From a virus: a DNA stretch of 50,972 nucleotides. A model generated the notes under the pieces. That model saw nothing but the letters and a program-made list of their open reading frames with translations. It did no database searches and was not told the origin of the DNA. How positions within the stretch are numbered: position 1 is the first letter of the stretch; each line of letters opens with the position of its first letter. Positions 1-50,972 of this stretch are shown here, in pieces. Location of the stretch: IMG/VR virus record IMGVR_UViG_3300033141_003735, one strand, 5' to 3'. Position numbers and translations under genes: made by a program.

Positions 1-111
1 CTCGTACCACCTTTTCGTAACTCCAGAGATCCTGCCACAGGGAGATACAAGAGAGTCCCCAGGTAGACAGTTCGGATGAACTGGAATTACCCCCTGTGCC
101 TCATCAATCGT
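1..111. repeat. Terminal redundancy copy 1, identical to 50862..50972. Indicates a circular or circularly permuted 50,861-bp genome, or an assembly overlap.
   Basis: Direct comparison: nt 1..111 (ctcgtaccacc...ctcatcaatcgt) match nt 50862..50972 base for base. Confidence 0.95.
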
Positions 112-906
112 ATATACTTGCCCGTCCTTTTCAGCACATAAATCACAGCACTCAGGGTCAGCGTTAAACCTAACTTTCTCAACCCCCATTTGTTTATAGC
201 CCTGGAGTTCCCCTTCACCCAGAGCCTTAGCGGTCTCAGTCCTGGCTATGCGTTCAGTCCGGTACTTTTGGAGTTTTTTTGCATATCTTTCCGCATGTCT
301 AAATCTCTGCTCTGCTGTATAATGACTATATTTGGGGAGGGTCTCAAGTTCGGTTAATCGTCTCCCCACTGCTAAAGCTAATCTATCTGTAAGCCCCACC
401 ACTGGTCTCAATTCCCGGCCTATATGATAAATAGATTTGCCCTCATTTATACCCCATCGAATATAACTCCTAATGCCTTTCATGGTCTCCTTGGTAATCC
501 CGACTACTAATTCTGCTGAGTGTTCTTTCACCCATTCCACAGCCCCTTCACCTAGGGGGTCAAACCTGTCCTGTTTCAGCACCTTTCTTTCTACAACAGC
601 CTTACCGGCCTCGGTAAGAATCTCATGGAGTACAGGCCGGAAAAGCTCCTCTCCTTTTTTTCTCACGTCATCCCAATCTATCATATTCCGGGTTATAGTA
701 TCAGGCGCCCTGCCTTTCAAGGTCTTAGCCCTATTATCCCTAATATAATCTAACCAGGCGTTAAATACCTTGGCCACCTTGTCTTTGTTCTGGGTAATAA
801 GCCTTTTGTGATTCATTCTGTTAAGCTCATCACGTCTGGACTTTTCCAAAAAAACTTTTAAGGCTTTCTGTATTCTTATGAGCGGTTCAGTTTGGATTTG
901 AGGCAA
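1..906 (-). CDS. Head morphogenesis protein, Mu F / SPP1 gp7 family. N-extein is 70..906 and the first 23 intein codons are 1..69. The ORF runs off the window edge and continues at 50930 via the terminal repeat.
   Basis: TTG start at 906 lies 6 nt after AGGAG. My translation gives ...IARTETAKALGEGELQGYKQMGVEKVRFNADPECCDLCAEKDGQVYTIDEAQGVIPVHPN|CLPGDSLV. The IARTE...C..C...HPNC pattern is the Mu F domain signature, and the gene sits just after portal. Confidence 0.8.
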   Translation of the reverse strand, partial: MPQIQTEPLIRIQKALKVFLEKSRRDELNRMNHKRLITQNKDKVAKVFNAWLDYIRDNRAKTLKGRAPDTITRNMIDWDDVRKKGEELFRPVLHEILTEAGKAVVERKVLKQDRFDPLGEGAVEWVKEHSAELVVGITKETMKGIRSYIRWGINEGKSIYHIGRELRPVVGLTDRLALAVGRRLTELETLPKYSHYTAEQRFRHAERYAKKLQKYRTERIARTETAKALGEGELQGYKQMGVEKVRFNADPECCDLCAEKDGQVYTIDEAQGVIPVHPNCLPGDSLVSPCGRISGVTKRWYE

Positions 907-926
907 CTCTGGCTCCTAATTTTTCT

Positions 927-1181
927 TTATGCTTTCTGTGCTATTCTTTCTCTTTCCATCTCCTCATACTCCTCTTCGCTTACCTCTTGGAGGAACGCTA
1001 TGTTCAAATCAGATATAGCCGGAATGACTATTCCTTTCCCTTTCACCGTCTTTGTAACAAGGGTTCCCCTTCCATACATCTCTTCATATTGCCTCACCAC
1101 ATCTTTATTCTCTGGATTGATGCTTCCCTCTATAGGCAGTACACGGGGAGGATTCTTAAGGTATATTAATATCGGCATCAC
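927..1181 (-). CDS. Hypothetical protein between portal and Mu F-like gene
   Basis: 84-aa ORF with 4-nt overlap with the portal stop; no recognisable motif. Confidence 0.4.
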   Translation of the reverse strand: MMPILIYLKNPPRVLPIEGSINPENKDVVRQYEEMYGRGTLVTKTVKGKGIVIPAISDLNIAFLQEVSEEEYEEMERERIAQKA

Positions 1182-2653
1182 TTGCCTCCTTTTATTGCAT
1201 CCTCGACTTCTTGTTTTAGGTCTTCTAAGTCCCCGATAATCCCAGCCTCCTTCTCAAATACTTGGTCAATAGCTCTGTATTTGCTGGATATAAAATACTG
1301 ATTGAGAAGCTCGTTTTCTTTTATCTTGTCATCTATTTGAATTCCTATAGCTTCCATGACTTGGATAGGTGTCATAGTCCCCATTTCAAATTTCTTCTGG
1401 TACTTTTCAAGTTCCCTGAGTTCATCTCTTATGTCCAGCTTTCTAAATACCAGGTCATAGGTCTCGTTTTTAAAGCACCCCCGGATTATTACCTTTGTAA
1501 ACAACCGCCCCATATCAGCTTTCAGCGGGTTTACAACTGAGTCAGCGTAAATCTCTGAACTTTCTTTTGCCGTGGAACCTCCCAGTGAGCCGACTTCAGC
1601 GATCCCGATTCTATAAGGAGGCATCCGGTATGGCACTAAGACCCGGTCTCTTAGCTTTTTATCCAGGTCTGCAAACGAACCCTCTTGGGTATTGCTCGAC
1701 TCCAACGGGACCCAAGTTATTTTCCCTTCTTTCGGGATCCTGAGGATTGCTACCTTGTGAGCATTTTCTGTGCCTTTTATGTTGGTATTCCAGAAATCAT
1801 TAAGTTTTTTCTCGGAATCTTTTTTCCATTTGCCCTCTAAGGCTATCCACCCTACGGGGATCCCGTAATTCTCAAAAAAGGACAGGTTATAATCCCTTAT
1901 ACCAACAAGTCCTCGGGCCGCTCCTACGGCAGGTAAGATGGGCGGTCTACCATAATAAGCCGACTGTTGGTAGTACTCCTTATAGAAGATAAGCTCATTT
2001 GCTGGATTGGAAACCTTTTTTTTCTCTTCTCCTGTATCCGCATCAACGTCCTTCTCATAGCCAAAAGTCTTAAACCATACTTTTTTATTCCTTCGCTCCT
2101 GGCAGTATTTATTACCGGATTTATGCACCCATAGAGTATGTGCCGGGACATTCCACATTCCTATAGGCTGGCTCTTGTCTCTAGCCAGCTCTATTCCCAT
2201 CCAGCCTATGCTCTCTAAATCTGTTATCGCATTCCTCACGATTTTATCAAAAGATTCGCCTTCGTTAAAATTAGGCTCTTCCAAAAACTTCTCTATCTTT
2301 TCTCTTTCCTTTTTACTCTCTTTTTTGCCTTCCCGGACTTTAAGCTCGTAGCCCTGGCTCACGATGTCTGTACCTATTTGATGAGCACAGGCATCGAAAT
2401 ACTCGCAATTATCCATAAGCCAGAGCAGACCTCTCACGTTAAAAGGGTGAGGAATAAGGTCTTTTTCGGTTAGGAATTTTATGTCTTCTTCTTTTATTTG
2501 TTTAGAGCTTTTTCCCCCCTGGTCTTTTTTTACTTTTATAGCCGACGGGTGGAACACTCCCTTTGTCGTCTTAAGGAAATAAACTTCCCCAATATCTTGT
2601 TCAGGTTTCAAAATAGATTTCTCCGTCCTCATCGTCTCCGTACTCATCATCAT
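1178..2653 (-). CDS. Portal protein
   Basis: 491 aa, immediately downstream of TerL and upstream of the Mu F-like gene. Call rests on size and synteny. Confidence 0.6.
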   Translation of the reverse strand: MMMSTETMRTEKSILKPEQDIGEVYFLKTTKGVFHPSAIKVKKDQGGKSSKQIKEEDIKFLTEKDLIPHPFNVRGLLWLMDNCEYFDACAHQIGTDIVSQGYELKVREGKKESKKEREKIEKFLEEPNFNEGESFDKIVRNAITDLESIGWMGIELARDKSQPIGMWNVPAHTLWVHKSGNKYCQERRNKKVWFKTFGYEKDVDADTGEEKKKVSNPANELIFYKEYYQQSAYYGRPPILPAVGAARGLVGIRDYNLSFFENYGIPVGWIALEGKWKKDSEKKLNDFWNTNIKGTENAHKVAILRIPKEGKITWVPLESSNTQEGSFADLDKKLRDRVLVPYRMPPYRIGIAEVGSLGGSTAKESSEIYADSVVNPLKADMGRLFTKVIIRGCFKNETYDLVFRKLDIRDELRELEKYQKKFEMGTMTPIQVMEAIGIQIDDKIKENELLNQYFISSKYRAIDQVFEKEAGIIGDLEDLKQEVEDAIKGGK

Positions 2654-3119
2654 ACTCCTGTCCTTTTATTTGCTCCCCCCTCTCTTCTTTTTCATCTTGG
2701 GGAGGAAGCCTTTTCCGTTTAAGGAACTTCTTAATCCGTTTATCTTTCTCCTCTTCAGTGAGGTCCCTAGCCTCTGTTTCAGGGCCAAAATACACCTGGC
2801 CTTCCTCTATCTCTTCCTCGGTCTGAGCCAAAGCATATATTACAGCTTCAGCATCATCCGGCGACCGACCCAACCTCTTTTTAATTTCAGGTTTGGGGAT
2901 GATTAGGATCTGGCCTGCTGAATTTATTTTATATTTGATTGAATTCAGTTGGCTTGCCAGCTCTGAGTCCTGGGGCAAATCAAGATAAGGGAGAATCTCC
3001 CGTAAGCCCCAGTGGATCTCCGAACGCAGGTTTTTGAATTTAATGGGGTCTCTGGGTTTTTTGGCTCCATTTATGCTTATAAGATTTATCTTTATCCTCA
3101 GCTTCCTCTGCCACTTGCT
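2601..3119 (-). CDS. terL: Terminase large subunit, C-terminal nuclease-domain fragment. The frame is open up to 3119, upstream of the annotated TTG at 2978.
   Basis: Translation ...LRIKINLISINGAKKPRDPIKFKNLRSEIHWGLREILPYLDLPQDSELASQLNSIKYKINSAGQILIIPKPEIKKRLGRSPDDAEAVIYA is a typical TerL C-terminal end. The frame is -1 relative to 3098..4060. Confidence 0.7.
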   Translation of the reverse strand, partial: SKWQRKLRIKINLISINGAKKPRDPIKFKNLRSEIHWGLREILPYLDLPQDSELASQLNSIKYKINSAGQILIIPKPEIKKRLGRSPDDAEAVIYALAQTEEEIEEGQVYFGPETEARDLTEEEKDKRIKKFLKRKRLPPQDEKEERGEQIKGQEYDDEYGDDEDGEIYFET

Positions 3120-4060
3120 TTAATCCGGTCTTTCCACTTCTTAGCCATTCTGTCAACTACTTTCCATACTTCCCCGGCTGTACGCATAGTATCATGGCCT
3201 TTGGCTCGATGGCGTATCCTTACAACAAGCCCTTCTCTTGTGGTTATTACCGTCGAGTCGTCTCCCTCTCTAGCCACGTCCACACCTAGCTCCACAGGAG
3301 GGGTGGGGTCTAGCTTTCTCTCTATGGCTTTCTTCACATCTGAGTAGGGGTAAACATTATCCGGGTCTCCTATGGCTTCCCAGTCTCCATCAAGCAGAGC
3401 CTGCTGCTGTTTAGGAGTCAGCATATCTTTCATCCTGTCTATGTAGCCAGCAGGAAGGTTTTTGGCATTATCCTGAGGCAGTGCTGGGATATATAAAAAA
3501 TCCTTCCCTGGTGCTTCTATGAACAGCTTCTTTAGCCAGCCTGGGTCTGGATTGCAAGACAGCAGAAACTTATATTTAACATCATAACCGGGAACGGTCA
3601 ATCTCAATGTCCGCGACAGCATTCTAAATTCATTTTCTGTAAAGTCCTCAGCCTGGTCTATAGCTATCCAGCCATATTCCCCAGACATCTTCTTTTTCCA
3701 GTCTTCTGGTCTTTCGCCAAGTCCCCCGTATCTAATTTTAGATTTATTAATTAGCCTTATAATCTTTTCGCTCTGGTTCCAGTCTGCCACTAAATCATCG
3801 GGTATGAACTTTTCCATCTGGGGTAAAACCGTATCCCTAAAAGACGGCCAGGTCTTTCGTATAAGCAGACCATCATTGCCGGGATAATCCAAAGAGAGCT
3901 GAAGCCCCTCGTTTATAAGAGCTGCTGTTTTGCCTCCAAATAAAGCCCCTCCGTATAAAATATAAGTAGCATCGGCTTTATGGAATTCCATTTGCTTAGG
4001 ATTCCGTGTAGGGTCATAAGGAAGCTCTATTTCCCTAACTCTTTTTGGTTGAGTTTGCAT
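3098..4060 (-). CDS. terL: Terminase large subunit, N-terminal ATPase plus start of nuclease domain (truncated by a frame break)
   Basis: Walker A-like YGGALFGGKTAA, Walker B-like GWIAIDQAEDF, and a nuclease-domain Asp cluster LGVDVAREGDDSTV. Confidence 0.8.
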   Translation of the reverse strand: MQTQPKRVREIELPYDPTRNPKQMEFHKADATYILYGGALFGGKTAALINEGLQLSLDYPGNDGLLIRKTWPSFRDTVLPQMEKFIPDDLVADWNQSEKIIRLINKSKIRYGGLGERPEDWKKKMSGEYGWIAIDQAEDFTENEFRMLSRTLRLTVPGYDVKYKFLLSCNPDPGWLKKLFIEAPGKDFLYIPALPQDNAKNLPAGYIDRMKDMLTPKQQQALLDGDWEAIGDPDNVYPYSDVKKAIERKLDPTPPVELGVDVAREGDDSTVITTREGLVVRIRHRAKGHDTMRTAGEVWKVVDRMAKKWKDRIKASGRGS

Positions 4061-4370
4061 TTTTCTTTTTTATAGGTCTTGGGACTTTTGAGATGACGTT
4101 TATGGTGATATTCCCCTTTGTGTCTATATCTACATTCGTTGGAAGCAATCGAGCTAATATTTGAATAAAAGTCGTTTCGTTTCTTTTGCTGGAATTAAGC
4201 CAGTCGAGAAGCCAGTCCTCTCCACCTTTACGCTTGAAGACATTGAGGAACGTTATTTTCATGTCTTGGGTAAATTTAGATTGCGCACCCTTGGGCTTGC
4301 CAGGGTTGCCTTTGGTAAACCTGCCTTTAGCGTCCCGTTTGCGTCCGTATTTTTCGGTTTTCTTATTCAT
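4035..4370 (-). CDS. terS: Putative terminase small subunit
   Basis: Basic N-terminus KGRFTKGNPGKPKGAQSKFT, directly upstream of and overlapping TerL. ATG at 4370 overlaps the previous stop. Confidence 0.45.
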   Translation of the reverse strand: MNKKTEKYGRKRDAKGRFTKGNPGKPKGAQSKFTQDMKITFLNVFKRKGGEDWLLDWLNSSKRNETTFIQILARLLPTNVDIDTKGNITINVISKVPRPIKKKNANSTKKS

Positions 4371-4545
4371 CGTTATCCACCAAAGCCACGCTAATGAACT
4401 CATCCGGCTTATGAATTCGGTTAATACTATCCACTGTTTTGATATCCAAGTCTTGAGTTTCTAAAGTTATCCGATAGCCCTTATCCCCGCTTACAAGAGA
4501 TTTAGCTTCAAACTTCTTTATTAAAGCCTGGAATATTGCTTTCAT
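4363..4545 (-). CDS. Hypothetical protein
   Basis: 60-aa ORF translationally coupled on both sides. Confidence 0.35.
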   Translation of the reverse strand: MKAIFQALIKKFEAKSLVSGDKGYRITLETQDLDIKTVDSINRIHKPDEFISVALVDNDE

Positions 4546-4856
4546 GTCTTCTTCTCAATCAGCTTATCCAGCTTATCAAATATTCTCTTATGGTCGTCCC
4601 GATTTTCCTCCTTCATACCATCCAGAGATTTGCAAACCGCATCTATGGCTTGCTTATTCAAGAGGCTTCGAGTCCGATTTTCCACAATCATGTGGTAATG
4701 ATTTTTATTATTGCTGTTTCCCTTTCCGTTATTTTTCTTCTTTGAGATTATGTTCATAGCCTTATCCAGAGCCACAAATGCTACTGTTATTCCCATCCCA
4801 ATATATAAATAAATCTGCCCTCCTGCCTGTGATATCTGCTCTTCCATTATTTGCAC
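4542..4856 (-). CDS. Membrane-anchored protein, possible i-spanin-like
   Basis: One N-terminal TM segment (IYLYIGMGITVAFVAL) followed by a charged helical region; adjacent to a lipoprotein gene and the lysis block. Confidence 0.35.
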   Translation of the reverse strand: MQIMEEQISQAGGQIYLYIGMGITVAFVALDKAMNIISKKKNNGKGNSNNKNHYHMIVENRTRSLLNKQAIDAVCKSLDGMKEENRDDHKRIFDKLDKLIEKKT

Positions 4857-5077
4857 TCCCTTCTTAATCTTCTTACTTCAAGCTGTAATTCTTTGACATA
4901 CCTCAGAAATTCGGGATTAACAATAAAATTCCCATCTTCTGTTATTCCCAATGGATTTGCTTTTATTATAGCAGGCGGATTCAAGACGTCATAACCTTGA
5001 TAAAGAGTAGGTGAATAGTTTGTGCAAGAACTAAAAAATAACAGCATTAAAAATATTAGAATTATTTTTTTTCTCAT
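4847..5077 (-). CDS. Small lipoprotein, either o-spanin-like or a superinfection-exclusion lipoprotein
   Basis: Signal peptide MRKKIILIFLMLLFFSSC with a lipobox-like Cys; mature part about 58 aa. Confidence 0.4.
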   Translation of the reverse strand: MRKKIILIFLMLLFFSSCTNYSPTLYQGYDVLNPPAIIKANPLGITEDGNFIVNPEFLRYVKELQLEVRRLRRECK

Positions 5078-5622
5078 CCAAATTTCCTTACAATATTCCT
5101 ACTATATTCAACAAATTCCTTATGAGTTCTCCCCCGTTTTGTACTATTGCATTCATGACAAATGATTTGAATATTATTTAAATTTATTTCATTACCATTG
5201 TTTATTCTATCTAATGATGGAGTGTTTCTATTAAGGCCTTTTCCATATTGGAAAATCAATTTTTTATTGCAATAAATACATTTCTTAGTTGTCTTTGCTA
5301 ATTTTTCCAAATCATCTGTTGATATATTTATTTTACAGCCTTTTTTCCTATGATTTGAAAGTGTAGTTATAACCCAAATACGATACGGGTTTTTATATCT
5401 AAATAATTTATCTTTATTTTCTCTATGCCATCGTCTATTACATTCAGCTGATTTTTCTGGGTTGTTTTTTCTCCATTTCCTTACCATTTCTCTACCTTTT
5501 TCTGGATCTGCTTGATATCTCAATCTTTTATTTTTAGCATATATAGGACGCAATTTTTTTTTATTTTTTTGATAATATTCTCGGTCATATTCTCTTTTTT
5601 TAACTGGATCCGCAAATGGCAT
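5074..5622 (-). CDS. HNH homing endonuclease-like protein
   Basis: C-terminal SLDRINNGNEINLNNIQIICHECNSTK (HNH/HNN motif) and a CxxC pair; AT-rich insert between the endolysin and lipoprotein genes. Confidence 0.7.
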   Translation of the reverse strand: MPFADPVKKREYDREYYQKNKKKLRPIYAKNKRLRYQADPEKGREMVRKWRKNNPEKSAECNRRWHRENKDKLFRYKNPYRIWVITTLSNHRKKGCKINISTDDLEKLAKTTKKCIYCNKKLIFQYGKGLNRNTPSLDRINNGNEINLNNIQIICHECNSTKRGRTHKEFVEYSRNIVRKFG

Positions 5623-5634
5623 TTATTCACTCCT

Positions 5635-5835
5635 TCATTTTTCCCACAACCATTTTCTTACTTTTTTAAGAGCCTTTTCTTGAGCTTTTTTTGTCTCTGC
5701 TTTCAGTGCTTTTGCTATGGCTCTTTTGACTCCCTTTCGCTGGCGGTTATCCCCTATGATATGCACCCAGTCTTCTATTTGCTCTTTCAGGTCGAATATC
5801 CGATTTAGCAGTGTTATTATTTCTTCAAAGTTCAT
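5635..5835 (-). CDS. Hypothetical protein
   Basis: 66-aa lysine-rich helical ORF. Confidence 0.35.
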   Translation of the reverse strand: MNFEEIITLLNRIFDLKEQIEDWVHIIGDNRQRKGVKRAIAKALKAETKKAQEKALKKVRKWLWEK

Positions 5836-5844
5836 GATTTTCTC

Positions 5845-6201
5845 TTAATATTCAAAATGATAAATATCATCCAGGCTTGCCCAGTCCCCTCCCCATCTGC
5901 CTCCAATCGATTTCCAGAATGCACCTAAGACATCATATTCGGGGATGTGATTCCAGGTCGGCTTATCGTTGGAATCGATTATGACAATATCTCTTGCCCT
6001 ATCCTTCTGGTGCATGCTTATCTTTTCATAACCATCACACTTGCTTTTGCCTTCATCAAAAAGTTTTTTCTGTTCTTTTGCTGTACGGGAATAAGAAAAA
6101 ACTATGAAATCTATACCCTGGGTTTTAGCATATAGAGTAAGAAGGGCAAACTTCTGATTGAAAATTGCCCGCTTGCGTGTATTGGTGTTATTTGCCATCA
6201 C
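5845..6201 (-). CDS. Endolysin, peptidase M15 (VanY / L-Ala-D-Glu peptidase-like)
   Basis: Motifs YSRTAKEQKKLF, SMHQKDRARD, GGRWGGDWASLDDIYHFEY match the M15 zinc peptidase pattern (H..D...H). Confidence 0.75.
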   Translation of the reverse strand: MMANNTNTRKRAIFNQKFALLTLYAKTQGIDFIVFSYSRTAKEQKKLFDEGKSKCDGYEKISMHQKDRARDIVIIDSNDKPTWNHIPEYDVLGAFWKSIGGRWGGDWASLDDIYHFEY

Positions 6202-6309
6202 CTATAAAAATAGGGACAAATAATAATAAATGCAAATATTTTTTAAAGGAAGGTTTGTTTTTAGGAAGGGTTTATATGGGGGAATTTTAAATATTTATTT
6301 TTTTTATTA

Positions 6310-6879
6310 TTACTTTTTTTTTGCCTGAGCATAACATGCTATAGAACAATATTTCCTAAGGCTTTGGGAGGGAAATACATAGAATATTTTCCCGCAAAAC
6401 TCACATTGCTTTCTTACCCTTGTCGCTGACTTTCTGCCTTTTTTGTAGAGTACATATTTATTTAACATCTCCTGCATATAAGTGTTTCTGTTTCTCTCTA
6501 TGTAAATTTTATGGATTTGGGCATCGCAGAATTCGCAGGCGGTTTTCTTCCTGCACTCCTCAATCCTGCGTTGTGCTTCTTTTTTCGTAGTGGGTAACCA
6601 CCTTGCCGAACCCCACTCACCCCAGACATATAAAGACCGGATGTCCATTTCATTATGCCATTTGTTTTCACTTCTTTTAATGAGTTCCTCCTTTATTTTA
6701 TAACCAAGTTTTATTAAAGCTTTATATTCTAATTGACGAACTCTTTCTTTGCTAACTTTAAAAACATCAGCTATTTCTTGTAAAGTTTGAATTGCTACAA
6801 CGTCTATCCCATATCTCATTTTTAAAATTTTTCTTTCCCTTTGAGTTAAACCACTAAGAACATAAACCACTAAGAACAT
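6310..6879 (-). CDS. Sigma-70 region 4-like HTH protein fused to zinc-ribbon modules
   Basis: LSGLTQRERKILKMRYGIDVVAIQTLQEIADVFKVSKERVRQLEYKALIKL matches sigma-70 region 4.2. Followed by CEFC...C and CEFCGKIFYV..RKYCSIAC. Confidence 0.7.
   Translation of the reverse strand: MFLVVYVLSGLTQRERKILKMRYGIDVVAIQTLQEIADVFKVSKERVRQLEYKALIKLGYKIKEELIKRSENKWHNEMDIRSLYVWGEWGSARWLPTTKKEAQRRIEECRKKTACEFCDAQIHKIYIERNRNTYMQEMLNKYVLYKKGRKSATRVRKQCEFCGKIFYVFPSQSLRKYCSIACYAQAKKK
6848..6879. repeat. Perfect 16-bp tandem duplication (aaaccactaagaacat x2) at the 5' end of the sigma region 4-like gene
   Basis: Read directly: 6848..6863 equals 6864..6879. Confidence 0.9.
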
Positions 6880-6941
6880 TTTTCCACAACCAGCTTGTTT
6901 TTGGTTTTGCCATTTTACTTTCCTTCGCTCACAAATTCCTC

Positions 6942-7025
6942 TTAATCTTCATAATCCCTACGGGTTACAAACGTCCCGATGATGATGGCAAAAGCCAGAA
7001 AGAAGAATACCTTTATCCAAATCAT
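6942..7025 (-). CDS. Small single-TM protein (27 aa)
   Basis: MIWIKVFFFLAFAIIIGTFVTRRDYED; ATGA overlap with the upstream small ORF. Confidence 0.3.
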   Translation of the reverse strand: MIWIKVFFFLAFAIIIGTFVTRRDYED

Positions 7026-7114
7026 TTATCCCTCCTGTGAGCTTTCTGCAGAAGCCAGACTCCCCATAAATACCCAGCAATTATGCCAAACACTATGAGT
7101 ATTTTTGATGACAT
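7022..7114 (-). CDS. Small single-TM protein (30 aa)
   Basis: MSSKILIVFGIIAGYLWGVWLLQKAHRRDK; lies in the lysis-region context. Confidence 0.3.
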   Translation of the reverse strand: MSSKILIVFGIIAGYLWGVWLLQKAHRRDK

Positions 7115-7163
7115 TACTACCCTCCTTTATTTTCCCGCCCCTTGCCCTTAATTGCCTGGATAG

Positions 7164-7439
7164 TTAAGTGCGATCTCTCGGAAATAGATAAATTCCGTTG
7201 GCTGCTAGCGTCACAAGTGCTGTGTAGACTAGGAACTTCCAAAGAACCCATCCAATAGGAATAAGATAAGCTAGGACTGCAGCTGCACTTACCAGTATCG
7301 AGATTGCGATAACTGCTATACCCTGAGCTTTTAACCACCGCTTAATGACACTAACCAGAGCAGTAACACTGAGACCACCGACACCGGTTAAAAAGATAGC
7401 TTCGGCTGCCGCCAAAATTGCTGTAACTTCAATTTCCAT
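7164..7439 (-). CDS. Holin-like multi-TM membrane protein
   Basis: 91 aa with about three hydrophobic segments and a charged C-terminus; near the endolysin. Confidence 0.4.
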   Translation of the reverse strand: MEIEVTAILAAAEAIFLTGVGGLSVTALVSVIKRWLKAQGIAVIAISILVSAAAVLAYLIPIGWVLWKFLVYTALVTLAANGIYLFPRDRT

Positions 7440-7503
7440 TTTTATGACCTCCTTTCTTTGATTTTTTTAAAGCTTCTTCTCATCCAGTTTTTCACATGTT
7501 TTT

Positions 7504-7794
7504 TTAATCTAATTCATTTAGGATATCATCCAATATTTTGTTTGTTCTTTTTAGAACTTTCGTTAAGTTGCTACTGTAGCTTTCTAACCTGCCTAAAAAA
7601 CCACCTTTCTCTATCCCTGTTTCTTCTTCATACTCATCGTTGACAACCGCTTCCCCAAGCAATAGTTCATGAATACGTTGCATTTTAACATTCACCTCTA
7701 ATGTTCTGAGTTCAACTAAATCCATCCCCTCCAGAATTAATCGTCTCCTTGATTTTTTTGAAGGAACCATTCCTTCGTTTGGGTCTTTTTGCAT
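7504..7794 (-). CDS. Hypothetical protein
   Basis: 96-aa ORF with no motif. Confidence 0.35.
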   Translation of the reverse strand: MQKDPNEGMVPSKKSRRRLILEGMDLVELRTLEVNVKMQRIHELLLGEAVVNDEYEEETGIEKGGFLGRLESYSSNLTKVLKRTNKILDDILNELD

Positions 7795-7811
7795 TTTTTA
7801 ATCTCCTTTGT

Positions 7812-8186
7812 TTAGTTTTTTTTCTCATCCAGAACATAAATAATTACTTCTGTCCTGGGATTTTTCTTGTCTATTTCTTGAAATACAGATAAAGATAAAT
7901 ATTCCGGACTATCCTCCCATATAAGTCCTGCTTCCTCTATCGCATCAAGAAGGAGTTTAACTGAACCCACAAGATTATCTGGATCTAGAAGTTGTTTGCG
8001 ATAAGAGAAAATCTCTACTTTTCTATATTCATACATATATTTAATTCTATGCTTGTCTTCTATAGCTGCCTTTAATAGATATCCATAATCTTTCTGTATT
8101 TTATATCGTTCAGTCCAGTGCATTCTGAGCATTTTATTTGGTGAATTTGTCACAATGGGGAGGGTGATCTTACAAAGGATCCTCAT
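7812..8186 (-). CDS. rusA: RusA-family Holliday junction resolvase
   Basis: 124 aa; LLDPDNLVGSVKLLLDAIEEAGLIWEDSPEYL matches the RusA D.DN..K...D pattern. Confidence 0.65.
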   Translation of the reverse strand: MRILCKITLPIVTNSPNKMLRMHWTERYKIQKDYGYLLKAAIEDKHRIKYMYEYRKVEIFSYRKQLLDPDNLVGSVKLLLDAIEEAGLIWEDSPEYLSLSVFQEIDKKNPRTEVIIYVLDEKKN

Positions 8187-8256
8187 AAAAATAACTCCAT
8201 ATGAGCGTTCTCTTTTCCTCTATGATATTTTTGATACAATTCAAGAATGCTTAGTC

Positions 8257-8535
8257 TCATTTATTACTCCTTGACGGCCTCTCAATATCAGGACTTGACT
8301 TAGGCGGAATATAATCATCTAATGCCTGCTGAAGTTGAATCAGCCTATCCACCATAGCCTCGTTTTCCTCTGTCAGGTCTTGAATCTGCTGGAGTTGGTC
8401 GTCATTCATAAAACCTGAATAAAAATCACAATTACGTTGTTGTATGAATGCTCCAGTCATAACGCCTAAAACAAAGCCTATAAATGCAGCTAAAGATACG
8501 TAACAGAAAGCTTTATTTTTTGTCATAAGTTTCAT
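8257..8535 (-). CDS. Membrane-anchored hypothetical protein
   Basis: N-terminal TM segment (CYVSLAAFIGFVLGVMTGAFI) followed by a coiled-coil-like region. Confidence 0.35.
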   Translation of the reverse strand: MKLMTKNKAFCYVSLAAFIGFVLGVMTGAFIQQRNCDFYSGFMNDDQLQQIQDLTEENEAMVDRLIQLQQALDDYIPPKSSPDIERPSRSNK

Positions 8536-8882
8536 TTGGATTGTTCCTTTTTGCTTTTCAGTTCTTGGTAAATCTCATCAACAGTCTTATTACAAATTTT
8601 ACAAATAACTTCTTGCCCTGGTTTTAAATGGTTCTGAATATGTTCAACAAACGTGTCTCCTTTTGATTTTTTCCCCCAGGCTTGAACAATTTTTTCGCAA
8701 TATTCTAATTTGATTTCTTCCCAATCCTCCCGTAGATGCCATTGCCCGTTCCCACGATTCCATTCATCAGTTATTATTTCTATCGCGTCTCCGTCCTTGT
8801 GTAATACTGCTCGAGCTCGAAAATATCCGTTAATTCCCTCGTCCCATTCTTCTAGCACAATCTCTTTTGGTTTATTTTTCAT
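8532..8882 (-). CDS. Hypothetical protein
   Basis: 116-aa ORF coupled to the downstream gene. Confidence 0.35.
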   Translation of the reverse strand: MKNKPKEIVLEEWDEGINGYFRARAVLHKDGDAIEIITDEWNRGNGQWHLREDWEEIKLEYCEKIVQAWGKKSKGDTFVEHIQNHLKPGQEVICKICNKTVDEIYQELKSKKEQSK

Positions 8883-8906
8883 TGGATTGCTCCTTCCTTA
8901 ATTTTG

Positions 8907-9059
8907 TTATCCCGATGAATCATAATGCCAAATTAACTTACATTTATGGCAAACAACTTCGTGATGTGACCCATACCAATTGTGGCTAATATCCATTAAT
9001 TCATGTTTAGCTGCTCGACACTTTTGGTATTCTATAGGGTCTTTTTTCCAGCCATTCAT
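8907..9059 (-). CDS. Small Cys/His-rich hypothetical protein (50 aa)
   Basis: My translation: MNGWKKDPIEYQKCRAAKHELMDISHNWYGSHHEVVCHKCKLIWHYDSSG. Below the ORF-track size cutoff. Confidence 0.3.
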   Translation of the reverse strand: MNGWKKDPIEYQKCRAAKHELMDISHNWYGSHHEVVCHKCKLIWHYDSSG

Positions 9060-9098
9060 CCAGCCTAAATCTTTATATGTGTTTTTTTTGCTCGTTTC

Positions 9099-9368
9099 TT
9101 ACCTCCTTTGTTGGATTGCTCCTTTTTTAGATTTGAGTTTTATAATAAATTCTTCTTGTAAATGTCCCCCAGACCCAAACTCATGAATCCATACAGGACG
9201 GTTCAAAACCACTTCAGTTGCCTTATGAAATATTTCAAATGGTATACAAAGCTTGCTTGTGAATAATTGTAATGCCACAATATCCTCATCCGTCCAATCT
9301 TCGTAAAATTTTGACTTGCTTAACAATATAGCTTGCTTCTTAGACATTGGGTTTAAATTTTCTCTCAT
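9099..9368 (-). CDS. Hypothetical protein
   Basis: 89-aa ORF. Confidence 0.35.
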   Translation of the reverse strand: MRENLNPMSKKQAILLSKSKFYEDWTDEDIVALQLFTSKLCIPFEIFHKATEVVLNRPVWIHEFGSGGHLQEEFIIKLKSKKGAIQQRR

Positions 9369-9384
9369 CCTTTACCTCCTTGAT

Positions 9385-9642
9385 TTAGGTTGCTCCTCTA
9401 TACTGCCTGGATTTCTTAATAATCTCATCTTGTGTTATTCGGCTGCAAGGATAAAATTTAATATCCTTATCCCATTCAACGCCCCGCTCATCAGCCAGAC
9501 GGGCAAAGCATCTCAAGCAAATAATGTCATTCTGTTGTGAGGCATGGACAGCCAGCTTCCATACTTCATCGGGGACTAGGAAACTTATTCGACTCACTTC
9601 GTGACAAAGCGAACAAATTTCTCTATGTGGTTTACGGTTCAT
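9385..9642 (-). CDS. Hypothetical Cys-rich protein (start moved to an internal ATG)
   Basis: MNRKPHREICSLCHEV...CLRC. The ATG at 9642 overlaps the stop of the Lar-like gene. Confidence 0.35.
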   Translation of the reverse strand: MNRKPHREICSLCHEVSRISFLVPDEVWKLAVHASQQNDIICLRCFARLADERGVEWDKDIKFYPCSRITQDEIIKKSRQYRGAT

Positions 9643-9841
9643 TCGTTCTTCCCTTGTTGGGTTGCTCCTTCTCAACCCTTTTATTCCATGCTTCGAATGC
9701 TTCTGCTTCGGTATTCTTCGGTGGCCCTGTTGCATTGCATTCAAAGCACAAAACCCAATAAACCTCTTGCATATCATCCTCAAGAATCACTTTCTCGCTC
9801 CCGCAAAACGGGCAAGGTTTAAGTTTGATTTGTTTAGTCAT
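9632..9841 (-). CDS. lar: Lar-family restriction alleviation-like zinc-ribbon protein
   Basis: LKPCPFCGSEKV...VLCFECNATGPPKNTEAEAFEAWNKR matches the Lar family pattern. Confidence 0.55.
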   Translation of the reverse strand: MTKQIKLKPCPFCGSEKVILEDDMQEVYWVLCFECNATGPPKNTEAEAFEAWNKRVEKEQPNKGRTNEP

Positions 9842-10695
9842 AACTTCCTCTCCCAGTATTTTTTAGACCATTTTGATATTTCTATTTGTATTTCGTTTTT
9901 GTTTAAGCCCTTTTTAGTCAATCCAGCAACCTTCTTTTCCCTGTCTTTCCAGTAATTCTGTTCTTTTTGGGTTTGCTTTGAAGTGCGTTGACCTGGCTCC
10001 TTATATTCAAAATTAATAAATTCCTTCCAACGGTTCTTGTTAAGGAATGTTTTCGGATACATCGGAGCCTGGTTAAAATTATTTTGAATCCGCTGGTATT
10101 TCAAAAACTTTAAATATCCCTTTAAAGCCTTGATGATATCAGAAGATAGTCCTTGCCGGCATCGCACCATAAAAGTTTCTTTAGCATCCTGTTTTTGTGT
10201 TTTTCGTGGATATAGATCCCAAAATTCTTTAAATTCTTTTTCAAAAAGAGAAGAATCTTTTTTGACCTTTTCTTTATTTAATTTTACTTTACTTTCTTTT
10301 ATTTTACTTGTGCTGGAGTTCTCCTGGAGTTCTCCTGGAGTTATTATAGAACCTTCTTTTGGAGATGGTATTTTTGAATCTGCTTCTCTGTCTTTTCTTA
10401 TTATTTGATGTTTTTCAAATACAGTAAATTCGAGATAATAATCCCCATCTGCTTCATATAATATAATAAGCCCTTTTTCAGCCATGTCCTGAAGGTATTC
10501 CCACACTTTCTTTTTTGTCATCTTTAGACGTGGAACTACATGACCTTTCACAACATCAGGATCTGCGGAAAACCTCCCTTCAACATCTAAATGGGGAATT
10601 AACCAGGTATATAAAAGACGTGCTGAATCTGATTTTAATTCAGGTAAAGTCCTGCTTATTGATATCTGTTTTTTTAGCATACGTCCCTCGGGCAT
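9838..10695 (-). CDS. Replisome organizer / replication initiator-like winged-helix protein
   Basis: N-terminus MLKKQISISRTLPELKSDSARLLYTWLIPHLDVEGRF...YLQDMAEKGLIILYE resembles the phage replisome-organizer N-domain. C-terminal FWDLYPRK motif is present. Confidence 0.5.
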   Translation of the reverse strand: MPEGRMLKKQISISRTLPELKSDSARLLYTWLIPHLDVEGRFSADPDVVKGHVVPRLKMTKKKVWEYLQDMAEKGLIILYEADGDYYLEFTVFEKHQIIRKDREADSKIPSPKEGSIITPGELQENSSTSKIKESKVKLNKEKVKKDSSLFEKEFKEFWDLYPRKTQKQDAKETFMVRCRQGLSSDIIKALKGYLKFLKYQRIQNNFNQAPMYPKTFLNKNRWKEFINFEYKEPGQRTSKQTQKEQNYWKDREKKVAGLTKKGLNKNEIQIEISKWSKKYWERKL

Positions 10696-10697
10696 TT

Positions 10698-11135
10698 TTA
10701 TATTTCTTCAAATTCTAAATCAAAATTTAAGAATTTTATTAGTTCGTTCTTATCAACAAATTTAATTTTTTTAGATATTAAACATTCTATTGCAGTTTTG
10801 CTATCGTAAGGATAATTTCCTCTTACTAAGAAAATATCAAATTTATAATCCATGATAACCGTCTTATTTAAAATTTTAAATAATTTTGGTAAAAAGTTAC
10901 GAAATAATCTTTCCTGTCCTCTTTTCATGGATTCGTTATAATTTTTAGATTCAATTAATCTTAATCTCTTAAGATAAACTTTTTGAATTATTAAATCTAC
11001 ATTTATAGCCGTCATTTTATGGTCACAATTTTTGTCAACAAATTTATTTAGAGCTGACCCATAATATTTAAGTTCATTTTCATTTTTATACCATTTTTTC
11101 TCTGGTACGCAATCTGGTAAATTTAGTTGACTCAT
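10698..11135 (-). CDS. Hypothetical protein, weak PD-(D/E)XK-like motif
   Basis: INVDLIIQKVYLKRLRLIESK gives a D-x15-E-x-K spacing; very AT-rich; directly downstream of the methyltransferase. Confidence 0.3.
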   Translation of the reverse strand: MSQLNLPDCVPEKKWYKNENELKYYGSALNKFVDKNCDHKMTAINVDLIIQKVYLKRLRLIESKNYNESMKRGQERLFRNFLPKLFKILNKTVIMDYKFDIFLVRGNYPYDSKTAIECLISKKIKFVDKNELIKFLNFDLEFEEI

Positions 11136-12115
11136 ATGCTTTTTAACCTTTTTGTTATGATTTTGATATTTTCTTCTTCATTGTCTATCGCTAAAACTTT
11201 TCTTTTTAATTCATGACAAGCAATTGGTATTGTCCCGCTACCTGCAAATGGATCTAAAATTAAATCATTTGGTTTGGTAAAGATTTTTATTAAAATTTTA
11301 ATCTCATCCTCTGCTTGTTGCCAGGGATGACCTTCTTTTTCTCTCCCCGTTCCTTTAATTACATCTTCAATTTGATTGTTTATTCTTTTAAATGGTTCTT
11401 TTTGATATATTAGAATTGGTTTATAACCACAAAAAATACTTCTTGGATTTATTAATTGTTTAACTCCAGTGTGTAATATTATAAATTGCCAGTAATAGAC
11501 GAGATTTTTTTCAAAGATCTTAAAAACTTTATTTAGATTTAAAATTCCACTATAGGTAATTAGAAAACCACTCGGTTTTAACACTTTTTTTGCAATTAAA
11601 GATAAATCTTTCCAATCTTTTAAATATTCTTTTGAATATGGGGGGTCTGTTATTATTGCATCAATAGAACCTGGAGGGATTTTTTTGGACTGGTTCTGGA
11701 ATTTTCCTTTCCAAATTTCAATGGTCTTAGGCAATGGAATGTTGTCAAACTCTTTTTCTTTTAACTTATTTTCAATTTTTAATTGAGTCTTTTTTTTCTC
11801 TTTTTTTATAATTCTTATCTCAGAAACCGCTGAATCTATTGAGGATACAGCCAAATCGGAATTCGAATTCCGATTTAATATTTTATGTTCTTTATAAATA
11901 TATTTATATTTCCGTGCTTGTCTTTCTCCAAAGTCTAAATTTTTATTAATCCAATCTATCCACTCGCCATGCTTTAATTTTGCTTTTTCTTGTGTTAATA
12001 AAAAACCTATTCTTTTCCCTTTATTCAAAGCGTTATAAAATCCTTGCTGGATTTCTTTGTGTAATTGATTAATTTCATGAACATTATCTTTAACCATTTC
12101 TGTCCTACTCATCAA
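11132..12115 (-). CDS. DNA methyltransferase (beta-class N6A/N4C, DPPY)
   Basis: Motif IV IITDPPYSKEY precedes motif I ILDPFAGSGT. N-terminal GEWIDWINKNLDFGERQARKY looks like DUF3102. Confidence 0.8.
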   Translation of the reverse strand: MMSRTEMVKDNVHEINQLHKEIQQGFYNALNKGKRIGFLLTQEKAKLKHGEWIDWINKNLDFGERQARKYKYIYKEHKILNRNSNSDLAVSSIDSAVSEIRIIKKEKKKTQLKIENKLKEKEFDNIPLPKTIEIWKGKFQNQSKKIPPGSIDAIITDPPYSKEYLKDWKDLSLIAKKVLKPSGFLITYSGILNLNKVFKIFEKNLVYYWQFIILHTGVKQLINPRSIFCGYKPILIYQKEPFKRINNQIEDVIKGTGREKEGHPWQQAEDEIKILIKIFTKPNDLILDPFAGSGTIPIACHELKRKVLAIDNEEENIKIITKRLKSI

Positions 12116-12254
12116 TCCTCCTGGTAAACTTAACCACGTCTGAAATGTTATGGATAATAATTTTTCCTGATTTTTCTTCCATAAGAAGAATTATTTTTCC
12201 CTTGTATTTAAGGGCAAAAAAATTTTCAATTCTAATTATCGTGAATTTTCTCAT
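12105..12254 (-). CDS. Small hypothetical protein (49 aa)
   Basis: My translation: MRKFTIIRIENFFALKYKGKIILLMEEKSGKIIIHNISDVVKFTRRIDE. ATGA overlap with the HNH stop. Confidence 0.3.
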   Translation of the reverse strand: MRKFTIIRIENFFALKYKGKIILLMEEKSGKIIIHNISDVVKFTRRIDE

Positions 12255-12955
12255 CTTGAAAATCCCCCTCTTAAATATAATTGATTATTTTCAATATCTT
12301 GCCGATAATCTGCAATTTTAATATGTTTCTCTAAATTACATTTAGCACAAAGTATTTGCAGATTATCATAATCATTAGAACCACCTTTAGAAATTGGGAT
12401 GATGTGATCCACATGAAATTTTGTCTCGCATTTTCTTTTACATTTTTCGCATGTAATAACCCCATAATGAAGAATATTATCATTTATAATTTGACTGATA
12501 ATGCCTTTTTTGATTGTTCCGTTAACTCTTCTTTTTAAATTGTCTCGTCTAATACATAATTTTCCCGCAAATGATTGACGGTATTTTTTACTATATATTT
12601 TTACCCTCGCTTTTATTCTATCCGAATTTTTTTTATAATATTCCTTAAGAATTTCTTTGCGTCCTTCATTATATTTTTTCATATATTTTAATTTTTTATT
12701 TCTTAGTTTTTTTGCATTTAATTTATATTTCTCTTTATTTTCTAATGCATAATTTTTATAATATTCTGGATTTTCTCTTTTCCATTTTCTCCAAATCTCT
12801 TTCTTTTTTTCTGAATTATTTAACGCCCATCTTTTCATGGCCAATCTCATTTTTTCTGGATTTTTTCTTCTCCATTCTTTCATATAGCATTTTTTACATA
12901 ATCCAAAAGCTTCATGTTCCTTAAATTCCCCACAATTTTTGCAAATTTTTTTCAT
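12251..12955 (-). CDS. HNH homing endonuclease-like protein
   Basis: FHVDHIIPISKGGSNDYDNLQILCAKCNLEKH is a canonical HNH motif, with N-terminal CxxC...CxxC. Confidence 0.8.
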   Translation of the reverse strand: MKKICKNCGEFKEHEAFGLCKKCYMKEWRRKNPEKMRLAMKRWALNNSEKKKEIWRKWKRENPEYYKNYALENKEKYKLNAKKLRNKKLKYMKKYNEGRKEILKEYYKKNSDRIKARVKIYSKKYRQSFAGKLCIRRDNLKRRVNGTIKKGIISQIINDNILHYGVITCEKCKRKCETKFHVDHIIPISKGGSNDYDNLQILCAKCNLEKHIKIADYRQDIENNQLYLRGGFSR

Positions 12956-12973
12956 AACTTATCCTAAGAAAAA

Positions 12974-13037
12974 GCCCGCCGGTAGCCAACATGAGGAACT
13001 GCCTTGGATAGGCAAATCGACAGACTAATCGGCGGGC
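12974..13037 (-). terminator. GC-rich 8-bp stem (gcccgccg / cggcgggc) followed by U5 on the minus strand. Terminator-like element in the leader of the HNH-methyltransferase unit.
   Basis: Stems read at 12974..12981 and 13030..13037; the minus-strand T-run is the plus-strand aaaaa at 12969..12973; the loop is 48 nt. Confidence 0.4.
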
Positions 13038-13080
13038 ATTTATTTGTTTTCATTTACCAAGTTCCTCATGTTATGTTTAT

Positions 13081-13108
13081 TTTATACCAAATCATTTTTT
13101 TATGTCAA
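13081..13108 (-). promoter_or_regulatory. Sigma-70-type promoter (TTGACA-16-TATAAA)
   Basis: Minus-strand TTGACA at 13108..13103 and TATAAA at 13086..13081. Confidence 0.5.
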
Positions 13109-13174
13109 GAAAAAAAAGCAGGCAGGAAAAAAAAGGATTTTTTAAAGGAGGGGTGAGAAAAAAACCTGCCTGCT
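13109..13174 (-). terminator. Intrinsic terminator candidate after gene 13181..13363
   Basis: 10-bp stem agcaggcagg / cctgcctgct (13117..13126 and 13165..13174) followed by U8 on the minus strand; the loop is unusually long at 38 nt. Confidence 0.45.
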
Positions 13175-13180
13175 GTAGCT

Positions 13181-13363
13181 TCATTTGTCTTGTACGTTTT
13201 CTAGCTTCTCCATAAATTCGATGATATACTTTCCAGTCAAGGCACAGCATCTCCATTTTTCCTTATCGTGTATCTTCTTTTTTTGCTCTGCTTCTTTAGA
13301 TAATTTTTCACATCGTTCCATGTCGGAACATATATACCCTTTTAGCTCTTCCCATTTACTCAT
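13181..13363 (-). CDS. Hypothetical protein
   Basis: 60-aa ORF. Confidence 0.35.
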   Translation of the reverse strand: MSKWEELKGYICSDMERCEKLSKEAEQKKKIHDKEKWRCCALTGKYIIEFMEKLENVQDK

Positions 13364-13459
13364 TTTCTTCTCCTTTGAATAGGCCTTTATAATCTCCTTT
13401 TTCCATTAAAAAGGAGGGTAAAGATGTTAAGCCTCTCCCAGGTTTCATTGTTTATCCTC

Positions 13460-15271
13460 TCATCCCCCTAGCCTTTCAATATTCACCTTGTAGTAAGTTT
13501 TGATTTCTAAATACTGTTTTTTGATTTCATCCGGAACTTTGTAAGATTTTCTTTCATATTCTTTTGACTCTATGAGAAAATCCCCTATGACAGCATTTTT
13601 GCCTTTCATCTGTTTTTTGATTTCATCATCAAGCTGTTTAAACTCTTTTGCAGATTCTTTCAGCTCTTCTCTCCTTAAAAGCTTAGCTTCCAGTTCTTCG
13701 TCAGAATAGATATCAAATCCAGGTCCATAATCTTGTCCAGGAAAACAGGATGTCTTACAGAAATCACAATTACGACATTCATCTGATTTTTCAATATCTG
13801 GCATTTCTTCTTTTTCTACATAGCTATTTACGACCTCAAGTTTTTTCAGGATTGATTCTGTATATTCTAAATGGTCATTGAGATTGAAATTCATCTGATA
13901 TTTTTCACCACTTCCTTTATTCTTGAATAGCAATATCCCTTCATCAGATCCATCCATAAGCATATATAAGAGTATCTGTGCGGGGTATTTCCGGATCCAG
14001 ATATATTTAGAGGTCAGCATTTCTTTTGGAGTTAATTTTTTAATAGCAGGGAAAATATTAGGTGAACAGCTCTTGATGTCTATAGGAATCAATTTCCCGT
14101 CTATTCTGATTTTCCCGTCAATATGTCCTGTAAGCTGAAATTTTTTCCATTCAAAAGAACGCTGCTGTTCAATGATGTCAAACCCAGCTTCTTCAAGTTC
14201 CCTTAATACCGCTTTTTCATGGAGGTTTCCTTCGTCAAATATCCTTTGGAGTCTTACGTCATGGAGCTGTTTTAATTCTGGCTTTAATCTGGACAGCACT
14301 AAAAACCTTACGCATGGATGCCCCGCTTCACTCGCTCTGTTATTGGGATGCGGATATTGTTTTATACGTTTTTCTGTTTCTTGATCTAATCTTTTTACGA
14401 TATCAAGCATTTTCTCGTTGCTTCCAATCCCATCAAAATCTTTTTTCACTTTACCGTATGTAGTCATGAGCCATTTTTCTGTCATTTTTGCAAGAGAATC
14501 GGCATAATGTTCTTTTCCGTCTTTGTCTTTCCATGCTGAATATTGTGCCAATAGTTCTTTAGCTCTTTTTTCATCATTGTTTGCCATCATTAAAAGCATA
14601 TCTCCAAGTTTCTTCTGGACCTCTTTTCCCTTCGCTGATAATCTGGCTTTAGCTTTCTGGCTTCCGGATTTATATTTAATGCCCTGGATCTTTCTGATAT
14701 CAAGCCCAGCTTCTTTCAGATCTTCTGTCGTAACGCTCATTAATCCTATGCACCTTTTTATAAGCCTGGAATAGAGGTTTGTCACAGCCTTTTTCCGGAT
14801 GTTTGCCATATCGATTTCATGGACTTCTTTCAGCTCTCCTCTTACCCAGCCAAAAAACTTATCACGCTGCGAACAGACTCCGATATCCTCAACATACCGC
14901 CCCAGTTTCTTTGAATAGGCTTTTCCAGTCGCTACATAAGAATAATATCTGCCCTTTTCATCCTCTGCCCATTCTTGTTTTAACCTCACTTCTGAAATAT
15001 CAATCCCCCAAGCTATGGCAATGTTCTCTGTCCCCCTATCCATAAGATAAGGTGAATCCTGCTGGAATACCCAGTCTTTTTCTTTTGTTAACCTCAGGGA
15101 AACGATTTTGATACGATTGAAAAACTCAATCTGTTTTTCTACTTTTTGGATCTCTTTTTCAATATCAATCATATCCTTAGAAACATTGATTATTGACATT
15201 TCATTGTCAGGGGCTTCGATTATTTCTTCCTCCCTGATTTCCCCATTTGTTACTTTTTCTTCATTACTCAT
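13460..15271 (-). CDS. Recombination protein: Rad52/ERF-like SSAP domain fused to a Cas4/RecB-like PD-(D/E)XK exonuclease
   Basis: N-terminal half has GVCSQRDKFFG...NIRKKAVTNLYSRLIKRCIGL, which is SSAP-like. C-terminal half has GHIDG...IDIKS plus the Cys cluster HPC...CRNCDFCKTSC. Confidence 0.5.
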   Translation of the reverse strand: MSNEEKVTNGEIREEEIIEAPDNEMSIINVSKDMIDIEKEIQKVEKQIEFFNRIKIVSLRLTKEKDWVFQQDSPYLMDRGTENIAIAWGIDISEVRLKQEWAEDEKGRYYSYVATGKAYSKKLGRYVEDIGVCSQRDKFFGWVRGELKEVHEIDMANIRKKAVTNLYSRLIKRCIGLMSVTTEDLKEAGLDIRKIQGIKYKSGSQKAKARLSAKGKEVQKKLGDMLLMMANNDEKRAKELLAQYSAWKDKDGKEHYADSLAKMTEKWLMTTYGKVKKDFDGIGSNEKMLDIVKRLDQETEKRIKQYPHPNNRASEAGHPCVRFLVLSRLKPELKQLHDVRLQRIFDEGNLHEKAVLRELEEAGFDIIEQQRSFEWKKFQLTGHIDGKIRIDGKLIPIDIKSCSPNIFPAIKKLTPKEMLTSKYIWIRKYPAQILLYMLMDGSDEGILLFKNKGSGEKYQMNFNLNDHLEYTESILKKLEVVNSYVEKEEMPDIEKSDECRNCDFCKTSCFPGQDYGPGFDIYSDEELEAKLLRREELKESAKEFKQLDDEIKKQMKGKNAVIGDFLIESKEYERKSYKVPDEIKKQYLEIKTYYKVNIERLGG

Positions 15272-15472
15272 TTACTTTTCCTCCTTTTCAATTTTTTCCA
15301 TCCAATCCCAGCATTTCTCACAAAATCCATGCTCTCTGATTTTGGAATCCTCATCGAAAAAATAGAACTCACCACAACAGGCACAGATCTGCCCTTCATG
15401 CCGGGGGCTGAACTCATCCAAAAGCTCTGAAAAATTTGCCGGATTGATTCTTTCAAACAATTCTTTTGTCAT
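15272..15472 (-). CDS. Small Cys-rich hypothetical protein
   Basis: 66 aa with CACC...CEKC. Confidence 0.4.
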   Translation of the reverse strand: MTKELFERINPANFSELLDEFSPRHEGQICACCGEFYFFDEDSKIREHGFCEKCWDWMEKIEKEEK

Positions 15473-15745
15473 TTACCCCTCCTTTTTTGCCTTATAACCA
15501 TCTCTGTCTACAGCAACGATTATGTCCCCAGAAACGAATTTTCCCGTAAGATGCACAACCTTATTGAGGTCATCTCTTTCTCTCTTGACATTAGAAATAA
15601 TTTCTAGGTCAACTAGCTCATTAAAAAAACCAAGCTCAAGATGAATATAACGACGGTCAATCGCAATAACAGGGCTTTTGCTATAAAGTTTGCTAAATTC
15701 CTTTCGTATTTTTATTGCTTCTTTTAATACTTGTAATTCATTCAT
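15473..15745 (-). CDS. Hypothetical protein
   Basis: 90-aa ORF. Confidence 0.4.
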   Translation of the reverse strand: MNELQVLKEAIKIRKEFSKLYSKSPVIAIDRRYIHLELGFFNELVDLEIISNVKRERDDLNKVVHLTGKFVSGDIIVAVDRDGYKAKKEG

Positions 15746-15761
15746 AATTCCCTCCCTTTCT

Positions 15762-16244
15762 TTAACCTATTCCTAAGCATTCATCAGAAACCACGGCTTC
15801 TTTTTGAACAGTTTCTTTCCATTCAATTTTACAGTTCGGCATAACTCCGGGGTTATACAACTTAACTCTAACACCAAAAGTAACTTTCTCTTTGGGGCAA
15901 TAGATATACCTTTCAGCTGAAAGATAGTAAATTTGATTTTTCTCGTTAACCCTTGCTTTTCTTTTTAGTTTGGGATTTTCTTCATATTCACTGAGAGCTT
16001 TTTCAATGATGTCACATACAAGTTTAAACTCACCAGGGTAAACTTTTTCTTTCTCTGGATTGTAAACATCCTTAAATTTGCCTTTGCTTATGTCAAAACA
16101 AGAAACTAATGCATTAAAATTAATTTCCCAACCATCAGGCAATGCTGGCTTAATTTTTTGTGCAATCTTGTTTTGAACATGAAGCTCTTTTAGCTTCTCA
16201 TCATACAAACGTTTTGCCTCTTTCCTGGCTTCTTGATAATTCAT
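15762..16244 (-). CDS. Hypothetical protein
   Basis: 160-aa ORF. Confidence 0.4.
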   Translation of the reverse strand: MNYQEARKEAKRLYDEKLKELHVQNKIAQKIKPALPDGWEINFNALVSCFDISKGKFKDVYNPEKEKVYPGEFKLVCDIIEKALSEYEENPKLKRKARVNEKNQIYYLSAERYIYCPKEKVTFGVRVKLYNPGVMPNCKIEWKETVQKEAVVSDECLGIG

Positions 16245-16405
16245 AATTCCCTCCTTTCTTTAAATTCTTTTATCCAGGCCTCATGATGCTCAAGCTGAGC
16301 AATAATGGTGGCCTTAAGATATCGCTTTATTTTTTCTTTTGGGTTCTCAACATCAGTCAACATAAGGATATTATCAACGTGTTCATCTAACTCAGACTCT
16401 TTCAT
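16241..16405 (-). CDS. Small hypothetical protein (54 aa)
   Basis: My translation: MKESELDEHVDNILMLTDVENPKEKIKRYLKATIIAQLEHHEAWIKEFKERREL. ATGA overlaps at both ends. Confidence 0.35.
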   Translation of the reverse strand: MKESELDEHVDNILMLTDVENPKEKIKRYLKATIIAQLEHHEAWIKEFKERREL

Positions 16406-16569
16406 TGATCCCCCTCCTTAAACGCATCCAGAAATGTGTTTTCAAATTCACCTTCGTTATTTACCAAGGCTAGGTCGTCTCCAGATCGATAGATAAAGTA
16501 GTCTGCAAAGCTTTGGTTTGTGTATGCCCAAATCCTTTTGCCTTTTTTAATTGTTTTTTTTGGTAACAT
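16402..16569 (-). CDS. Small hypothetical protein (55 aa)
   Basis: My translation: MLPKKTIKKGKRIWAYTNQSFADYFIYRSGDDLALVNNEGEFENTFLDAFKEGDQ. Confidence 0.35.
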   Translation of the reverse strand: MLPKKTIKKGKRIWAYTNQSFADYFIYRSGDDLALVNNEGEFENTFLDAFKEGDQ

Positions 16570-16632
16570 TTAGCTCCTCCTTTTTTTCTGGATTCAATAG
16601 GTATGTCCAAAATTGAATCCATTGTTTTTCAG

Positions 16633-16806
16633 TCATAATTTCTTTCTCTTATCTGGAATATCTCCGGTATAAATGTAATCCTCGCTGTCCCCTCCTCCTA
16701 AATCAAAACCAATATCAGTGGTTTCGTATGGATCCTCGTCATGTCTTTCGCAGAATTCCTTCCATTCGCCCCAATCATTCGTATAATGCGTCCGTCTTTT
16801 ATTCAA
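16633..16806 (-). CDS. Small acidic hypothetical protein (start revised to TTG after AGGAGG)
   Basis: AAAGGAGGGAAAAATTG precedes ...NKRRTHYTNDWGEWKEFCERHDEDPYE. Confidence 0.35.
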   Translation of the reverse strand: MNKRRTHYTNDWGEWKEFCERHDEDPYETTDIGFDLGGGDSEDYIYTGDIPDKRKKL

Positions 16807-16819
16807 TTTTTCCCTCCTT

Positions 16820-16999
16820 TTATTTTTTTGCCGGCAAAGGTGCAGGCTGATTTCCCAGCTGATAATGGAGTACGATTTTACCTGTGTCCTTATCCACCAG
16901 GATTCTCTCGCCCTCTCTGCCATAGATAGGATCCCAGGCAAAATATGATCCTGTGAACTTAAACCTTTTCCCTTTGTGATACTTGTATTGTTTTAGCAT
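16820..16999 (-). CDS. Small hypothetical protein (59 aa)
   Basis: ATG after AAAGGAG; translation MLKQYKYHKGKRFKFTGSYFAWDPIYGREGERILVDKDTGKIVLHYQLGNQPAPLPAKK. Confidence 0.35.
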   Translation of the reverse strand: MLKQYKYHKGKRFKFTGSYFAWDPIYGREGERILVDKDTGKIVLHYQLGNQPAPLPAKK

Positions 17000-17014
17000 A
17001 AGCTCTCCTTTGTT

Positions 17015-17548
17015 TTATTTAATGCCTAACTTTTCCTTGATTTGTTTTAGTTCTTCAGGTGATATTCTTGGATGTGTTTTTCTCCAAAATTCAGCACGAC
17101 ATATAGTTGAACAAAATTTTGAATGTGGTTTTTTTGCTATATATTTCTTTCCGCAATTTTTACATTTTTTAGAATAAAGTCTTAATTTCTTCTTTTTCTT
17201 TTTTTTAGGAAATTCATTTTTAATAACAGGGTTTGAAAAAGCTATTCTGAAAACTTTAGTAGGATACGTAATATTATACCCATTCTTTCCGGCAAAAGAT
17301 TTATAGTGACCTATCCATTTATTTTCCAATTTGTTTAATAATTTTAAATCTTCAGTTTTTTCAAGAATGCGAAACGAAAAGACTTCTTTGCCATATTTAT
17401 TATACGAATTCTGTAAATGTACATTGAAATGCTTATTATTTTTTAAAAGATATTTATGGTTTGAAAGCCTTTTGTCTAACTGCCTAGATTGCCCAATATA
17501 AATTTTATTGTTCAATTTGTTTTCTATACAGTAAATTCCCGCATTCAT
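17015..17548 (-). CDS. GIY-YIG homing endonuclease-like protein with C-terminal zinc ribbon
   Basis: GIYCIENKLNNKIYIGQSRQLDKRLSNH...NGYN is the GIY-YIG core. C-terminal CKNCGKKYIAKKPHSKFCSTIC. Confidence 0.8.
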   Translation of the reverse strand: MNAGIYCIENKLNNKIYIGQSRQLDKRLSNHKYLLKNNKHFNVHLQNSYNKYGKEVFSFRILEKTEDLKLLNKLENKWIGHYKSFAGKNGYNITYPTKVFRIAFSNPVIKNEFPKKKKKKKLRLYSKKCKNCGKKYIAKKPHSKFCSTICRAEFWRKTHPRISPEELKQIKEKLGIK

Positions 17549-17739
17549 TTTCTTTCCAATTTTTGTATCTTCTTTTCAAGCTCAATTACTTTTTGTCTCA
17601 AAGTATGATTTCCCTTTCTCATTTCATTCCAATAAGCTTTTTGGTGTTCAGGGCAACAGAATTTTTGCCAAAAAACTTTAGGCTCAAATTCCTTGCCACA
17701 ATAAGGACATTTCCTTTTTGAAAGGTTCTTGATGGTCAT
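17545..17739 (-). CDS. Zinc-ribbon protein
   Basis: CPYCGKEFEPKVFWQKFCCPEH followed by a coiled-coil tail. Confidence 0.45.
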   Translation of the reverse strand: MTIKNLSKRKCPYCGKEFEPKVFWQKFCCPEHQKAYWNEMRKGNHTLRQKVIELEKKIQKLERK

Positions 17740-17778
17740 TTTATTATGTCTCCTTGTGAATGCATTTTATACATCTAT

Positions 17779-17807
17779 AATATAACGATTAAACGTGCTC
17801 TTGTCAA
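17779..17807 (-). promoter_or_regulatory. Sigma-70-type promoter (TTGACA-17-TATATT)
   Basis: Minus-strand TTGACA at 17807..17802 and TATATT at 17784..17779; GGAG Shine-Dalgarno site and ATG at 17739 follow. Confidence 0.55.
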
Positions 17808-17825
17808 CCCCCAAAGCAAAATAAT

Positions 17826-18002
17826 TTATATTCCCCTTTTCTCTAGATACGCCCTAATCAGCATCAATGCCATTTGCCCAGGTTTATTCTGCCCCCATAG
17901 CCACCGGCGTATAGTCTGAGCACTGATCCCAATCTCTCTGGATATAGCCTCTACAGATACACCGGATTTATTGATTTTTCTCAATGCTTCGATTTCTTTC
18001 AT
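17826..18002 (-). CDS. Cro/XRE-like HTH DNA-binding protein (58 aa)
   Basis: My translation: MKEIEALRKINKSGVSVEAISREIGISAQTIRRWLWGQNKPGQMALMLIRAYLEKRGI. Confidence 0.5.
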   Translation of the reverse strand: MKEIEALRKINKSGVSVEAISREIGISAQTIRRWLWGQNKPGQMALMLIRAYLEKRGI

Positions 18003-18068
18003 GTTTTAACCTCTCCATTTTAATTTTACCATACGACCCAGAGCGCCAAAGACACTCTGAGTTTCTGC

Positions 18069-18299
18069 TTATGCTTCTTCAGGTATGGACTCGGTATCTT
18101 TTGCTATTACCGTTACTACTGTCTTGTGTAAATCAAAAATATGAGGACCTTCCTTTAAACATTGTTTCGCATCTTCTTCGGATAATCCCGCTTTCTTCGC
18201 TTCTTTTTGAAACTCTTCAAAGCTATCTGTAATTGTCGCAACGACCGGATTACCTTGATACAGGTGAAAGATTTTTCTTACTTCTTTTTTTGTTTTCAT
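18069..18299 (-). CDS. Hypothetical protein
   Basis: 76-aa ORF. Confidence 0.35.
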   Translation of the reverse strand: MKTKKEVRKIFHLYQGNPVVATITDSFEEFQKEAKKAGLSEEDAKQCLKEGPHIFDLHKTVVTVIAKDTESIPEEA

Positions 18300-18318
18300 T
18301 TTATCCTCCTATTTTAAT

Positions 18319-18519
18319 TTACCATTGACCGTTCTTTTTATCCGGCTCAAATTCTTCGCCAAATACTTTTTTGTGTCGGCTGCAATAGATGTTGTAAAAC
18401 TCCTGATGCGTGCACGGAGCTAAATCTTGGTGTAATATTTCCCTCAGTCCATCATCCATTAACATTACAGCCGCTTCAAAATCAATCATTTTGCCTTGTG
18501 ATGTTTTTACTTTAATCAT
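18319..18519 (-). CDS. Hypothetical protein
   Basis: 66-aa ORF. Confidence 0.35.
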   Translation of the reverse strand: MIKVKTSQGKMIDFEAAVMLMDDGLREILHQDLAPCTHQEFYNIYCSRHKKVFGEEFEPDKKNGQW

Positions 18520-18552
18520 TTTATCCTCCTGTTTTTAATTGCCAAAACCGGA

Positions 18553-18765
18553 TCACTCTCCTGTTCCAGAGCTTTCAAACCCTTTGACATATGCTTTTGC
18601 TTGTGCGTTTTTATCCATTATTGCTTTGCATCTTTTATATGTTTTCCACGCCCAAGCATCATTGTGCAGCCTATCAACGGCTCCCTGTTTCCAAGCCGCC
18701 TGTTCTTTTTCTGTTAATTCCATTTCCCTCTCCTTTGTTTGTTTTATTTCTTTTTTCTCTCTCAT
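18553..18765 (-). CDS. Hypothetical protein
   Basis: 70-aa ORF beginning 12 nt after a promoter -10 element. Confidence 0.35.
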   Translation of the reverse strand: MREKKEIKQTKEREMELTEKEQAAWKQGAVDRLHNDAWAWKTYKRCKAIMDKNAQAKAYVKGFESSGTGE

Positions 18766-18777
18766 TGTTCTATATAT

Positions 18778-18806
18778 AATATACTATTTGTATATACATT
18801 TGTCAA
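18778..18806 (-). promoter_or_regulatory. Sigma-70-type promoter (TTGACA-17-TATATT)
   Basis: Minus-strand TTGACA at 18806..18801 and TATATT at 18783..18778. Confidence 0.55.
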
Positions 18807-18906
18807 GTCTTTTTTACAAAAAAATAGGGAAAATATGAAAATAATTCCATCGTTAAATTGCTGAAAATACATAAGTTACAAAAAAAATATAAAAAAAATA
18901 AAAAAT

Positions 18907-19035
18907 TTATTTATTTTTTAGATAATTTTTTATAATTTTTCGCATTAATTGACCCAAAGACCATTCCTTTTTTTTAGATAATTTTTTTAAGTTTTTTAAG
19001 TCTTGTTCCTCAACCCAAAAACTAAATAATTTCAT
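18907..19035 (-). CDS. Ribbon-helix-helix (CopG/Arc-like) small protein, paralog of 44501..44644
   Basis: My translation: MKLFSFWVEEQDLKNLKKLSKKKEWSLGQLMRKIIKNYLKNK. ATGA overlap with the GIY-YIG stop. Confidence 0.5.
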   Translation of the reverse strand: MKLFSFWVEEQDLKNLKKLSKKKEWSLGQLMRKIIKNYLKNK

Positions 19036-19466
19036 TTAAATTTCTCCCATTTTATTCTATTTCTTTCATTAATTTCGGGTTTTATTTTTTCGATCAGTCT
19101 GGCTTCTAACATTTTTCTTTCAAACCTTCTTTTATCTTTCCTTACTTTTAAATTAATATTTTTATATCCCCAAAATTCTCCAGTGATTAAATATTTATTT
19201 AAATGACTTTTCAATCTATTTCCTATATTTTTAGATTCGCCTATATAAAGACATTTTTTCCCGGAAAATATAGCATACACACCACTAAAATTTAATTTAG
19301 TGAACTTAAATAATTTTCTAAATAAAAGTTTCTTGAATAATTCAAGATAAATTTTAGGTTTATATGTAATGATAAATCTTACCCATTTTCCAGGAACAAA
19401 ATTTTTATATCCTGAAAATAAAATTATTTTCACATTATTATAGTTATCGATTTTTTCTTTTTTCAT
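19032..19466 (-). CDS. GIY-YIG nuclease-domain protein (start revised to the ATG at 19466)
   Basis: FSGVYAIFSGKKCLYIGESKNIGNRLKSH is the GIY-YIG core. The upstream part of the tracked ORF covers the gene's own promoter. Confidence 0.65.
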   Translation of the reverse strand: MKKEKIDNYNNVKIILFSGYKNFVPGKWVRFIITYKPKIYLELFKKLLFRKLFKFTKLNFSGVYAIFSGKKCLYIGESKNIGNRLKSHLNKYLITGEFWGYKNINLKVRKDKRRFERKMLEARLIEKIKPEINERNRIKWEKFK

Positions 19467-19475
19467 AGTATTTAT

Positions 19476-19505
19476 ATTATAATACATTATATTATTTACT
19501 GTCAA
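19476..19505 (-). promoter_or_regulatory. Sigma-70-type promoter (TTGACA-18-TATAAT), 9 nt upstream of the GIY-YIG ATG
   Basis: Minus-strand TTGACA at 19505..19500 and TATAAT at 19481..19476. Confidence 0.55.
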
Positions 19506-19849
19506 TAAAAAATTTAAATTTTTTTACTTATGTTATCACCCCTGTTGACGGGGGGTGAGATGGTGAATTACAGGTTTAAATTTCCCGAATCTTCCCCAGA
19601 AAATAAAAGCCCCTGAATTGGCGTATGGTGCTGTTTATACATATGATTAATGCAAATATATACGTAAAAAATAAATCTTCGTGTACGGGCGTTTTTGGGG
19701 TTCATTAAGTTGCTGATATTATTATAATTACGGGGAATCTATCAAAAAAGGTTAAAAAATCCAAATTTGATATTTGAATATATTTGTAACTTGTTTATTT
19801 TTAGCTATTTACTATATAGGTAAAGTTGTCTATACAGATGACTTAATAA

Positions 19850-20812
19850 TCATTGTATTTCACCCACAAAATCCAATAACTTTTGAAAGTTACTTCCCTC
19901 ACCCCACCCAAAATTAAGAAGTGAATAGACCTGGATTCCCTCGGAATTCTGGTACATCATTTTCATGAAACTCTTTATCTGCTTAAGGTTATGGTCACGA
20001 GTATGAAGCTCATTACATATCAAGGGTTTCCCTGCTTCTCTGTCAATATCAATGCTGGTCTTTGTCCACTGCCTATGATGAGTCACTATCTGATACTTAC
20101 TGGTCGCTTGCTTCAATTCCTCTGCATATTCTTTCCCATGAGCTGAACTCCCCCACGCTCCAGCACCGATAAGTCCACCATGACTTGTAACATAGTTAAT
20201 AATAGCTACGACTTCATTCACATGGTATCGGTCACAAAACTCATTATGAGAATCAAAAAAAACAGGTAAATCTTTCAAAGCGTCAAAAGTATCCTTCCAA
20301 TGAGCCTGGTATGGTCTATTGGGGTATCCTGCATCAAATAGCTCAACCTCAACCACAATTCCTGATGCAAGATAATCCTTTATTTCTTGCTTTGCAAATG
20401 CAATATTTTTAGGGATAATAACCCGTATATAATTAGCCTTTGACTTCTTTATGGCTTGTTTAATCCAGGCGTAAGAATAGTCATGCTTAGGGTCGCTTAA
20501 ATCCCCAGAACCAACAGCAAGCATCTCTCGCTTTGAAATCCCAAGAAGCTTAGTCTCCTTACCGTTTACAGAGAACTTGCCATTTTTAATTTCTATGGAC
20601 TTTATAGCCTTATTATTAGGACTTGGCTGACCGTTCTTGCATTCCAAAAGCTCCCTTTTAAGACGGTTAATTTCAGTTTCTTGTCTTACAATTATTTTAT
20701 CTTTTTTTTCACATTGAGAATAACAGTCTTCAGCGTCTTGAGAGATGTTGTCATTGATTTTTTGCAGTTCTTTTATCTGCTCTTTATACTTCTTGCAAAG
20801 ATTAAAACACAT
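19850..20812 (-). CDS. Glycoside hydrolase-like TIM-barrel protein (clan GH-A/GH5-like) with N-terminal coiled coil
   Basis: FFDSHNEF is an acid/base NE-like motif and KPLICNELHT is a nucleophile E-like motif. It is the last gene of the tail operon. Confidence 0.45.
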   Translation of the reverse strand: MCFNLCKKYKEQIKELQKINDNISQDAEDCYSQCEKKDKIIVRQETEINRLKRELLECKNGQPSPNNKAIKSIEIKNGKFSVNGKETKLLGISKREMLAVGSGDLSDPKHDYSYAWIKQAIKKSKANYIRVIIPKNIAFAKQEIKDYLASGIVVEVELFDAGYPNRPYQAHWKDTFDALKDLPVFFDSHNEFCDRYHVNEVVAIINYVTSHGGLIGAGAWGSSAHGKEYAEELKQATSKYQIVTHHRQWTKTSIDIDREAGKPLICNELHTRDHNLKQIKSFMKMMYQNSEGIQVYSLLNFGWGEGSNFQKLLDFVGEIQ

Positions 20813-21066
20813 TATTTTCTCTCTTTAGGAGGCTTTTCTTTTGTTATTTTAAGCATCTTTTTCCGTATGAAATATCTTTCTAACTTATCAAATTCCCATT
20901 CGCTTAACTCTTTCCGAGGTATCCCTAGCTCCTCTTTCATCCTGGAAATCGTCTTGCTAAACTCAATCCTCATCCTATTTAACTGTTGCTGCACCTGATT
21001 GATTTGATTGACTTTGATATTCAAAAGTTCCCTTTGGCTTTCTAATAGTTCTTTTTTATTGCTCAT
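20812..21066 (-). CDS. Coiled-coil hypothetical protein
   Basis: 84-aa ORF. Confidence 0.35.
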   Translation of the reverse strand: MSNKKELLESQRELLNIKVNQINQVQQQLNRMRIEFSKTISRMKEELGIPRKELSEWEFDKLERYFIRKKMLKITKEKPPKERK

Positions 21067-21241
21067 CTAGCACCTCCAAAATATCTTCCAAAATCTCTTT
21101 TAATCCTGAATCCTTAACTTTTTTTAATCGATTTCTATCTTTCAGCCTTTCTATAGCCTGTCTTTTTCGCTCTTGTTTTTGCTTTAAGTCTGATAATTTA
21201 TTCTTTATAGCCATTCTTCTATCTCTTCTGGCGGTTGCCAT
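21056..21241 (-). CDS. Hypothetical basic helical protein
   Basis: 61-aa ORF. Confidence 0.3.
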   Translation of the reverse strand: MATARRDRRMAIKNKLSDLKQKQERKRQAIERLKDRNRLKKVKDSGLKEILEDILEVLDEQ

Positions 21242-21480
21242 TCTTTATTTTCTTCGGCTTCCTCTGTTTCAAGGTTAATATAATATTTCCCAAGTGAAGC
21301 GTTTTCTATAAAATCTTCAGGGAATTCCGAATCTGAAGCATAAAACAAATCCACGTTTTCCCATTTAATTCCGCTTCCTATTTCACAATCCCGTTCTTTA
21401 TTTATTGCCTGTTCAGAAGGTTGACCTGTTCTTATCGGTACGCTTATCTCACCTGTTTTTTTGTTATATAGAAAATACAT
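21205..21480 (-). CDS. Hypothetical protein downstream of the tail fibre (possible fibre assembly factor)
   Basis: 91 aa; call rests on position only. Confidence 0.3.
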   Translation of the reverse strand: MYFLYNKKTGEISVPIRTGQPSEQAINKERDCEIGSGIKWENVDLFYASDSEFPEDFIENASLGKYYINLETEEAEENKEWQPPEEIEEWL

Positions 21481-21492
21481 TTCATTATCTCC

Positions 21493-23919
21493 TTAATAAG
21501 CCGCCGCTTGGTCTGCACTGGCATTTCCTGCTGTGCCTGGGTCGCTGTGGTTACCAGATGAACCAGAACATTCAGTGCCTGAACATCTTATTTGACCTGA
21601 ATACTGAGCATAAGTTCCCCATATGCCATTGTTATCACCAAAACATGCATATATATAAGCAAAACCTCCGGACTCTACTAAGACGCCCCGTCTATTATTA
21701 TCACTAATTCCACAAGTATATACCCATAAATACTGATTAACTCGTGATAATATGCCCCCAAAGGCTGCATGATTGGAAGTATTATTATTGACGATACCAC
21801 AACTAGAAAATATGATATAATTATTATATAATAAAGTTAATCCTCTTCCTCCTGCGTAAAAACCACAATACTCAAAATGAATATCTTCATTTATTTGTAC
21901 ATTTAATATGGTTCCAGTTGCATCATTTAAGCCAGTCCCTCGGTGTATTATTTTTACACTATTATTAGAAAGAACAAGTGCTTTATCTCTTGTCGCTTCC
22001 CCATCAATTAAAGCCCCCACAATCAAATATCTACTGGTATTATCAGGCTGAGTTCCAGGCCATGAAGCTACTGTTATTGAAGTCGCATCAGAATCTGTAA
22101 TCTTCACAAATCCATTATCCGTTCCTGTCCCATCCACGATTAATACCCAGCAATCAATAAACCTATCAACCGCCCAAGATTGGCTTGAATCAACAAGAGT
22201 CGTTGCTGTCGCTGAAGAAGCTGTAGGCAATATACCGCTTTGAGGAAAATGTTCCTCAGCTTTGATGGTTATTTCGGCATCGCTTGTTAACCCATTTTTA
22301 TTCTTTAGTTCACAAGTCTCAGTTAATATCGTCCCCTTCTTAATTGTCACTGTTACCGCATGTGCAATCAAATCAGGCATATCGGCTATCATATCTGCCC
22401 AAGTTGCATAATCACCGCCAGAACCTATAGTCTTACTCCAGGCGGCTGTAGTCTTATTGGAAAGATTGGGCACGTCTTCTAAATCCTTGTTATTCCATGA
22501 AAACGCCGCCCCTGCCTGCCCAGAGAGGTCGGATAAGACATCAGTCGGACTTCTAAATTCCACAGCATCTGGAGTGGCATTGACTCGTAAGAAATATCCA
22601 GCACTTCCAGTATAATTGGCAGGCGTATCTGTTAATCCTAAAAATGTAGACACACCCCCACCGCCTGCCTCTGCTATCCACCTGCTTGTCCCCGCATCCC
22701 AGGATAATACATCATTGTCATTAGGGGTCTCTGCGTTCACGTCCACCAAATCGCTGAGCTTTGGCGGGAAAGTCGTAGGAAACAATTCCTTATAAGCTGA
22801 CTTAACAGTCAGCAGATTTGCCCCAGACTTTTGAACTACGATTTTAGCTGCCAAAACTCCAAAATCACTGACTAATTCCGGGACGCTGTCGGGAAGCACT
22901 GCGTTTTCAGCCTCTGCCAGCTTGTAATTTCCTTGCCCGTAGACCACGTTTATGTCGCTGTCAAAATGGATATAGACCCAGTGGACTCCATAACGGTTTG
23001 CTGTGAGCGTTGCAAGAGCCCCAGAACCATCATCATAGTGGGTATTATCGATTTGCTGTTGACCTGTGACTTTTGTCCAGCCCCCACCGCCGTCTCTATA
23101 CCAATAAGTGAATCTATCTGCCCCAGACGTATCCTGTGCCGAGGTTTCTATCTTGTTAAGCCCAAAATAAAAAACGCCCGCCCCAGAGGTCAGATACCTC
23201 TGTCCGGTCTCTGATATTTCCCCGCCTGAAGCACGCTCGAATCCTCTGACGCTTATCAGCCTTTCGTGTTCGTTATATGCTAATTCAGTTAACCTAATTC
23301 CAAAGCTTAAGATATGAAGCGTTGTCCCTTCCCTGTAGACTTTGCCGAGGATAAATTCTGTCCGCCCGTCAAGCGTAGTCCTATCAGTCGTTACCCCTAT
23401 AACAGGAGCTCCACCATTATAATCCATGTAAACATAATTTATCATATTATCAGTCAAGGCTATTCCGGTATCTGCATCCCAATCAAAAGATTTTGTGACC
23501 CCTGTAGCTGAATCAGTTGTCTTTATGAACCCAGTTCCAGCTGCTACGTCTATAGTCCCGTTATGTGCTGCATTCTCTGTTATCTCTCCGCCACAGATAC
23601 GTCCAGCAGATTGTATGATATCCAGCCAGTCCTGAAAGTCATCATAAGTCGGCGTCCCTATGCTTTCTATAGGGTGGTCATGAGCGCCCACATCAGTTAA
23701 TTCGGTATGGCTTACATAGCCGAATTCTATGCTGTCCTCATCGCTGTTTACTTTGGCTACCTTACCAGCACTCTCAGCAAAAGTGGAAGGCGTCCCTAGC
23801 AAATCAGTATAAACCGAAACACCCCTAGCTGCTTTAATTCGGACAGATTTGATTTGTCTTGAAAGCCTGTCTCCTAAAGCCTCAAGCTCATTGAAAGTCG
23901 CTGGTCTTTGTCCATGCAT
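21493..23919 (-). CDS. Tail fibre / receptor-binding protein with C-terminal beta-helix-like region
   Basis: 808 aa, rich in G/T/S/N. C-terminal repeats NNNTSNHAAFGG...DNNRRGVLVESGG...GDNNGIWG resemble pectate-lyase-fold turns. Located in the tail module. Confidence 0.55.
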   Translation of the reverse strand: MHGQRPATFNELEALGDRLSRQIKSVRIKAARGVSVYTDLLGTPSTFAESAGKVAKVNSDEDSIEFGYVSHTELTDVGAHDHPIESIGTPTYDDFQDWLDIIQSAGRICGGEITENAAHNGTIDVAAGTGFIKTTDSATGVTKSFDWDADTGIALTDNMINYVYMDYNGGAPVIGVTTDRTTLDGRTEFILGKVYREGTTLHILSFGIRLTELAYNEHERLISVRGFERASGGEISETGQRYLTSGAGVFYFGLNKIETSAQDTSGADRFTYWYRDGGGGWTKVTGQQQIDNTHYDDGSGALATLTANRYGVHWVYIHFDSDINVVYGQGNYKLAEAENAVLPDSVPELVSDFGVLAAKIVVQKSGANLLTVKSAYKELFPTTFPPKLSDLVDVNAETPNDNDVLSWDAGTSRWIAEAGGGGVSTFLGLTDTPANYTGSAGYFLRVNATPDAVEFRSPTDVLSDLSGQAGAAFSWNNKDLEDVPNLSNKTTAAWSKTIGSGGDYATWADMIADMPDLIAHAVTVTIKKGTILTETCELKNKNGLTSDAEITIKAEEHFPQSGILPTASSATATTLVDSSQSWAVDRFIDCWVLIVDGTGTDNGFVKITDSDATSITVASWPGTQPDNTSRYLIVGALIDGEATRDKALVLSNNSVKIIHRGTGLNDATGTILNVQINEDIHFEYCGFYAGGRGLTLLYNNYIIFSSCGIVNNNTSNHAAFGGILSRVNQYLWVYTCGISDNNRRGVLVESGGFAYIYACFGDNNGIWGTYAQYSGQIRCSGTECSGSSGNHSDPGTAGNASADQAAAY

Positions 23920-23934
23920 TTCTCAAGCCTCTAT

Positions 23935-25464
23935 TTAATACGATAGCTCATCCAGAAGAGCCACGCAATTTACCGTCCCTGTACTTATCCTTTTTGTCAA
24001 ACTTAGCTGCCGGAATATGACAGTGTCAAAAGCCCCAGTCGCTGAATCAGCCCTGTCACGTGATATAAGCACTTTTTCAGTAGGCAGAGCGTCAAAAGCA
24101 TAACCGCTTACTTCATAGCTTATTTTTTTCTGGGGAACTTCTATTAGAACCATATAAATATCAGCCAGGTTCTCAGCGTCTGAAGCGTCTTTAAGATAAG
24201 TCTCAATAGGTAAAGTGCTTTTCCGTTTATAGAGGTACTGGGCTATATCAGACGTTGATTCCCTTTTTTTGTATTTCATCGAGGACGGATCTTGATCATA
24301 AAGGATCTGAACCTTATAATAAATGCTTTTAGCATCTCTTATACAGCTAAATGCTAAAAAGTCCTCATTCTTAAGGTGTGTGGTCCCAGAGGGTACGCCA
24401 GCTTCATAGAAAGGCACAGCCCACTTTCCGTCTAGTTTCGGAAGGAATTTAAAAAGAGCTCCGGATTCCAGTCGGGTCAATATCGTCTGAAAGGATTCTT
24501 CTCTATTTAGGTATAGGTTTATGGATTCCGGATGTTCTGTTTCTAAATCATCAAAAGAAGAGATGTCTAGCAAATCAAGCGAGCGTCCCATAACAGTAAC
24601 CCAAAGATGCTTTAGGACTCCAGAGTGCGTATTAATGAGATTCCCAAAATTATCTACATATCCTTTAGCTCCCACTCTGACATCTGAATCGCTTGTGAAC
24701 TGATAATATTTATTTTGCAGGAGGGTTATCGTTGCATTAAAATCAGATACATCTTTCCGTTCAGTGAATCCCCCGACTCTTGTTTCCTGGTCATTTTCAT
24801 AAATAGAAAGCCGAAAATAATTTGTAGGGTTCCCGACTTTTTTGACCCATACGATGACTCTGGTTATATAGTAACTATCAGCCGGCATAAGAAAACTTTG
24901 TGCTATTTTTGTCCTTATCCCAGCATCCCTAAGAGGATAATCCGCATCATAATTAGATTTGTCATGCTCGACAACAATCTCTTCATCCCCGTCTAAAGTC
25001 TTTTTCCCGTAAATCTTAAAACACAAATCTACCCCAGCATCACCTACCCAATTACCAGCTCCGTCTATTTTGTAGTACTGACCATCTCCGTATCCAGCCC
25101 CAGAATCTCCGCCTATCTCCACATAATCAGTCCCGTTTATCCCAAAATCTCCCTGGAATACAATGATATAGTTTTGGTTTCCAGCACAATAAGGCATACC
25201 GTAGATCGTAAACTGAGCATTGGCTAAATCAGTCTCATAATTTTCATCTTCAGCAAGGTCAATTCCGTCTACTTCGACAGTGTCTATAGCCTTAATTTCA
25301 CGATAAGCTATTTGATATTTCATTACGGTCGTATCAATGCACACTGGTTCTATTCCATCTTTTTCACCATAAAACTCTGGGATTACGTAACCGTCTTTTC
25401 CAGAGTCTATATTCGGAAAATTAGATACCCAGAATTTATACTTAGGAAGCATCTCTGTAATCAT
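23935..25464 (-). CDS. Tail tip / baseplate-like structural protein
   Basis: 509 aa, tail module synteny. Confidence 0.45.
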   Translation of the reverse strand: MITEMLPKYKFWVSNFPNIDSGKDGYVIPEFYGEKDGIEPVCIDTTVMKYQIAYREIKAIDTVEVDGIDLAEDENYETDLANAQFTIYGMPYCAGNQNYIIVFQGDFGINGTDYVEIGGDSGAGYGDGQYYKIDGAGNWVGDAGVDLCFKIYGKKTLDGDEEIVVEHDKSNYDADYPLRDAGIRTKIAQSFLMPADSYYITRVIVWVKKVGNPTNYFRLSIYENDQETRVGGFTERKDVSDFNATITLLQNKYYQFTSDSDVRVGAKGYVDNFGNLINTHSGVLKHLWVTVMGRSLDLLDISSFDDLETEHPESINLYLNREESFQTILTRLESGALFKFLPKLDGKWAVPFYEAGVPSGTTHLKNEDFLAFSCIRDAKSIYYKVQILYDQDPSSMKYKKRESTSDIAQYLYKRKSTLPIETYLKDASDAENLADIYMVLIEVPQKKISYEVSGYAFDALPTEKVLISRDRADSATGAFDTVIFRQLSLTKRISTGTVNCVALLDELSY

Positions 25465-26138
25465 TGTTCCCTCGGATCTAATATTTCAAAAACCACTTCC
25501 TCGTCTGACCATTCAATGTTTCCTATGACGCCACGCCATAAAGTCGCCACGTCTCCAATCGGAGCTCCCAGCTTCGCCACTTTCAGAAGTATGCTTTTCC
25601 ACTCATAGACGTACGTTGAAAGCCGGGAGTCCCAGTAGCCGTCAGCATTTATTAACCTCACGTCTCCGAACCCCAGAGAAAACCCACCCTGGTAATAATC
25701 AGACACTGCCTGTTCTATATCCGGCAAGTCTTCGCTCCTAAGGTAGGGGAGATAATATTTTCCGTTATAAAGCACTGGTTCGTCTTCATCCTGGATATTG
25801 ACGTAATATTCCCAGTGGTAAGCGACAAGGAAAAGCGCTCCACTTGTGCCCGGGTCATCTGACTCACTGTTTCTGACCCAAAGATATTGATTATCTTCGT
25901 CATAGTAAAACCCCATACCACCTGATAAGTCATTAAGCGTTACAAGGTTTTCGCATTCTGTGTATTCTTGGCCTTCTTCTTCTACCTTAGACACCTCTGA
26001 TTCGTGGGTAATTCTCCAGCAGTTGGTATATACGCCATGCTGAATCCAGCTCTCTGTGTCTATCCTTAAGGCAGGCTCCATCTCCACCATGAATACCTTT
26101 TCCCAGTCAGCGGCAGAGACTATATCTTCAAAGCCCAT
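25461..26138 (-). CDS. Tail structural protein
   Basis: 225 aa, translationally coupled within the tail module. Confidence 0.4.
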   Translation of the reverse strand: MGFEDIVSAADWEKVFMVEMEPALRIDTESWIQHGVYTNCWRITHESEVSKVEEEGQEYTECENLVTLNDLSGGMGFYYDEDNQYLWVRNSESDDPGTSGALFLVAYHWEYYVNIQDEDEPVLYNGKYYLPYLRSEDLPDIEQAVSDYYQGGFSLGFGDVRLINADGYWDSRLSTYVYEWKSILLKVAKLGAPIGDVATLWRGVIGNIEWSDEEVVFEILDPREQ

Positions 26139-27169
26139 CAGCGAGTCTCCCTAAAATGAAGAATGGTATTGACCCGATTGTTTTCGTATTCGTATCTAAG
26201 CTCACTGCTGAAAGTCACATAATAGAGCATTTTCCACCAATATCGGTAATTTTCTAGAATATAGAAAGGCATACCCTTGCCTTTAGCTTCGTATATATCC
26301 AAGATAGTTTCATAATCGCTTGAGGCCAGACGCAGAAAATCATAAAAGAAATGTCTATGTCTCCAAGCGGGTCTGTCTGAAAGATAGCCCGTTCTATCAG
26401 CCCTGAATTCTTGGGATTCTTCTACAAAGTCTTTAGGCCGTCGTCTGAAGTTTTGTGTAACTTCAAAATAATCACCCAGGAATATACGCCCTATTTTAAA
26501 ATGCGGTTTGCAATATGGAACCATATCCCTATCCCCTCTAGTGCTTATGTCTTCTTCACCGTACAAGGCTCCTGAAAGCTCTGTAGTGTTCATAAGGATA
26601 CGCCAATATCTGTATGTCTTTTCCCCATTCCAGCATTTGACTATAGGCGTCTTATCGTCTACGATTTCAAGCTCATGGTCAACAGCCGGAGCTCCCCAGG
26701 CGTCTGCATCATTTGCCTGTATCTGTACAGTCGCCCCAGGATTAAACCAATGATTATCTATAACCAATGCTCTTACGGCTTTAGGCTCTCCAAAATCAGC
26801 CTTAAGCCATACGTCCTCTATCTTTCCTTGCCCGCTCCTCCAGCATCGGGAAAGCCAATGATGTTGAGTATGAGAAGCCGGAAACCTCAGTTGTTCACTG
26901 CTAGCTGTAATAGAGGCTTTATCCCAAAGATTATCCCACAAGAGCCTTAGTTTAGAGTCTTCTCTTTCTGCTGGAGTTATGCTGGAGTTCCTTATCGTAA
27001 ACCATAATTGGTGTCTGAATACCCCCAGGCAAAAGGGGACATATCTTATATGCTTTCTATAGACGCCCGTACACCAGGGAACGTATCTTATGGGATGTTC
27101 TATTTTAGGAAGGTCGTACACTGCCGAACGTATGAAAGAACCTCCGTTAAAATAATCATGTGTCATCAT
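26138..27169 (-). CDS. Tail tip protein with discoidin/galactose-binding-like domain, paralog of 28408..29178
   Basis: LRLLWDNLWDKASITASSEQLRFPASHTQHHWLSRCWRS...VRALVIDNH parallels MRVLWKNRWDDATLAATSEDPDFPVTNTQHRWHTRTYRS...VQALIIKNH in the paralog. Confidence 0.45.
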   Translation of the reverse strand: MMTHDYFNGGSFIRSAVYDLPKIEHPIRYVPWCTGVYRKHIRYVPFCLGVFRHQLWFTIRNSSITPAEREDSKLRLLWDNLWDKASITASSEQLRFPASHTQHHWLSRCWRSGQGKIEDVWLKADFGEPKAVRALVIDNHWFNPGATVQIQANDADAWGAPAVDHELEIVDDKTPIVKCWNGEKTYRYWRILMNTTELSGALYGEEDISTRGDRDMVPYCKPHFKIGRIFLGDYFEVTQNFRRRPKDFVEESQEFRADRTGYLSDRPAWRHRHFFYDFLRLASSDYETILDIYEAKGKGMPFYILENYRYWWKMLYYVTFSSELRYEYENNRVNTILHFRETR

Positions 27170-28408
27170 TTAACCTATTGTAAGCCTAAACCTTGCTATT
27201 TTTGCCTCTTGAGCCGCCCCTGTTGGGTCAGCCCGTAACCAAAAGGCTTTATATTCATTTTCAGTAAAAGAGCCTAAATTGACTGAATCGCCCCAAGCAC
27301 CAGGAGCGCCCGCCACATCTGGAGCTAATTCCAGAATATCCTCTGCATCTGTTCTATGGTCTGAAACAAAACCTATGGTAACATCTTCTGTCTCAGCTTC
27401 TAGTGCTTTAAGGTAATACTTTACAGGGGTAGAAGTCCTGTCTTTTGGAATAGAGCCTAAAGAAGCAGGCTCATATAACTCAATTCCGTTTGAGTCGCAA
27501 AAAATAAAACGAATTCTTGGAGTGTAAACTATCGAATGCTGGTCATCCAGCCCGTCACCAGGAAAAGTAACGTACGCTTCCCAGGCTTCATCAATCAGGT
27601 CAAATCTGTATATTCCATTATCATCATCCGTTATCCAAAATAAATATCTATCCCCGTCCCAAACAAGGGTATTTCCACCATAAGATGAGCCTAAATTAGC
27701 CGGCATAGAACCAATATTCGACCAGGAATTTGCAGCCACATCGTATTTATCAAATTTACTGTCATCACGAGTAAAATAAATATATTCTGGAGTCCCGCTT
27801 TCAGGCACTTGAGCCCACACCATGCCTCTAGCCTGTAAAGACCCATCAGTTCCCAAGGCATTATCTTTAACTGTCCAGCTCCCAGTAACGGGGTCAAACA
27901 TATAAAAATCTGTCGCATTGCGTATGGTTCTAATTACAAATATATTACCAGGTTGATTATTAGCCCAGGGAGGAACTACTGTAATTGCAGGGTCTGAAGA
28001 GGTTTGGACAGGAGGGTCTGGGGTTATAGACCAAACTTTTGTAGCATAAGAAAAGCACGATGGGCTATCATAGCTATTAAATACCACATATATTTTTCCC
28101 CCATAATCCTGAGCCATCATACCATGTTCAAATTGGTCTAGGATATCAGGGTCTTGGGGATAATCAGAAAGTTCAAGTGTATGGATATTTAACCTTTTTT
28201 TAACATAATCTACATCAGCTATCGCATCTTGAATATAAATCCAGATATAAAAACCCCCGTCCCATACTCCCATAGAATCAGCTTGGTCTTCAAAATCAGG
28301 GAGTTTCGCCACATCTGACCATTCACCAGTGGCAATATTATACCGTTTCAAATATCTATTAGCATTATTCTCGACCCAGCACCAAAGGCTTTCATCTATT
28401 GCAGCCAT
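27170..28408 (-). CDS. Kelch-like beta-propeller repeat protein in the tail module
   Basis: At least five repeats of the form (Y/F)(N/D)xxxxxW: RYNIATGEWSDV, ATKVWSITP, MFDPVTGSWTV, KYDVAANSWSNI, RFDLIDEAWEAY. Confidence 0.45.
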   Translation of the reverse strand: MAAIDESLWCWVENNANRYLKRYNIATGEWSDVAKLPDFEDQADSMGVWDGGFYIWIYIQDAIADVDYVKKRLNIHTLELSDYPQDPDILDQFEHGMMAQDYGGKIYVVFNSYDSPSCFSYATKVWSITPDPPVQTSSDPAITVVPPWANNQPGNIFVIRTIRNATDFYMFDPVTGSWTVKDNALGTDGSLQARGMVWAQVPESGTPEYIYFTRDDSKFDKYDVAANSWSNIGSMPANLGSSYGGNTLVWDGDRYLFWITDDDNGIYRFDLIDEAWEAYVTFPGDGLDDQHSIVYTPRIRFIFCDSNGIELYEPASLGSIPKDRTSTPVKYYLKALEAETEDVTIGFVSDHRTDAEDILELAPDVAGAPGAWGDSVNLGSFTENEYKAFWLRADPTGAAQEAKIARFRLTIG

Positions 28409-29178
28409 TACAAAAGCTCCTCTACTTCTAAACTAAAAGTGTAAAAACCTTTTTCTCTGGGGTCAAAACTCCAATCGCTTAAGTTTTGGACATACCAGGT
28501 GTCTTTATAAGCCAAGGCTGCATTAGCGTCATCACAGATAAAATAGTCCTTTGACTTACCCACTTCAAGCCAGATATCCCAAAGGCTTTCAAAATCATCT
28601 GCGTTTACAGCACTGAAACCGAAAGCCCATTCCTTGTACCTAGGCTTCTGGTCGCTTGATATCTGCCCGCCCGTCGAACGCTTAACCGTAGAGAGGTCTC
28701 TGAATACAGGCGACCGAGTCCTTATGTCATAATGGAACTCAAAAAAAGACCCTAAGTAGATACGCCCTATTTCTATGTACCCATCAGCATTTGCAGAATC
28801 GATTAGACATAGTCTCCAATATCTGTAATTTTTAACGCTCCCGAAAAATAGAATAATAAGTCCTGGGGTTACGGATATGACTACATCAATAGCCCCCCAA
28901 GGATCCGCATCACTTACTCTAGCCTGGAGCCTCAGTTCATCTCCTGAATTAGTCATGTCCAGGTTATGGTTTTTGATTATAAGGGCTTGCACGTCATAGT
29001 CGCTCCCTAAGTCTGCCTCTATGTCTATGCTTGCACCGCTTAGTCCGGCCTCGCTTCTGTAAGTTCGAGTATGCCAACGGTGCTGAGTGTTGGTTACGGG
29101 AAAGTCTGGATCCTCGCTTGTTGCAGCAAGCGTAGCATCATCCCAGCGGTTTTTCCAGAGTACTCTCATATTGCTCAT
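28408..29178 (-). CDS. Distal tail-like protein with discoidin/galactose-binding-like domain
   Basis: First gene after the tape measure; paralogous to 26138..27169. Confidence 0.45.
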   Translation of the reverse strand: MSNMRVLWKNRWDDATLAATSEDPDFPVTNTQHRWHTRTYRSEAGLSGASIDIEADLGSDYDVQALIIKNHNLDMTNSGDELRLQARVSDADPWGAIDVVISVTPGLIILFFGSVKNYRYWRLCLIDSANADGYIEIGRIYLGSFFEFHYDIRTRSPVFRDLSTVKRSTGGQISSDQKPRYKEWAFGFSAVNADDFESLWDIWLEVGKSKDYFICDDANAALAYKDTWYVQNLSDWSFDPREKGFYTFSLEVEELL

Positions 29179-32100
29179 AACGTACCCCTTACAGCACTCA
29201 AAGACACCGGTACCCTGCCTTTTGTGATTTTTTTCTCAAGGTAATTTACCTTTTCGACCACGAATTTAATGAGGTTGCCGTCATCTTTTGGTATGAGAAT
29301 AGGCTTTATTTGCACATTAACGTTTCCCGTCCCCCCAGCTTGAGCACCGGCAGCCGGAGGTGGGGCATGGTAAATATCCACCCGCTCTCCACGGTGTGCT
29401 TCAAATAGCTGTTCTTGACTTTTAACATACCAAGAACCTTCTTGTTGTGCACTTATAGCTAGAGTGTCTACGGTTGTCCCTATGTTAACTTTTGCCCCAA
29501 AACTTGTTCCTTTAATTTTTTTACTCAGCCGATCTATCTCTCCCATCGCTCCTTTTACGCCTGACTCAAAAGAGCCTTTGAAGGTTTCCCCCGCAGATAA
29601 TATGTCATTTGTCATAGAAGAAAACGCTTCTCTGCTTTTCCCTGAAATAGCATCAAAAGCAGCTCCTGATTTTTCCTCTAAATGCTTCTTAAATGCCTCC
29701 CCGATTTTAGCTGATTGCTCTTCTATGCCGTTGAAAGCTTGAACACCTTTTTCTTTTACCCTATCAAAACCTTTTCTGCCTCCGGATTCGACATTGTCCT
29801 CAATTGATTTTCCGGCTATCTCGGCTTCTCTGTTTAACTCATCAAATACTTCATCGCCCCTCTTGCCCATTGTAGAAAATCCTTCTACTCCTGCTTGGCC
29901 AATTCCTCTTGCAGCCTCTTGTCCCTCTTCTCCAAACTCCGCCATTTTTCCCATAGCTTTCTGCATGGCGGCTGGGATCTCTCCACCTAGGGCTTTTATG
30001 ATTTCACCAAAGCCGGCCAGCATGATGTCATTCGTTTCCATCTGCGCTTCTTTAATTAGACCTTGTTCTTCAGCTTGATTTATTAACTTCTGGGTATTAG
30101 CATCCAAAGACAATCCTTGTTCCTGGGAAAGGTAATTTAAACGTTCCAGGGTGGGAGCCATCTGAGCCAAAGCTTGATTCCCACTTAACCCTGCTTCTGT
30201 TAGTTGGTTATAGTAGTTGCCGGCTTCTTTAGCAGCGTTCGATAATGTCTCCTGGTTCAGGCTTCCTGTATTCCCAAGAGCATTGAGGACTGCTAAATTG
30301 CCTTCGATTGCACTCATTAACCCCTTGTTAGCTTCTGTAACTTCCCGTACTTTTAGAAGTTCCTGAATAGCCGCTGACGCTTGCGTCCCGTTCTCTTTGT
30401 GCTTCTCTGATATCTTATCCAGCACGCTATATACAGCTAAGGTCTGCGTCTCTAACCTGGCCATAGCTTCTTCATTGTTTCCTACGCCTTCAGCCATTGC
30501 GGCCAGGCCTTCGGCTGCGTTCATAGAGCTGCCCTGCACTACGCCAAGCTGGTCATTTATGTAGTCTGTAACCTCAGCAACTTCAACGCCGGAGGTTTTG
30601 ACCTGATTAATAAAATTGACCATAGAGGCAGAACCCTCAGTCCCAAAGTCTTGAGCACTCTCGAGAAGGGTGTTAAATGAACTGCCAAGAGTTTCTGCAC
30701 CCTCTGCTGCACTAATTTCTCCGGACGCTATTGCACCAAGTGTATTTGTTGCATCGCTCCAGAGCTGTTCTACATTGTCTTGTGTTATTTCTATATCTTC
30801 TAGAATTTCATCAAAATGCTTTGCCTCGGCAGCGGCTTGGCTCATACCATCCTTCATATCCGTTGCTATTGCTTTAGCCGTAGCCTCTGAAACTTTACCG
30901 TATCTCTCAAGGCTTTTTGTAACACTTTCAACCGAATCTGCAAATTTTTCTGCCTCTGTCTTAGGTTTCTTAAAGAGCCCTCCAAGTAAGCCTCCAACGA
31001 TTGAACCGACAGCACTGCCAATAGGGCCAAACATACCTCCAATTGACTGCCCAAGGCTTGCACCCATCCTTGCAAAAGTTTCTCGACCTTCTTTTGACGC
31101 ACCACTGATGGCCGAGCCTATCATGCCTCCGAGACCTCCTAACTGACCAGAAACAGAGCTAAGAGCACCTCCAACCCCACCCTCTAAATTATTAGATAAA
31201 TTGGAAACAAACTGATTGACAGTGCTTCCTAACTCTGAAAGTATGCCTCCCCAAGTTCCTCCTATTGATTCTCCAAGCCCAATAATACCAGTAGCAAGAG
31301 TTGCAAAGTTTTTTTCATTTTTAGAAATGAATTCAGCCCAAAAGGAAGCGGTCTTCTTGGAGGCTTCGAATGCTTTGATTTCTGCTTGTGTCAAACCTGG
31401 AATAGCGGATCCGCTGAGCTCATTTGTGGCCTCTATGGCTTCAGTCCTCAGCTTCTCTCCTAGTACCTCTGCGTCTTTAGCAGCTTTTTCAAAAAATTCC
31501 GCTGAGATTTCATCTGCGGTTTTAAGCCCTTCCTGCCAAATCCTTAAGTTTTCGGCTTCTAATAGCTCATTAAATTCTTCTTGTGAAGGTTTAAGATTAT
31601 CAAGGCTGGCCTTGAGCTCATCTATAGCCGGGATGGTAATAGTCTTTATGACCTCACCTTGAGTATGACTGCTTCCCGCAGCTTCCTCTGTTGCCTTCTT
31701 GAGTTCTTCTTTAGCTTTCTTTTCCTCAAGTTCCTTTTTAGTTAATAGTTCGGTTATATTTACATTATCTTCTATAACTTTGGCTGTTTCGCTTCCGGCT
31801 TCTTTTAATATTTGATAAGCTTCTTTTAGGCTGGTCATTTCGCGGCCGGCTATTTTGGATGCCTCGTTCATGGCCTCCATTCTTATAGAGCCCTCTCGAG
31901 TCCGATTCGCCACCTCGTCTAATTCTTCAGTCAAGTTATCATAAGCAATATCCAAGCCAAGTATCGATGCCGTTAAGCCCTGTATTTTTTCATCTAAACC
32001 AGGGATTTGCCTTAATAGGTTTCCTATAAATAAACCGCCTGCAAAAGCCGTTGCGACCATACCAACTGGGGATTTTAAAGCCGTAAAAGCAATTTTTAAC

Positions 32101-33005
32101 CCACCGACCCCTTTTATTAGAGTCGGTAGCATCATTGATATGGGCCCCAATGCAAGTAATAACCCACCAAGCCCAGATACTACTTTAGTTATCATCCCAG
32201 CTAATGCTTCGTGTTCTTTCCCCCAATCCTTAAATTTGGTAATGATACCAGATATTTTCTCGACAAATCCTGTTATGGCTGGGACGATATGGTCTGCAAT
32301 CAATATTGCCAGTCCAGATACGGCTTGCTTTAGAGTCGTCTGAGCATCAGCTAATCTGGCTGCCTTATTTGCTGCTTCTTGGTCAAAGACAATCCCCATC
32401 TCATGGGCTTTTTGTTTTAATTCTTCTAGTCCCTCAGCTCCGGCTGCAAATAGCGGGAGGAGCTTAGTCCCAGCCCTTCCAAATATATCTTGCGCAGTGG
32501 CCGCCCGAACAGTAGGGTCTTCTACGTTTGCAATTGCAGTTGCAATCTTATCAAACTGTTCTTCAGGCGAAAGTCCGATTAATTTTTCATAGTCAACATT
32601 GATTCGCTCAAAAGCTCTCTGGTACGTGGCCATTCCCTCACCAGCATCTACAATAGTTTTGGCCATACGCTTGACGCCTTTTTCTAGAGCACCTATATCC
32701 GCACCCGCTATTTGTGCTGCATACCGAAGTTCAGATAATCTTTCAGTTGAGAAGCCAGTCCTTAACGCCATCTTATGGACTTCATCGCCGGCCTTAACAT
32801 AGTTTTTTACCATTAGGCCAAGAGTACCAACAATTGCACCACCGGCAATGGTCGCAGCTTGACCAAATTGCCTAAACTTCTTGCTGTTCTTCTCTACAAA
32901 ACCACCAAAGCCTTGGACGTTTGTTTTAGCTGTCTTTATGGCTCTGGAAAAAGCAGACGTATCCAGTTCCAGCTTACTCTTTATTGCACCTGCTAAAAAT
33001 GCCAT
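29175..33005 (-). CDS. Tape measure protein
   Basis: 1276 aa, Ala/Gly/Glu-rich with hydrophobic glycine-zipper segments, immediately after the G/GT chaperones. Confidence 0.85.
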   Translation of the reverse strand: MAFLAGAIKSKLELDTSAFSRAIKTAKTNVQGFGGFVEKNSKKFRQFGQAATIAGGAIVGTLGLMVKNYVKAGDEVHKMALRTGFSTERLSELRYAAQIAGADIGALEKGVKRMAKTIVDAGEGMATYQRAFERINVDYEKLIGLSPEEQFDKIATAIANVEDPTVRAATAQDIFGRAGTKLLPLFAAGAEGLEELKQKAHEMGIVFDQEAANKAARLADAQTTLKQAVSGLAILIADHIVPAITGFVEKISGIITKFKDWGKEHEALAGMITKVVSGLGGLLLALGPISMMLPTLIKGVGGLKIAFTALKSPVGMVATAFAGGLFIGNLLRQIPGLDEKIQGLTASILGLDIAYDNLTEELDEVANRTREGSIRMEAMNEASKIAGREMTSLKEAYQILKEAGSETAKVIEDNVNITELLTKKELEEKKAKEELKKATEEAAGSSHTQGEVIKTITIPAIDELKASLDNLKPSQEEFNELLEAENLRIWQEGLKTADEISAEFFEKAAKDAEVLGEKLRTEAIEATNELSGSAIPGLTQAEIKAFEASKKTASFWAEFISKNEKNFATLATGIIGLGESIGGTWGGILSELGSTVNQFVSNLSNNLEGGVGGALSSVSGQLGGLGGMIGSAISGASKEGRETFARMGASLGQSIGGMFGPIGSAVGSIVGGLLGGLFKKPKTEAEKFADSVESVTKSLERYGKVSEATAKAIATDMKDGMSQAAAEAKHFDEILEDIEITQDNVEQLWSDATNTLGAIASGEISAAEGAETLGSSFNTLLESAQDFGTEGSASMVNFINQVKTSGVEVAEVTDYINDQLGVVQGSSMNAAEGLAAMAEGVGNNEEAMARLETQTLAVYSVLDKISEKHKENGTQASAAIQELLKVREVTEANKGLMSAIEGNLAVLNALGNTGSLNQETLSNAAKEAGNYYNQLTEAGLSGNQALAQMAPTLERLNYLSQEQGLSLDANTQKLINQAEEQGLIKEAQMETNDIMLAGFGEIIKALGGEIPAAMQKAMGKMAEFGEEGQEAARGIGQAGVEGFSTMGKRGDEVFDELNREAEIAGKSIEDNVESGGRKGFDRVKEKGVQAFNGIEEQSAKIGEAFKKHLEEKSGAAFDAISGKSREAFSSMTNDILSAGETFKGSFESGVKGAMGEIDRLSKKIKGTSFGAKVNIGTTVDTLAISAQQEGSWYVKSQEQLFEAHRGERVDIYHAPPPAAGAQAGGTGNVNVQIKPILIPKDDGNLIKFVVEKVNYLEKKITKGRVPVSLSAVRGTL

Positions 33006-33006
33006 A

Positions 33007-33315
33007 TTATTCCTCTAGCTCCTTTTCGATGAGCTCCATCTCTTCTTCTTCTTCTTTCTCAAGACTCTTAAAGCCCCACTTAATACTCATTAATTCTTGG
33101 TTTACAGCCTGCGATGACGCACCAAAAGCCAACCTCATGTTATAGAGTAATTCTCTTTTTTTAGTTAGACTATCCCTGTGTTTTTTTCTTTCTGCTTCCT
33201 CAAACCAGAATTCTTCATCCCGAAAATCCAAGTTAAGAAGCTCTTCATAGGTAAAGCCTGGAAACTCACTCCAAATAAACGCAAGCCGCTGTCCCCAGGC
33301 CCTGGTCAGTTTTTT
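33007..33315 (-). CDS. T-like extension of the tail assembly chaperone, reached by -1 frameshift from 33306..33647
   Basis: The -1 frame is open from the slippery site into tracked ORF 33007..33231 (...KKLTRAWGQRLAFIWSEFPGFTYEELLNLDFRDEEFW...). Confidence 0.65.
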   Translation of the reverse strand, partial: KKLTRAWGQRLAFIWSEFPGFTYEELLNLDFRDEEFWFEEAERKKHRDSLTKKRELLYNMRLAFGASSQAVNQELMSIKWGFKSLEKEEEEEMELIEKELEE

Positions 33316-33647
33316 GGGTTCTTAGGTATTTTCCTTTTCGGCTCCTTAGTATTTGTTCGCTTAGTAGGTGCAAAGAAAATTTCTCTTGAAATCTGATTCA
33401 GAATATGCTGAGCATCTCTATAGTCTATTCTCTCTACCTTCTTAACGGGTGCATTCAGCATCAAAGCCAGCTGTTTATATACAGCTTCCACCTGTTTCGG
33501 GAGGCTAGCGTCCTTTTTAGGCTCTAAGGGAATTATCTTTTTAAATAAACCCCGATCTACTTTCTCAATAGAGTAAATCTCTCCGTCTATTTCAATTTCA
33601 ATAGGTTCAAACAAACTCTTCTTTGTGCTAATTGTAATCTTTGGCAT
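33306..33647 (-). CDS. Tail assembly chaperone (gpG-like)
   Basis: 113 aa between the major tail protein and the tape measure; ends in a slippery heptamer adjacent to its stop. Confidence 0.65.
   Translation of the reverse strand: MPKITISTKKSLFEPIEIEIDGEIYSIEKVDRGLFKKIIPLEPKKDASLPKQVEAVYKQLALMLNAPVKKVERIDYRDAQHILNQISREIFFAPTKRTNTKEPKRKIPKNPKN
33309..33315 (-). promoter_or_regulatory. Programmed -1 frameshift slippery heptamer A_AAA_AAC
   Basis: The minus strand reads cc A AAA AAC TGA; the plus strand is gtttttt at 33309..33315. Confidence 0.6.
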
Positions 33648-33657
33648 CTACAGCTCC

Positions 33658-34179
33658 TTAGGCATTTTTCCCTACGGTTCCAAATTTCCCAACTTGACCT
33701 GAGACTTGAGATACGAAAACCCAGAATTCAACATTGAACACCTTTTGGGTCGACCTATCATAGGCTAGTTCAAAAGCTCTCCTGTAAGAACAGTGATAAA
33801 GAATTATCCATTGAGATGAAGTTTCATCCGGTGTTCCTTCTAACCTGCGTTTTATGGCAATCTCTTTTGCGTCCTCCCTCATTGCTTGACCTGCTAGATT
33901 CGGAATATCAATCTCGTCTCCATCAACCGTACCCCCCAGCACTACTGCTAATTGTTCTAGAGTAGATCGCGCCATAGGAACTGTAAGAAGTATTTTCATC
34001 CCTCCTCTAACAGCATCTACAGGGGCATCACCAAAGTCTTCTTCTTCCACGGGATTAATAGTTTCGTCGCCCGATAAACTAACTGTTCCATAGTGTGGGC
34101 TCAAGGAAATTTCATTAACTCCCCCATGATCCCATACTATCTCTGCCGCACTAATGTCTCCCATTGGTAATTGTGGCAT
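33658..34179 (-). CDS. Major tail (tube) protein
   Basis: 173 aa, strong GGAGG Shine-Dalgarno site, immediately upstream of the chaperone pair. No sheath gene is present, which implies a non-contractile tail. Confidence 0.6.
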   Translation of the reverse strand: MPQLPMGDISAAEIVWDHGGVNEISLSPHYGTVSLSGDETINPVEEEDFGDAPVDAVRGGMKILLTVPMARSTLEQLAVVLGGTVDGDEIDIPNLAGQAMREDAKEIAIKRRLEGTPDETSSQWIILYHCSYRRAFELAYDRSTQKVFNVEFWVFVSQVSGQVGKFGTVGKNA

Positions 34180-34295
34180 TTTTTTACCTCCATATTTTTA
34201 ATTTAGAGACTATTATATGTCTCCCAGTTTTATAAGAGCTAAGAAATTATCAACCTCCTCAGCTCTTTTTTTATGTTTCATTAAAGCCTCTCCTC

Positions 34296-34733
34296 TTATT
34301 CCTGCATGATTTTAAAAGTATAATTGGTCGAAAAAACATACAGTCCGTCATCGCCTGGATTAGCGATAGGCGTTGGTTTTGCGTCTGCCTGGACTACCAG
34401 CACAGTATATATGCCTTCTCCTAAATCTGGAAGATTGAACCATCCTGATACTTGGTCTAAAAAATGCAAAAAATTATACACCTCTAAAGCATCGCCTCGA
34501 GCTGTAAAATACGTTTTAGCTCGATTCCATATTTGTATAGGCTTGTCTATTCTATCTTTTAGGTACATATCAGTAGCCGGACTAGCGTTTTCCAGAACAG
34601 CCATAATCCTAGGCGGAGGCTTGACATCATTTATATTCCTTGCAGGGATATGACCCGCAAAGAAATTATCATCCCTTACCCAGGGCGGCCCCAGCCCTTC
34701 ATCAAGTATAAGAGTAGCTATTTCCTTAAGCAT
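34296..34733 (-). CDS. Tail terminator / tail completion-like protein
   Basis: 145 aa; call rests on position between the gp10-like gene and the major tail protein. Confidence 0.4.
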   Translation of the reverse strand: MLKEIATLILDEGLGPPWVRDDNFFAGHIPARNINDVKPPPRIMAVLENASPATDMYLKDRIDKPIQIWNRAKTYFTARGDALEVYNFLHFLDQVSGWFNLPDLGEGIYTVLVVQADAKPTPIANPGDDGLYVFSTNYTFKIMQE

Positions 34734-34734
34734 A

Positions 34735-35115
34735 TCATCCTCTTAACTCATCAGCCAGCATAGCTATATATTTATCCCTATTTTTTGTAATTTTACTCTC
34801 CAGAAATTTAGGCCCTGAACCCGGAAGGGTAAATTCATTGCTTGATGGCATCTCATGGACAAACGCTGCATATTCTGTGTTAAAACCTACTTCTAAAGTT
34901 AATTTATCCAGCCACTCGTTCACTACTTTACTTCTCCAAAGCAGCCCTGTTTTATGCGGAGCGTAAGGCTCCTCTTCTATAGCGTCAGCCATGATTTTGA
35001 TTCCTACTCTCCCCAAGGCTTTATGACCTTTTGAGGGGATTTGGCGTTTAGTGATATCGTCAAAATCCTTAATGAAATCTGAATAATCCACCTGGAACTT
35101 GCATTCGTTTTTCAT
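34735..35115 (-). CDS. HK97 gp10-family tail component
   Basis: ALGRVGIKIMADAIEEEPYAPHKTGLLWRS...EYAAFVHE matches the gp10-family pattern (P..tG.L..S ... YA..vE). Confidence 0.55.
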   Translation of the reverse strand: MKNECKFQVDYSDFIKDFDDITKRQIPSKGHKALGRVGIKIMADAIEEEPYAPHKTGLLWRSKVVNEWLDKLTLEVGFNTEYAAFVHEMPSSNEFTLPGSGPKFLESKITKNRDKYIAMLADELRG

Positions 35116-35414
35116 CTGATATCTACCTCTTGGTGATGTTCATTTTTCATGTCTTTAGGCTTAGCGATTTTTAGATGGTCGTAACTGTCCCCTGGTATCC
35201 TTATCTTTGTCGTCTGTTTTATAATCTGTTTAGGACTAAAAAATATAAGAGCAAAGCTTACCACTTGCTCACCCTCGGCATTTCTTACCAGCCGATTTCC
35301 GTATTCTATTCGGCAAGATACGTTTTTTTCTACACTCACCGAGGCTTCCCCCCAAGCACCTGGGGTTTCAAGCACCAAATCTACGTTATCCGGAAACAAA
35401 TGCGATATGTTCAT
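35112..35414 (-). CDS. Head-tail adaptor / head closure-like protein
   Basis: 100 aa; call rests on synteny. Confidence 0.4.
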   Translation of the reverse strand: MNISHLFPDNVDLVLETPGAWGEASVSVEKNVSCRIEYGNRLVRNAEGEQVVSFALIFFSPKQIIKQTTKIRIPGDSYDHLKIAKPKDMKNEHHQEVDIR

Positions 35415-35454
35415 AAGTCCTCCATAAAAATATTAAGTCCATTTGCTCGAAATG

Positions 35455-35757
35455 TCAAAATTTTAGCCCTCCTATCATCTCCATTTTATGCTTCAAATCG
35501 TAAACCATATCCTGTATTTCAGAACTAAATTCTTTCATTGAAGAGTATTTTTCTTTTTTAGTAGCATTTATTTTTGTGTTCAAAACTTCATCTGTTACTT
35601 CAACATCTTGAATTCCAAAATATTTAATGATTGAATCCAAGTGATCTTTATCTCTGACCATTTCCTTAAATGAAATGACCTTATACTCTTTCTTCATCGA
35701 ATAATAGAGAAGCTTGATTATACTTTTCTCAAGGTCTTCAAAGAATCCTAAACTCAT
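35455..35757 (-). CDS. Truncated sulfotransferase-like paralog (C-terminal half only)
   Basis: Starts at GFFEDLE, the same motif as residues around 40 of the neighbouring sulfotransferase. It has VISFKEMVRDKDHLDSIIKYFGI but no PAPS-binding loop. Confidence 0.4.
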   Translation of the reverse strand: MSLGFFEDLEKSIIKLLYYSMKKEYKVISFKEMVRDKDHLDSIIKYFGIQDVEVTDEVLNTKINATKKEKYSSMKEFSSEIQDMVYDLKHKMEMIGGLKF

Positions 35758-36407
35758 GATGACCTCCTATAATGCCAGAGATTAACATCTATAAAATGCA
35801 TCAAAGGATTCAGATTATTAGGTATATTCAAACCCAAAAACCCAGTTAAGGCCTTTAGCTCAGTAATCCAGTCAGGACTAAAGTAATCATGGAAAAAGGT
35901 TTGTACCCATTTTGTCTTATCCAAATTCTCATATAGAGTTTTGACGTATAACCAGGAAAGATTTAAGCCATCTGCTATTTTAATTCCATTTCGCTTCTCT
36001 AAGCTTTGTGCTATTTCCTCAAAAGGTCTTGAGACTATAACAACCTTTATCTCTTCAGGAGAGACTACTTTTTTCCATACAGGCAAAGTAAAACAAGTGC
36101 GAGGATCTTTCCATCCAACAATTTTATCTTCTGGCCATTTGTCAATAAATTGTTTCATCTGGGTTATAAGCTTATCTGGCAAAACCTTTATTTCCTTTGG
36201 AGGCTTGTGTCCTCCGCCTCCACCATTACTGTTTAATCGGAATATTTCTTTATTTATTGCAAGAAATTCTAAGTCCTCAAAAAACCCTCTAGGGTTGTCC
36301 TTTCTGGGTGGCTTTAGGTTATTTCCTAAATAGAGGCCACACTTTTGAAGTAATCCCGTTACCATCGATGTTCCTGATCTGTGCATCCCTGCTATAAATA
36401 CTTTCAT
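35754..36407 (-). CDS. Sulfotransferase
   Basis: The 5'-PSB-like loop IAGMHRSGTSMV, the 3'-PB-like VVIVSRPFEEIAQSL, and the C-terminal FLGL motif. Confidence 0.6.
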   Translation of the reverse strand: MKVFIAGMHRSGTSMVTGLLQKCGLYLGNNLKPPRKDNPRGFFEDLEFLAINKEIFRLNSNGGGGGHKPPKEIKVLPDKLITQMKQFIDKWPEDKIVGWKDPRTCFTLPVWKKVVSPEEIKVVIVSRPFEEIAQSLEKRNGIKIADGLNLSWLYVKTLYENLDKTKWVQTFFHDYFSPDWITELKALTGFLGLNIPNNLNPLMHFIDVNLWHYRRSS

Positions 36408-37252
36408 TTTTGATTTACCAATTCCAAAAATTGGTTCGCAATCATTTTACTGTTATTGTTCTCAGCAATAAGATTCCTATTGAGCACTCCTTGATTTTGG
36501 TTATACTTTTCTGTTTCTTTGAGGAATACATCAATAGACTTAACCTCTATATGCTTATGCCGACCACTTAAATTATTTTGTCTGAACTTGAAAAATGTTT
36601 CGTCATCGACAAAACCATCCATAAGTTCCGATTTAGATCTCCCGCTGTTATTGCCACTTACGATAACGTTCTTCCCCATCGCCATTGCTTCATAAGCTCC
36701 CCTGCCTCTTGCCACTACTAAATCAGCTTCCTCTAAATACCGCCATACATATACAACAGGTGGGTTGCCTATTTCGATGACCCTAAAACCTCTTTCTACT
36801 AATCCACTTTTAAACTTAAACTTTCTGCGTCTATCGAAAAAAGCAATGGTTTTTAATTCCTCGCTACATCCTGAAAACGGGAACTCATCTAGATCAATGG
36901 GGTTTCTTATTACCCGATCAACAGGAAAACCCTGAGCCTTGCAGTTATCAGCAACCTCCTCTGAAACAGCCACATAAATATCAGCTCCTTTTACAGGCTG
37001 TTCCAATTGAGGCAGTATCCCGTGAGATATAAAAATTTTTACTCCCTTAAACCTTCTTGTGTCATGAAGGGCGACATTAGAATTACATAAAATCAAGTCA
37101 AAATCACTATCACTAGGATTATATCCAGGACAATGAGTTAAGAAGTGAACATCATGCCCCATCTTTCTTAAAGCAAAATACATACCTTTAGCCCAAGTCT
37201 GAACTCCACCAAAGAAATTCTCAAGTTCATAGAGTGCAATTAGTATCTTCAT
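36404..37252 (-). CDS. Glycosyltransferase, GT-B fold (GT1/GT4-like)
   Basis: MKILIALYELENFFGGVQTWAKGMYFALRKMGHDVHFLTH is a typical GT4 N-terminus. Confidence 0.55.
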   Translation of the reverse strand: MKILIALYELENFFGGVQTWAKGMYFALRKMGHDVHFLTHCPGYNPSDSDFDLILCNSNVALHDTRRFKGVKIFISHGILPQLEQPVKGADIYVAVSEEVADNCKAQGFPVDRVIRNPIDLDEFPFSGCSEELKTIAFFDRRRKFKFKSGLVERGFRVIEIGNPPVVYVWRYLEEADLVVARGRGAYEAMAMGKNVIVSGNNSGRSKSELMDGFVDDETFFKFRQNNLSGRHKHIEVKSIDVFLKETEKYNQNQGVLNRNLIAENNNSKMIANQFLELVNQK

Positions 37253-37992
37253 ACTCTTCTCTCAGCCCTTTTCTTGAGGTATAAATCTAGATTCCTTTTT
37301 CTCGTTTTTTGGTCTAAAACCTTTCCTCTTGTGGCCTCATGCTCATGCCAGACGAAACAATCTAAGGCTATGATTGTCTTGAACCCAGCCAATCTTGCCC
37401 TATCGTTATAATCATCATCCTCGCCTCCATTCAGGAATTCCTCATCCAAGAGGCCGATTGTGTTTATTACCACTCTGCTTACTGCCGTACAGAAATAAGA
37501 GATATTTGAATTTATTGAAATCCTCTCGGGTTCCAAACTGCTAAAATATTTATCAGGCTCTTTGGGAATTGGCCGCCTCAAATATCTCATAAGCCTTCCG
37601 TATTGCTGATTAGAACCGCATTTATTTGTTACGGCTCCGATGATTCCGATTTTTTCGTTGACTCCAAAACCGTGTATCAACCTTCTCAACCATCCTTTGG
37701 TAACTACAACATCATTATTCAAAAATATGATCGGGTCTGACTCCGATATTTTAATCCCAATATTTATGGCTTTGGCAAATCCTTTGTTTTCTTCCGTTCG
37801 ATATGCCACATGGTCAATTCCCCATTCTTTTAATTCGCTTGAAACCTTTTGGTATTCGGGCGTCATCGATCCATCATCTATCCAGATTATCCGATAGGGA
37901 ACGACGGTATTCTTTTCAATGCTTCTCAGACATCGAATCGTGTAATCCGAATTGTTATAAGTCGGGATTATGATATCTATTAAATTAGGCAT
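37249..37992 (-). CDS. Glycosyltransferase family 2
   Basis: IDIIIPTYNNSDYTIRCLRSIEKNT...IIWIDDGS...GEDDD. Confidence 0.7.
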   Translation of the reverse strand: MPNLIDIIIPTYNNSDYTIRCLRSIEKNTVVPYRIIWIDDGSMTPEYQKVSSELKEWGIDHVAYRTEENKGFAKAINIGIKISESDPIIFLNNDVVVTKGWLRRLIHGFGVNEKIGIIGAVTNKCGSNQQYGRLMRYLRRPIPKEPDKYFSSLEPERISINSNISYFCTAVSRVVINTIGLLDEEFLNGGEDDDYNDRARLAGFKTIIALDCFVWHEHEATRGKVLDQKTRKRNLDLYLKKRAERRV

Positions 37993-38560
37993 GTTCCTTC
38001 TCTCCCTTACCTCGCCCCTGTTTCTTCTGTGTCTTAGCAACTACACGATCGAGCCAGAGGTGGTTTTTTGTCTTCTTATAGCATGCAGAAATAAAACTAA
38101 AATCCCCTCCCACTCCAGCCTGGGTAGGCTTTCCAAACTCATGAATATTAGCCATCCATACGTCTCTTCTTACCGCAAAGCAAAAGGATGCGATAAGAGC
38201 AAATTTAGGAGCCTTACCCCAAATATTTGGTTTTGGATAAATCCAATGTTCATTTATTATGCCTTTAAAAAAAACAATTTCAGGCTCAATCAATTCTGTT
38301 TCTTTCTTAATTGTCTTAACGAAATCTCGATCTATTAACATATCATCATCGTCAAGAACCATGACATATCGTGCTTCTATATGCTTAATTTTTTCCATTG
38401 CCAGATTAGCCCTCGGGACCCCATAACCTACTTCAGTCTTATCATCCCAATGGAGGATGTGGATATAATCATCACATGTTTGTTCTTTCACGGATTCTCT
38501 GCAGACTCTTAACATGTTTGGCCTTCTAGGGTGCACGCGAGTTATAAAAGCTATACCCAC
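37985..38560 (-). CDS. GT-A fold glycosyltransferase-like protein
   Basis: IAFITRVHPRRPNML...VMVLDDDDMLID contains a DxD motif. Confidence 0.5.
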   Translation of the reverse strand: MGIAFITRVHPRRPNMLRVCRESVKEQTCDDYIHILHWDDKTEVGYGVPRANLAMEKIKHIEARYVMVLDDDDMLIDRDFVKTIKKETELIEPEIVFFKGIINEHWIYPKPNIWGKAPKFALIASFCFAVRRDVWMANIHEFGKPTQAGVGGDFSFISACYKKTKNHLWLDRVVAKTQKKQGRGKGEKEHA

Positions 38561-39264
38561 CTCCGTTCTATTTCTGGTTGATGTCGTCTTTTTCTCTCGT
38601 TCCTAGTTCCTCTTGTATCATGTCTTATATATTCTTTAGGTTTTCCTTTCCAACCGAAGCCCTTGCCTGCTGTATGTCCTAATCCAGGGAACTCTTTTAA
38701 AATTTTATCCGATAGACCTCTCTTGTAAATATCACGCATTGTCAAATAGCAAGGAGCTCCATGATGCACATAAGGATGGTACTTTTTATAGTTCTGGATG
38801 TTTATCAGCTGAAAATAAGGGTGAAGATACGGCATTGATTCTTGTCCCTTGTGTTGAGGTTTCACCCCATAGTCATAGCCATCCAATGCAGTTCTTTGTA
38901 TAAAGCCAACGCCAAAAGTATCCTCTTCCATCATTTCAAGCATTCGACTGACAGGAGATTTTAACATCTCTATATCTGAATCGAATATCAAAGCATATTT
39001 CGTCTTGGCTTTTTTGATTCCCAAATCCATGCCTCTCCCATGACCGATATTATAGCCGAGTGAGATAACGGTCGTTTTACTGGAAGCAAGGGTCTTGACA
39101 TAAGAGGCACATGGATCCCCTGGGTCAGAACCGTCAATAATAATAATCGGCATGTCCGGATGGAATTTTCTTACGGAAGTGTAAGCCCGTTCTATTAGCC
39201 TCTTTGTATTATGGCAAACTGTAATTCCTGTTACATCAACCAAAGTAGTCCCCACAATTTTCAT
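38551..39264 (-). CDS. GT-A fold glycosyltransferase-like protein
   Basis: ITVCHNTKRLIERAYTSVRKFHPDMPIIIIDGSD...LIFDSDIEM. Confidence 0.5.
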   Translation of the reverse strand: MKIVGTTLVDVTGITVCHNTKRLIERAYTSVRKFHPDMPIIIIDGSDPGDPCASYVKTLASSKTTVISLGYNIGHGRGMDLGIKKAKTKYALIFDSDIEMLKSPVSRMLEMMEEDTFGVGFIQRTALDGYDYGVKPQHKGQESMPYLHPYFQLINIQNYKKYHPYVHHGAPCYLTMRDIYKRGLSDKILKEFPGLGHTAGKGFGWKGKPKEYIRHDTRGTRNERKRRHQPEIERRWV

Positions 39265-39961
39265 TTGTTAATTTACCTTCGATTATATCCATATAAATAC
39301 GATAGTCCTCGGGCACCCATTTCTTTAGCTTTAATCGAGACGTGTCAGGAGGGTATTTTTTATACAGTGACAAGTCATGACCTCTCCCAATACCCCTGCG
39401 CCCAGGCAACCCTTTTATTCCTAAGTATAATGGATTTTTATCAGAGTCAGTAAAGATAAATCCATTAGCCGCTCTCCACAAAAGAGTATCAATATATACA
39501 TTACCCTGACTTAGTAATCCCTTAAATTTTGGTAAAAAAGAACGCCTGAATCCTGTCTCAGCAAGCGAGGCGTGTCTCATATTCCCAATCGTAAAATTAC
39601 CACCAGACGGCAGATGGTAATATTTGCTGTTTCCAATGCCAACGACTTCGTGCCTTGAAAGATGTTTGGACATAACCTGAATATAATAGGGGCTATAATA
39701 CTCATCGTCCTCCATTATCAGAATCTTATCCCCTTTGATATGAGGTAAGGCACATTTAAGATTTTCTATAAGAGTAAATTGAGGGTCGCTTTTTTTTGGT
39801 TCTCTCCGAATATAATCAAAGCTTTTAGTTTTTGTTAAAGGTTTTATTCCATCATCGACAACGACCCATTGGTCTGCTTTTAGAACTTGATGTTTCATCC
39901 ATCGCCTGCATAAGGCAAATGCTAATGGTCTATCACCCGTAGGTGTAACTGCTGTTATCAT
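39236..39961 (-). CDS. GT-A fold glycosyltransferase-like protein
   Basis: ITAVTPTGDRPLAF...WVVVDDG...ILIMEDDEYY. Confidence 0.5.
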   Translation of the reverse strand: MITAVTPTGDRPLAFALCRRWMKHQVLKADQWVVVDDGIKPLTKTKSFDYIRREPKKSDPQFTLIENLKCALPHIKGDKILIMEDDEYYSPYYIQVMSKHLSRHEVVGIGNSKYYHLPSGGNFTIGNMRHASLAETGFRRSFLPKFKGLLSQGNVYIDTLLWRAANGFIFTDSDKNPLYLGIKGLPGRRGIGRGHDLSLYKKYPPDTSRLKLKKWVPEDYRIYMDIIEGKLTNENCGDYFG

Positions 39962-40721
39962 ATTCTAAATATTTCCTTTGCTGTTTTAATGGAATATGCC
40001 TTAAGGGCTGTCTGATCAGGACTCCGGACTACTACATTTATGACCTCGATTCCTAGCTTTTCGAGCTGAGGCTTAGCTTTCCCAAAACTTGCCCTGAAAT
40101 TAACAAGGACTTTAGCCGGCTGTTTTTTAGGATGCCCGCTATGAAAATGCCTTTTCCCGTCCGATTCTTTCAAATCAAACCCCAAAAGATAAATAGGATT
40201 GGCACCCAAGCATACAGCAATATTCATAGCCCCATAACCTGAATTATTCCCATGACCTATGCCTAGCTTTAGACTGGGGGATATAGCGTAATAAGCCTTT
40301 GAATAATTCTTATAATCTTTAACTATATAGACGTATGAGGGAAACGTCCGACCTGGAGTCCAGCGCCAGACCTTTAAAGCCTTACTGTTAAGGAATTTCT
40401 CTTTGGCCTGCTTCCCATAACTCTCCTCTATTACAGTCCACTTGAAAAACCTCTTATCCATTGAGTAGATGATATCAGGGTCATGCCATTCGTAAACACT
40501 CCAATGGTAAGCCTGCCATTAAGAAGATTCCAATCGAACTCCTCAAGACTTGGGCCTCCACCTATCACAACACAAGGATTTCCTTTCCAGCTTCCATCGG
40601 GTAATACTTCCCAAAGAAATTTGTTTTGAGGCTTATCGCTTTCCCTTTGAGATCTCATTCTCATGGCTTCCTGAGTAGCAAAAAACATCAGCCTAAGGGG
40701 ACAAAATGTCGAATCCGTCAT
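39958..40721 (-). pseudogene. DUF115 / Maf-like (MptE-like) glycosyltransferase gene split by a -1 frame break near 40491..40499
   Basis: N-terminal ORF has PCVVIGGGPSLEEFDWNLLNGRLTIGV. The -1 frame continues YEWHDPDIIYSMDKRFFKW...GHGNNSGYGAMNIAVCLGANPIYLLGFDL. Confidence 0.55.
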
Positions 40722-41331
40722 CTATATAGTGTTTGAGGATTATATCAGCTTCCATGACTCCTGAAAGCACGGGGATGGTCTCCTCTGTATCTCCTCTATC
40801 ATATGAGTATTTTCCAATTTTTTCGGATTTAAAGAGAGTCTTAGTGTAGGTGCCAGGATCATTTTCTTCTTCTATAAGAATTTTGCATGCTTTTTTTATG
40901 GGCTCTGGAACAGTTTGACCGTACTTCCCTGTAATACAGATATTATTCAGGCCTCGTGGGAAGAGATTATCGCCTAAAGAAGTCGTGGTTAGAATATAGG
41001 TAAGCTCTGGATCCCCCACTCCAGCCCCTGATACGCCACAATCCAGGTAGATCGAATGCTCATCATAAGTATAAAAATCCTCGGGCAGAGTGACCCCGCA
41101 AATCTTAACACTTGAGATGCTCAGGATACTCTCAGTTATGGGGGGGTGAATGCGATTTTTACCATTACCGTCCATACACAGGTCAAGGTCTTTTTCGTAG
41201 AAATGGGTATTAGTGACCTTTTCTATAATCTGTTCTTTCTCGGCTATTATAGCTTTCTTTTCTTCCTCAGTAGTCCCAGATGGCCAATCAATTTCTTCAG
41301 GTGTTATATAGTTTCCCATTTTGATTATCAT
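40693..41331 (-). CDS. Head-tail connector (gp6-like) protein
   Basis: YITPEEI...THFYEKDLDLCMDGNGKNRIHPPITESILSISSVKICGVTL resembles connector/adaptor family proteins; sits after the capsid genes. Confidence 0.45.
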   Translation of the reverse strand: MIIKMGNYITPEEIDWPSGTTEEEKKAIIAEKEQIIEKVTNTHFYEKDLDLCMDGNGKNRIHPPITESILSISSVKICGVTLPEDFYTYDEHSIYLDCGVSGAGVGDPELTYILTTTSLGDNLFPRGLNNICITGKYGQTVPEPIKKACKILIEEENDPGTYTKTLFKSEKIGKYSYDRGDTEETIPVLSGVMEADIILKHYIDDGFDILSP

Positions 41332-41335
41332 GAAA

Positions 41336-41371
41336 GTCAGAGCAGACCGTGTGTAACCAGTCTGCTCTGAC
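41336..41371 (-). terminator. Perfect 12-bp hairpin (gtcagagcagac / gtctgctctgac, 12-nt loop) between the capsid block and the connector gene
   Basis: Arms read at 41336..41347 and 41360..41371. Only U3 follows on the minus strand. The hairpin ends 4 nt before the ATG at 41331. Confidence 0.45.
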
Positions 41372-41395
41372 CCTATCTAGCCTAGACCTTTGGTT

Positions 41396-42178
41396 CTATT
41401 CGATAACTCTTTTTTGTGATATCTTAACGTAATCAACGCTTAGGGTTTTAGCCTTAGCCTCTCCAGCTCGGATACCGAATCCGAGCGTAAGTTCTTCGTC
41501 TTGGACTATGTAAGTCGTCACCGTGCCTGTTGCTAGAATCGTCTGTGGAAAGTCTCCGTCTTCTATTACAAACCAGCGGATATTGCCCTTGCCATCCCAG
41601 TGTATACCCAGCCTATACCAGGTATCATCGACCAAGTCTTGTGTCGTGTCCGTATCATTCCCGGCACCATTAAGAGCATTTGCAAAGTCAAGATTGTTAT
41701 CCCCATCATCCTTTTTGAACACAACATAATCATTAGGCGGCCCCGCAAAGTATCCGGCTGTTCCGGTTATTAAGCCAAACCAGAAATCGGTTTCCTTTGC
41801 ATCAGAGAGCTTGAATCTTAGTTCAGCATAAAGCGGATAGTTATCTACCAGCTTCCAGCATTCGCATTGCTGCACCAATTCACCGCTGTCATCATCATCG
41901 CCCTCAGTCACGATCTGCAAAATACCGTTTACCTTATCTGCACAAGCAAGGGTTTCAACACCAGAATCACTTGGCGACTGAATCAGATCCCAGCTGTAAG
42001 TTACATCAGGAAGGCTGCAGAAATCTTCAGCAAACCTATGTGCGTCTATGACATCAATGACGTCCTTAAGAAAAACCATCTTATCATGCTGGATGTGAAG
42101 GTTATGGGTGAGGAAATCACGCCATAACAACTCAGGCTGATGGGCATCATCGTTATCTAATACTTTAGGATATTCCAT
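41396..42178 (-). CDS. Capsid-associated protein with concanavalin-A/LamG-like jelly-roll features (decoration candidate)
   Basis: 260 aa downstream of the major capsid gene; segments PLYAELRFKLSD...FWFGL...DTWYRLGIHWDGKGNIRWFV. Confidence 0.4.
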   Translation of the reverse strand: MEYPKVLDNDDAHQPELLWRDFLTHNLHIQHDKMVFLKDVIDVIDAHRFAEDFCSLPDVTYSWDLIQSPSDSGVETLACADKVNGILQIVTEGDDDDSGELVQQCECWKLVDNYPLYAELRFKLSDAKETDFWFGLITGTAGYFAGPPNDYVVFKKDDGDNNLDFANALNGAGNDTDTTQDLVDDTWYRLGIHWDGKGNIRWFVIEDGDFPQTILATGTVTTYIVQDEELTLGFGIRAGEAKAKTLSVDYVKISQKRVIE

Positions 42179-42180
42179 TT

Positions 42181-42393
42181 TTATTCCTCCAATTTTTTGA
42201 CGAGCTCAGACTTTTTCATTTTACCAAAGCCAACTTCTTCTTTGATTTCTATAAACGGGTAAGCCCGAATAGCTTTGACTACCTCTTCATCGTTTATGGA
42301 AACAGGCCTGCCCTTTGGGAGAGAAACCTCTCCTAGAGGCGTAGGAATAGCTCGTCTAAATCCATGATTTATTACAACGGTCATTTTTAGCAT
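42181..42393 (-). CDS. Small head-module protein
   Basis: 70 aa, overlaps the capsid gene stop; C-terminal KMKKSELVKKLEE is HeH-like. Confidence 0.35.
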   Translation of the reverse strand: MLKMTVVINHGFRRAIPTPLGEVSLPKGRPVSINDEEVVKAIRAYPFIEIKEEVGFGKMKKSELVKKLEE

Positions 42394-43484
42394 CCGTGCT
42401 CAAGGCATCTCAACAACACGCAAGCATTTACATTCTCTATGGTGCATCCAGTTTTAATAGAATAGAACACGTAGGTGGCTTCATCGGCTGCTTCTCTCTG
42501 GCTCTCAATTCTTATCTCTCTCTGCATTCCGATAATAAGATTATCCTTAGGGGTCAGAAGAACATCCGTGTACTCACCAGCTCCAACTTTACCGTCTTCA
42601 CCTGCATCAGGGTCTCCAAGAGTAGTGGGCATGAGCGGCACGTCAATAATTCCAACTTTGCCATAGGAGGTTGGGACTTTCCCTTGTAGTACCGCATCGC
42701 CAAGAGCAGTGCCTCTGCTCTGCAAGGCTTCAATGTAATCCTGGGACACTAGGTCTGAGTTCAGAAACCTCATCTTCTCAAGGCCATTATTAGCCTTGTA
42801 TATAGAAGGCATGTTCTTGACCATCTGATGATACTTGAACTCCCATCTATACTCATCCTTTAGATACTCAGCGATCTCTCCAGCCTTTTCAAATTCTGAT
42901 CCAGATTCACCACCATCACAGGCATCCTTTATGTGAGCTCCACCCGATACGTCGTTGTAATACTGCTCTCCTGCTTGGGAGTGGGTGATTATGTACCGCC
43001 AGCCATCGAACAGGCTCTTGATATCATCAGCAGGCCAGTTGTTATTTCCGCCGCTTGACTCAGCCATGTAATAAGCCAACTCCAACTGATTAGCTATTTT
43101 AGCTGTGACTATCTTCATAAGATGGTCTTTAAACTTAGCACCCTCAATATTTTCTTCTAAGTCATCATCAAATACAACGACTGCACCTCTCATCTTGTGG
43201 GTATCCAGCGTAATTTTATTCTGGCCGAATTTCTTTTTGTATTTACTCTCATTAAAAACTCCTGCGGGGTAGAGGAAATCTCCATCACCAAAACCAATAG
43301 CTCTTATGAAAGCAGAAGGCTTATTCATTTTTTTAACTCGAGCAAAGTTCTTCATGGCAGTTTGGTCGACCACATAATCTATGAACTGGTCTGATTCCTC
43401 CGGAGTCAAGTCTATACCCGGCATGCTGATAAGATTGTATTTGTTAACCCTGATTCTTTCTAATAGTTTTTTACTGTCCTTCAT
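42387..43484 (-). CDS. Major capsid protein
   Basis: 365 aa, directly after the scaffold gene; call rests on size and position. Confidence 0.6.
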   Translation of the reverse strand: MKDSKKLLERIRVNKYNLISMPGIDLTPEESDQFIDYVVDQTAMKNFARVKKMNKPSAFIRAIGFGDGDFLYPAGVFNESKYKKKFGQNKITLDTHKMRGAVVVFDDDLEENIEGAKFKDHLMKIVTAKIANQLELAYYMAESSGGNNNWPADDIKSLFDGWRYIITHSQAGEQYYNDVSGGAHIKDACDGGESGSEFEKAGEIAEYLKDEYRWEFKYHQMVKNMPSIYKANNGLEKMRFLNSDLVSQDYIEALQSRGTALGDAVLQGKVPTSYGKVGIIDVPLMPTTLGDPDAGEDGKVGAGEYTDVLLTPKDNLIIGMQREIRIESQREAADEATYVFYSIKTGCTIENVNACVLLRCLEHGC

Positions 43485-43506
43485 TTTAAGTTTCTCCTTT
43501 TTAACT

Positions 43507-44239
43507 TCATCCTAAAGAAGGCCATTTATCCCCTTCGTTTTTTTTCATGTCATCATCATCGTCATTATCTTGGTCGTCTAAGGATTTCTTTTTAGCCAAT
43601 TTCTTTTTAAGCTGAGCATTTTCTTCTTCCAGTTTTTCTACTCTCTTTTTTTCTTCCTCTTCCTTTTCCTTTTTGAGCTTCTCATATTCATCCAGTTTCT
43701 TTTTTATGTCTTCAGGGAGCTTATCTCTGCCGTCAGCTTTTTCTTTTTTCTCCTTGGTTCCAATAAGATTATCTATCATTTCTCTAATCTTTTGTAGCTG
43801 AGCTATTGTGGCTTTAGAAAGTGCCCTTCCGGCTTTTTCGATCGCCTCTTTTGTTAGGTTCTCCATATCAAATTTAGCTACTTTTCCAGTATCTGATTTT
43901 TCCGGATATCCATAAGAGACGTATTTGGAATTCAATGCCCCTTTAAGCTCAGCAGTGAAATCATCCTTGTATTTGGATAATATCTTATAAGCCCCTTTAA
44001 GAGCTGTCATAGCTTTCTCCGGGAGCTTCTCTGCTTTCTCCAGCATAGCCAGGATCTCTTCATCTTCTTCAAGTGCTTCTTTTATCTCCTCGTCTTCCAT
44101 AAACTTTTTAAGGTCTACCTTGTTAGAACCAGCCTTCTCCTCAAAAAACTTTTGAATTACTTCGATACTTTTTTTTATTGGCGGGCTTATCCACAATGCT
44201 TATTTCGTCTATCGAAATATTTTTAATCCAGCGTGGCAT
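43507..44239 (-). CDS. Scaffolding protein. The N-terminus is encoded from ATG 44239 in another frame and joins across an 8-nt homopolymer.
   Basis: K/E-rich coiled coil. GGAGG-ATG at 44239 gives MPRWIKNISIDEISIVDKPANKK, which continues as SIEVIQKFFEEK only after a +1 shift in the run at 44169..44176. Confidence 0.6.
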
Positions 44240-44451
44240 AATAACCTCCAATAAAAAAGTTCCAGTCTTTAAATATTGTTAGGGATCTCTGGTAGGAGCA
44301 TCCAAAACTTAAGGGCATCGAACAGCCTTGGACGCCTGAGCGTGATTAAACACTAATCACCTCAACCTTCAAGCTGAGGATCCATTTATCACTAATAAAA
44401 TATAAAATCTATAATCAAATGTCAAGTTTATTAAAATCAAAAAAATAATTT

Positions 44452-44481
44452 TTGACATAGCCTAGTGATATGTAATATAAT
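44452..44481 (+). promoter_or_regulatory. Sigma-70-type promoter (TTGACA-18-TATAAT) for the plus-strand cassette
   Basis: TTGACA at 44452..44457 and TATAAT at 44476..44481. Confidence 0.6.
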
Positions 44482-44500
44482 GTAATATGGTGATAAAAAA

Positions 44501-44644
44501 ATGAAAAAAATTATTTTTAATTTCCGTATTGAGGTAGATGTATTAAACAAATTAAAAAAGCTAGGCAAGGAAAAAGACAGAAGCATAGGTTATTTAATAA
44601 GGAAAGCTGTTCATGAATACCTCAAAGAGAATAGAAAAGTATAA
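44501..44644 (+). CDS. Ribbon-helix-helix (CopG/Arc-like) small protein
   Basis: My translation: MKKIIFNFRIEVDVLNKLKKLGKEKDRSIGYLIRKAVHEYLKENRKV. Confidence 0.55.
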   Translation: MKKIIFNFRIEVDVLNKLKKLGKEKDRSIGYLIRKAVHEYLKENRKV

Positions 44645-45640
44645 AAATAGAGACTGGTTATATAAGAAGTATGTCATAGAAAAACTTTCTGCATGTGAGA
44701 TTCAAAGGATCTGTTCAGTCGGAAACGGTACAATAGAAAGGTGGCTGAGAAAGTTTGGCATTGAAATCAGAAGTTACAGCGAAGCAATTAAGCTAATAAG
44801 GAAAAATAAATATTGGCATAGTGGTAATTTATCAAAACAAAAGATACAAAAGTACAGGAATAAGAATTGGCTATACCAGAAATATTGGGTAGAAGGCTTA
44901 GACTCGGTGCAGATGGCCAAAATTGTGGGAACCCAATCTAATGTAATTATGAGCTGGATTAGGGCTTTTAATATAAAAGTAAAGCCCAAAGGTGAAAACC
45001 AAAGAGGGCGAAAACATTATATCAGAAGAGTCTAAGCTCTTGATTTCTATAAAAGCCAAGAAAAGATGGCAAAGTAAATCATACCGAAAGAAGATGTCAC
45101 TTGTATTAAAAGGTCTTCAAGCAGGAAAAAATAATCCTAATTACGGGGGAGTTTATTCGAGGAAGAGATCGGTTAAAGAAAAAATTAGCAAAGCAAATAA
45201 AGGAAGAAAGATTAGTGAAGAAGAAATGGCTAGGCGTATTCAGTCATGGAAAACAAGGCCTTCTAAATTAGAGAAGATGTTTGATGATATTACTCCTCCT
45301 GAAATTAGATATACAGGAGATGGAGCCTGGTGGAGAAAACTAGATGAATGGGCATTATCATAATCCAGATTTTAAAGTCACTGGCCAGAATAAAGTAATA
45401 GAAATTTGGGGTTCGCATTGGCATAAAAACGATGATGGGTATTATCTGATTAATTTATATAGAAGAGCTGGGTTAGATTGCTTAATCATAAAAGAGTCTG
45501 AATTCTATCCTTTGACTAATTCTCCCTCTAAAAGGATTTTAAATAAAAATAGAAGGCTTAAAATACAAAGGAAGGTAAGGGCGTTTGTGAATGATAGCCC
45601 TAGCCAGTTGTTGCTGTCCCCCCCATTGAAAATCCGTTGA
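44613..45640 (+). pseudogene. Free-standing homing endonuclease gene (HTH repeats, NUMOD3-like, Vsr/DUF559-like PD-(D/E)XK) broken into three frames
   Basis: There are two copies of the HTH module: WLYKKY..IQRICSV..GTIERWLRKFGIEIRSYSEA and WLYQKY..MAKIVGT... NUMOD3-like motifs GKNNPNYGG and ISKANKGRKISEE follow. The nuclease core is PSKLEKMF...YTGDG / HYHNPDFKV..KVIEIWGSHWH. Frame changes occur near 44990..45005 and 45340..45350. Confidence 0.6.
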
Positions 45641-48335
45641 ATTTGCCTTCAATTATATCATTCCAGATTTCTTTCTCGTCTCCCAAATAGACGGAGATAT
45701 ACCAATCACCAGATTTGACCAGGTGGTTGTCCCCAGTGCCTCCCTTGTGATGGTCTTCTTCGGCCTGGTAGCATTCAATGATTTTAGCTTTAATAGGTTT
45801 TCCCTCGTGCATCAGCTTGATTTTTCCGCCCTTTATCATAAACTTTTTTAACGCCTTCCATATCTCTGAAGCAGAAGCCGCATCTCCCTGGGTATCTACG
45901 TCGTTTGCTGAGTACACAATACCACCTACGATATACTCTTTTTTGTTCACCTTAAGGAATCTAAAATAAGGAGAATCATCTTTTTTTATTATTCTTTCCA
46001 GGGCTTTTTTTATTTTCTCAGCTAGGCTACTCCACCACTCTTCCCAGTTTTTCTCCCCATAGGACGTTTTGCCAGCCACTACGATTCTAGGTCTGTTCTC
46101 AGTCCCTATATCTGAGATAGAAAACAACCCTTCTGATTTATCGATTTCCTCGCTTACTTTTTCAGCAAGAGAATCTAGGTTCTGGTCTCTCATGCGAAAC
46201 ACCACAAAGGCTACACGGTCTTTATCTTTACCCTCATCTGTGCTTCTTATCTCTACATGTGCTAAAGAATTTAAGCCCTCAAGCCAGGCATCTTTAATGT
46301 GTTTATCCACCATCAGGCCTTTCCAATTTTTTTTAGGTGAATCAGTTCGACCGCTTAAGGGCTTGGAAGGAACGACACCATAAACAGCTTTATATGCAAG
46401 CGTTGGGGAGTTTATACGTTCTTGCTTATCAACCTCTTTTTTATGGTCATCGTCGTCTAGTTTTCTCATCATCCAAATGCGCTTACCTTCCTCTGTTGGC
46501 ACATACGCCATAAGCCAGTTGCCGTCAAAGTGCCGGCTATTGGTAACGTGGAACTTCTTGGCATGCTCGTCAGCCTGGTAAAGAGACCAATTAAACTTAT
46601 CGATTCTTAACATAGCCGCATACATGTTTGCAGTTGCACCAACTTCCCCAGGCTCAAATATCTCTAGTTTGTTAACACCTGCTTTAAACCAACTCATAGG
46701 GCCTCGAATTATATCGATTTTAGTTTCGCCTTTTCTGGGAACCTTCCACCCAAATCTCAAGCTCTGACCTTTTTTGTACCCATAAATTTTATTCAGCCCT
46801 GAGAGGTTGCCTATCATAATCTCTCCACCCTCCCAATATTTATCTTTCTTTCTATGGAACCGTATATCTATATGGGCGCCCTGCTCTCCGATTTTATTCT
46901 TTAAGAGCTTCTCAAGATTCCTAAGGTCACCTCTGGCTACTATAGCTCGGTCTTTAATGTCCAGAAGGCTCTCGAGTTCTTTTTCCTCTATGCCCATTAT
47001 ATGAAGCTGAGCTACAGCATCACCTGAGTCGCCTTCTTCAAAATCTATGTTTCCCTCTACACTAGCCGCACCCTCTTCGTCCTTTACCTTTTTGAATTTG
47101 ACATTACGGATTACAGTCTGGACTCCCTGGGGGTACTCGTACTCTTTGGGCAGTTTGTACTTATCTACCCAGTCGAATTCGTAAGACCAAAGACTTTTCT
47201 CTTTATCGAAGCCCCAGTCCTTAGCCTCCTTATCAGTTATCTTATGTTTTTCTTTAAGGTCTTGGAATTCTTTTTGAGTAATCTTTATGGGCTTGTGGAA
47301 TTTAACCTCTCCATAGCACAAATCTCCACTGCATAGGAAAACAGTTTTCTCAACATACTCATCTGGGAGCTTCTTAATCTTAATAACTAGGTTCTTATCC
47401 CCATCAAACATGTACTTGCCATGAGGTTCCTGAAGATATATTCCCCGTCCGGAACCAATTGCTTTCTGTAGGATATTAGCCTTCTCTGCGATTTGTACAA
47501 CCTGGTTAGCATAATAAGGCTCTTTCCTCGCCTCGTCTTTATCAATCACCCTTGGGCCTAGCCAATCCAGTTTATTCTCGCTTGGGATAATCTCCTCAAT
47601 GCCTATAGTCAAAATATCCCCTGGGCTAGCATTTATCTTTGTGTTAAATGTCTTGCCTAGGTTCACTAGCTCCATATCACCAACACGGGTTATGTTTTGG
47701 TAGGGGCTATCTCCTTTCAATACCCCGCAGGTGTAGTTGTAATTGCCTCCTTTTACACTGTGCTTCTCTATGACCATTACTTTTATCTCAGCCTCTATTT
47801 TAAGCTTAGCCCAGCCTTCTATGCTTCCATCTACATCCCATATGCTTTCGATATCCTTGACCACAATCCCTTCAGACTGGGGATATTTAGCAAACTTTTT
47901 AAACGCTTTTTCTAGCTCGCTTTTATTGTTTACGACCTGGGTCTCTGTTATTTTAAAATTTTTAGATGACTTAAGATATTTATTATAGAACTCCTCAAGT
48001 TTTTTTCTTCTTTCACTAAAAGGCAATAGGTGTAGGTCTTTTTTCCAGAAAGGCAAATCGAAAACGGTACAGACTATTATTTCTCCTTCCGTAAGCTCTG
48101 GTTTATCAGCCATTAAAGTCATAAGCTTAATTCGAGGCAAAGGCTTCCCGTTCTTTTCTATACCCACTCCCCCGTCAAGAATGTAATCATCAGGTATCTT
48201 AGCTAAAACCTCCGTCAATGAAGCAAACTCTTTTGTTCTATCCTTACCACCTTCAGTCTTTATGCGGAATCTATCTCCTAATTTTTCAGCTATGCATCTA
48301 AAAGAATTAAGCTTTGGCTCAGCCACAAGTCCCAT
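45600..48335 (-). CDS. Multidomain head-module protein: ATP-dependent ligase-like NTase plus OB domains (N-terminally truncated), central domains (possible ASCH-like and LigD phosphoesterase-like), and a C-terminal XkdF-type prohead protease
   Basis: Ligase motifs are I KLNSFR (variant), III ILDGGV (variant), IIIa FDLPFW...PFSERRKKLEEF, IV SEGIVVKD and V GWAKLK. The C-terminus YIVGGIVYSANDVDTQGDAASASEIWKALKKFM...SGDWYISVYLGDEKEIWNDIIEGKFNGFSMGGTA matches XkdF. Confidence 0.6.
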   Translation of the reverse strand: MGLVAEPKLNSFRCIAEKLGDRFRIKTEGGKDRTKEFASLTEVLAKIPDDYILDGGVGIEKNGKPLPRIKLMTLMADKPELTEGEIIVCTVFDLPFWKKDLHLLPFSERRKKLEEFYNKYLKSSKNFKITETQVVNNKSELEKAFKKFAKYPQSEGIVVKDIESIWDVDGSIEGWAKLKIEAEIKVMVIEKHSVKGGNYNYTCGVLKGDSPYQNITRVGDMELVNLGKTFNTKINASPGDILTIGIEEIIPSENKLDWLGPRVIDKDEARKEPYYANQVVQIAEKANILQKAIGSGRGIYLQEPHGKYMFDGDKNLVIKIKKLPDEYVEKTVFLCSGDLCYGEVKFHKPIKITQKEFQDLKEKHKITDKEAKDWGFDKEKSLWSYEFDWVDKYKLPKEYEYPQGVQTVIRNVKFKKVKDEEGAASVEGNIDFEEGDSGDAVAQLHIMGIEEKELESLLDIKDRAIVARGDLRNLEKLLKNKIGEQGAHIDIRFHRKKDKYWEGGEIMIGNLSGLNKIYGYKKGQSLRFGWKVPRKGETKIDIIRGPMSWFKAGVNKLEIFEPGEVGATANMYAAMLRIDKFNWSLYQADEHAKKFHVTNSRHFDGNWLMAYVPTEEGKRIWMMRKLDDDDHKKEVDKQERINSPTLAYKAVYGVVPSKPLSGRTDSPKKNWKGLMVDKHIKDAWLEGLNSLAHVEIRSTDEGKDKDRVAFVVFRMRDQNLDSLAEKVSEEIDKSEGLFSISDIGTENRPRIVVAGKTSYGEKNWEEWWSSLAEKIKKALERIIKKDDSPYFRFLKVNKKEYIVGGIVYSANDVDTQGDAASASEIWKALKKFMIKGGKIKLMHEGKPIKAKIIECYQAEEDHHKGGTGDNHLVKSGDWYISVYLGDEKEIWNDIIEGKFNGFSMGGTATTG

Positions 48336-48885
48336 CGTCTTTTACCTCTAATTTTCCTAATAATAATTGATTTTCATATTCTAAAATTGAAATCCTTTCC
48401 TCTAATTCTTTAATCTTTTTCTTCATTGTGTTTATTTGGACATGATTGGCTTGGTTAGGTAATAACTCAAGATTTTCTATTCTATTATCATCTTTAATTC
48501 CATTTTTATGATGAACTACTTCCCAGGTTTCGAGACACCTTCCTAAATACTTTGCCATAACCAAACGATGTTCTCTGATATAACCATGATGATCAGCCAT
48601 TGGATAGAAAGGACTTTCTTCTTTTAGATTAATATATATATAACCTTCTTTTGTTTTAAGCTTCCCGCCTTTCCACCTTGGGTGGTCTTCTCGTTTATAG
48701 CCTATATTATTAAAAAGTTTTCTGCTACACTTAGCACAATGACCAGTATAATTAGGTCGATTCATTTTATTTAATTGAACCCATCGTTTCGAACCACAAT
48801 TTGGGCATATTACTAATCCATATTTATTCGAACCCTTTTTTCCTATTTCAAAGGGTCTCTTAACGTCTATAATTTCATTGTTCAT
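48319..48885 (-). CDS. HNH homing endonuclease inserted within the ligase-like coding region
   Basis: HHGYIREHRLVMAKYLGRCLETWEVVHHKNGIKDDNRIENLELLPNQANH is the HNH motif, with an N-terminal CPNC...CAKC zinc finger. The ORF starts 1 nt after the upstream stop and overlaps the downstream ATG by 17 nt. Confidence 0.8.
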   Translation of the reverse strand: MNNEIIDVKRPFEIGKKGSNKYGLVICPNCGSKRWVQLNKMNRPNYTGHCAKCSRKLFNNIGYKREDHPRWKGGKLKTKEGYIYINLKEESPFYPMADHHGYIREHRLVMAKYLGRCLETWEVVHHKNGIKDDNRIENLELLPNQANHVQINTMKKKIKELEERISILEYENQLLLGKLEVKDDGTCG

Positions 48886-48886
48886 T

Positions 48887-50089
48887 TCAAATCCTTTCTT
48901 TAGCCCAGTCCCATATCTGCTCTACTGTAAACGCCTCCGTATGAGTTAGAAAGCCGCTCATAGCAGGCTTAGGTGGAACAAACTCCCCAAACGGGGTAAG
49001 CTCTTTTTCCTTTTTAACCTTTGTCATCACGGCCAATGCTGTGTTTGAGGATTTTATAAGCTGAGACGACCAGCCCTTGCTTAGAATCTTTTTAAATTCA
49101 GTTAGGTTCTTGTACTCATGTTTATGGGTGGGGTCTTGTCTTTCGCCCAGAGGTACTATGACTATAGCTTTTTTCCTAGCCACTCTCTCCATTTCTTTAG
49201 CCAAAGACTTTGGATTGGTTACGTGTTCCAGCACATGGACTGCTGTCACGTTGTCAAATGAGTTATCTTCAAAAGGGATTCCTTTGTCTAAGTCATGCTC
49301 TTTGATATCGAGCTTCTTACCCCTTGCCATTTTAATAGCAGTTCTATCTACATCCACTCCCAGGACGTCCCTTCCATCTCCTTCCAGGAGCTTAAGAAGT
49401 TTTCCCGAACCGCAGCCTATGTCCAGAACCGAGCCTTTGCTTAGATTCTCAAGCACATGAGCATTGTCACAAAGAAGGCCTACATCCCAACTCTCTAATC
49501 CCTCATAATAATCCGCTGCTCTTTTAAGTTTAGCCTGTACGCTTTCCTTAACGTAAACTCTCTTAAGATTAGGTTTGACCCGAGCTACTAAATCAAAGAC
49601 AGGAATATAAGTGCTGTGAGGCCCACGAGGTGCATATACAAAATGCAAGTCTTTCTTTATTTGCCTCTTCAAGACCCTGCCTATTTTAAGCTCAAGGCCT
49701 TCGTCTCTATTTCTTGCATACTCCCGGATTATGATATCTAGGTCATTAGCTTCTCTCGGTCTCTTGACAAACGACCCCCCAATAGAAATATAGTCGTTTA
49801 CTATTACCTGGTCTCCTATGCTTTTAATATCAATTCCCGTCATGGCTTTTCTGAACGCCTCAATGTCCAAATCAGTTGTAGTGTGATGAGTGAGATTCCT
49901 CTTGTTCATCTCTCTTATGAGGATTTGATACTTGTCTATAAATTCAAAGCGGTCTAGTCCGCCGACCTCCCCACCTTCTCGGCCCTTGAGGTTCTTGTTA
50001 TAGAGCTGTATAAATCTAAGGCGCATGTTATATAGTTCTTTATCATTCTCCTTTTTGATTGATTTTGCTGTAATATTCTCTATTTCCAT
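48887..50089 (-). CDS. Pol-beta-type nucleotidyltransferase plus class I SAM methyltransferase protein, ending in the N-terminal segment of the ligase-like domain (start revised to MEIEN at 50089)
   Basis: ISIGGSFVKRPREANDLDIIIRE fits the GS-x10-DxD NTase motif. VLDIGCGSGKLLKLLEGDGRDVLGVDVD...VHVLEHV is the SAM MTase. The C-terminus is FVPPKPAMSGFLTHTEAFTVEQIWDWAKERI. Confidence 0.55.
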   Translation of the reverse strand: MEIENITAKSIKKENDKELYNMRLRFIQLYNKNLKGREGGEVGGLDRFEFIDKYQILIREMNKRNLTHHTTTDLDIEAFRKAMTGIDIKSIGDQVIVNDYISIGGSFVKRPREANDLDIIIREYARNRDEGLELKIGRVLKRQIKKDLHFVYAPRGPHSTYIPVFDLVARVKPNLKRVYVKESVQAKLKRAADYYEGLESWDVGLLCDNAHVLENLSKGSVLDIGCGSGKLLKLLEGDGRDVLGVDVDRTAIKMARGKKLDIKEHDLDKGIPFEDNSFDNVTAVHVLEHVTNPKSLAKEMERVARKKAIVIVPLGERQDPTHKHEYKNLTEFKKILSKGWSSQLIKSSNTALAVMTKVKKEKELTPFGEFVPPKPAMSGFLTHTEAFTVEQIWDWAKERI

Positions 50090-50090
50090 T

Positions 50091-50972
50091 TTACACCACC
50101 GCTGTGAACGTACATTCGCAGTTATGACTTGCAATATTATTAGCAATGTACCAATGGTTTTTGGTTTGCAAATTATATACATATCCGGTATAATATTCAG
50201 TATGGACACTAATGACTTTATCGAACTTTATAGGAAAGGGTTGTCCATTTATAAAATTGCTAATATCTATGGAGTTAGCCCCTCTTGGGTCTATTTCGTA
50301 GTTAAAAGAGCTGGGGTTAATAGGACACGCTCCGAGGCTTTGCGTCTCCAACCTAGGGAAAGATTTGTTGCCATGTCTAAAAAAGCAGTAATTGCTCGTC
50401 AAGGACGCGGACGGGAAATTACTTTTGCCGAACGGTTGCGTAGAGCCAAAACCCGTGAACTTAGACAATCCGCCACCGGCCCCACTGAAAAATTGGTTGT
50501 CATTGCTCTTAGCAAAAAAGGAATTCATGGTGTAGCCCAAAAGGCTATTGGTCCCTATAATTGCGACTTGGCCGTCGGGACTAACATCGCCGTGGAAATC
50601 CTCAGCACTTATTTTCGTTTTTACGGTAAGCGTAGACTTAGAGAGGAAAAACGACTCCGCAATTTGCTCAATTGGGGCTGGAATATAATTTATATTCTTC
50701 TTAATCCGCGAAATCCAGTTATAACCAACGTCCAAAGAGATAACGTAGTCTCCAAGATTCAAGAAATTAATAGGCACCCAACCGAAATTACTCAATACTG
50801 GATGATTGGGAGTAGCGGTCAGATTCTTGCCAGTGGTGGTTTTAATGATGATAACATCTCCCTCGTACCACCTTTTCGTAACTCCAGAGATCCTGCCACA
50901 GGGAGATACAAGAGAGTCCCCAGGTAGACAGTTCGGATGAACTGGAATTACCCCCTGTGCCTCATCAATCGT
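50091..50972 (-). CDS. Mu F/SPP1 gp7-like head morphogenesis protein, 3' portion: end of N-extein, 270-aa intein and 9-aa C-extein (CECTFTAVV)
   Basis: Continuous minus-strand frame ...TIDEAQGVIPVHPN|CLPGDSLV...NIASHN|CECTFTAVV*. Joins 1..906 through the terminal repeat. Confidence 0.8.
   Translation of the reverse strand, partial: TIDEAQGVIPVHPNCLPGDSLVSPCGRISGVTKRWYEGDVIIIKTTTGKNLTATPNHPVLSNFGWVPINFLNLGDYVISLDVGYNWISRIKKNINYIPAPIEQIAESFFLSKSTLTVKTKISAEDFHGDVSPDGQVAIIGTNSLLGYTMNSFFAKSNDNQFFSGAGGGLSKFTGFGSTQPFGKSNFPSASLTSNYCFFRHGNKSFPRLETQSLGACPINPSSFNYEIDPRGANSIDISNFINGQPFPIKFDKVISVHTEYYTGYVYNLQTKNHWYIANNIASHNCECTFTAVV
50166..50194 (+). promoter_or_regulatory. Sigma-70-type promoter (TTGCAA-17-TATAAT) antisense to intein block F, 7 nt upstream of the plus-strand ATG
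   Basis: TTGCAA at 50166..50171 and TATAAT at 50189..50194. ATG at 50202 with no Shine-Dalgarno site, implying a leaderless mRNA. Confidence 0.55.
50202..50927 (+). CDS. HTH plus Vsr/DUF559-like PD-(D/E)XK homing endonuclease encoded antisense, entirely within the intein
   Basis: The HTH is MDTNDFIELYRKGLSIYKIANIYGVSPSWVYFVVKRAGVNRTRSEA. The nuclease core is TGPTEKLVVIALSKKGIHGVAQKAIGPYNCDLAVGTNIAVEILSTYFRFYGKRRLREEKRLRNLLNWGWNIIYI. It shares the module family of 44613..45640. Confidence 0.65.
   Translation: MDTNDFIELYRKGLSIYKIANIYGVSPSWVYFVVKRAGVNRTRSEALRLQPRERFVAMSKKAVIARQGRGREITFAERLRRAKTRELRQSATGPTEKLVVIALSKKGIHGVAQKAIGPYNCDLAVGTNIAVEILSTYFRFYGKRRLREEKRLRNLLNWGWNIIYILLNPRNPVITNVQRDNVVSKIQEINRHPTEITQYWMIGSSGQILASGGFNDDNISLVPPFRNSRDPATGRYKRVPR

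What the first reader, a model, noticed from the sequence alone, without database searches (positions are those of the whole stretch)
50121..50930. Intein inserted at the HPN|CxC motif of a Mu F / SPP1 gp7 head morphogenesis protein
The minus-strand frame reads ...CCDLCAEKDGQVYTIDEAQGVIPVHPN | CLPGDSLV...TATPNHPV...YTGYVYNLQTKNHWYIANNIASHN | CECTFTAVV*.

Canonical Hint blocks A, B, F and G are present. Block F carries N in place of the usual D (VYNL). Removing 270 codons restores the family's terminal HPNC(R/E)C motif. The precursor is 558 aa and the spliced product 288 aa.

The host is a virion morphogenesis protein rather than the usual replication or terminase targets. The gene also straddles the window edge, so linear annotation would miss it.
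Basis: partly seen in the sequence, partly recalled or inferred. Interest (0 to 1): 0.7.

Follow-up and report, generated by a model that had tools for sequence, protein, structure and literature searches.

The report
Head-protein intein hiding an antisense endonuclease gene
A phage head-assembly gene (Mu F / SPP1 gp7 type) is interrupted by a real self-splicing intein, and the intein's opposite strand carries a complete Vsr-like homing-endonuclease gene; both features are real, but both kinds have been described before.

Summary
Complement(50091..50972 + 112..906) is one 558-aa ORF: a Mu F/SPP1 gp7 head-morphogenesis protein with a 270-aa class-1-type intein (50121-50930, minus strand) inserted at HPN|CEC. 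Curated HMM thresholds are passed. Intein-less homologues read HPNCRC without a break. Cys1, TxxH, His-Asn and Cys+1 are invariant in 52 relatives.

There, codon for codon in register, lies a 241-aa ORF (50202-50927, plus strand) encoding an HTH plus a Vsr-like/EDxHD endonuclease. Its stop codon is the reverse complement of intein codon 2. A TTGCAA-17-TATAAT promoter-like site ends 7 nt before its ATG.

The middle of the intein is the stop-free antisense reading of that gene and is predicted disordered. In 55 diverse relatives, codon 2 is CTA/TTA in 48, and synonymous codons in the N-terminal half of the splicing domain are biased so as to conserve plus-strand residues. This points to true dual coding.

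The window's endonuclease copy is the most degenerate of 115 homologues. The splicing domain looks normal.

Mu F inteins are already annotated in cultured phages and were reported in 2004. Antisense Vsr-like endonucleases in inteins were described in a 2025 preprint. This is a new member of a known kind, with some new detail.

The parts
70..906 (-). N-extein of the Mu F / SPP1 gp7 head-morphogenesis protein (279 codons, TTG start at 906-904). Bases 70-111 are the same sequence as 50931-50972.
   Evidence: ORF reconstruction across the 111-bp terminal repeat. Pfam Phage_Mu_F and TIGR01641 score above their cut-offs.
913..917 (-). Shine-Dalgarno AGGAG, 6 nt upstream of the TTG start of the Mu F gene
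   Evidence: Read directly from the sequence.
50121..50930 (-). Intein, 270 codons (Cys1 at 50930-50928, Asn270 at 50123-50121).
   Evidence: Pfam and NCBIfam intein models score above their cut-offs. Splice residues are conserved in 52 relatives. Hint fold shown by AF2 plus Foldseek.
50736..50930 (-). Hint N-terminal subdomain (intein codons 1-65, blocks A and B). It is dual-coded with the C-terminal helix and beta tail of the plus-strand endonuclease.
   Evidence: pLDDT 80-96. Third-position diversity on the minus strand is 0.47, against 0.62 in Hint-C and 0.67 in the extein. Synonymous codons are biased so as to conserve plus-strand residues.
50244..50546 (-). Central linker of the intein (about codons 129-229). 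It is the stop-free antisense reading of the endonuclease gene and is not a folded domain.
   Evidence: pLDDT 26-36. Codon-position diversity shows selection on the plus frame only.
50121..50243 (-). Hint C-terminal subdomain (blocks F and G). Its antisense carries the expression signals of the plus-strand gene.
   Evidence: pLDDT 86-97. The pattern is ordinary single-frame selection. The promoter-like site lies inside it.
50091..50120 (-). C-extein CECTFTAVV plus the stop codon
   Evidence: Intein-less homologues read HPNCRCT....
50202..50927 (+). Antisense-nested homing-endonuclease gene: 241 codons plus TAG. Residues 3-36 are an HTH, about 107-191 are the Vsr-like/EDxHD nuclease core, and 192-241 are a beta tail. 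The stop TAG (50925-50927) is the reverse complement of intein codon 2 (CTA).
   Evidence: ORF list. HTH_23, HTH_7 and MTES_1575 hits. Homologues found. AF2 pLDDT 93.6. Best PDB matches are I-Bth0305I and Vsr. The plus-frame third position is the most variable over residues 2-146.
50166..50194 (+). Sigma-70-like promoter TTGCAA-17-TATAAT, ending 7 nt before the ATG at 50202. No Shine-Dalgarno is present, so the mRNA may be leaderless.
   Evidence: It is the only promoter-like site in 49600-50972 on either strand; sequence. Across the family, -10-like hexamers are enriched in this region.
50862..50972 (.). Terminal direct repeat, identical to 1-111. It cuts the gene at the contig ends.
   Evidence: Exact 111-bp match.

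Best explanation
This is a composite selfish element sitting in an essential phage head-assembly gene.

**Minus strand.** The Mu F / SPP1 gp7 protein is made as a 558-aa precursor. A class-1-type intein removes itself by the standard route (inferred from conserved residues):
1. N-S acyl shift at Cys1.
2. Trans-thioesterification to Cys+1.
3. Cyclisation of Asn270, assisted by His269.

This rebuilds the family's ...IPVHPN-CEC... C-terminus.

**Plus strand.** Exactly codon-in-register and wholly inside the intein lies a separate gene for an HTH plus Vsr-like (EDxHD-type) endonuclease.
- Its expression signals lie in the antisense of intein blocks F and G.
- Its ATG is the antisense of a His codon just upstream of block F.
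- Its stop is the antisense of intein codon 2 (Leu CTA).

**Three zones follow from this layout.**
- The central third of the intein is only a disordered linker. It is kept free of stop codons so that the two Hint halves stay on one chain.
- The N-terminal Hint subdomain is truly dual-coded with the endonuclease's C-terminal tail.
- The C-terminal Hint subdomain is coded on the minus strand only.

**Function in the family (inferred).** The endonuclease cuts intein-less Mu F alleles in co-infecting phages, and repair copies the whole 810-bp element in (homing).

**This window's copy.** The splicing domain looks intact. The endonuclease has lost several near-invariant residues, so it is probably weakened or dead.

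**Shown:** anatomy, homology, folds, and selection signatures on both frames. **Inferred:** splicing, transcription, cleavage and homing.
For: **Intein and Mu F identity**
- HMM scores above curated cut-offs.
- Hint fold.
- Clean insertion relative to intein-less homologues.
- Splice residues invariant in 52 relatives; the window deviates at only 2 of 28 conserved Hint columns.

**The plus ORF is a real gene**
- Both strands are open in register over 277 codons.
  - The three codons that would be antisense stops (TTA, CTA, TCA) make up 4.4% of this genome's codons, giving P of about 5e-6.
  - The longest such run in any other gene of the window is 131 codons.
- Homologues number 1,863 clusters (at 50% identity) at E<=1e-30.
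- AF2 pLDDT is 93.6. The top PDB matches are I-Bth0305I and Vsr.
- The plus-frame third position is the most variable over residues 2-146.

**The architecture is conserved**
- All 55 non-redundant IMG/VR loci have an open intein in register at the PPxHxx|C site.
- All matches in cultured phages lie under Mu F / minor-head genes.

**Dual coding**
- Codon 2 is CTA or TTA in 48 of 55 loci, even at 60-70% GC.
- There is no antisense stop in codons 3-85 in 50 of 55 loci, against 18.6 expected.
- Synonymous codon bias conserves plus-strand residues:
  - V8 is GTA in 37 of 39 (expected fraction 0.12), giving plus-strand Tyr.
  - G24 is GGA in 40 of 51 (expected fraction 0.15), giving plus-strand Ser.
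- Three mini-inteins at the same site that lack the endonuclease have 2-3 antisense stops in this region.

**Expression signals**
- TTGCAA-17-TATAAT lies 7 nt before the ATG.
- -10-like hexamers occur in 42 of 55 loci, against 20.5 +/- 2.6 under synonymous resampling.

**Mobility**
- Locus L083 has exteins about 93% identical to the window at the DNA level, but its intein interior is only 35-65% identical.

**Degenerate endonuclease in this window**
- It deviates at 12 of 39 conserved columns, against a median of 2, which makes it the worst of 115.

**Prior description of the architecture:** bioRxiv 10.1101/2025.01.02.630785.
Against: - There is no expression, splicing or cleavage data for this or any close relative.
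- The promoter call is a consensus match. The count of promoter-like sites in the region is no higher than in shuffled sequence.
- The position and type of start signal differ between lineages.
- The 80 IMG/VR loci were the best-scoring of 294. This favours intact plus ORFs and inflates the stop-avoidance statistics.
- The high AF2 confidence for the endonuclease tail could partly reflect covariation inherited from the Hint fold encoded on the other strand.
- Structural matches to I-Bth0305I and Vsr have weak E-values (4.5e-3 to 3e-2).
- The Pfam MTES_1575 hit is below its cut-off (19.6 against 38.2).
- Loss of the GGxWH histidine is not proof of inactivity. Jerseyvirus and Kagunavirus copies also read GGGWAC.
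Confidence: 0.85

Rival explanations
1. The plus-strand ORF is a non-functional shadow. On this view it is open and looks conserved only because it is the in-register antisense of a conserved intein.
For: - Over the Hint-N overlap, selection is dominated by the minus frame.
- In-register antisense frames are the easiest to keep open, because only three sense codons give antisense stops.
- The window's own copy is degenerate at conserved positions.
Against: - Over plus-strand residues 2-146, the plus-frame third position is the most variable, and the minus reading is predicted disordered.
- The plus protein has HTH and nuclease signatures and a Vsr / I-Bth0305I-like fold.
- Its nuclease core aligns with an in-frame DUF559 nuclease in another Mu F intein.
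- Mini-inteins that lack the gene acquire antisense stops.
- CTA/TTA at codon 2 in 48 of 55 loci has no explanation from the minus frame.
Confidence: 0.04
2. In this particular window the endonuclease is already dead. The ORF is intact but the active site has decayed. The element would then be a vertically inherited, splicing-only intein on its way to becoming a mini-intein.
For: - The window copy is the most deviant of 115 homologues. It has lost G135, G136, W138, H139, H144 and Y154.
- H139 lines up by motif with Vsr His69. This alignment is my own, from the known Vsr sequence, and is not a tool result.
- The sister locus L083 has an in-frame deletion of the ILxxGW motif.
- L086 has lost the HTH part.
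Against: - The 241-codon ORF still has no stop, and it has a perfect -10 hexamer at its start.
- D122, E132, R151 and E96 are kept.
- Enterobacterial phage copies also lack the histidine, yet are conserved across many phages.
Confidence: 0.45
3. This is a split intein or 'fractured gene' in the sense of Dassa et al. 2009. On this view the two Hint halves are separate polypeptides that splice in trans around a free-standing endonuclease gene.
For: The endonuclease superfamily (Vsr-like) is the same as in half of the fractured-gene loci (PMC2677866).
Against: - The minus frame has no stop across all 270 codons here.
- The same is true in all 55 non-redundant relatives.
- There is no internal start or RBS for a C-terminal fragment.
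- The endonuclease is on the opposite strand, not in the host gene's orientation.
Confidence: 0.02
4. The 270 residues are a native, non-excised domain of this Mu F protein, or a dead intein that stays in the mature protein.
For: Block F has Asn where many inteins have Asp. Splicing has not been tested.
Against: - Intein-less homologues are contiguous at HPNCRC.
- All catalytic positions are invariant.
- Asn in block F is the family norm, 51 of 52.
- The centre is predicted disordered and is not under minus-frame selection.
- The same site carries 137- to 384-aa inteins of different types.
Confidence: 0.04

Closest known systems
Inteins with anti-sense VSR-like homing endonucleases in actinobacteriophages (Gosselin, Arsenault & Gogarten, bioRxiv 10.1101/2025.01.02.630785)
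   Same: - A contiguous, non-split intein with a Vsr-like endonuclease ORF on the opposite strand.
- The in-frame middle of the intein is unstructured.
- The endonuclease model matches Vsr (1CW0) and I-Bth0305I (3R3P).
- Minor capsid (SPP1 gp7-type) proteins are among the hosts.
- My tblastn hits include Gordonia and Rhodococcus phage MuF-like minor capsid genes.
   Different: - This window is a 39% GC uncultured phage, not an actinophage.
[quoted passage not shown]
  - Here, and in about 50 diverse relatives, the ORF runs antisense across the whole N-terminal Hint subdomain.
  - It stops at intein codon 2, and codon-level evidence points to dual constraint.
- I could read only the main text, not the supplements.
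Annotated Mu F / head-morphogenesis inteins
   Same: - Known cases include:
  - the Methylococcus capsulatus Mu-like prophage F protein (Ward et al. 2004, PMC517821);
  - Escherichia phage Snoke MK931441;
  - Jerseyvirus gp15 (PMC8425127);
  - phage KMB36 'minor head protein with inserted intein'.
- They share the host protein family and the insertion point before the Cys of HPxC(R/E)C.
- Intein size is about 270 aa.
- The plus-strand ORF is present in Snoke and vB_StyS-sam.
   Different: - Those records annotate only the intein.
[quoted passage not shown]
- The antisense gene is unannotated, or a fragment of it is called hypothetical.
Synechocystis DnaX intein with an antisense LAGLIDADG ORF (Gorbalenya 1998, as cited in the 2025 preprint)
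   Same: The endonuclease gene lies on the opposite strand inside a contiguous intein.
   Different: The endonuclease family is different (LAGLIDADG against Vsr-like), and the host is cellular. I did not examine that locus.
Fractured genes: split inteins with a free-standing Vsr-like endonuclease gene between the halves (Dassa et al. 2009, PMC2677866)
   Same: A Vsr-like endonuclease invades an intein in phage-derived DNA, bringing its own expression signals.
   Different: In those loci the endonuclease is in the host gene's orientation and breaks the intein into two genes. Here it is antisense and the intein frame stays open.
I-Bth0305I (EDxHD homing endonuclease, PDB 3R3P) and E. coli Vsr (1CW0/1VSR)
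   Same: These are the best structural matches of the plus-strand protein's core (probabilities 1.00, 0.99 and 0.96). The D...E...GGxWH...R...GW motif pattern of the family is shared.
   Different: - Sequence identity is only 13-18%, and E-values are weak.
- The N-terminal HTH and the C-terminal beta tail (residues 192-241) have no counterpart.
- The window copy lacks the GGxWH motif.

Membership tests
Intein (Hint domain, class 1) | Sequence match to curated intein models | tested here: met
   PF14890 scores 48.7 (cut-off 35.8), TIGR01445 24.9 (24.5) and TIGR01443 17.3 (15.6). A profile also hits the KlbA, RecA and RadA inteins in the PDB.
Intein (Hint domain, class 1) | Catalytic residues: Cys/Ser1, block B TxxH, C-terminal His-Asn, and Cys/Ser/Thr at +1 | tested here: met
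   C1, T40, H43, H269, N270 and C+1 are present. Each is conserved in 49-52 of 52 relatives.
Intein (Hint domain, class 1) | Block F aspartate (typical of inteins, not universal) | tested here: not met
   The residue is Asn (VYNL). 51 of 52 relatives also have Asn, so this is a family trait and not decay.
Intein (Hint domain, class 1) | In-frame insertion at a conserved host site, with intein-less homologues contiguous | tested here: met
   P0033, P0036, P0058, P0070, P0076 and P0086 read ...HPNCRC....
Intein (Hint domain, class 1) | Hint fold | tested here: met
   In the AF2 model, Hint-N and Hint-C have pLDDT 80-97. All top 50 Foldseek PDB matches are inteins or Hint domains, including NpuDnaB at TM 0.64.
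Intein (Hint domain, class 1) | Protein splicing activity | not testable with these tools
   This needs expression of the precursor.
Phage Mu F / SPP1 gp7 head-morphogenesis protein | Match to PF04233 and TIGR01641, with the terminal HPNC(R/E)C motif | tested here: met
   PF04233 scores 32.4 (cut-off 29.6) and TIGR01641 40.9 (39.65). The motif is restored on removing the intein.
Phage Mu F / SPP1 gp7 head-morphogenesis protein | Position in the head module downstream of the portal gene | tested here: met
   Portal (PF04860) lies at 1181-2653 (-), followed by an 84-aa ORF and then this gene. The order is the same in L084 and in Snoke.
Vsr-like / EDxHD homing endonuclease | Vsr-type nuclease fold | tested here: met
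   AF2 pLDDT is 93.6. The best PDB matches are 3r3p (probability 1.00, TMt 0.63), 1cw0 (0.99) and 1vsr (0.96), with weak E-values.
Vsr-like / EDxHD homing endonuclease | Curated sequence-family match | tested here: inconclusive
   PF18741 MTES_1575 gives E=1e-3 at 19.6 bits, below its cut-off of 38.2. Several homologues carry precomputed PF18741 hits, and JGI names some of them very-short-patch-repair endonuclease.
Vsr-like / EDxHD homing endonuclease | Conserved active-site motifs of the family (D122, E132, GGxWH, H144, R151) | tested here: not met
   The window copy keeps D122, E132 and R151. It reads LSTYFR where GGxWH is expected, and R where H144 is expected. It is the most deviant of 115 homologues.
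Vsr-like / EDxHD homing endonuclease | Site-specific cleavage of the empty allele, and homing | not testable with these tools
   The evidence is indirect only. Exteins are near-identical between the window and L083 while the inteins are divergent.
Intein with antisense-encoded endonuclease (Gorbalenya 1998; Gosselin et al. 2025) | Complete endonuclease ORF on the opposite strand within the intein, with the intein frame uninterrupted | tested here: met
   The plus ORF at 50202-50927 lies inside the intein at 50121-50930, and the minus frame is open.
Intein with antisense-encoded endonuclease (Gorbalenya 1998; Gosselin et al. 2025) | The in-frame centre of the intein is not a folded domain | tested here: met
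   Residues 143-243 of the modelled segment have pLDDT 26-36.
Split intein / fractured gene (Dassa et al. 2009) | Host gene and intein broken into two ORFs by the endonuclease gene | tested here: not met
   There is no stop codon in the 270 intein codons, nor in any of the 55 relatives.

The most novel reading that the evidence does not exclude
The element would be a fully self-contained antisense gene packed inside an intein.
- A -10 promoter element is written in the antisense of block G.
- A ribosome-binding site is written in the antisense of block F.
- The stop codon is written in intein codon 2.

The endonuclease's last 50 or so residues would be a domain that arose by overprinting on the antisense of the N-terminal Hint subdomain. 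About 60 codons would then encode two folded, selected protein segments on opposite strands.

The family is large: about 1,900 clusters (at 50% identity) at E<=1e-30. It seems tied almost exclusively to one site in Mu F proteins across many bacterial phyla.

As far as I could read, these points go beyond the 2025 preprint, which places the secondary ORFs mostly outside the splicing domain.
Probability: 0.55. Interest if true: 0.7.

Novelty: new member of a known kind. Interest (0 to 1): 0.5.

Why it matters
For this window, the practical result is a corrected annotation.
- The contig ends cut through a head-morphogenesis gene that carries an intein.
- The 241-aa protein called on the other strand is that intein's endonuclease, not an independent gene.

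More generally, this family is a clean natural case of two proteins encoded on opposite strands of the same codons, with a selection signature for each.
- It explains why Mu F inteins were described as lacking an endonuclease.
- It offers a direct experiment. Synonymous changes in the intein (to TTA, CTA or TCA) truncate the endonuclease without touching the intein, so the two functions can be separated genetically in cultured Jerseyviruses.

Tried and rejected
- **Contig look-up.** I looked up the contig record of the plus-strand protein P0001 to see what the source annotation called at the contig ends. It is not on record.
- **One conserved promoter position.** I expected one position for the whole family. 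Start codons and signals differ by lineage:
  - the window has TATAAT 7 nt before the ATG;
  - L084 has AAGGAGG 7 nt upstream;
  - many loci have TGTTATAAT about 45 nt upstream plus GGAGG.

  Only the statistical enrichment of -10-like hexamers holds up.
- **Lost histidine as proof of a dead nuclease.** I took the missing GGxWH histidine as proof and then dropped that reading. Snoke and vB_StyS-sam read GGGWAC.
- **Frameshift explanation.** I considered that a local double frameshift might explain the window's aberrant LSTYFRFY segment. Reading the other two frames by eye gave no WGGxWH, so these are substitutions.
- **Literature.**
  - A search for 'MupF' found nothing.
  - 'Opposite strand' gave only irrelevant papers.
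- **Methylococcus prophage.** The genome scan did not return it, so I cannot say whether the 2004 intein carries the antisense gene.
- **Rejected readings.** Split-intein and native-domain readings are dealt with under the rival explanations.
Full report
**1. Observation**

The window carries an exact 111-bp direct repeat at its two ends (1-111 = 50862-50972). The contig is therefore circular or terminally redundant, and the minus-strand gene that runs off at 50972 continues at 112..906.

The joined ORF is 558 codons from TTG 906-904, with AGGAG 6 nt upstream.

Coordinates:
- Intein: 50121-50930 (minus strand), 270 codons.
- N-extein: 279 aa.
- C-extein: 9 aa.

**2. It is an intein in a Mu F protein**

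All five curated models are passed:
- Pfam Intein_splicing: 48.7 bits (cut-off 35.8).
- Pfam Phage_Mu_F: 32.4 bits (cut-off 29.6).
- TIGR01641: 40.9 bits (cut-off 39.65).
- TIGR01445: 24.9 bits (cut-off 24.5).
- TIGR01443: 17.3 bits (cut-off 15.6).

Further support:
- Intein-less Mu F homologues read ...IPVHPNCRC... without interruption.
- In an alignment of 52 diverse relatives, C1, T40, H43, N270 and C+1 are invariant and H269 is nearly so.
- The window deviates at only 2 of 28 conserved Hint columns.
- An AlphaFold model of the 293-aa segment is confident in the two Hint halves, pLDDT 80-97.
- All of its top 50 PDB matches are inteins or Hint domains.
- A sequence profile also finds the KlbA, RecA and RadA inteins.
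- The gene sits downstream of the portal gene, as Mu F genes do.

**3.

The plus strand holds a 300-codon ORF (50025-50927) in exact codon register with the intein. This genome is 39% GC, and every other long ORF but one is on the minus strand.

In this register, the antisense stops correspond to the sense codons TTA, CTA and TCA.
- These make up 4.4% of codons in the window's genes.
- The intein has none after codon 2, which gives P of about 5e-6.
- The longest such run in any other gene is 131 codons.

From the ATG at 50202, the ORF encodes 241 aa with weak HTH_23/HTH_7 hits and a REase_MTES_1575 hit. Its TAG stop (50925-50927) is the reverse complement of intein codon 2, CTA.

**4. The plus ORF is a real gene**

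- It has homologues over its full length: 10 from a single-sequence search and 130 from a profile search.
- An exhaustive profile search finds 1,863 clusters (at 50% identity) at E<=1e-30 and 9,588 at E<=1e-10.
- With a 115-sequence alignment, AlphaFold gives pLDDT 93.6 and pTM 0.78.
- The best PDB matches are the homing endonuclease I-Bth0305I (3r3p) and E. coli Vsr (1cw0, 1vsr), with probabilities 0.96-1.00 but weak E-values.
- The nuclease core (residues 89-187) aligns with an in-frame DUF559-type nuclease in a different Mu F intein, P0074.

Codon-position diversity was measured across 56 non-redundant loci.
- The plus-frame third position is the most variable over plus-strand residues 2-146 (0.65-0.70 against 0.45-0.58). 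Selection there acts on the plus protein.
- The minus-frame reading of that stretch has pLDDT 26-36, which indicates disorder.

**5. The architecture is conserved and under selection**

A scan of IMG/VR with the plus protein found 294 loci, and the best 80 were fetched.

After removing redundancy, 55 loci remained. All 55 have an uninterrupted minus-strand intein in register, at a ...PPxHxx|C(R/x)(C/S)... site.

Five of eight diverse spliced exteins hit Pfam Phage_Mu_F, with the match ending at the junction.

Signs of selection on the plus frame within the N-terminal Hint subdomain:
- Intein codon 2 is CTA or TTA in 48 of 55 loci, even in genomes of 60-70% GC.
- Codons 3-85 contain no antisense stop in 50 of 55 loci. 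Extein codon usage predicts 18.6.
- Minus-frame third-position diversity is 0.47 in Hint-N, against 0.62 in Hint-C and 0.67 in the extein.
- Synonymous choice at conserved Hint-N residues is strongly skewed toward codons that conserve plus-strand residues:
  - V8 is GTA in 37 of 39 (expected fraction 0.12), giving Tyr.
  - G24 is GGA in 40 of 51 (expected fraction 0.15), giving Ser.
  - L37 and L46 are CTC, giving Glu.
  - V63 is GTA in 32 of 44.
- Hint-C is mostly unbiased.
- Three mini-inteins at the same site that lack the endonuclease (L085, L087, L088) carry 2-3 antisense stops in this region.

I conclude that the endonuclease's C-terminal part is truly co-encoded with the Hint N-terminal subdomain.

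Caveats:
- The 80 loci were the best-scoring of 294.
- The sequences are related to one another.
- AlphaFold's confidence in the tail might borrow covariation from the Hint fold.

**6. Expression signals (inference)**

The only sigma-70-like site in 49600-50972 on either strand is TTGCAA-17-TATAAT at 50166-50194. It ends 7 nt before the ATG and has no Shine-Dalgarno, which suggests a leaderless mRNA. The count of sites in the region is no higher than in shuffled sequence.

Across the family, the antisense of the last 30 intein codons was compared with 1,000 synonymous resamplings:

| Feature | Observed (of 55 loci) | Resampled mean +/- sd | Resampled maximum |
|---|---|---|---|
| -10-like hexamer, at least 5 of 6 | 42 | 20.5 +/- 2.6 | 28 |
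| TGn-extended -10 form | 18 | 2.2 +/- 1.4 | 8 |
| Perfect TATAAT | 20 | 4.8 +/- 1.7 | 12 |

- The commonest form, TGTTATAAT, is the antisense of the block G codons GGN ATT ATA ACA.
- A GGAGG arises from the N-L-Q codons of block F.
- The exact layout differs between lineages.

**7. Mobility and state of this copy**

Locus L083 has exteins about 93% identical to the window at the DNA level. Its intein interior is only 35-65% identical, with the switch-points just inside the intein ends. Near-identical phages therefore carry different intein alleles.

The window's endonuclease is the most deviant of 115 homologues.
- It differs at 12 of 39 conserved columns, against a median of 2.
- It has lost G135, G136, W138, H139, H144 and Y154.

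Its relatives show other lesions.
- L083 has an in-frame deletion of the ILxxGW motif.
- L086 has lost the HTH part.

I rate the window's nuclease as probably weakened or dead. Enterobacterial phage copies also lack the histidine, so this is not certain.

**8. Comparison with what is known**

- An intein in Mu F was reported in 2004 for a Methylococcus capsulatus prophage, described as lacking a recognisable endonuclease (PMC517821).
- Jerseyvirus, Kagunavirus and other cultured phages carry annotated intein-containing capsid morphogenesis proteins.
  - 104 phage records match the plus protein, and every listed match lies under a Mu F, minor-head or hypothetical-protein gene.
  - The antisense gene itself is not annotated there.
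- Prophage copies occur in at least 16 bacterial genomes from many phyla.
- Contiguous inteins with anti-sense VSR-like endonucleases were described for actinobacteriophages in a 2025 preprint.
  - Minor capsid proteins are among the hosts it lists for non-canonical endonuclease architectures.
  - It cites antisense LAGLIDADG cases known since 1998.
- Dassa et al. 2009 described the same endonuclease type between split-intein halves in the host gene's orientation. That arrangement is excluded here because the frame is open.

**9. Verdict**

The finding is real and correctly interpreted as far as it went, but the kind is known. The added value lies in three things:
- the antisense endonuclease gene in this window;
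- its probable decay;
- family-wide evidence for dual coding of the Hint N-terminal subdomain, for a stop codon placed in intein codon 2, and for promoter elements written into block G. I did not find these points in the text of the preprint.

Novelty: new member of a known kind. Interest: 0.5.

Noticed in passing
window 48319-48885 (-): A free-standing HNH_3 homing-endonuclease gene (188 aa; PF13392, 46.6 bits) is wedged between two genes. Upstream is the methyltransferase-domain gene (48887-50089). Downstream is the 911-aa ligase-protease gene, whose start it overlaps by 17 nt. In relative L085, methyltransferase, DNA-ligase and protease domains lie in a single 1082-aa ORF. This endonuclease gene may therefore sit at or near a gene break.
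   Followed up: partly
window 45600-48335 (-): A 911-aa protein combines an N-terminal ATP-dependent DNA ligase domain (PF01068) with a C-terminal XkdF-like prohead serine protease (PF14550). This is an unusual fusion in a head module.
   Followed up: no
window 1-111 and 50862-50972: An exact 111-bp terminal direct repeat is present. The contig is a circularly closed or terminally redundant genome of 50,861 unique bp, and all long ORFs but two are on the minus strand.
   Followed up: yes
window 30670-31146 (+): This is the only other long plus-strand ORF (158 aa). It lies antisense inside the 1276-aa minus-strand gene at 29175-33005. I did not examine it, and it may be chance.
   Followed up: no
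L083 (whole locus) and L086 301-1737: The endonuclease gene appears to decay by in-frame deletion while both strands stay open. L083 lacks 14 residues that include the ILxxGW motif. L086 has lost the whole HTH part, leaving a 188-aa intein whose antisense still reads the nuclease core and tail.
   Followed up: partly
protein P0074 (710 aa): A Mu F intein at the same HPN|C site carries a DUF559/MTES_1575 nuclease in frame on the sense strand. The same nuclease superfamily has therefore been captured in both orientations at this site.
   Followed up: partly
L081 (Escherichia phage Snoke MK931441) 2465-3217 (+) and L082 (Salmonella phage vB_StyS-sam): Cultured enterobacterial phages carry an intact 250-aa antisense endonuclease ORF inside their annotated intein. 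TATAAT lies 45 nt upstream of the ATG and GAGG 8 nt upstream. The ORF is unannotated in Snoke and only a fragment is annotated in vB_StyS-sam. These phages would be convenient experimental systems.
   Followed up: partly
intein sizes among Mu F homologues: Intein lengths at this one site cluster at about 270 aa and about 320-338 aa. The longer ones go with endonucleases that have extra HTH repeats. There are also minis of 137-188 aa. This suggests repeated gain and loss of HTH modules within the nested gene.
   Followed up: no
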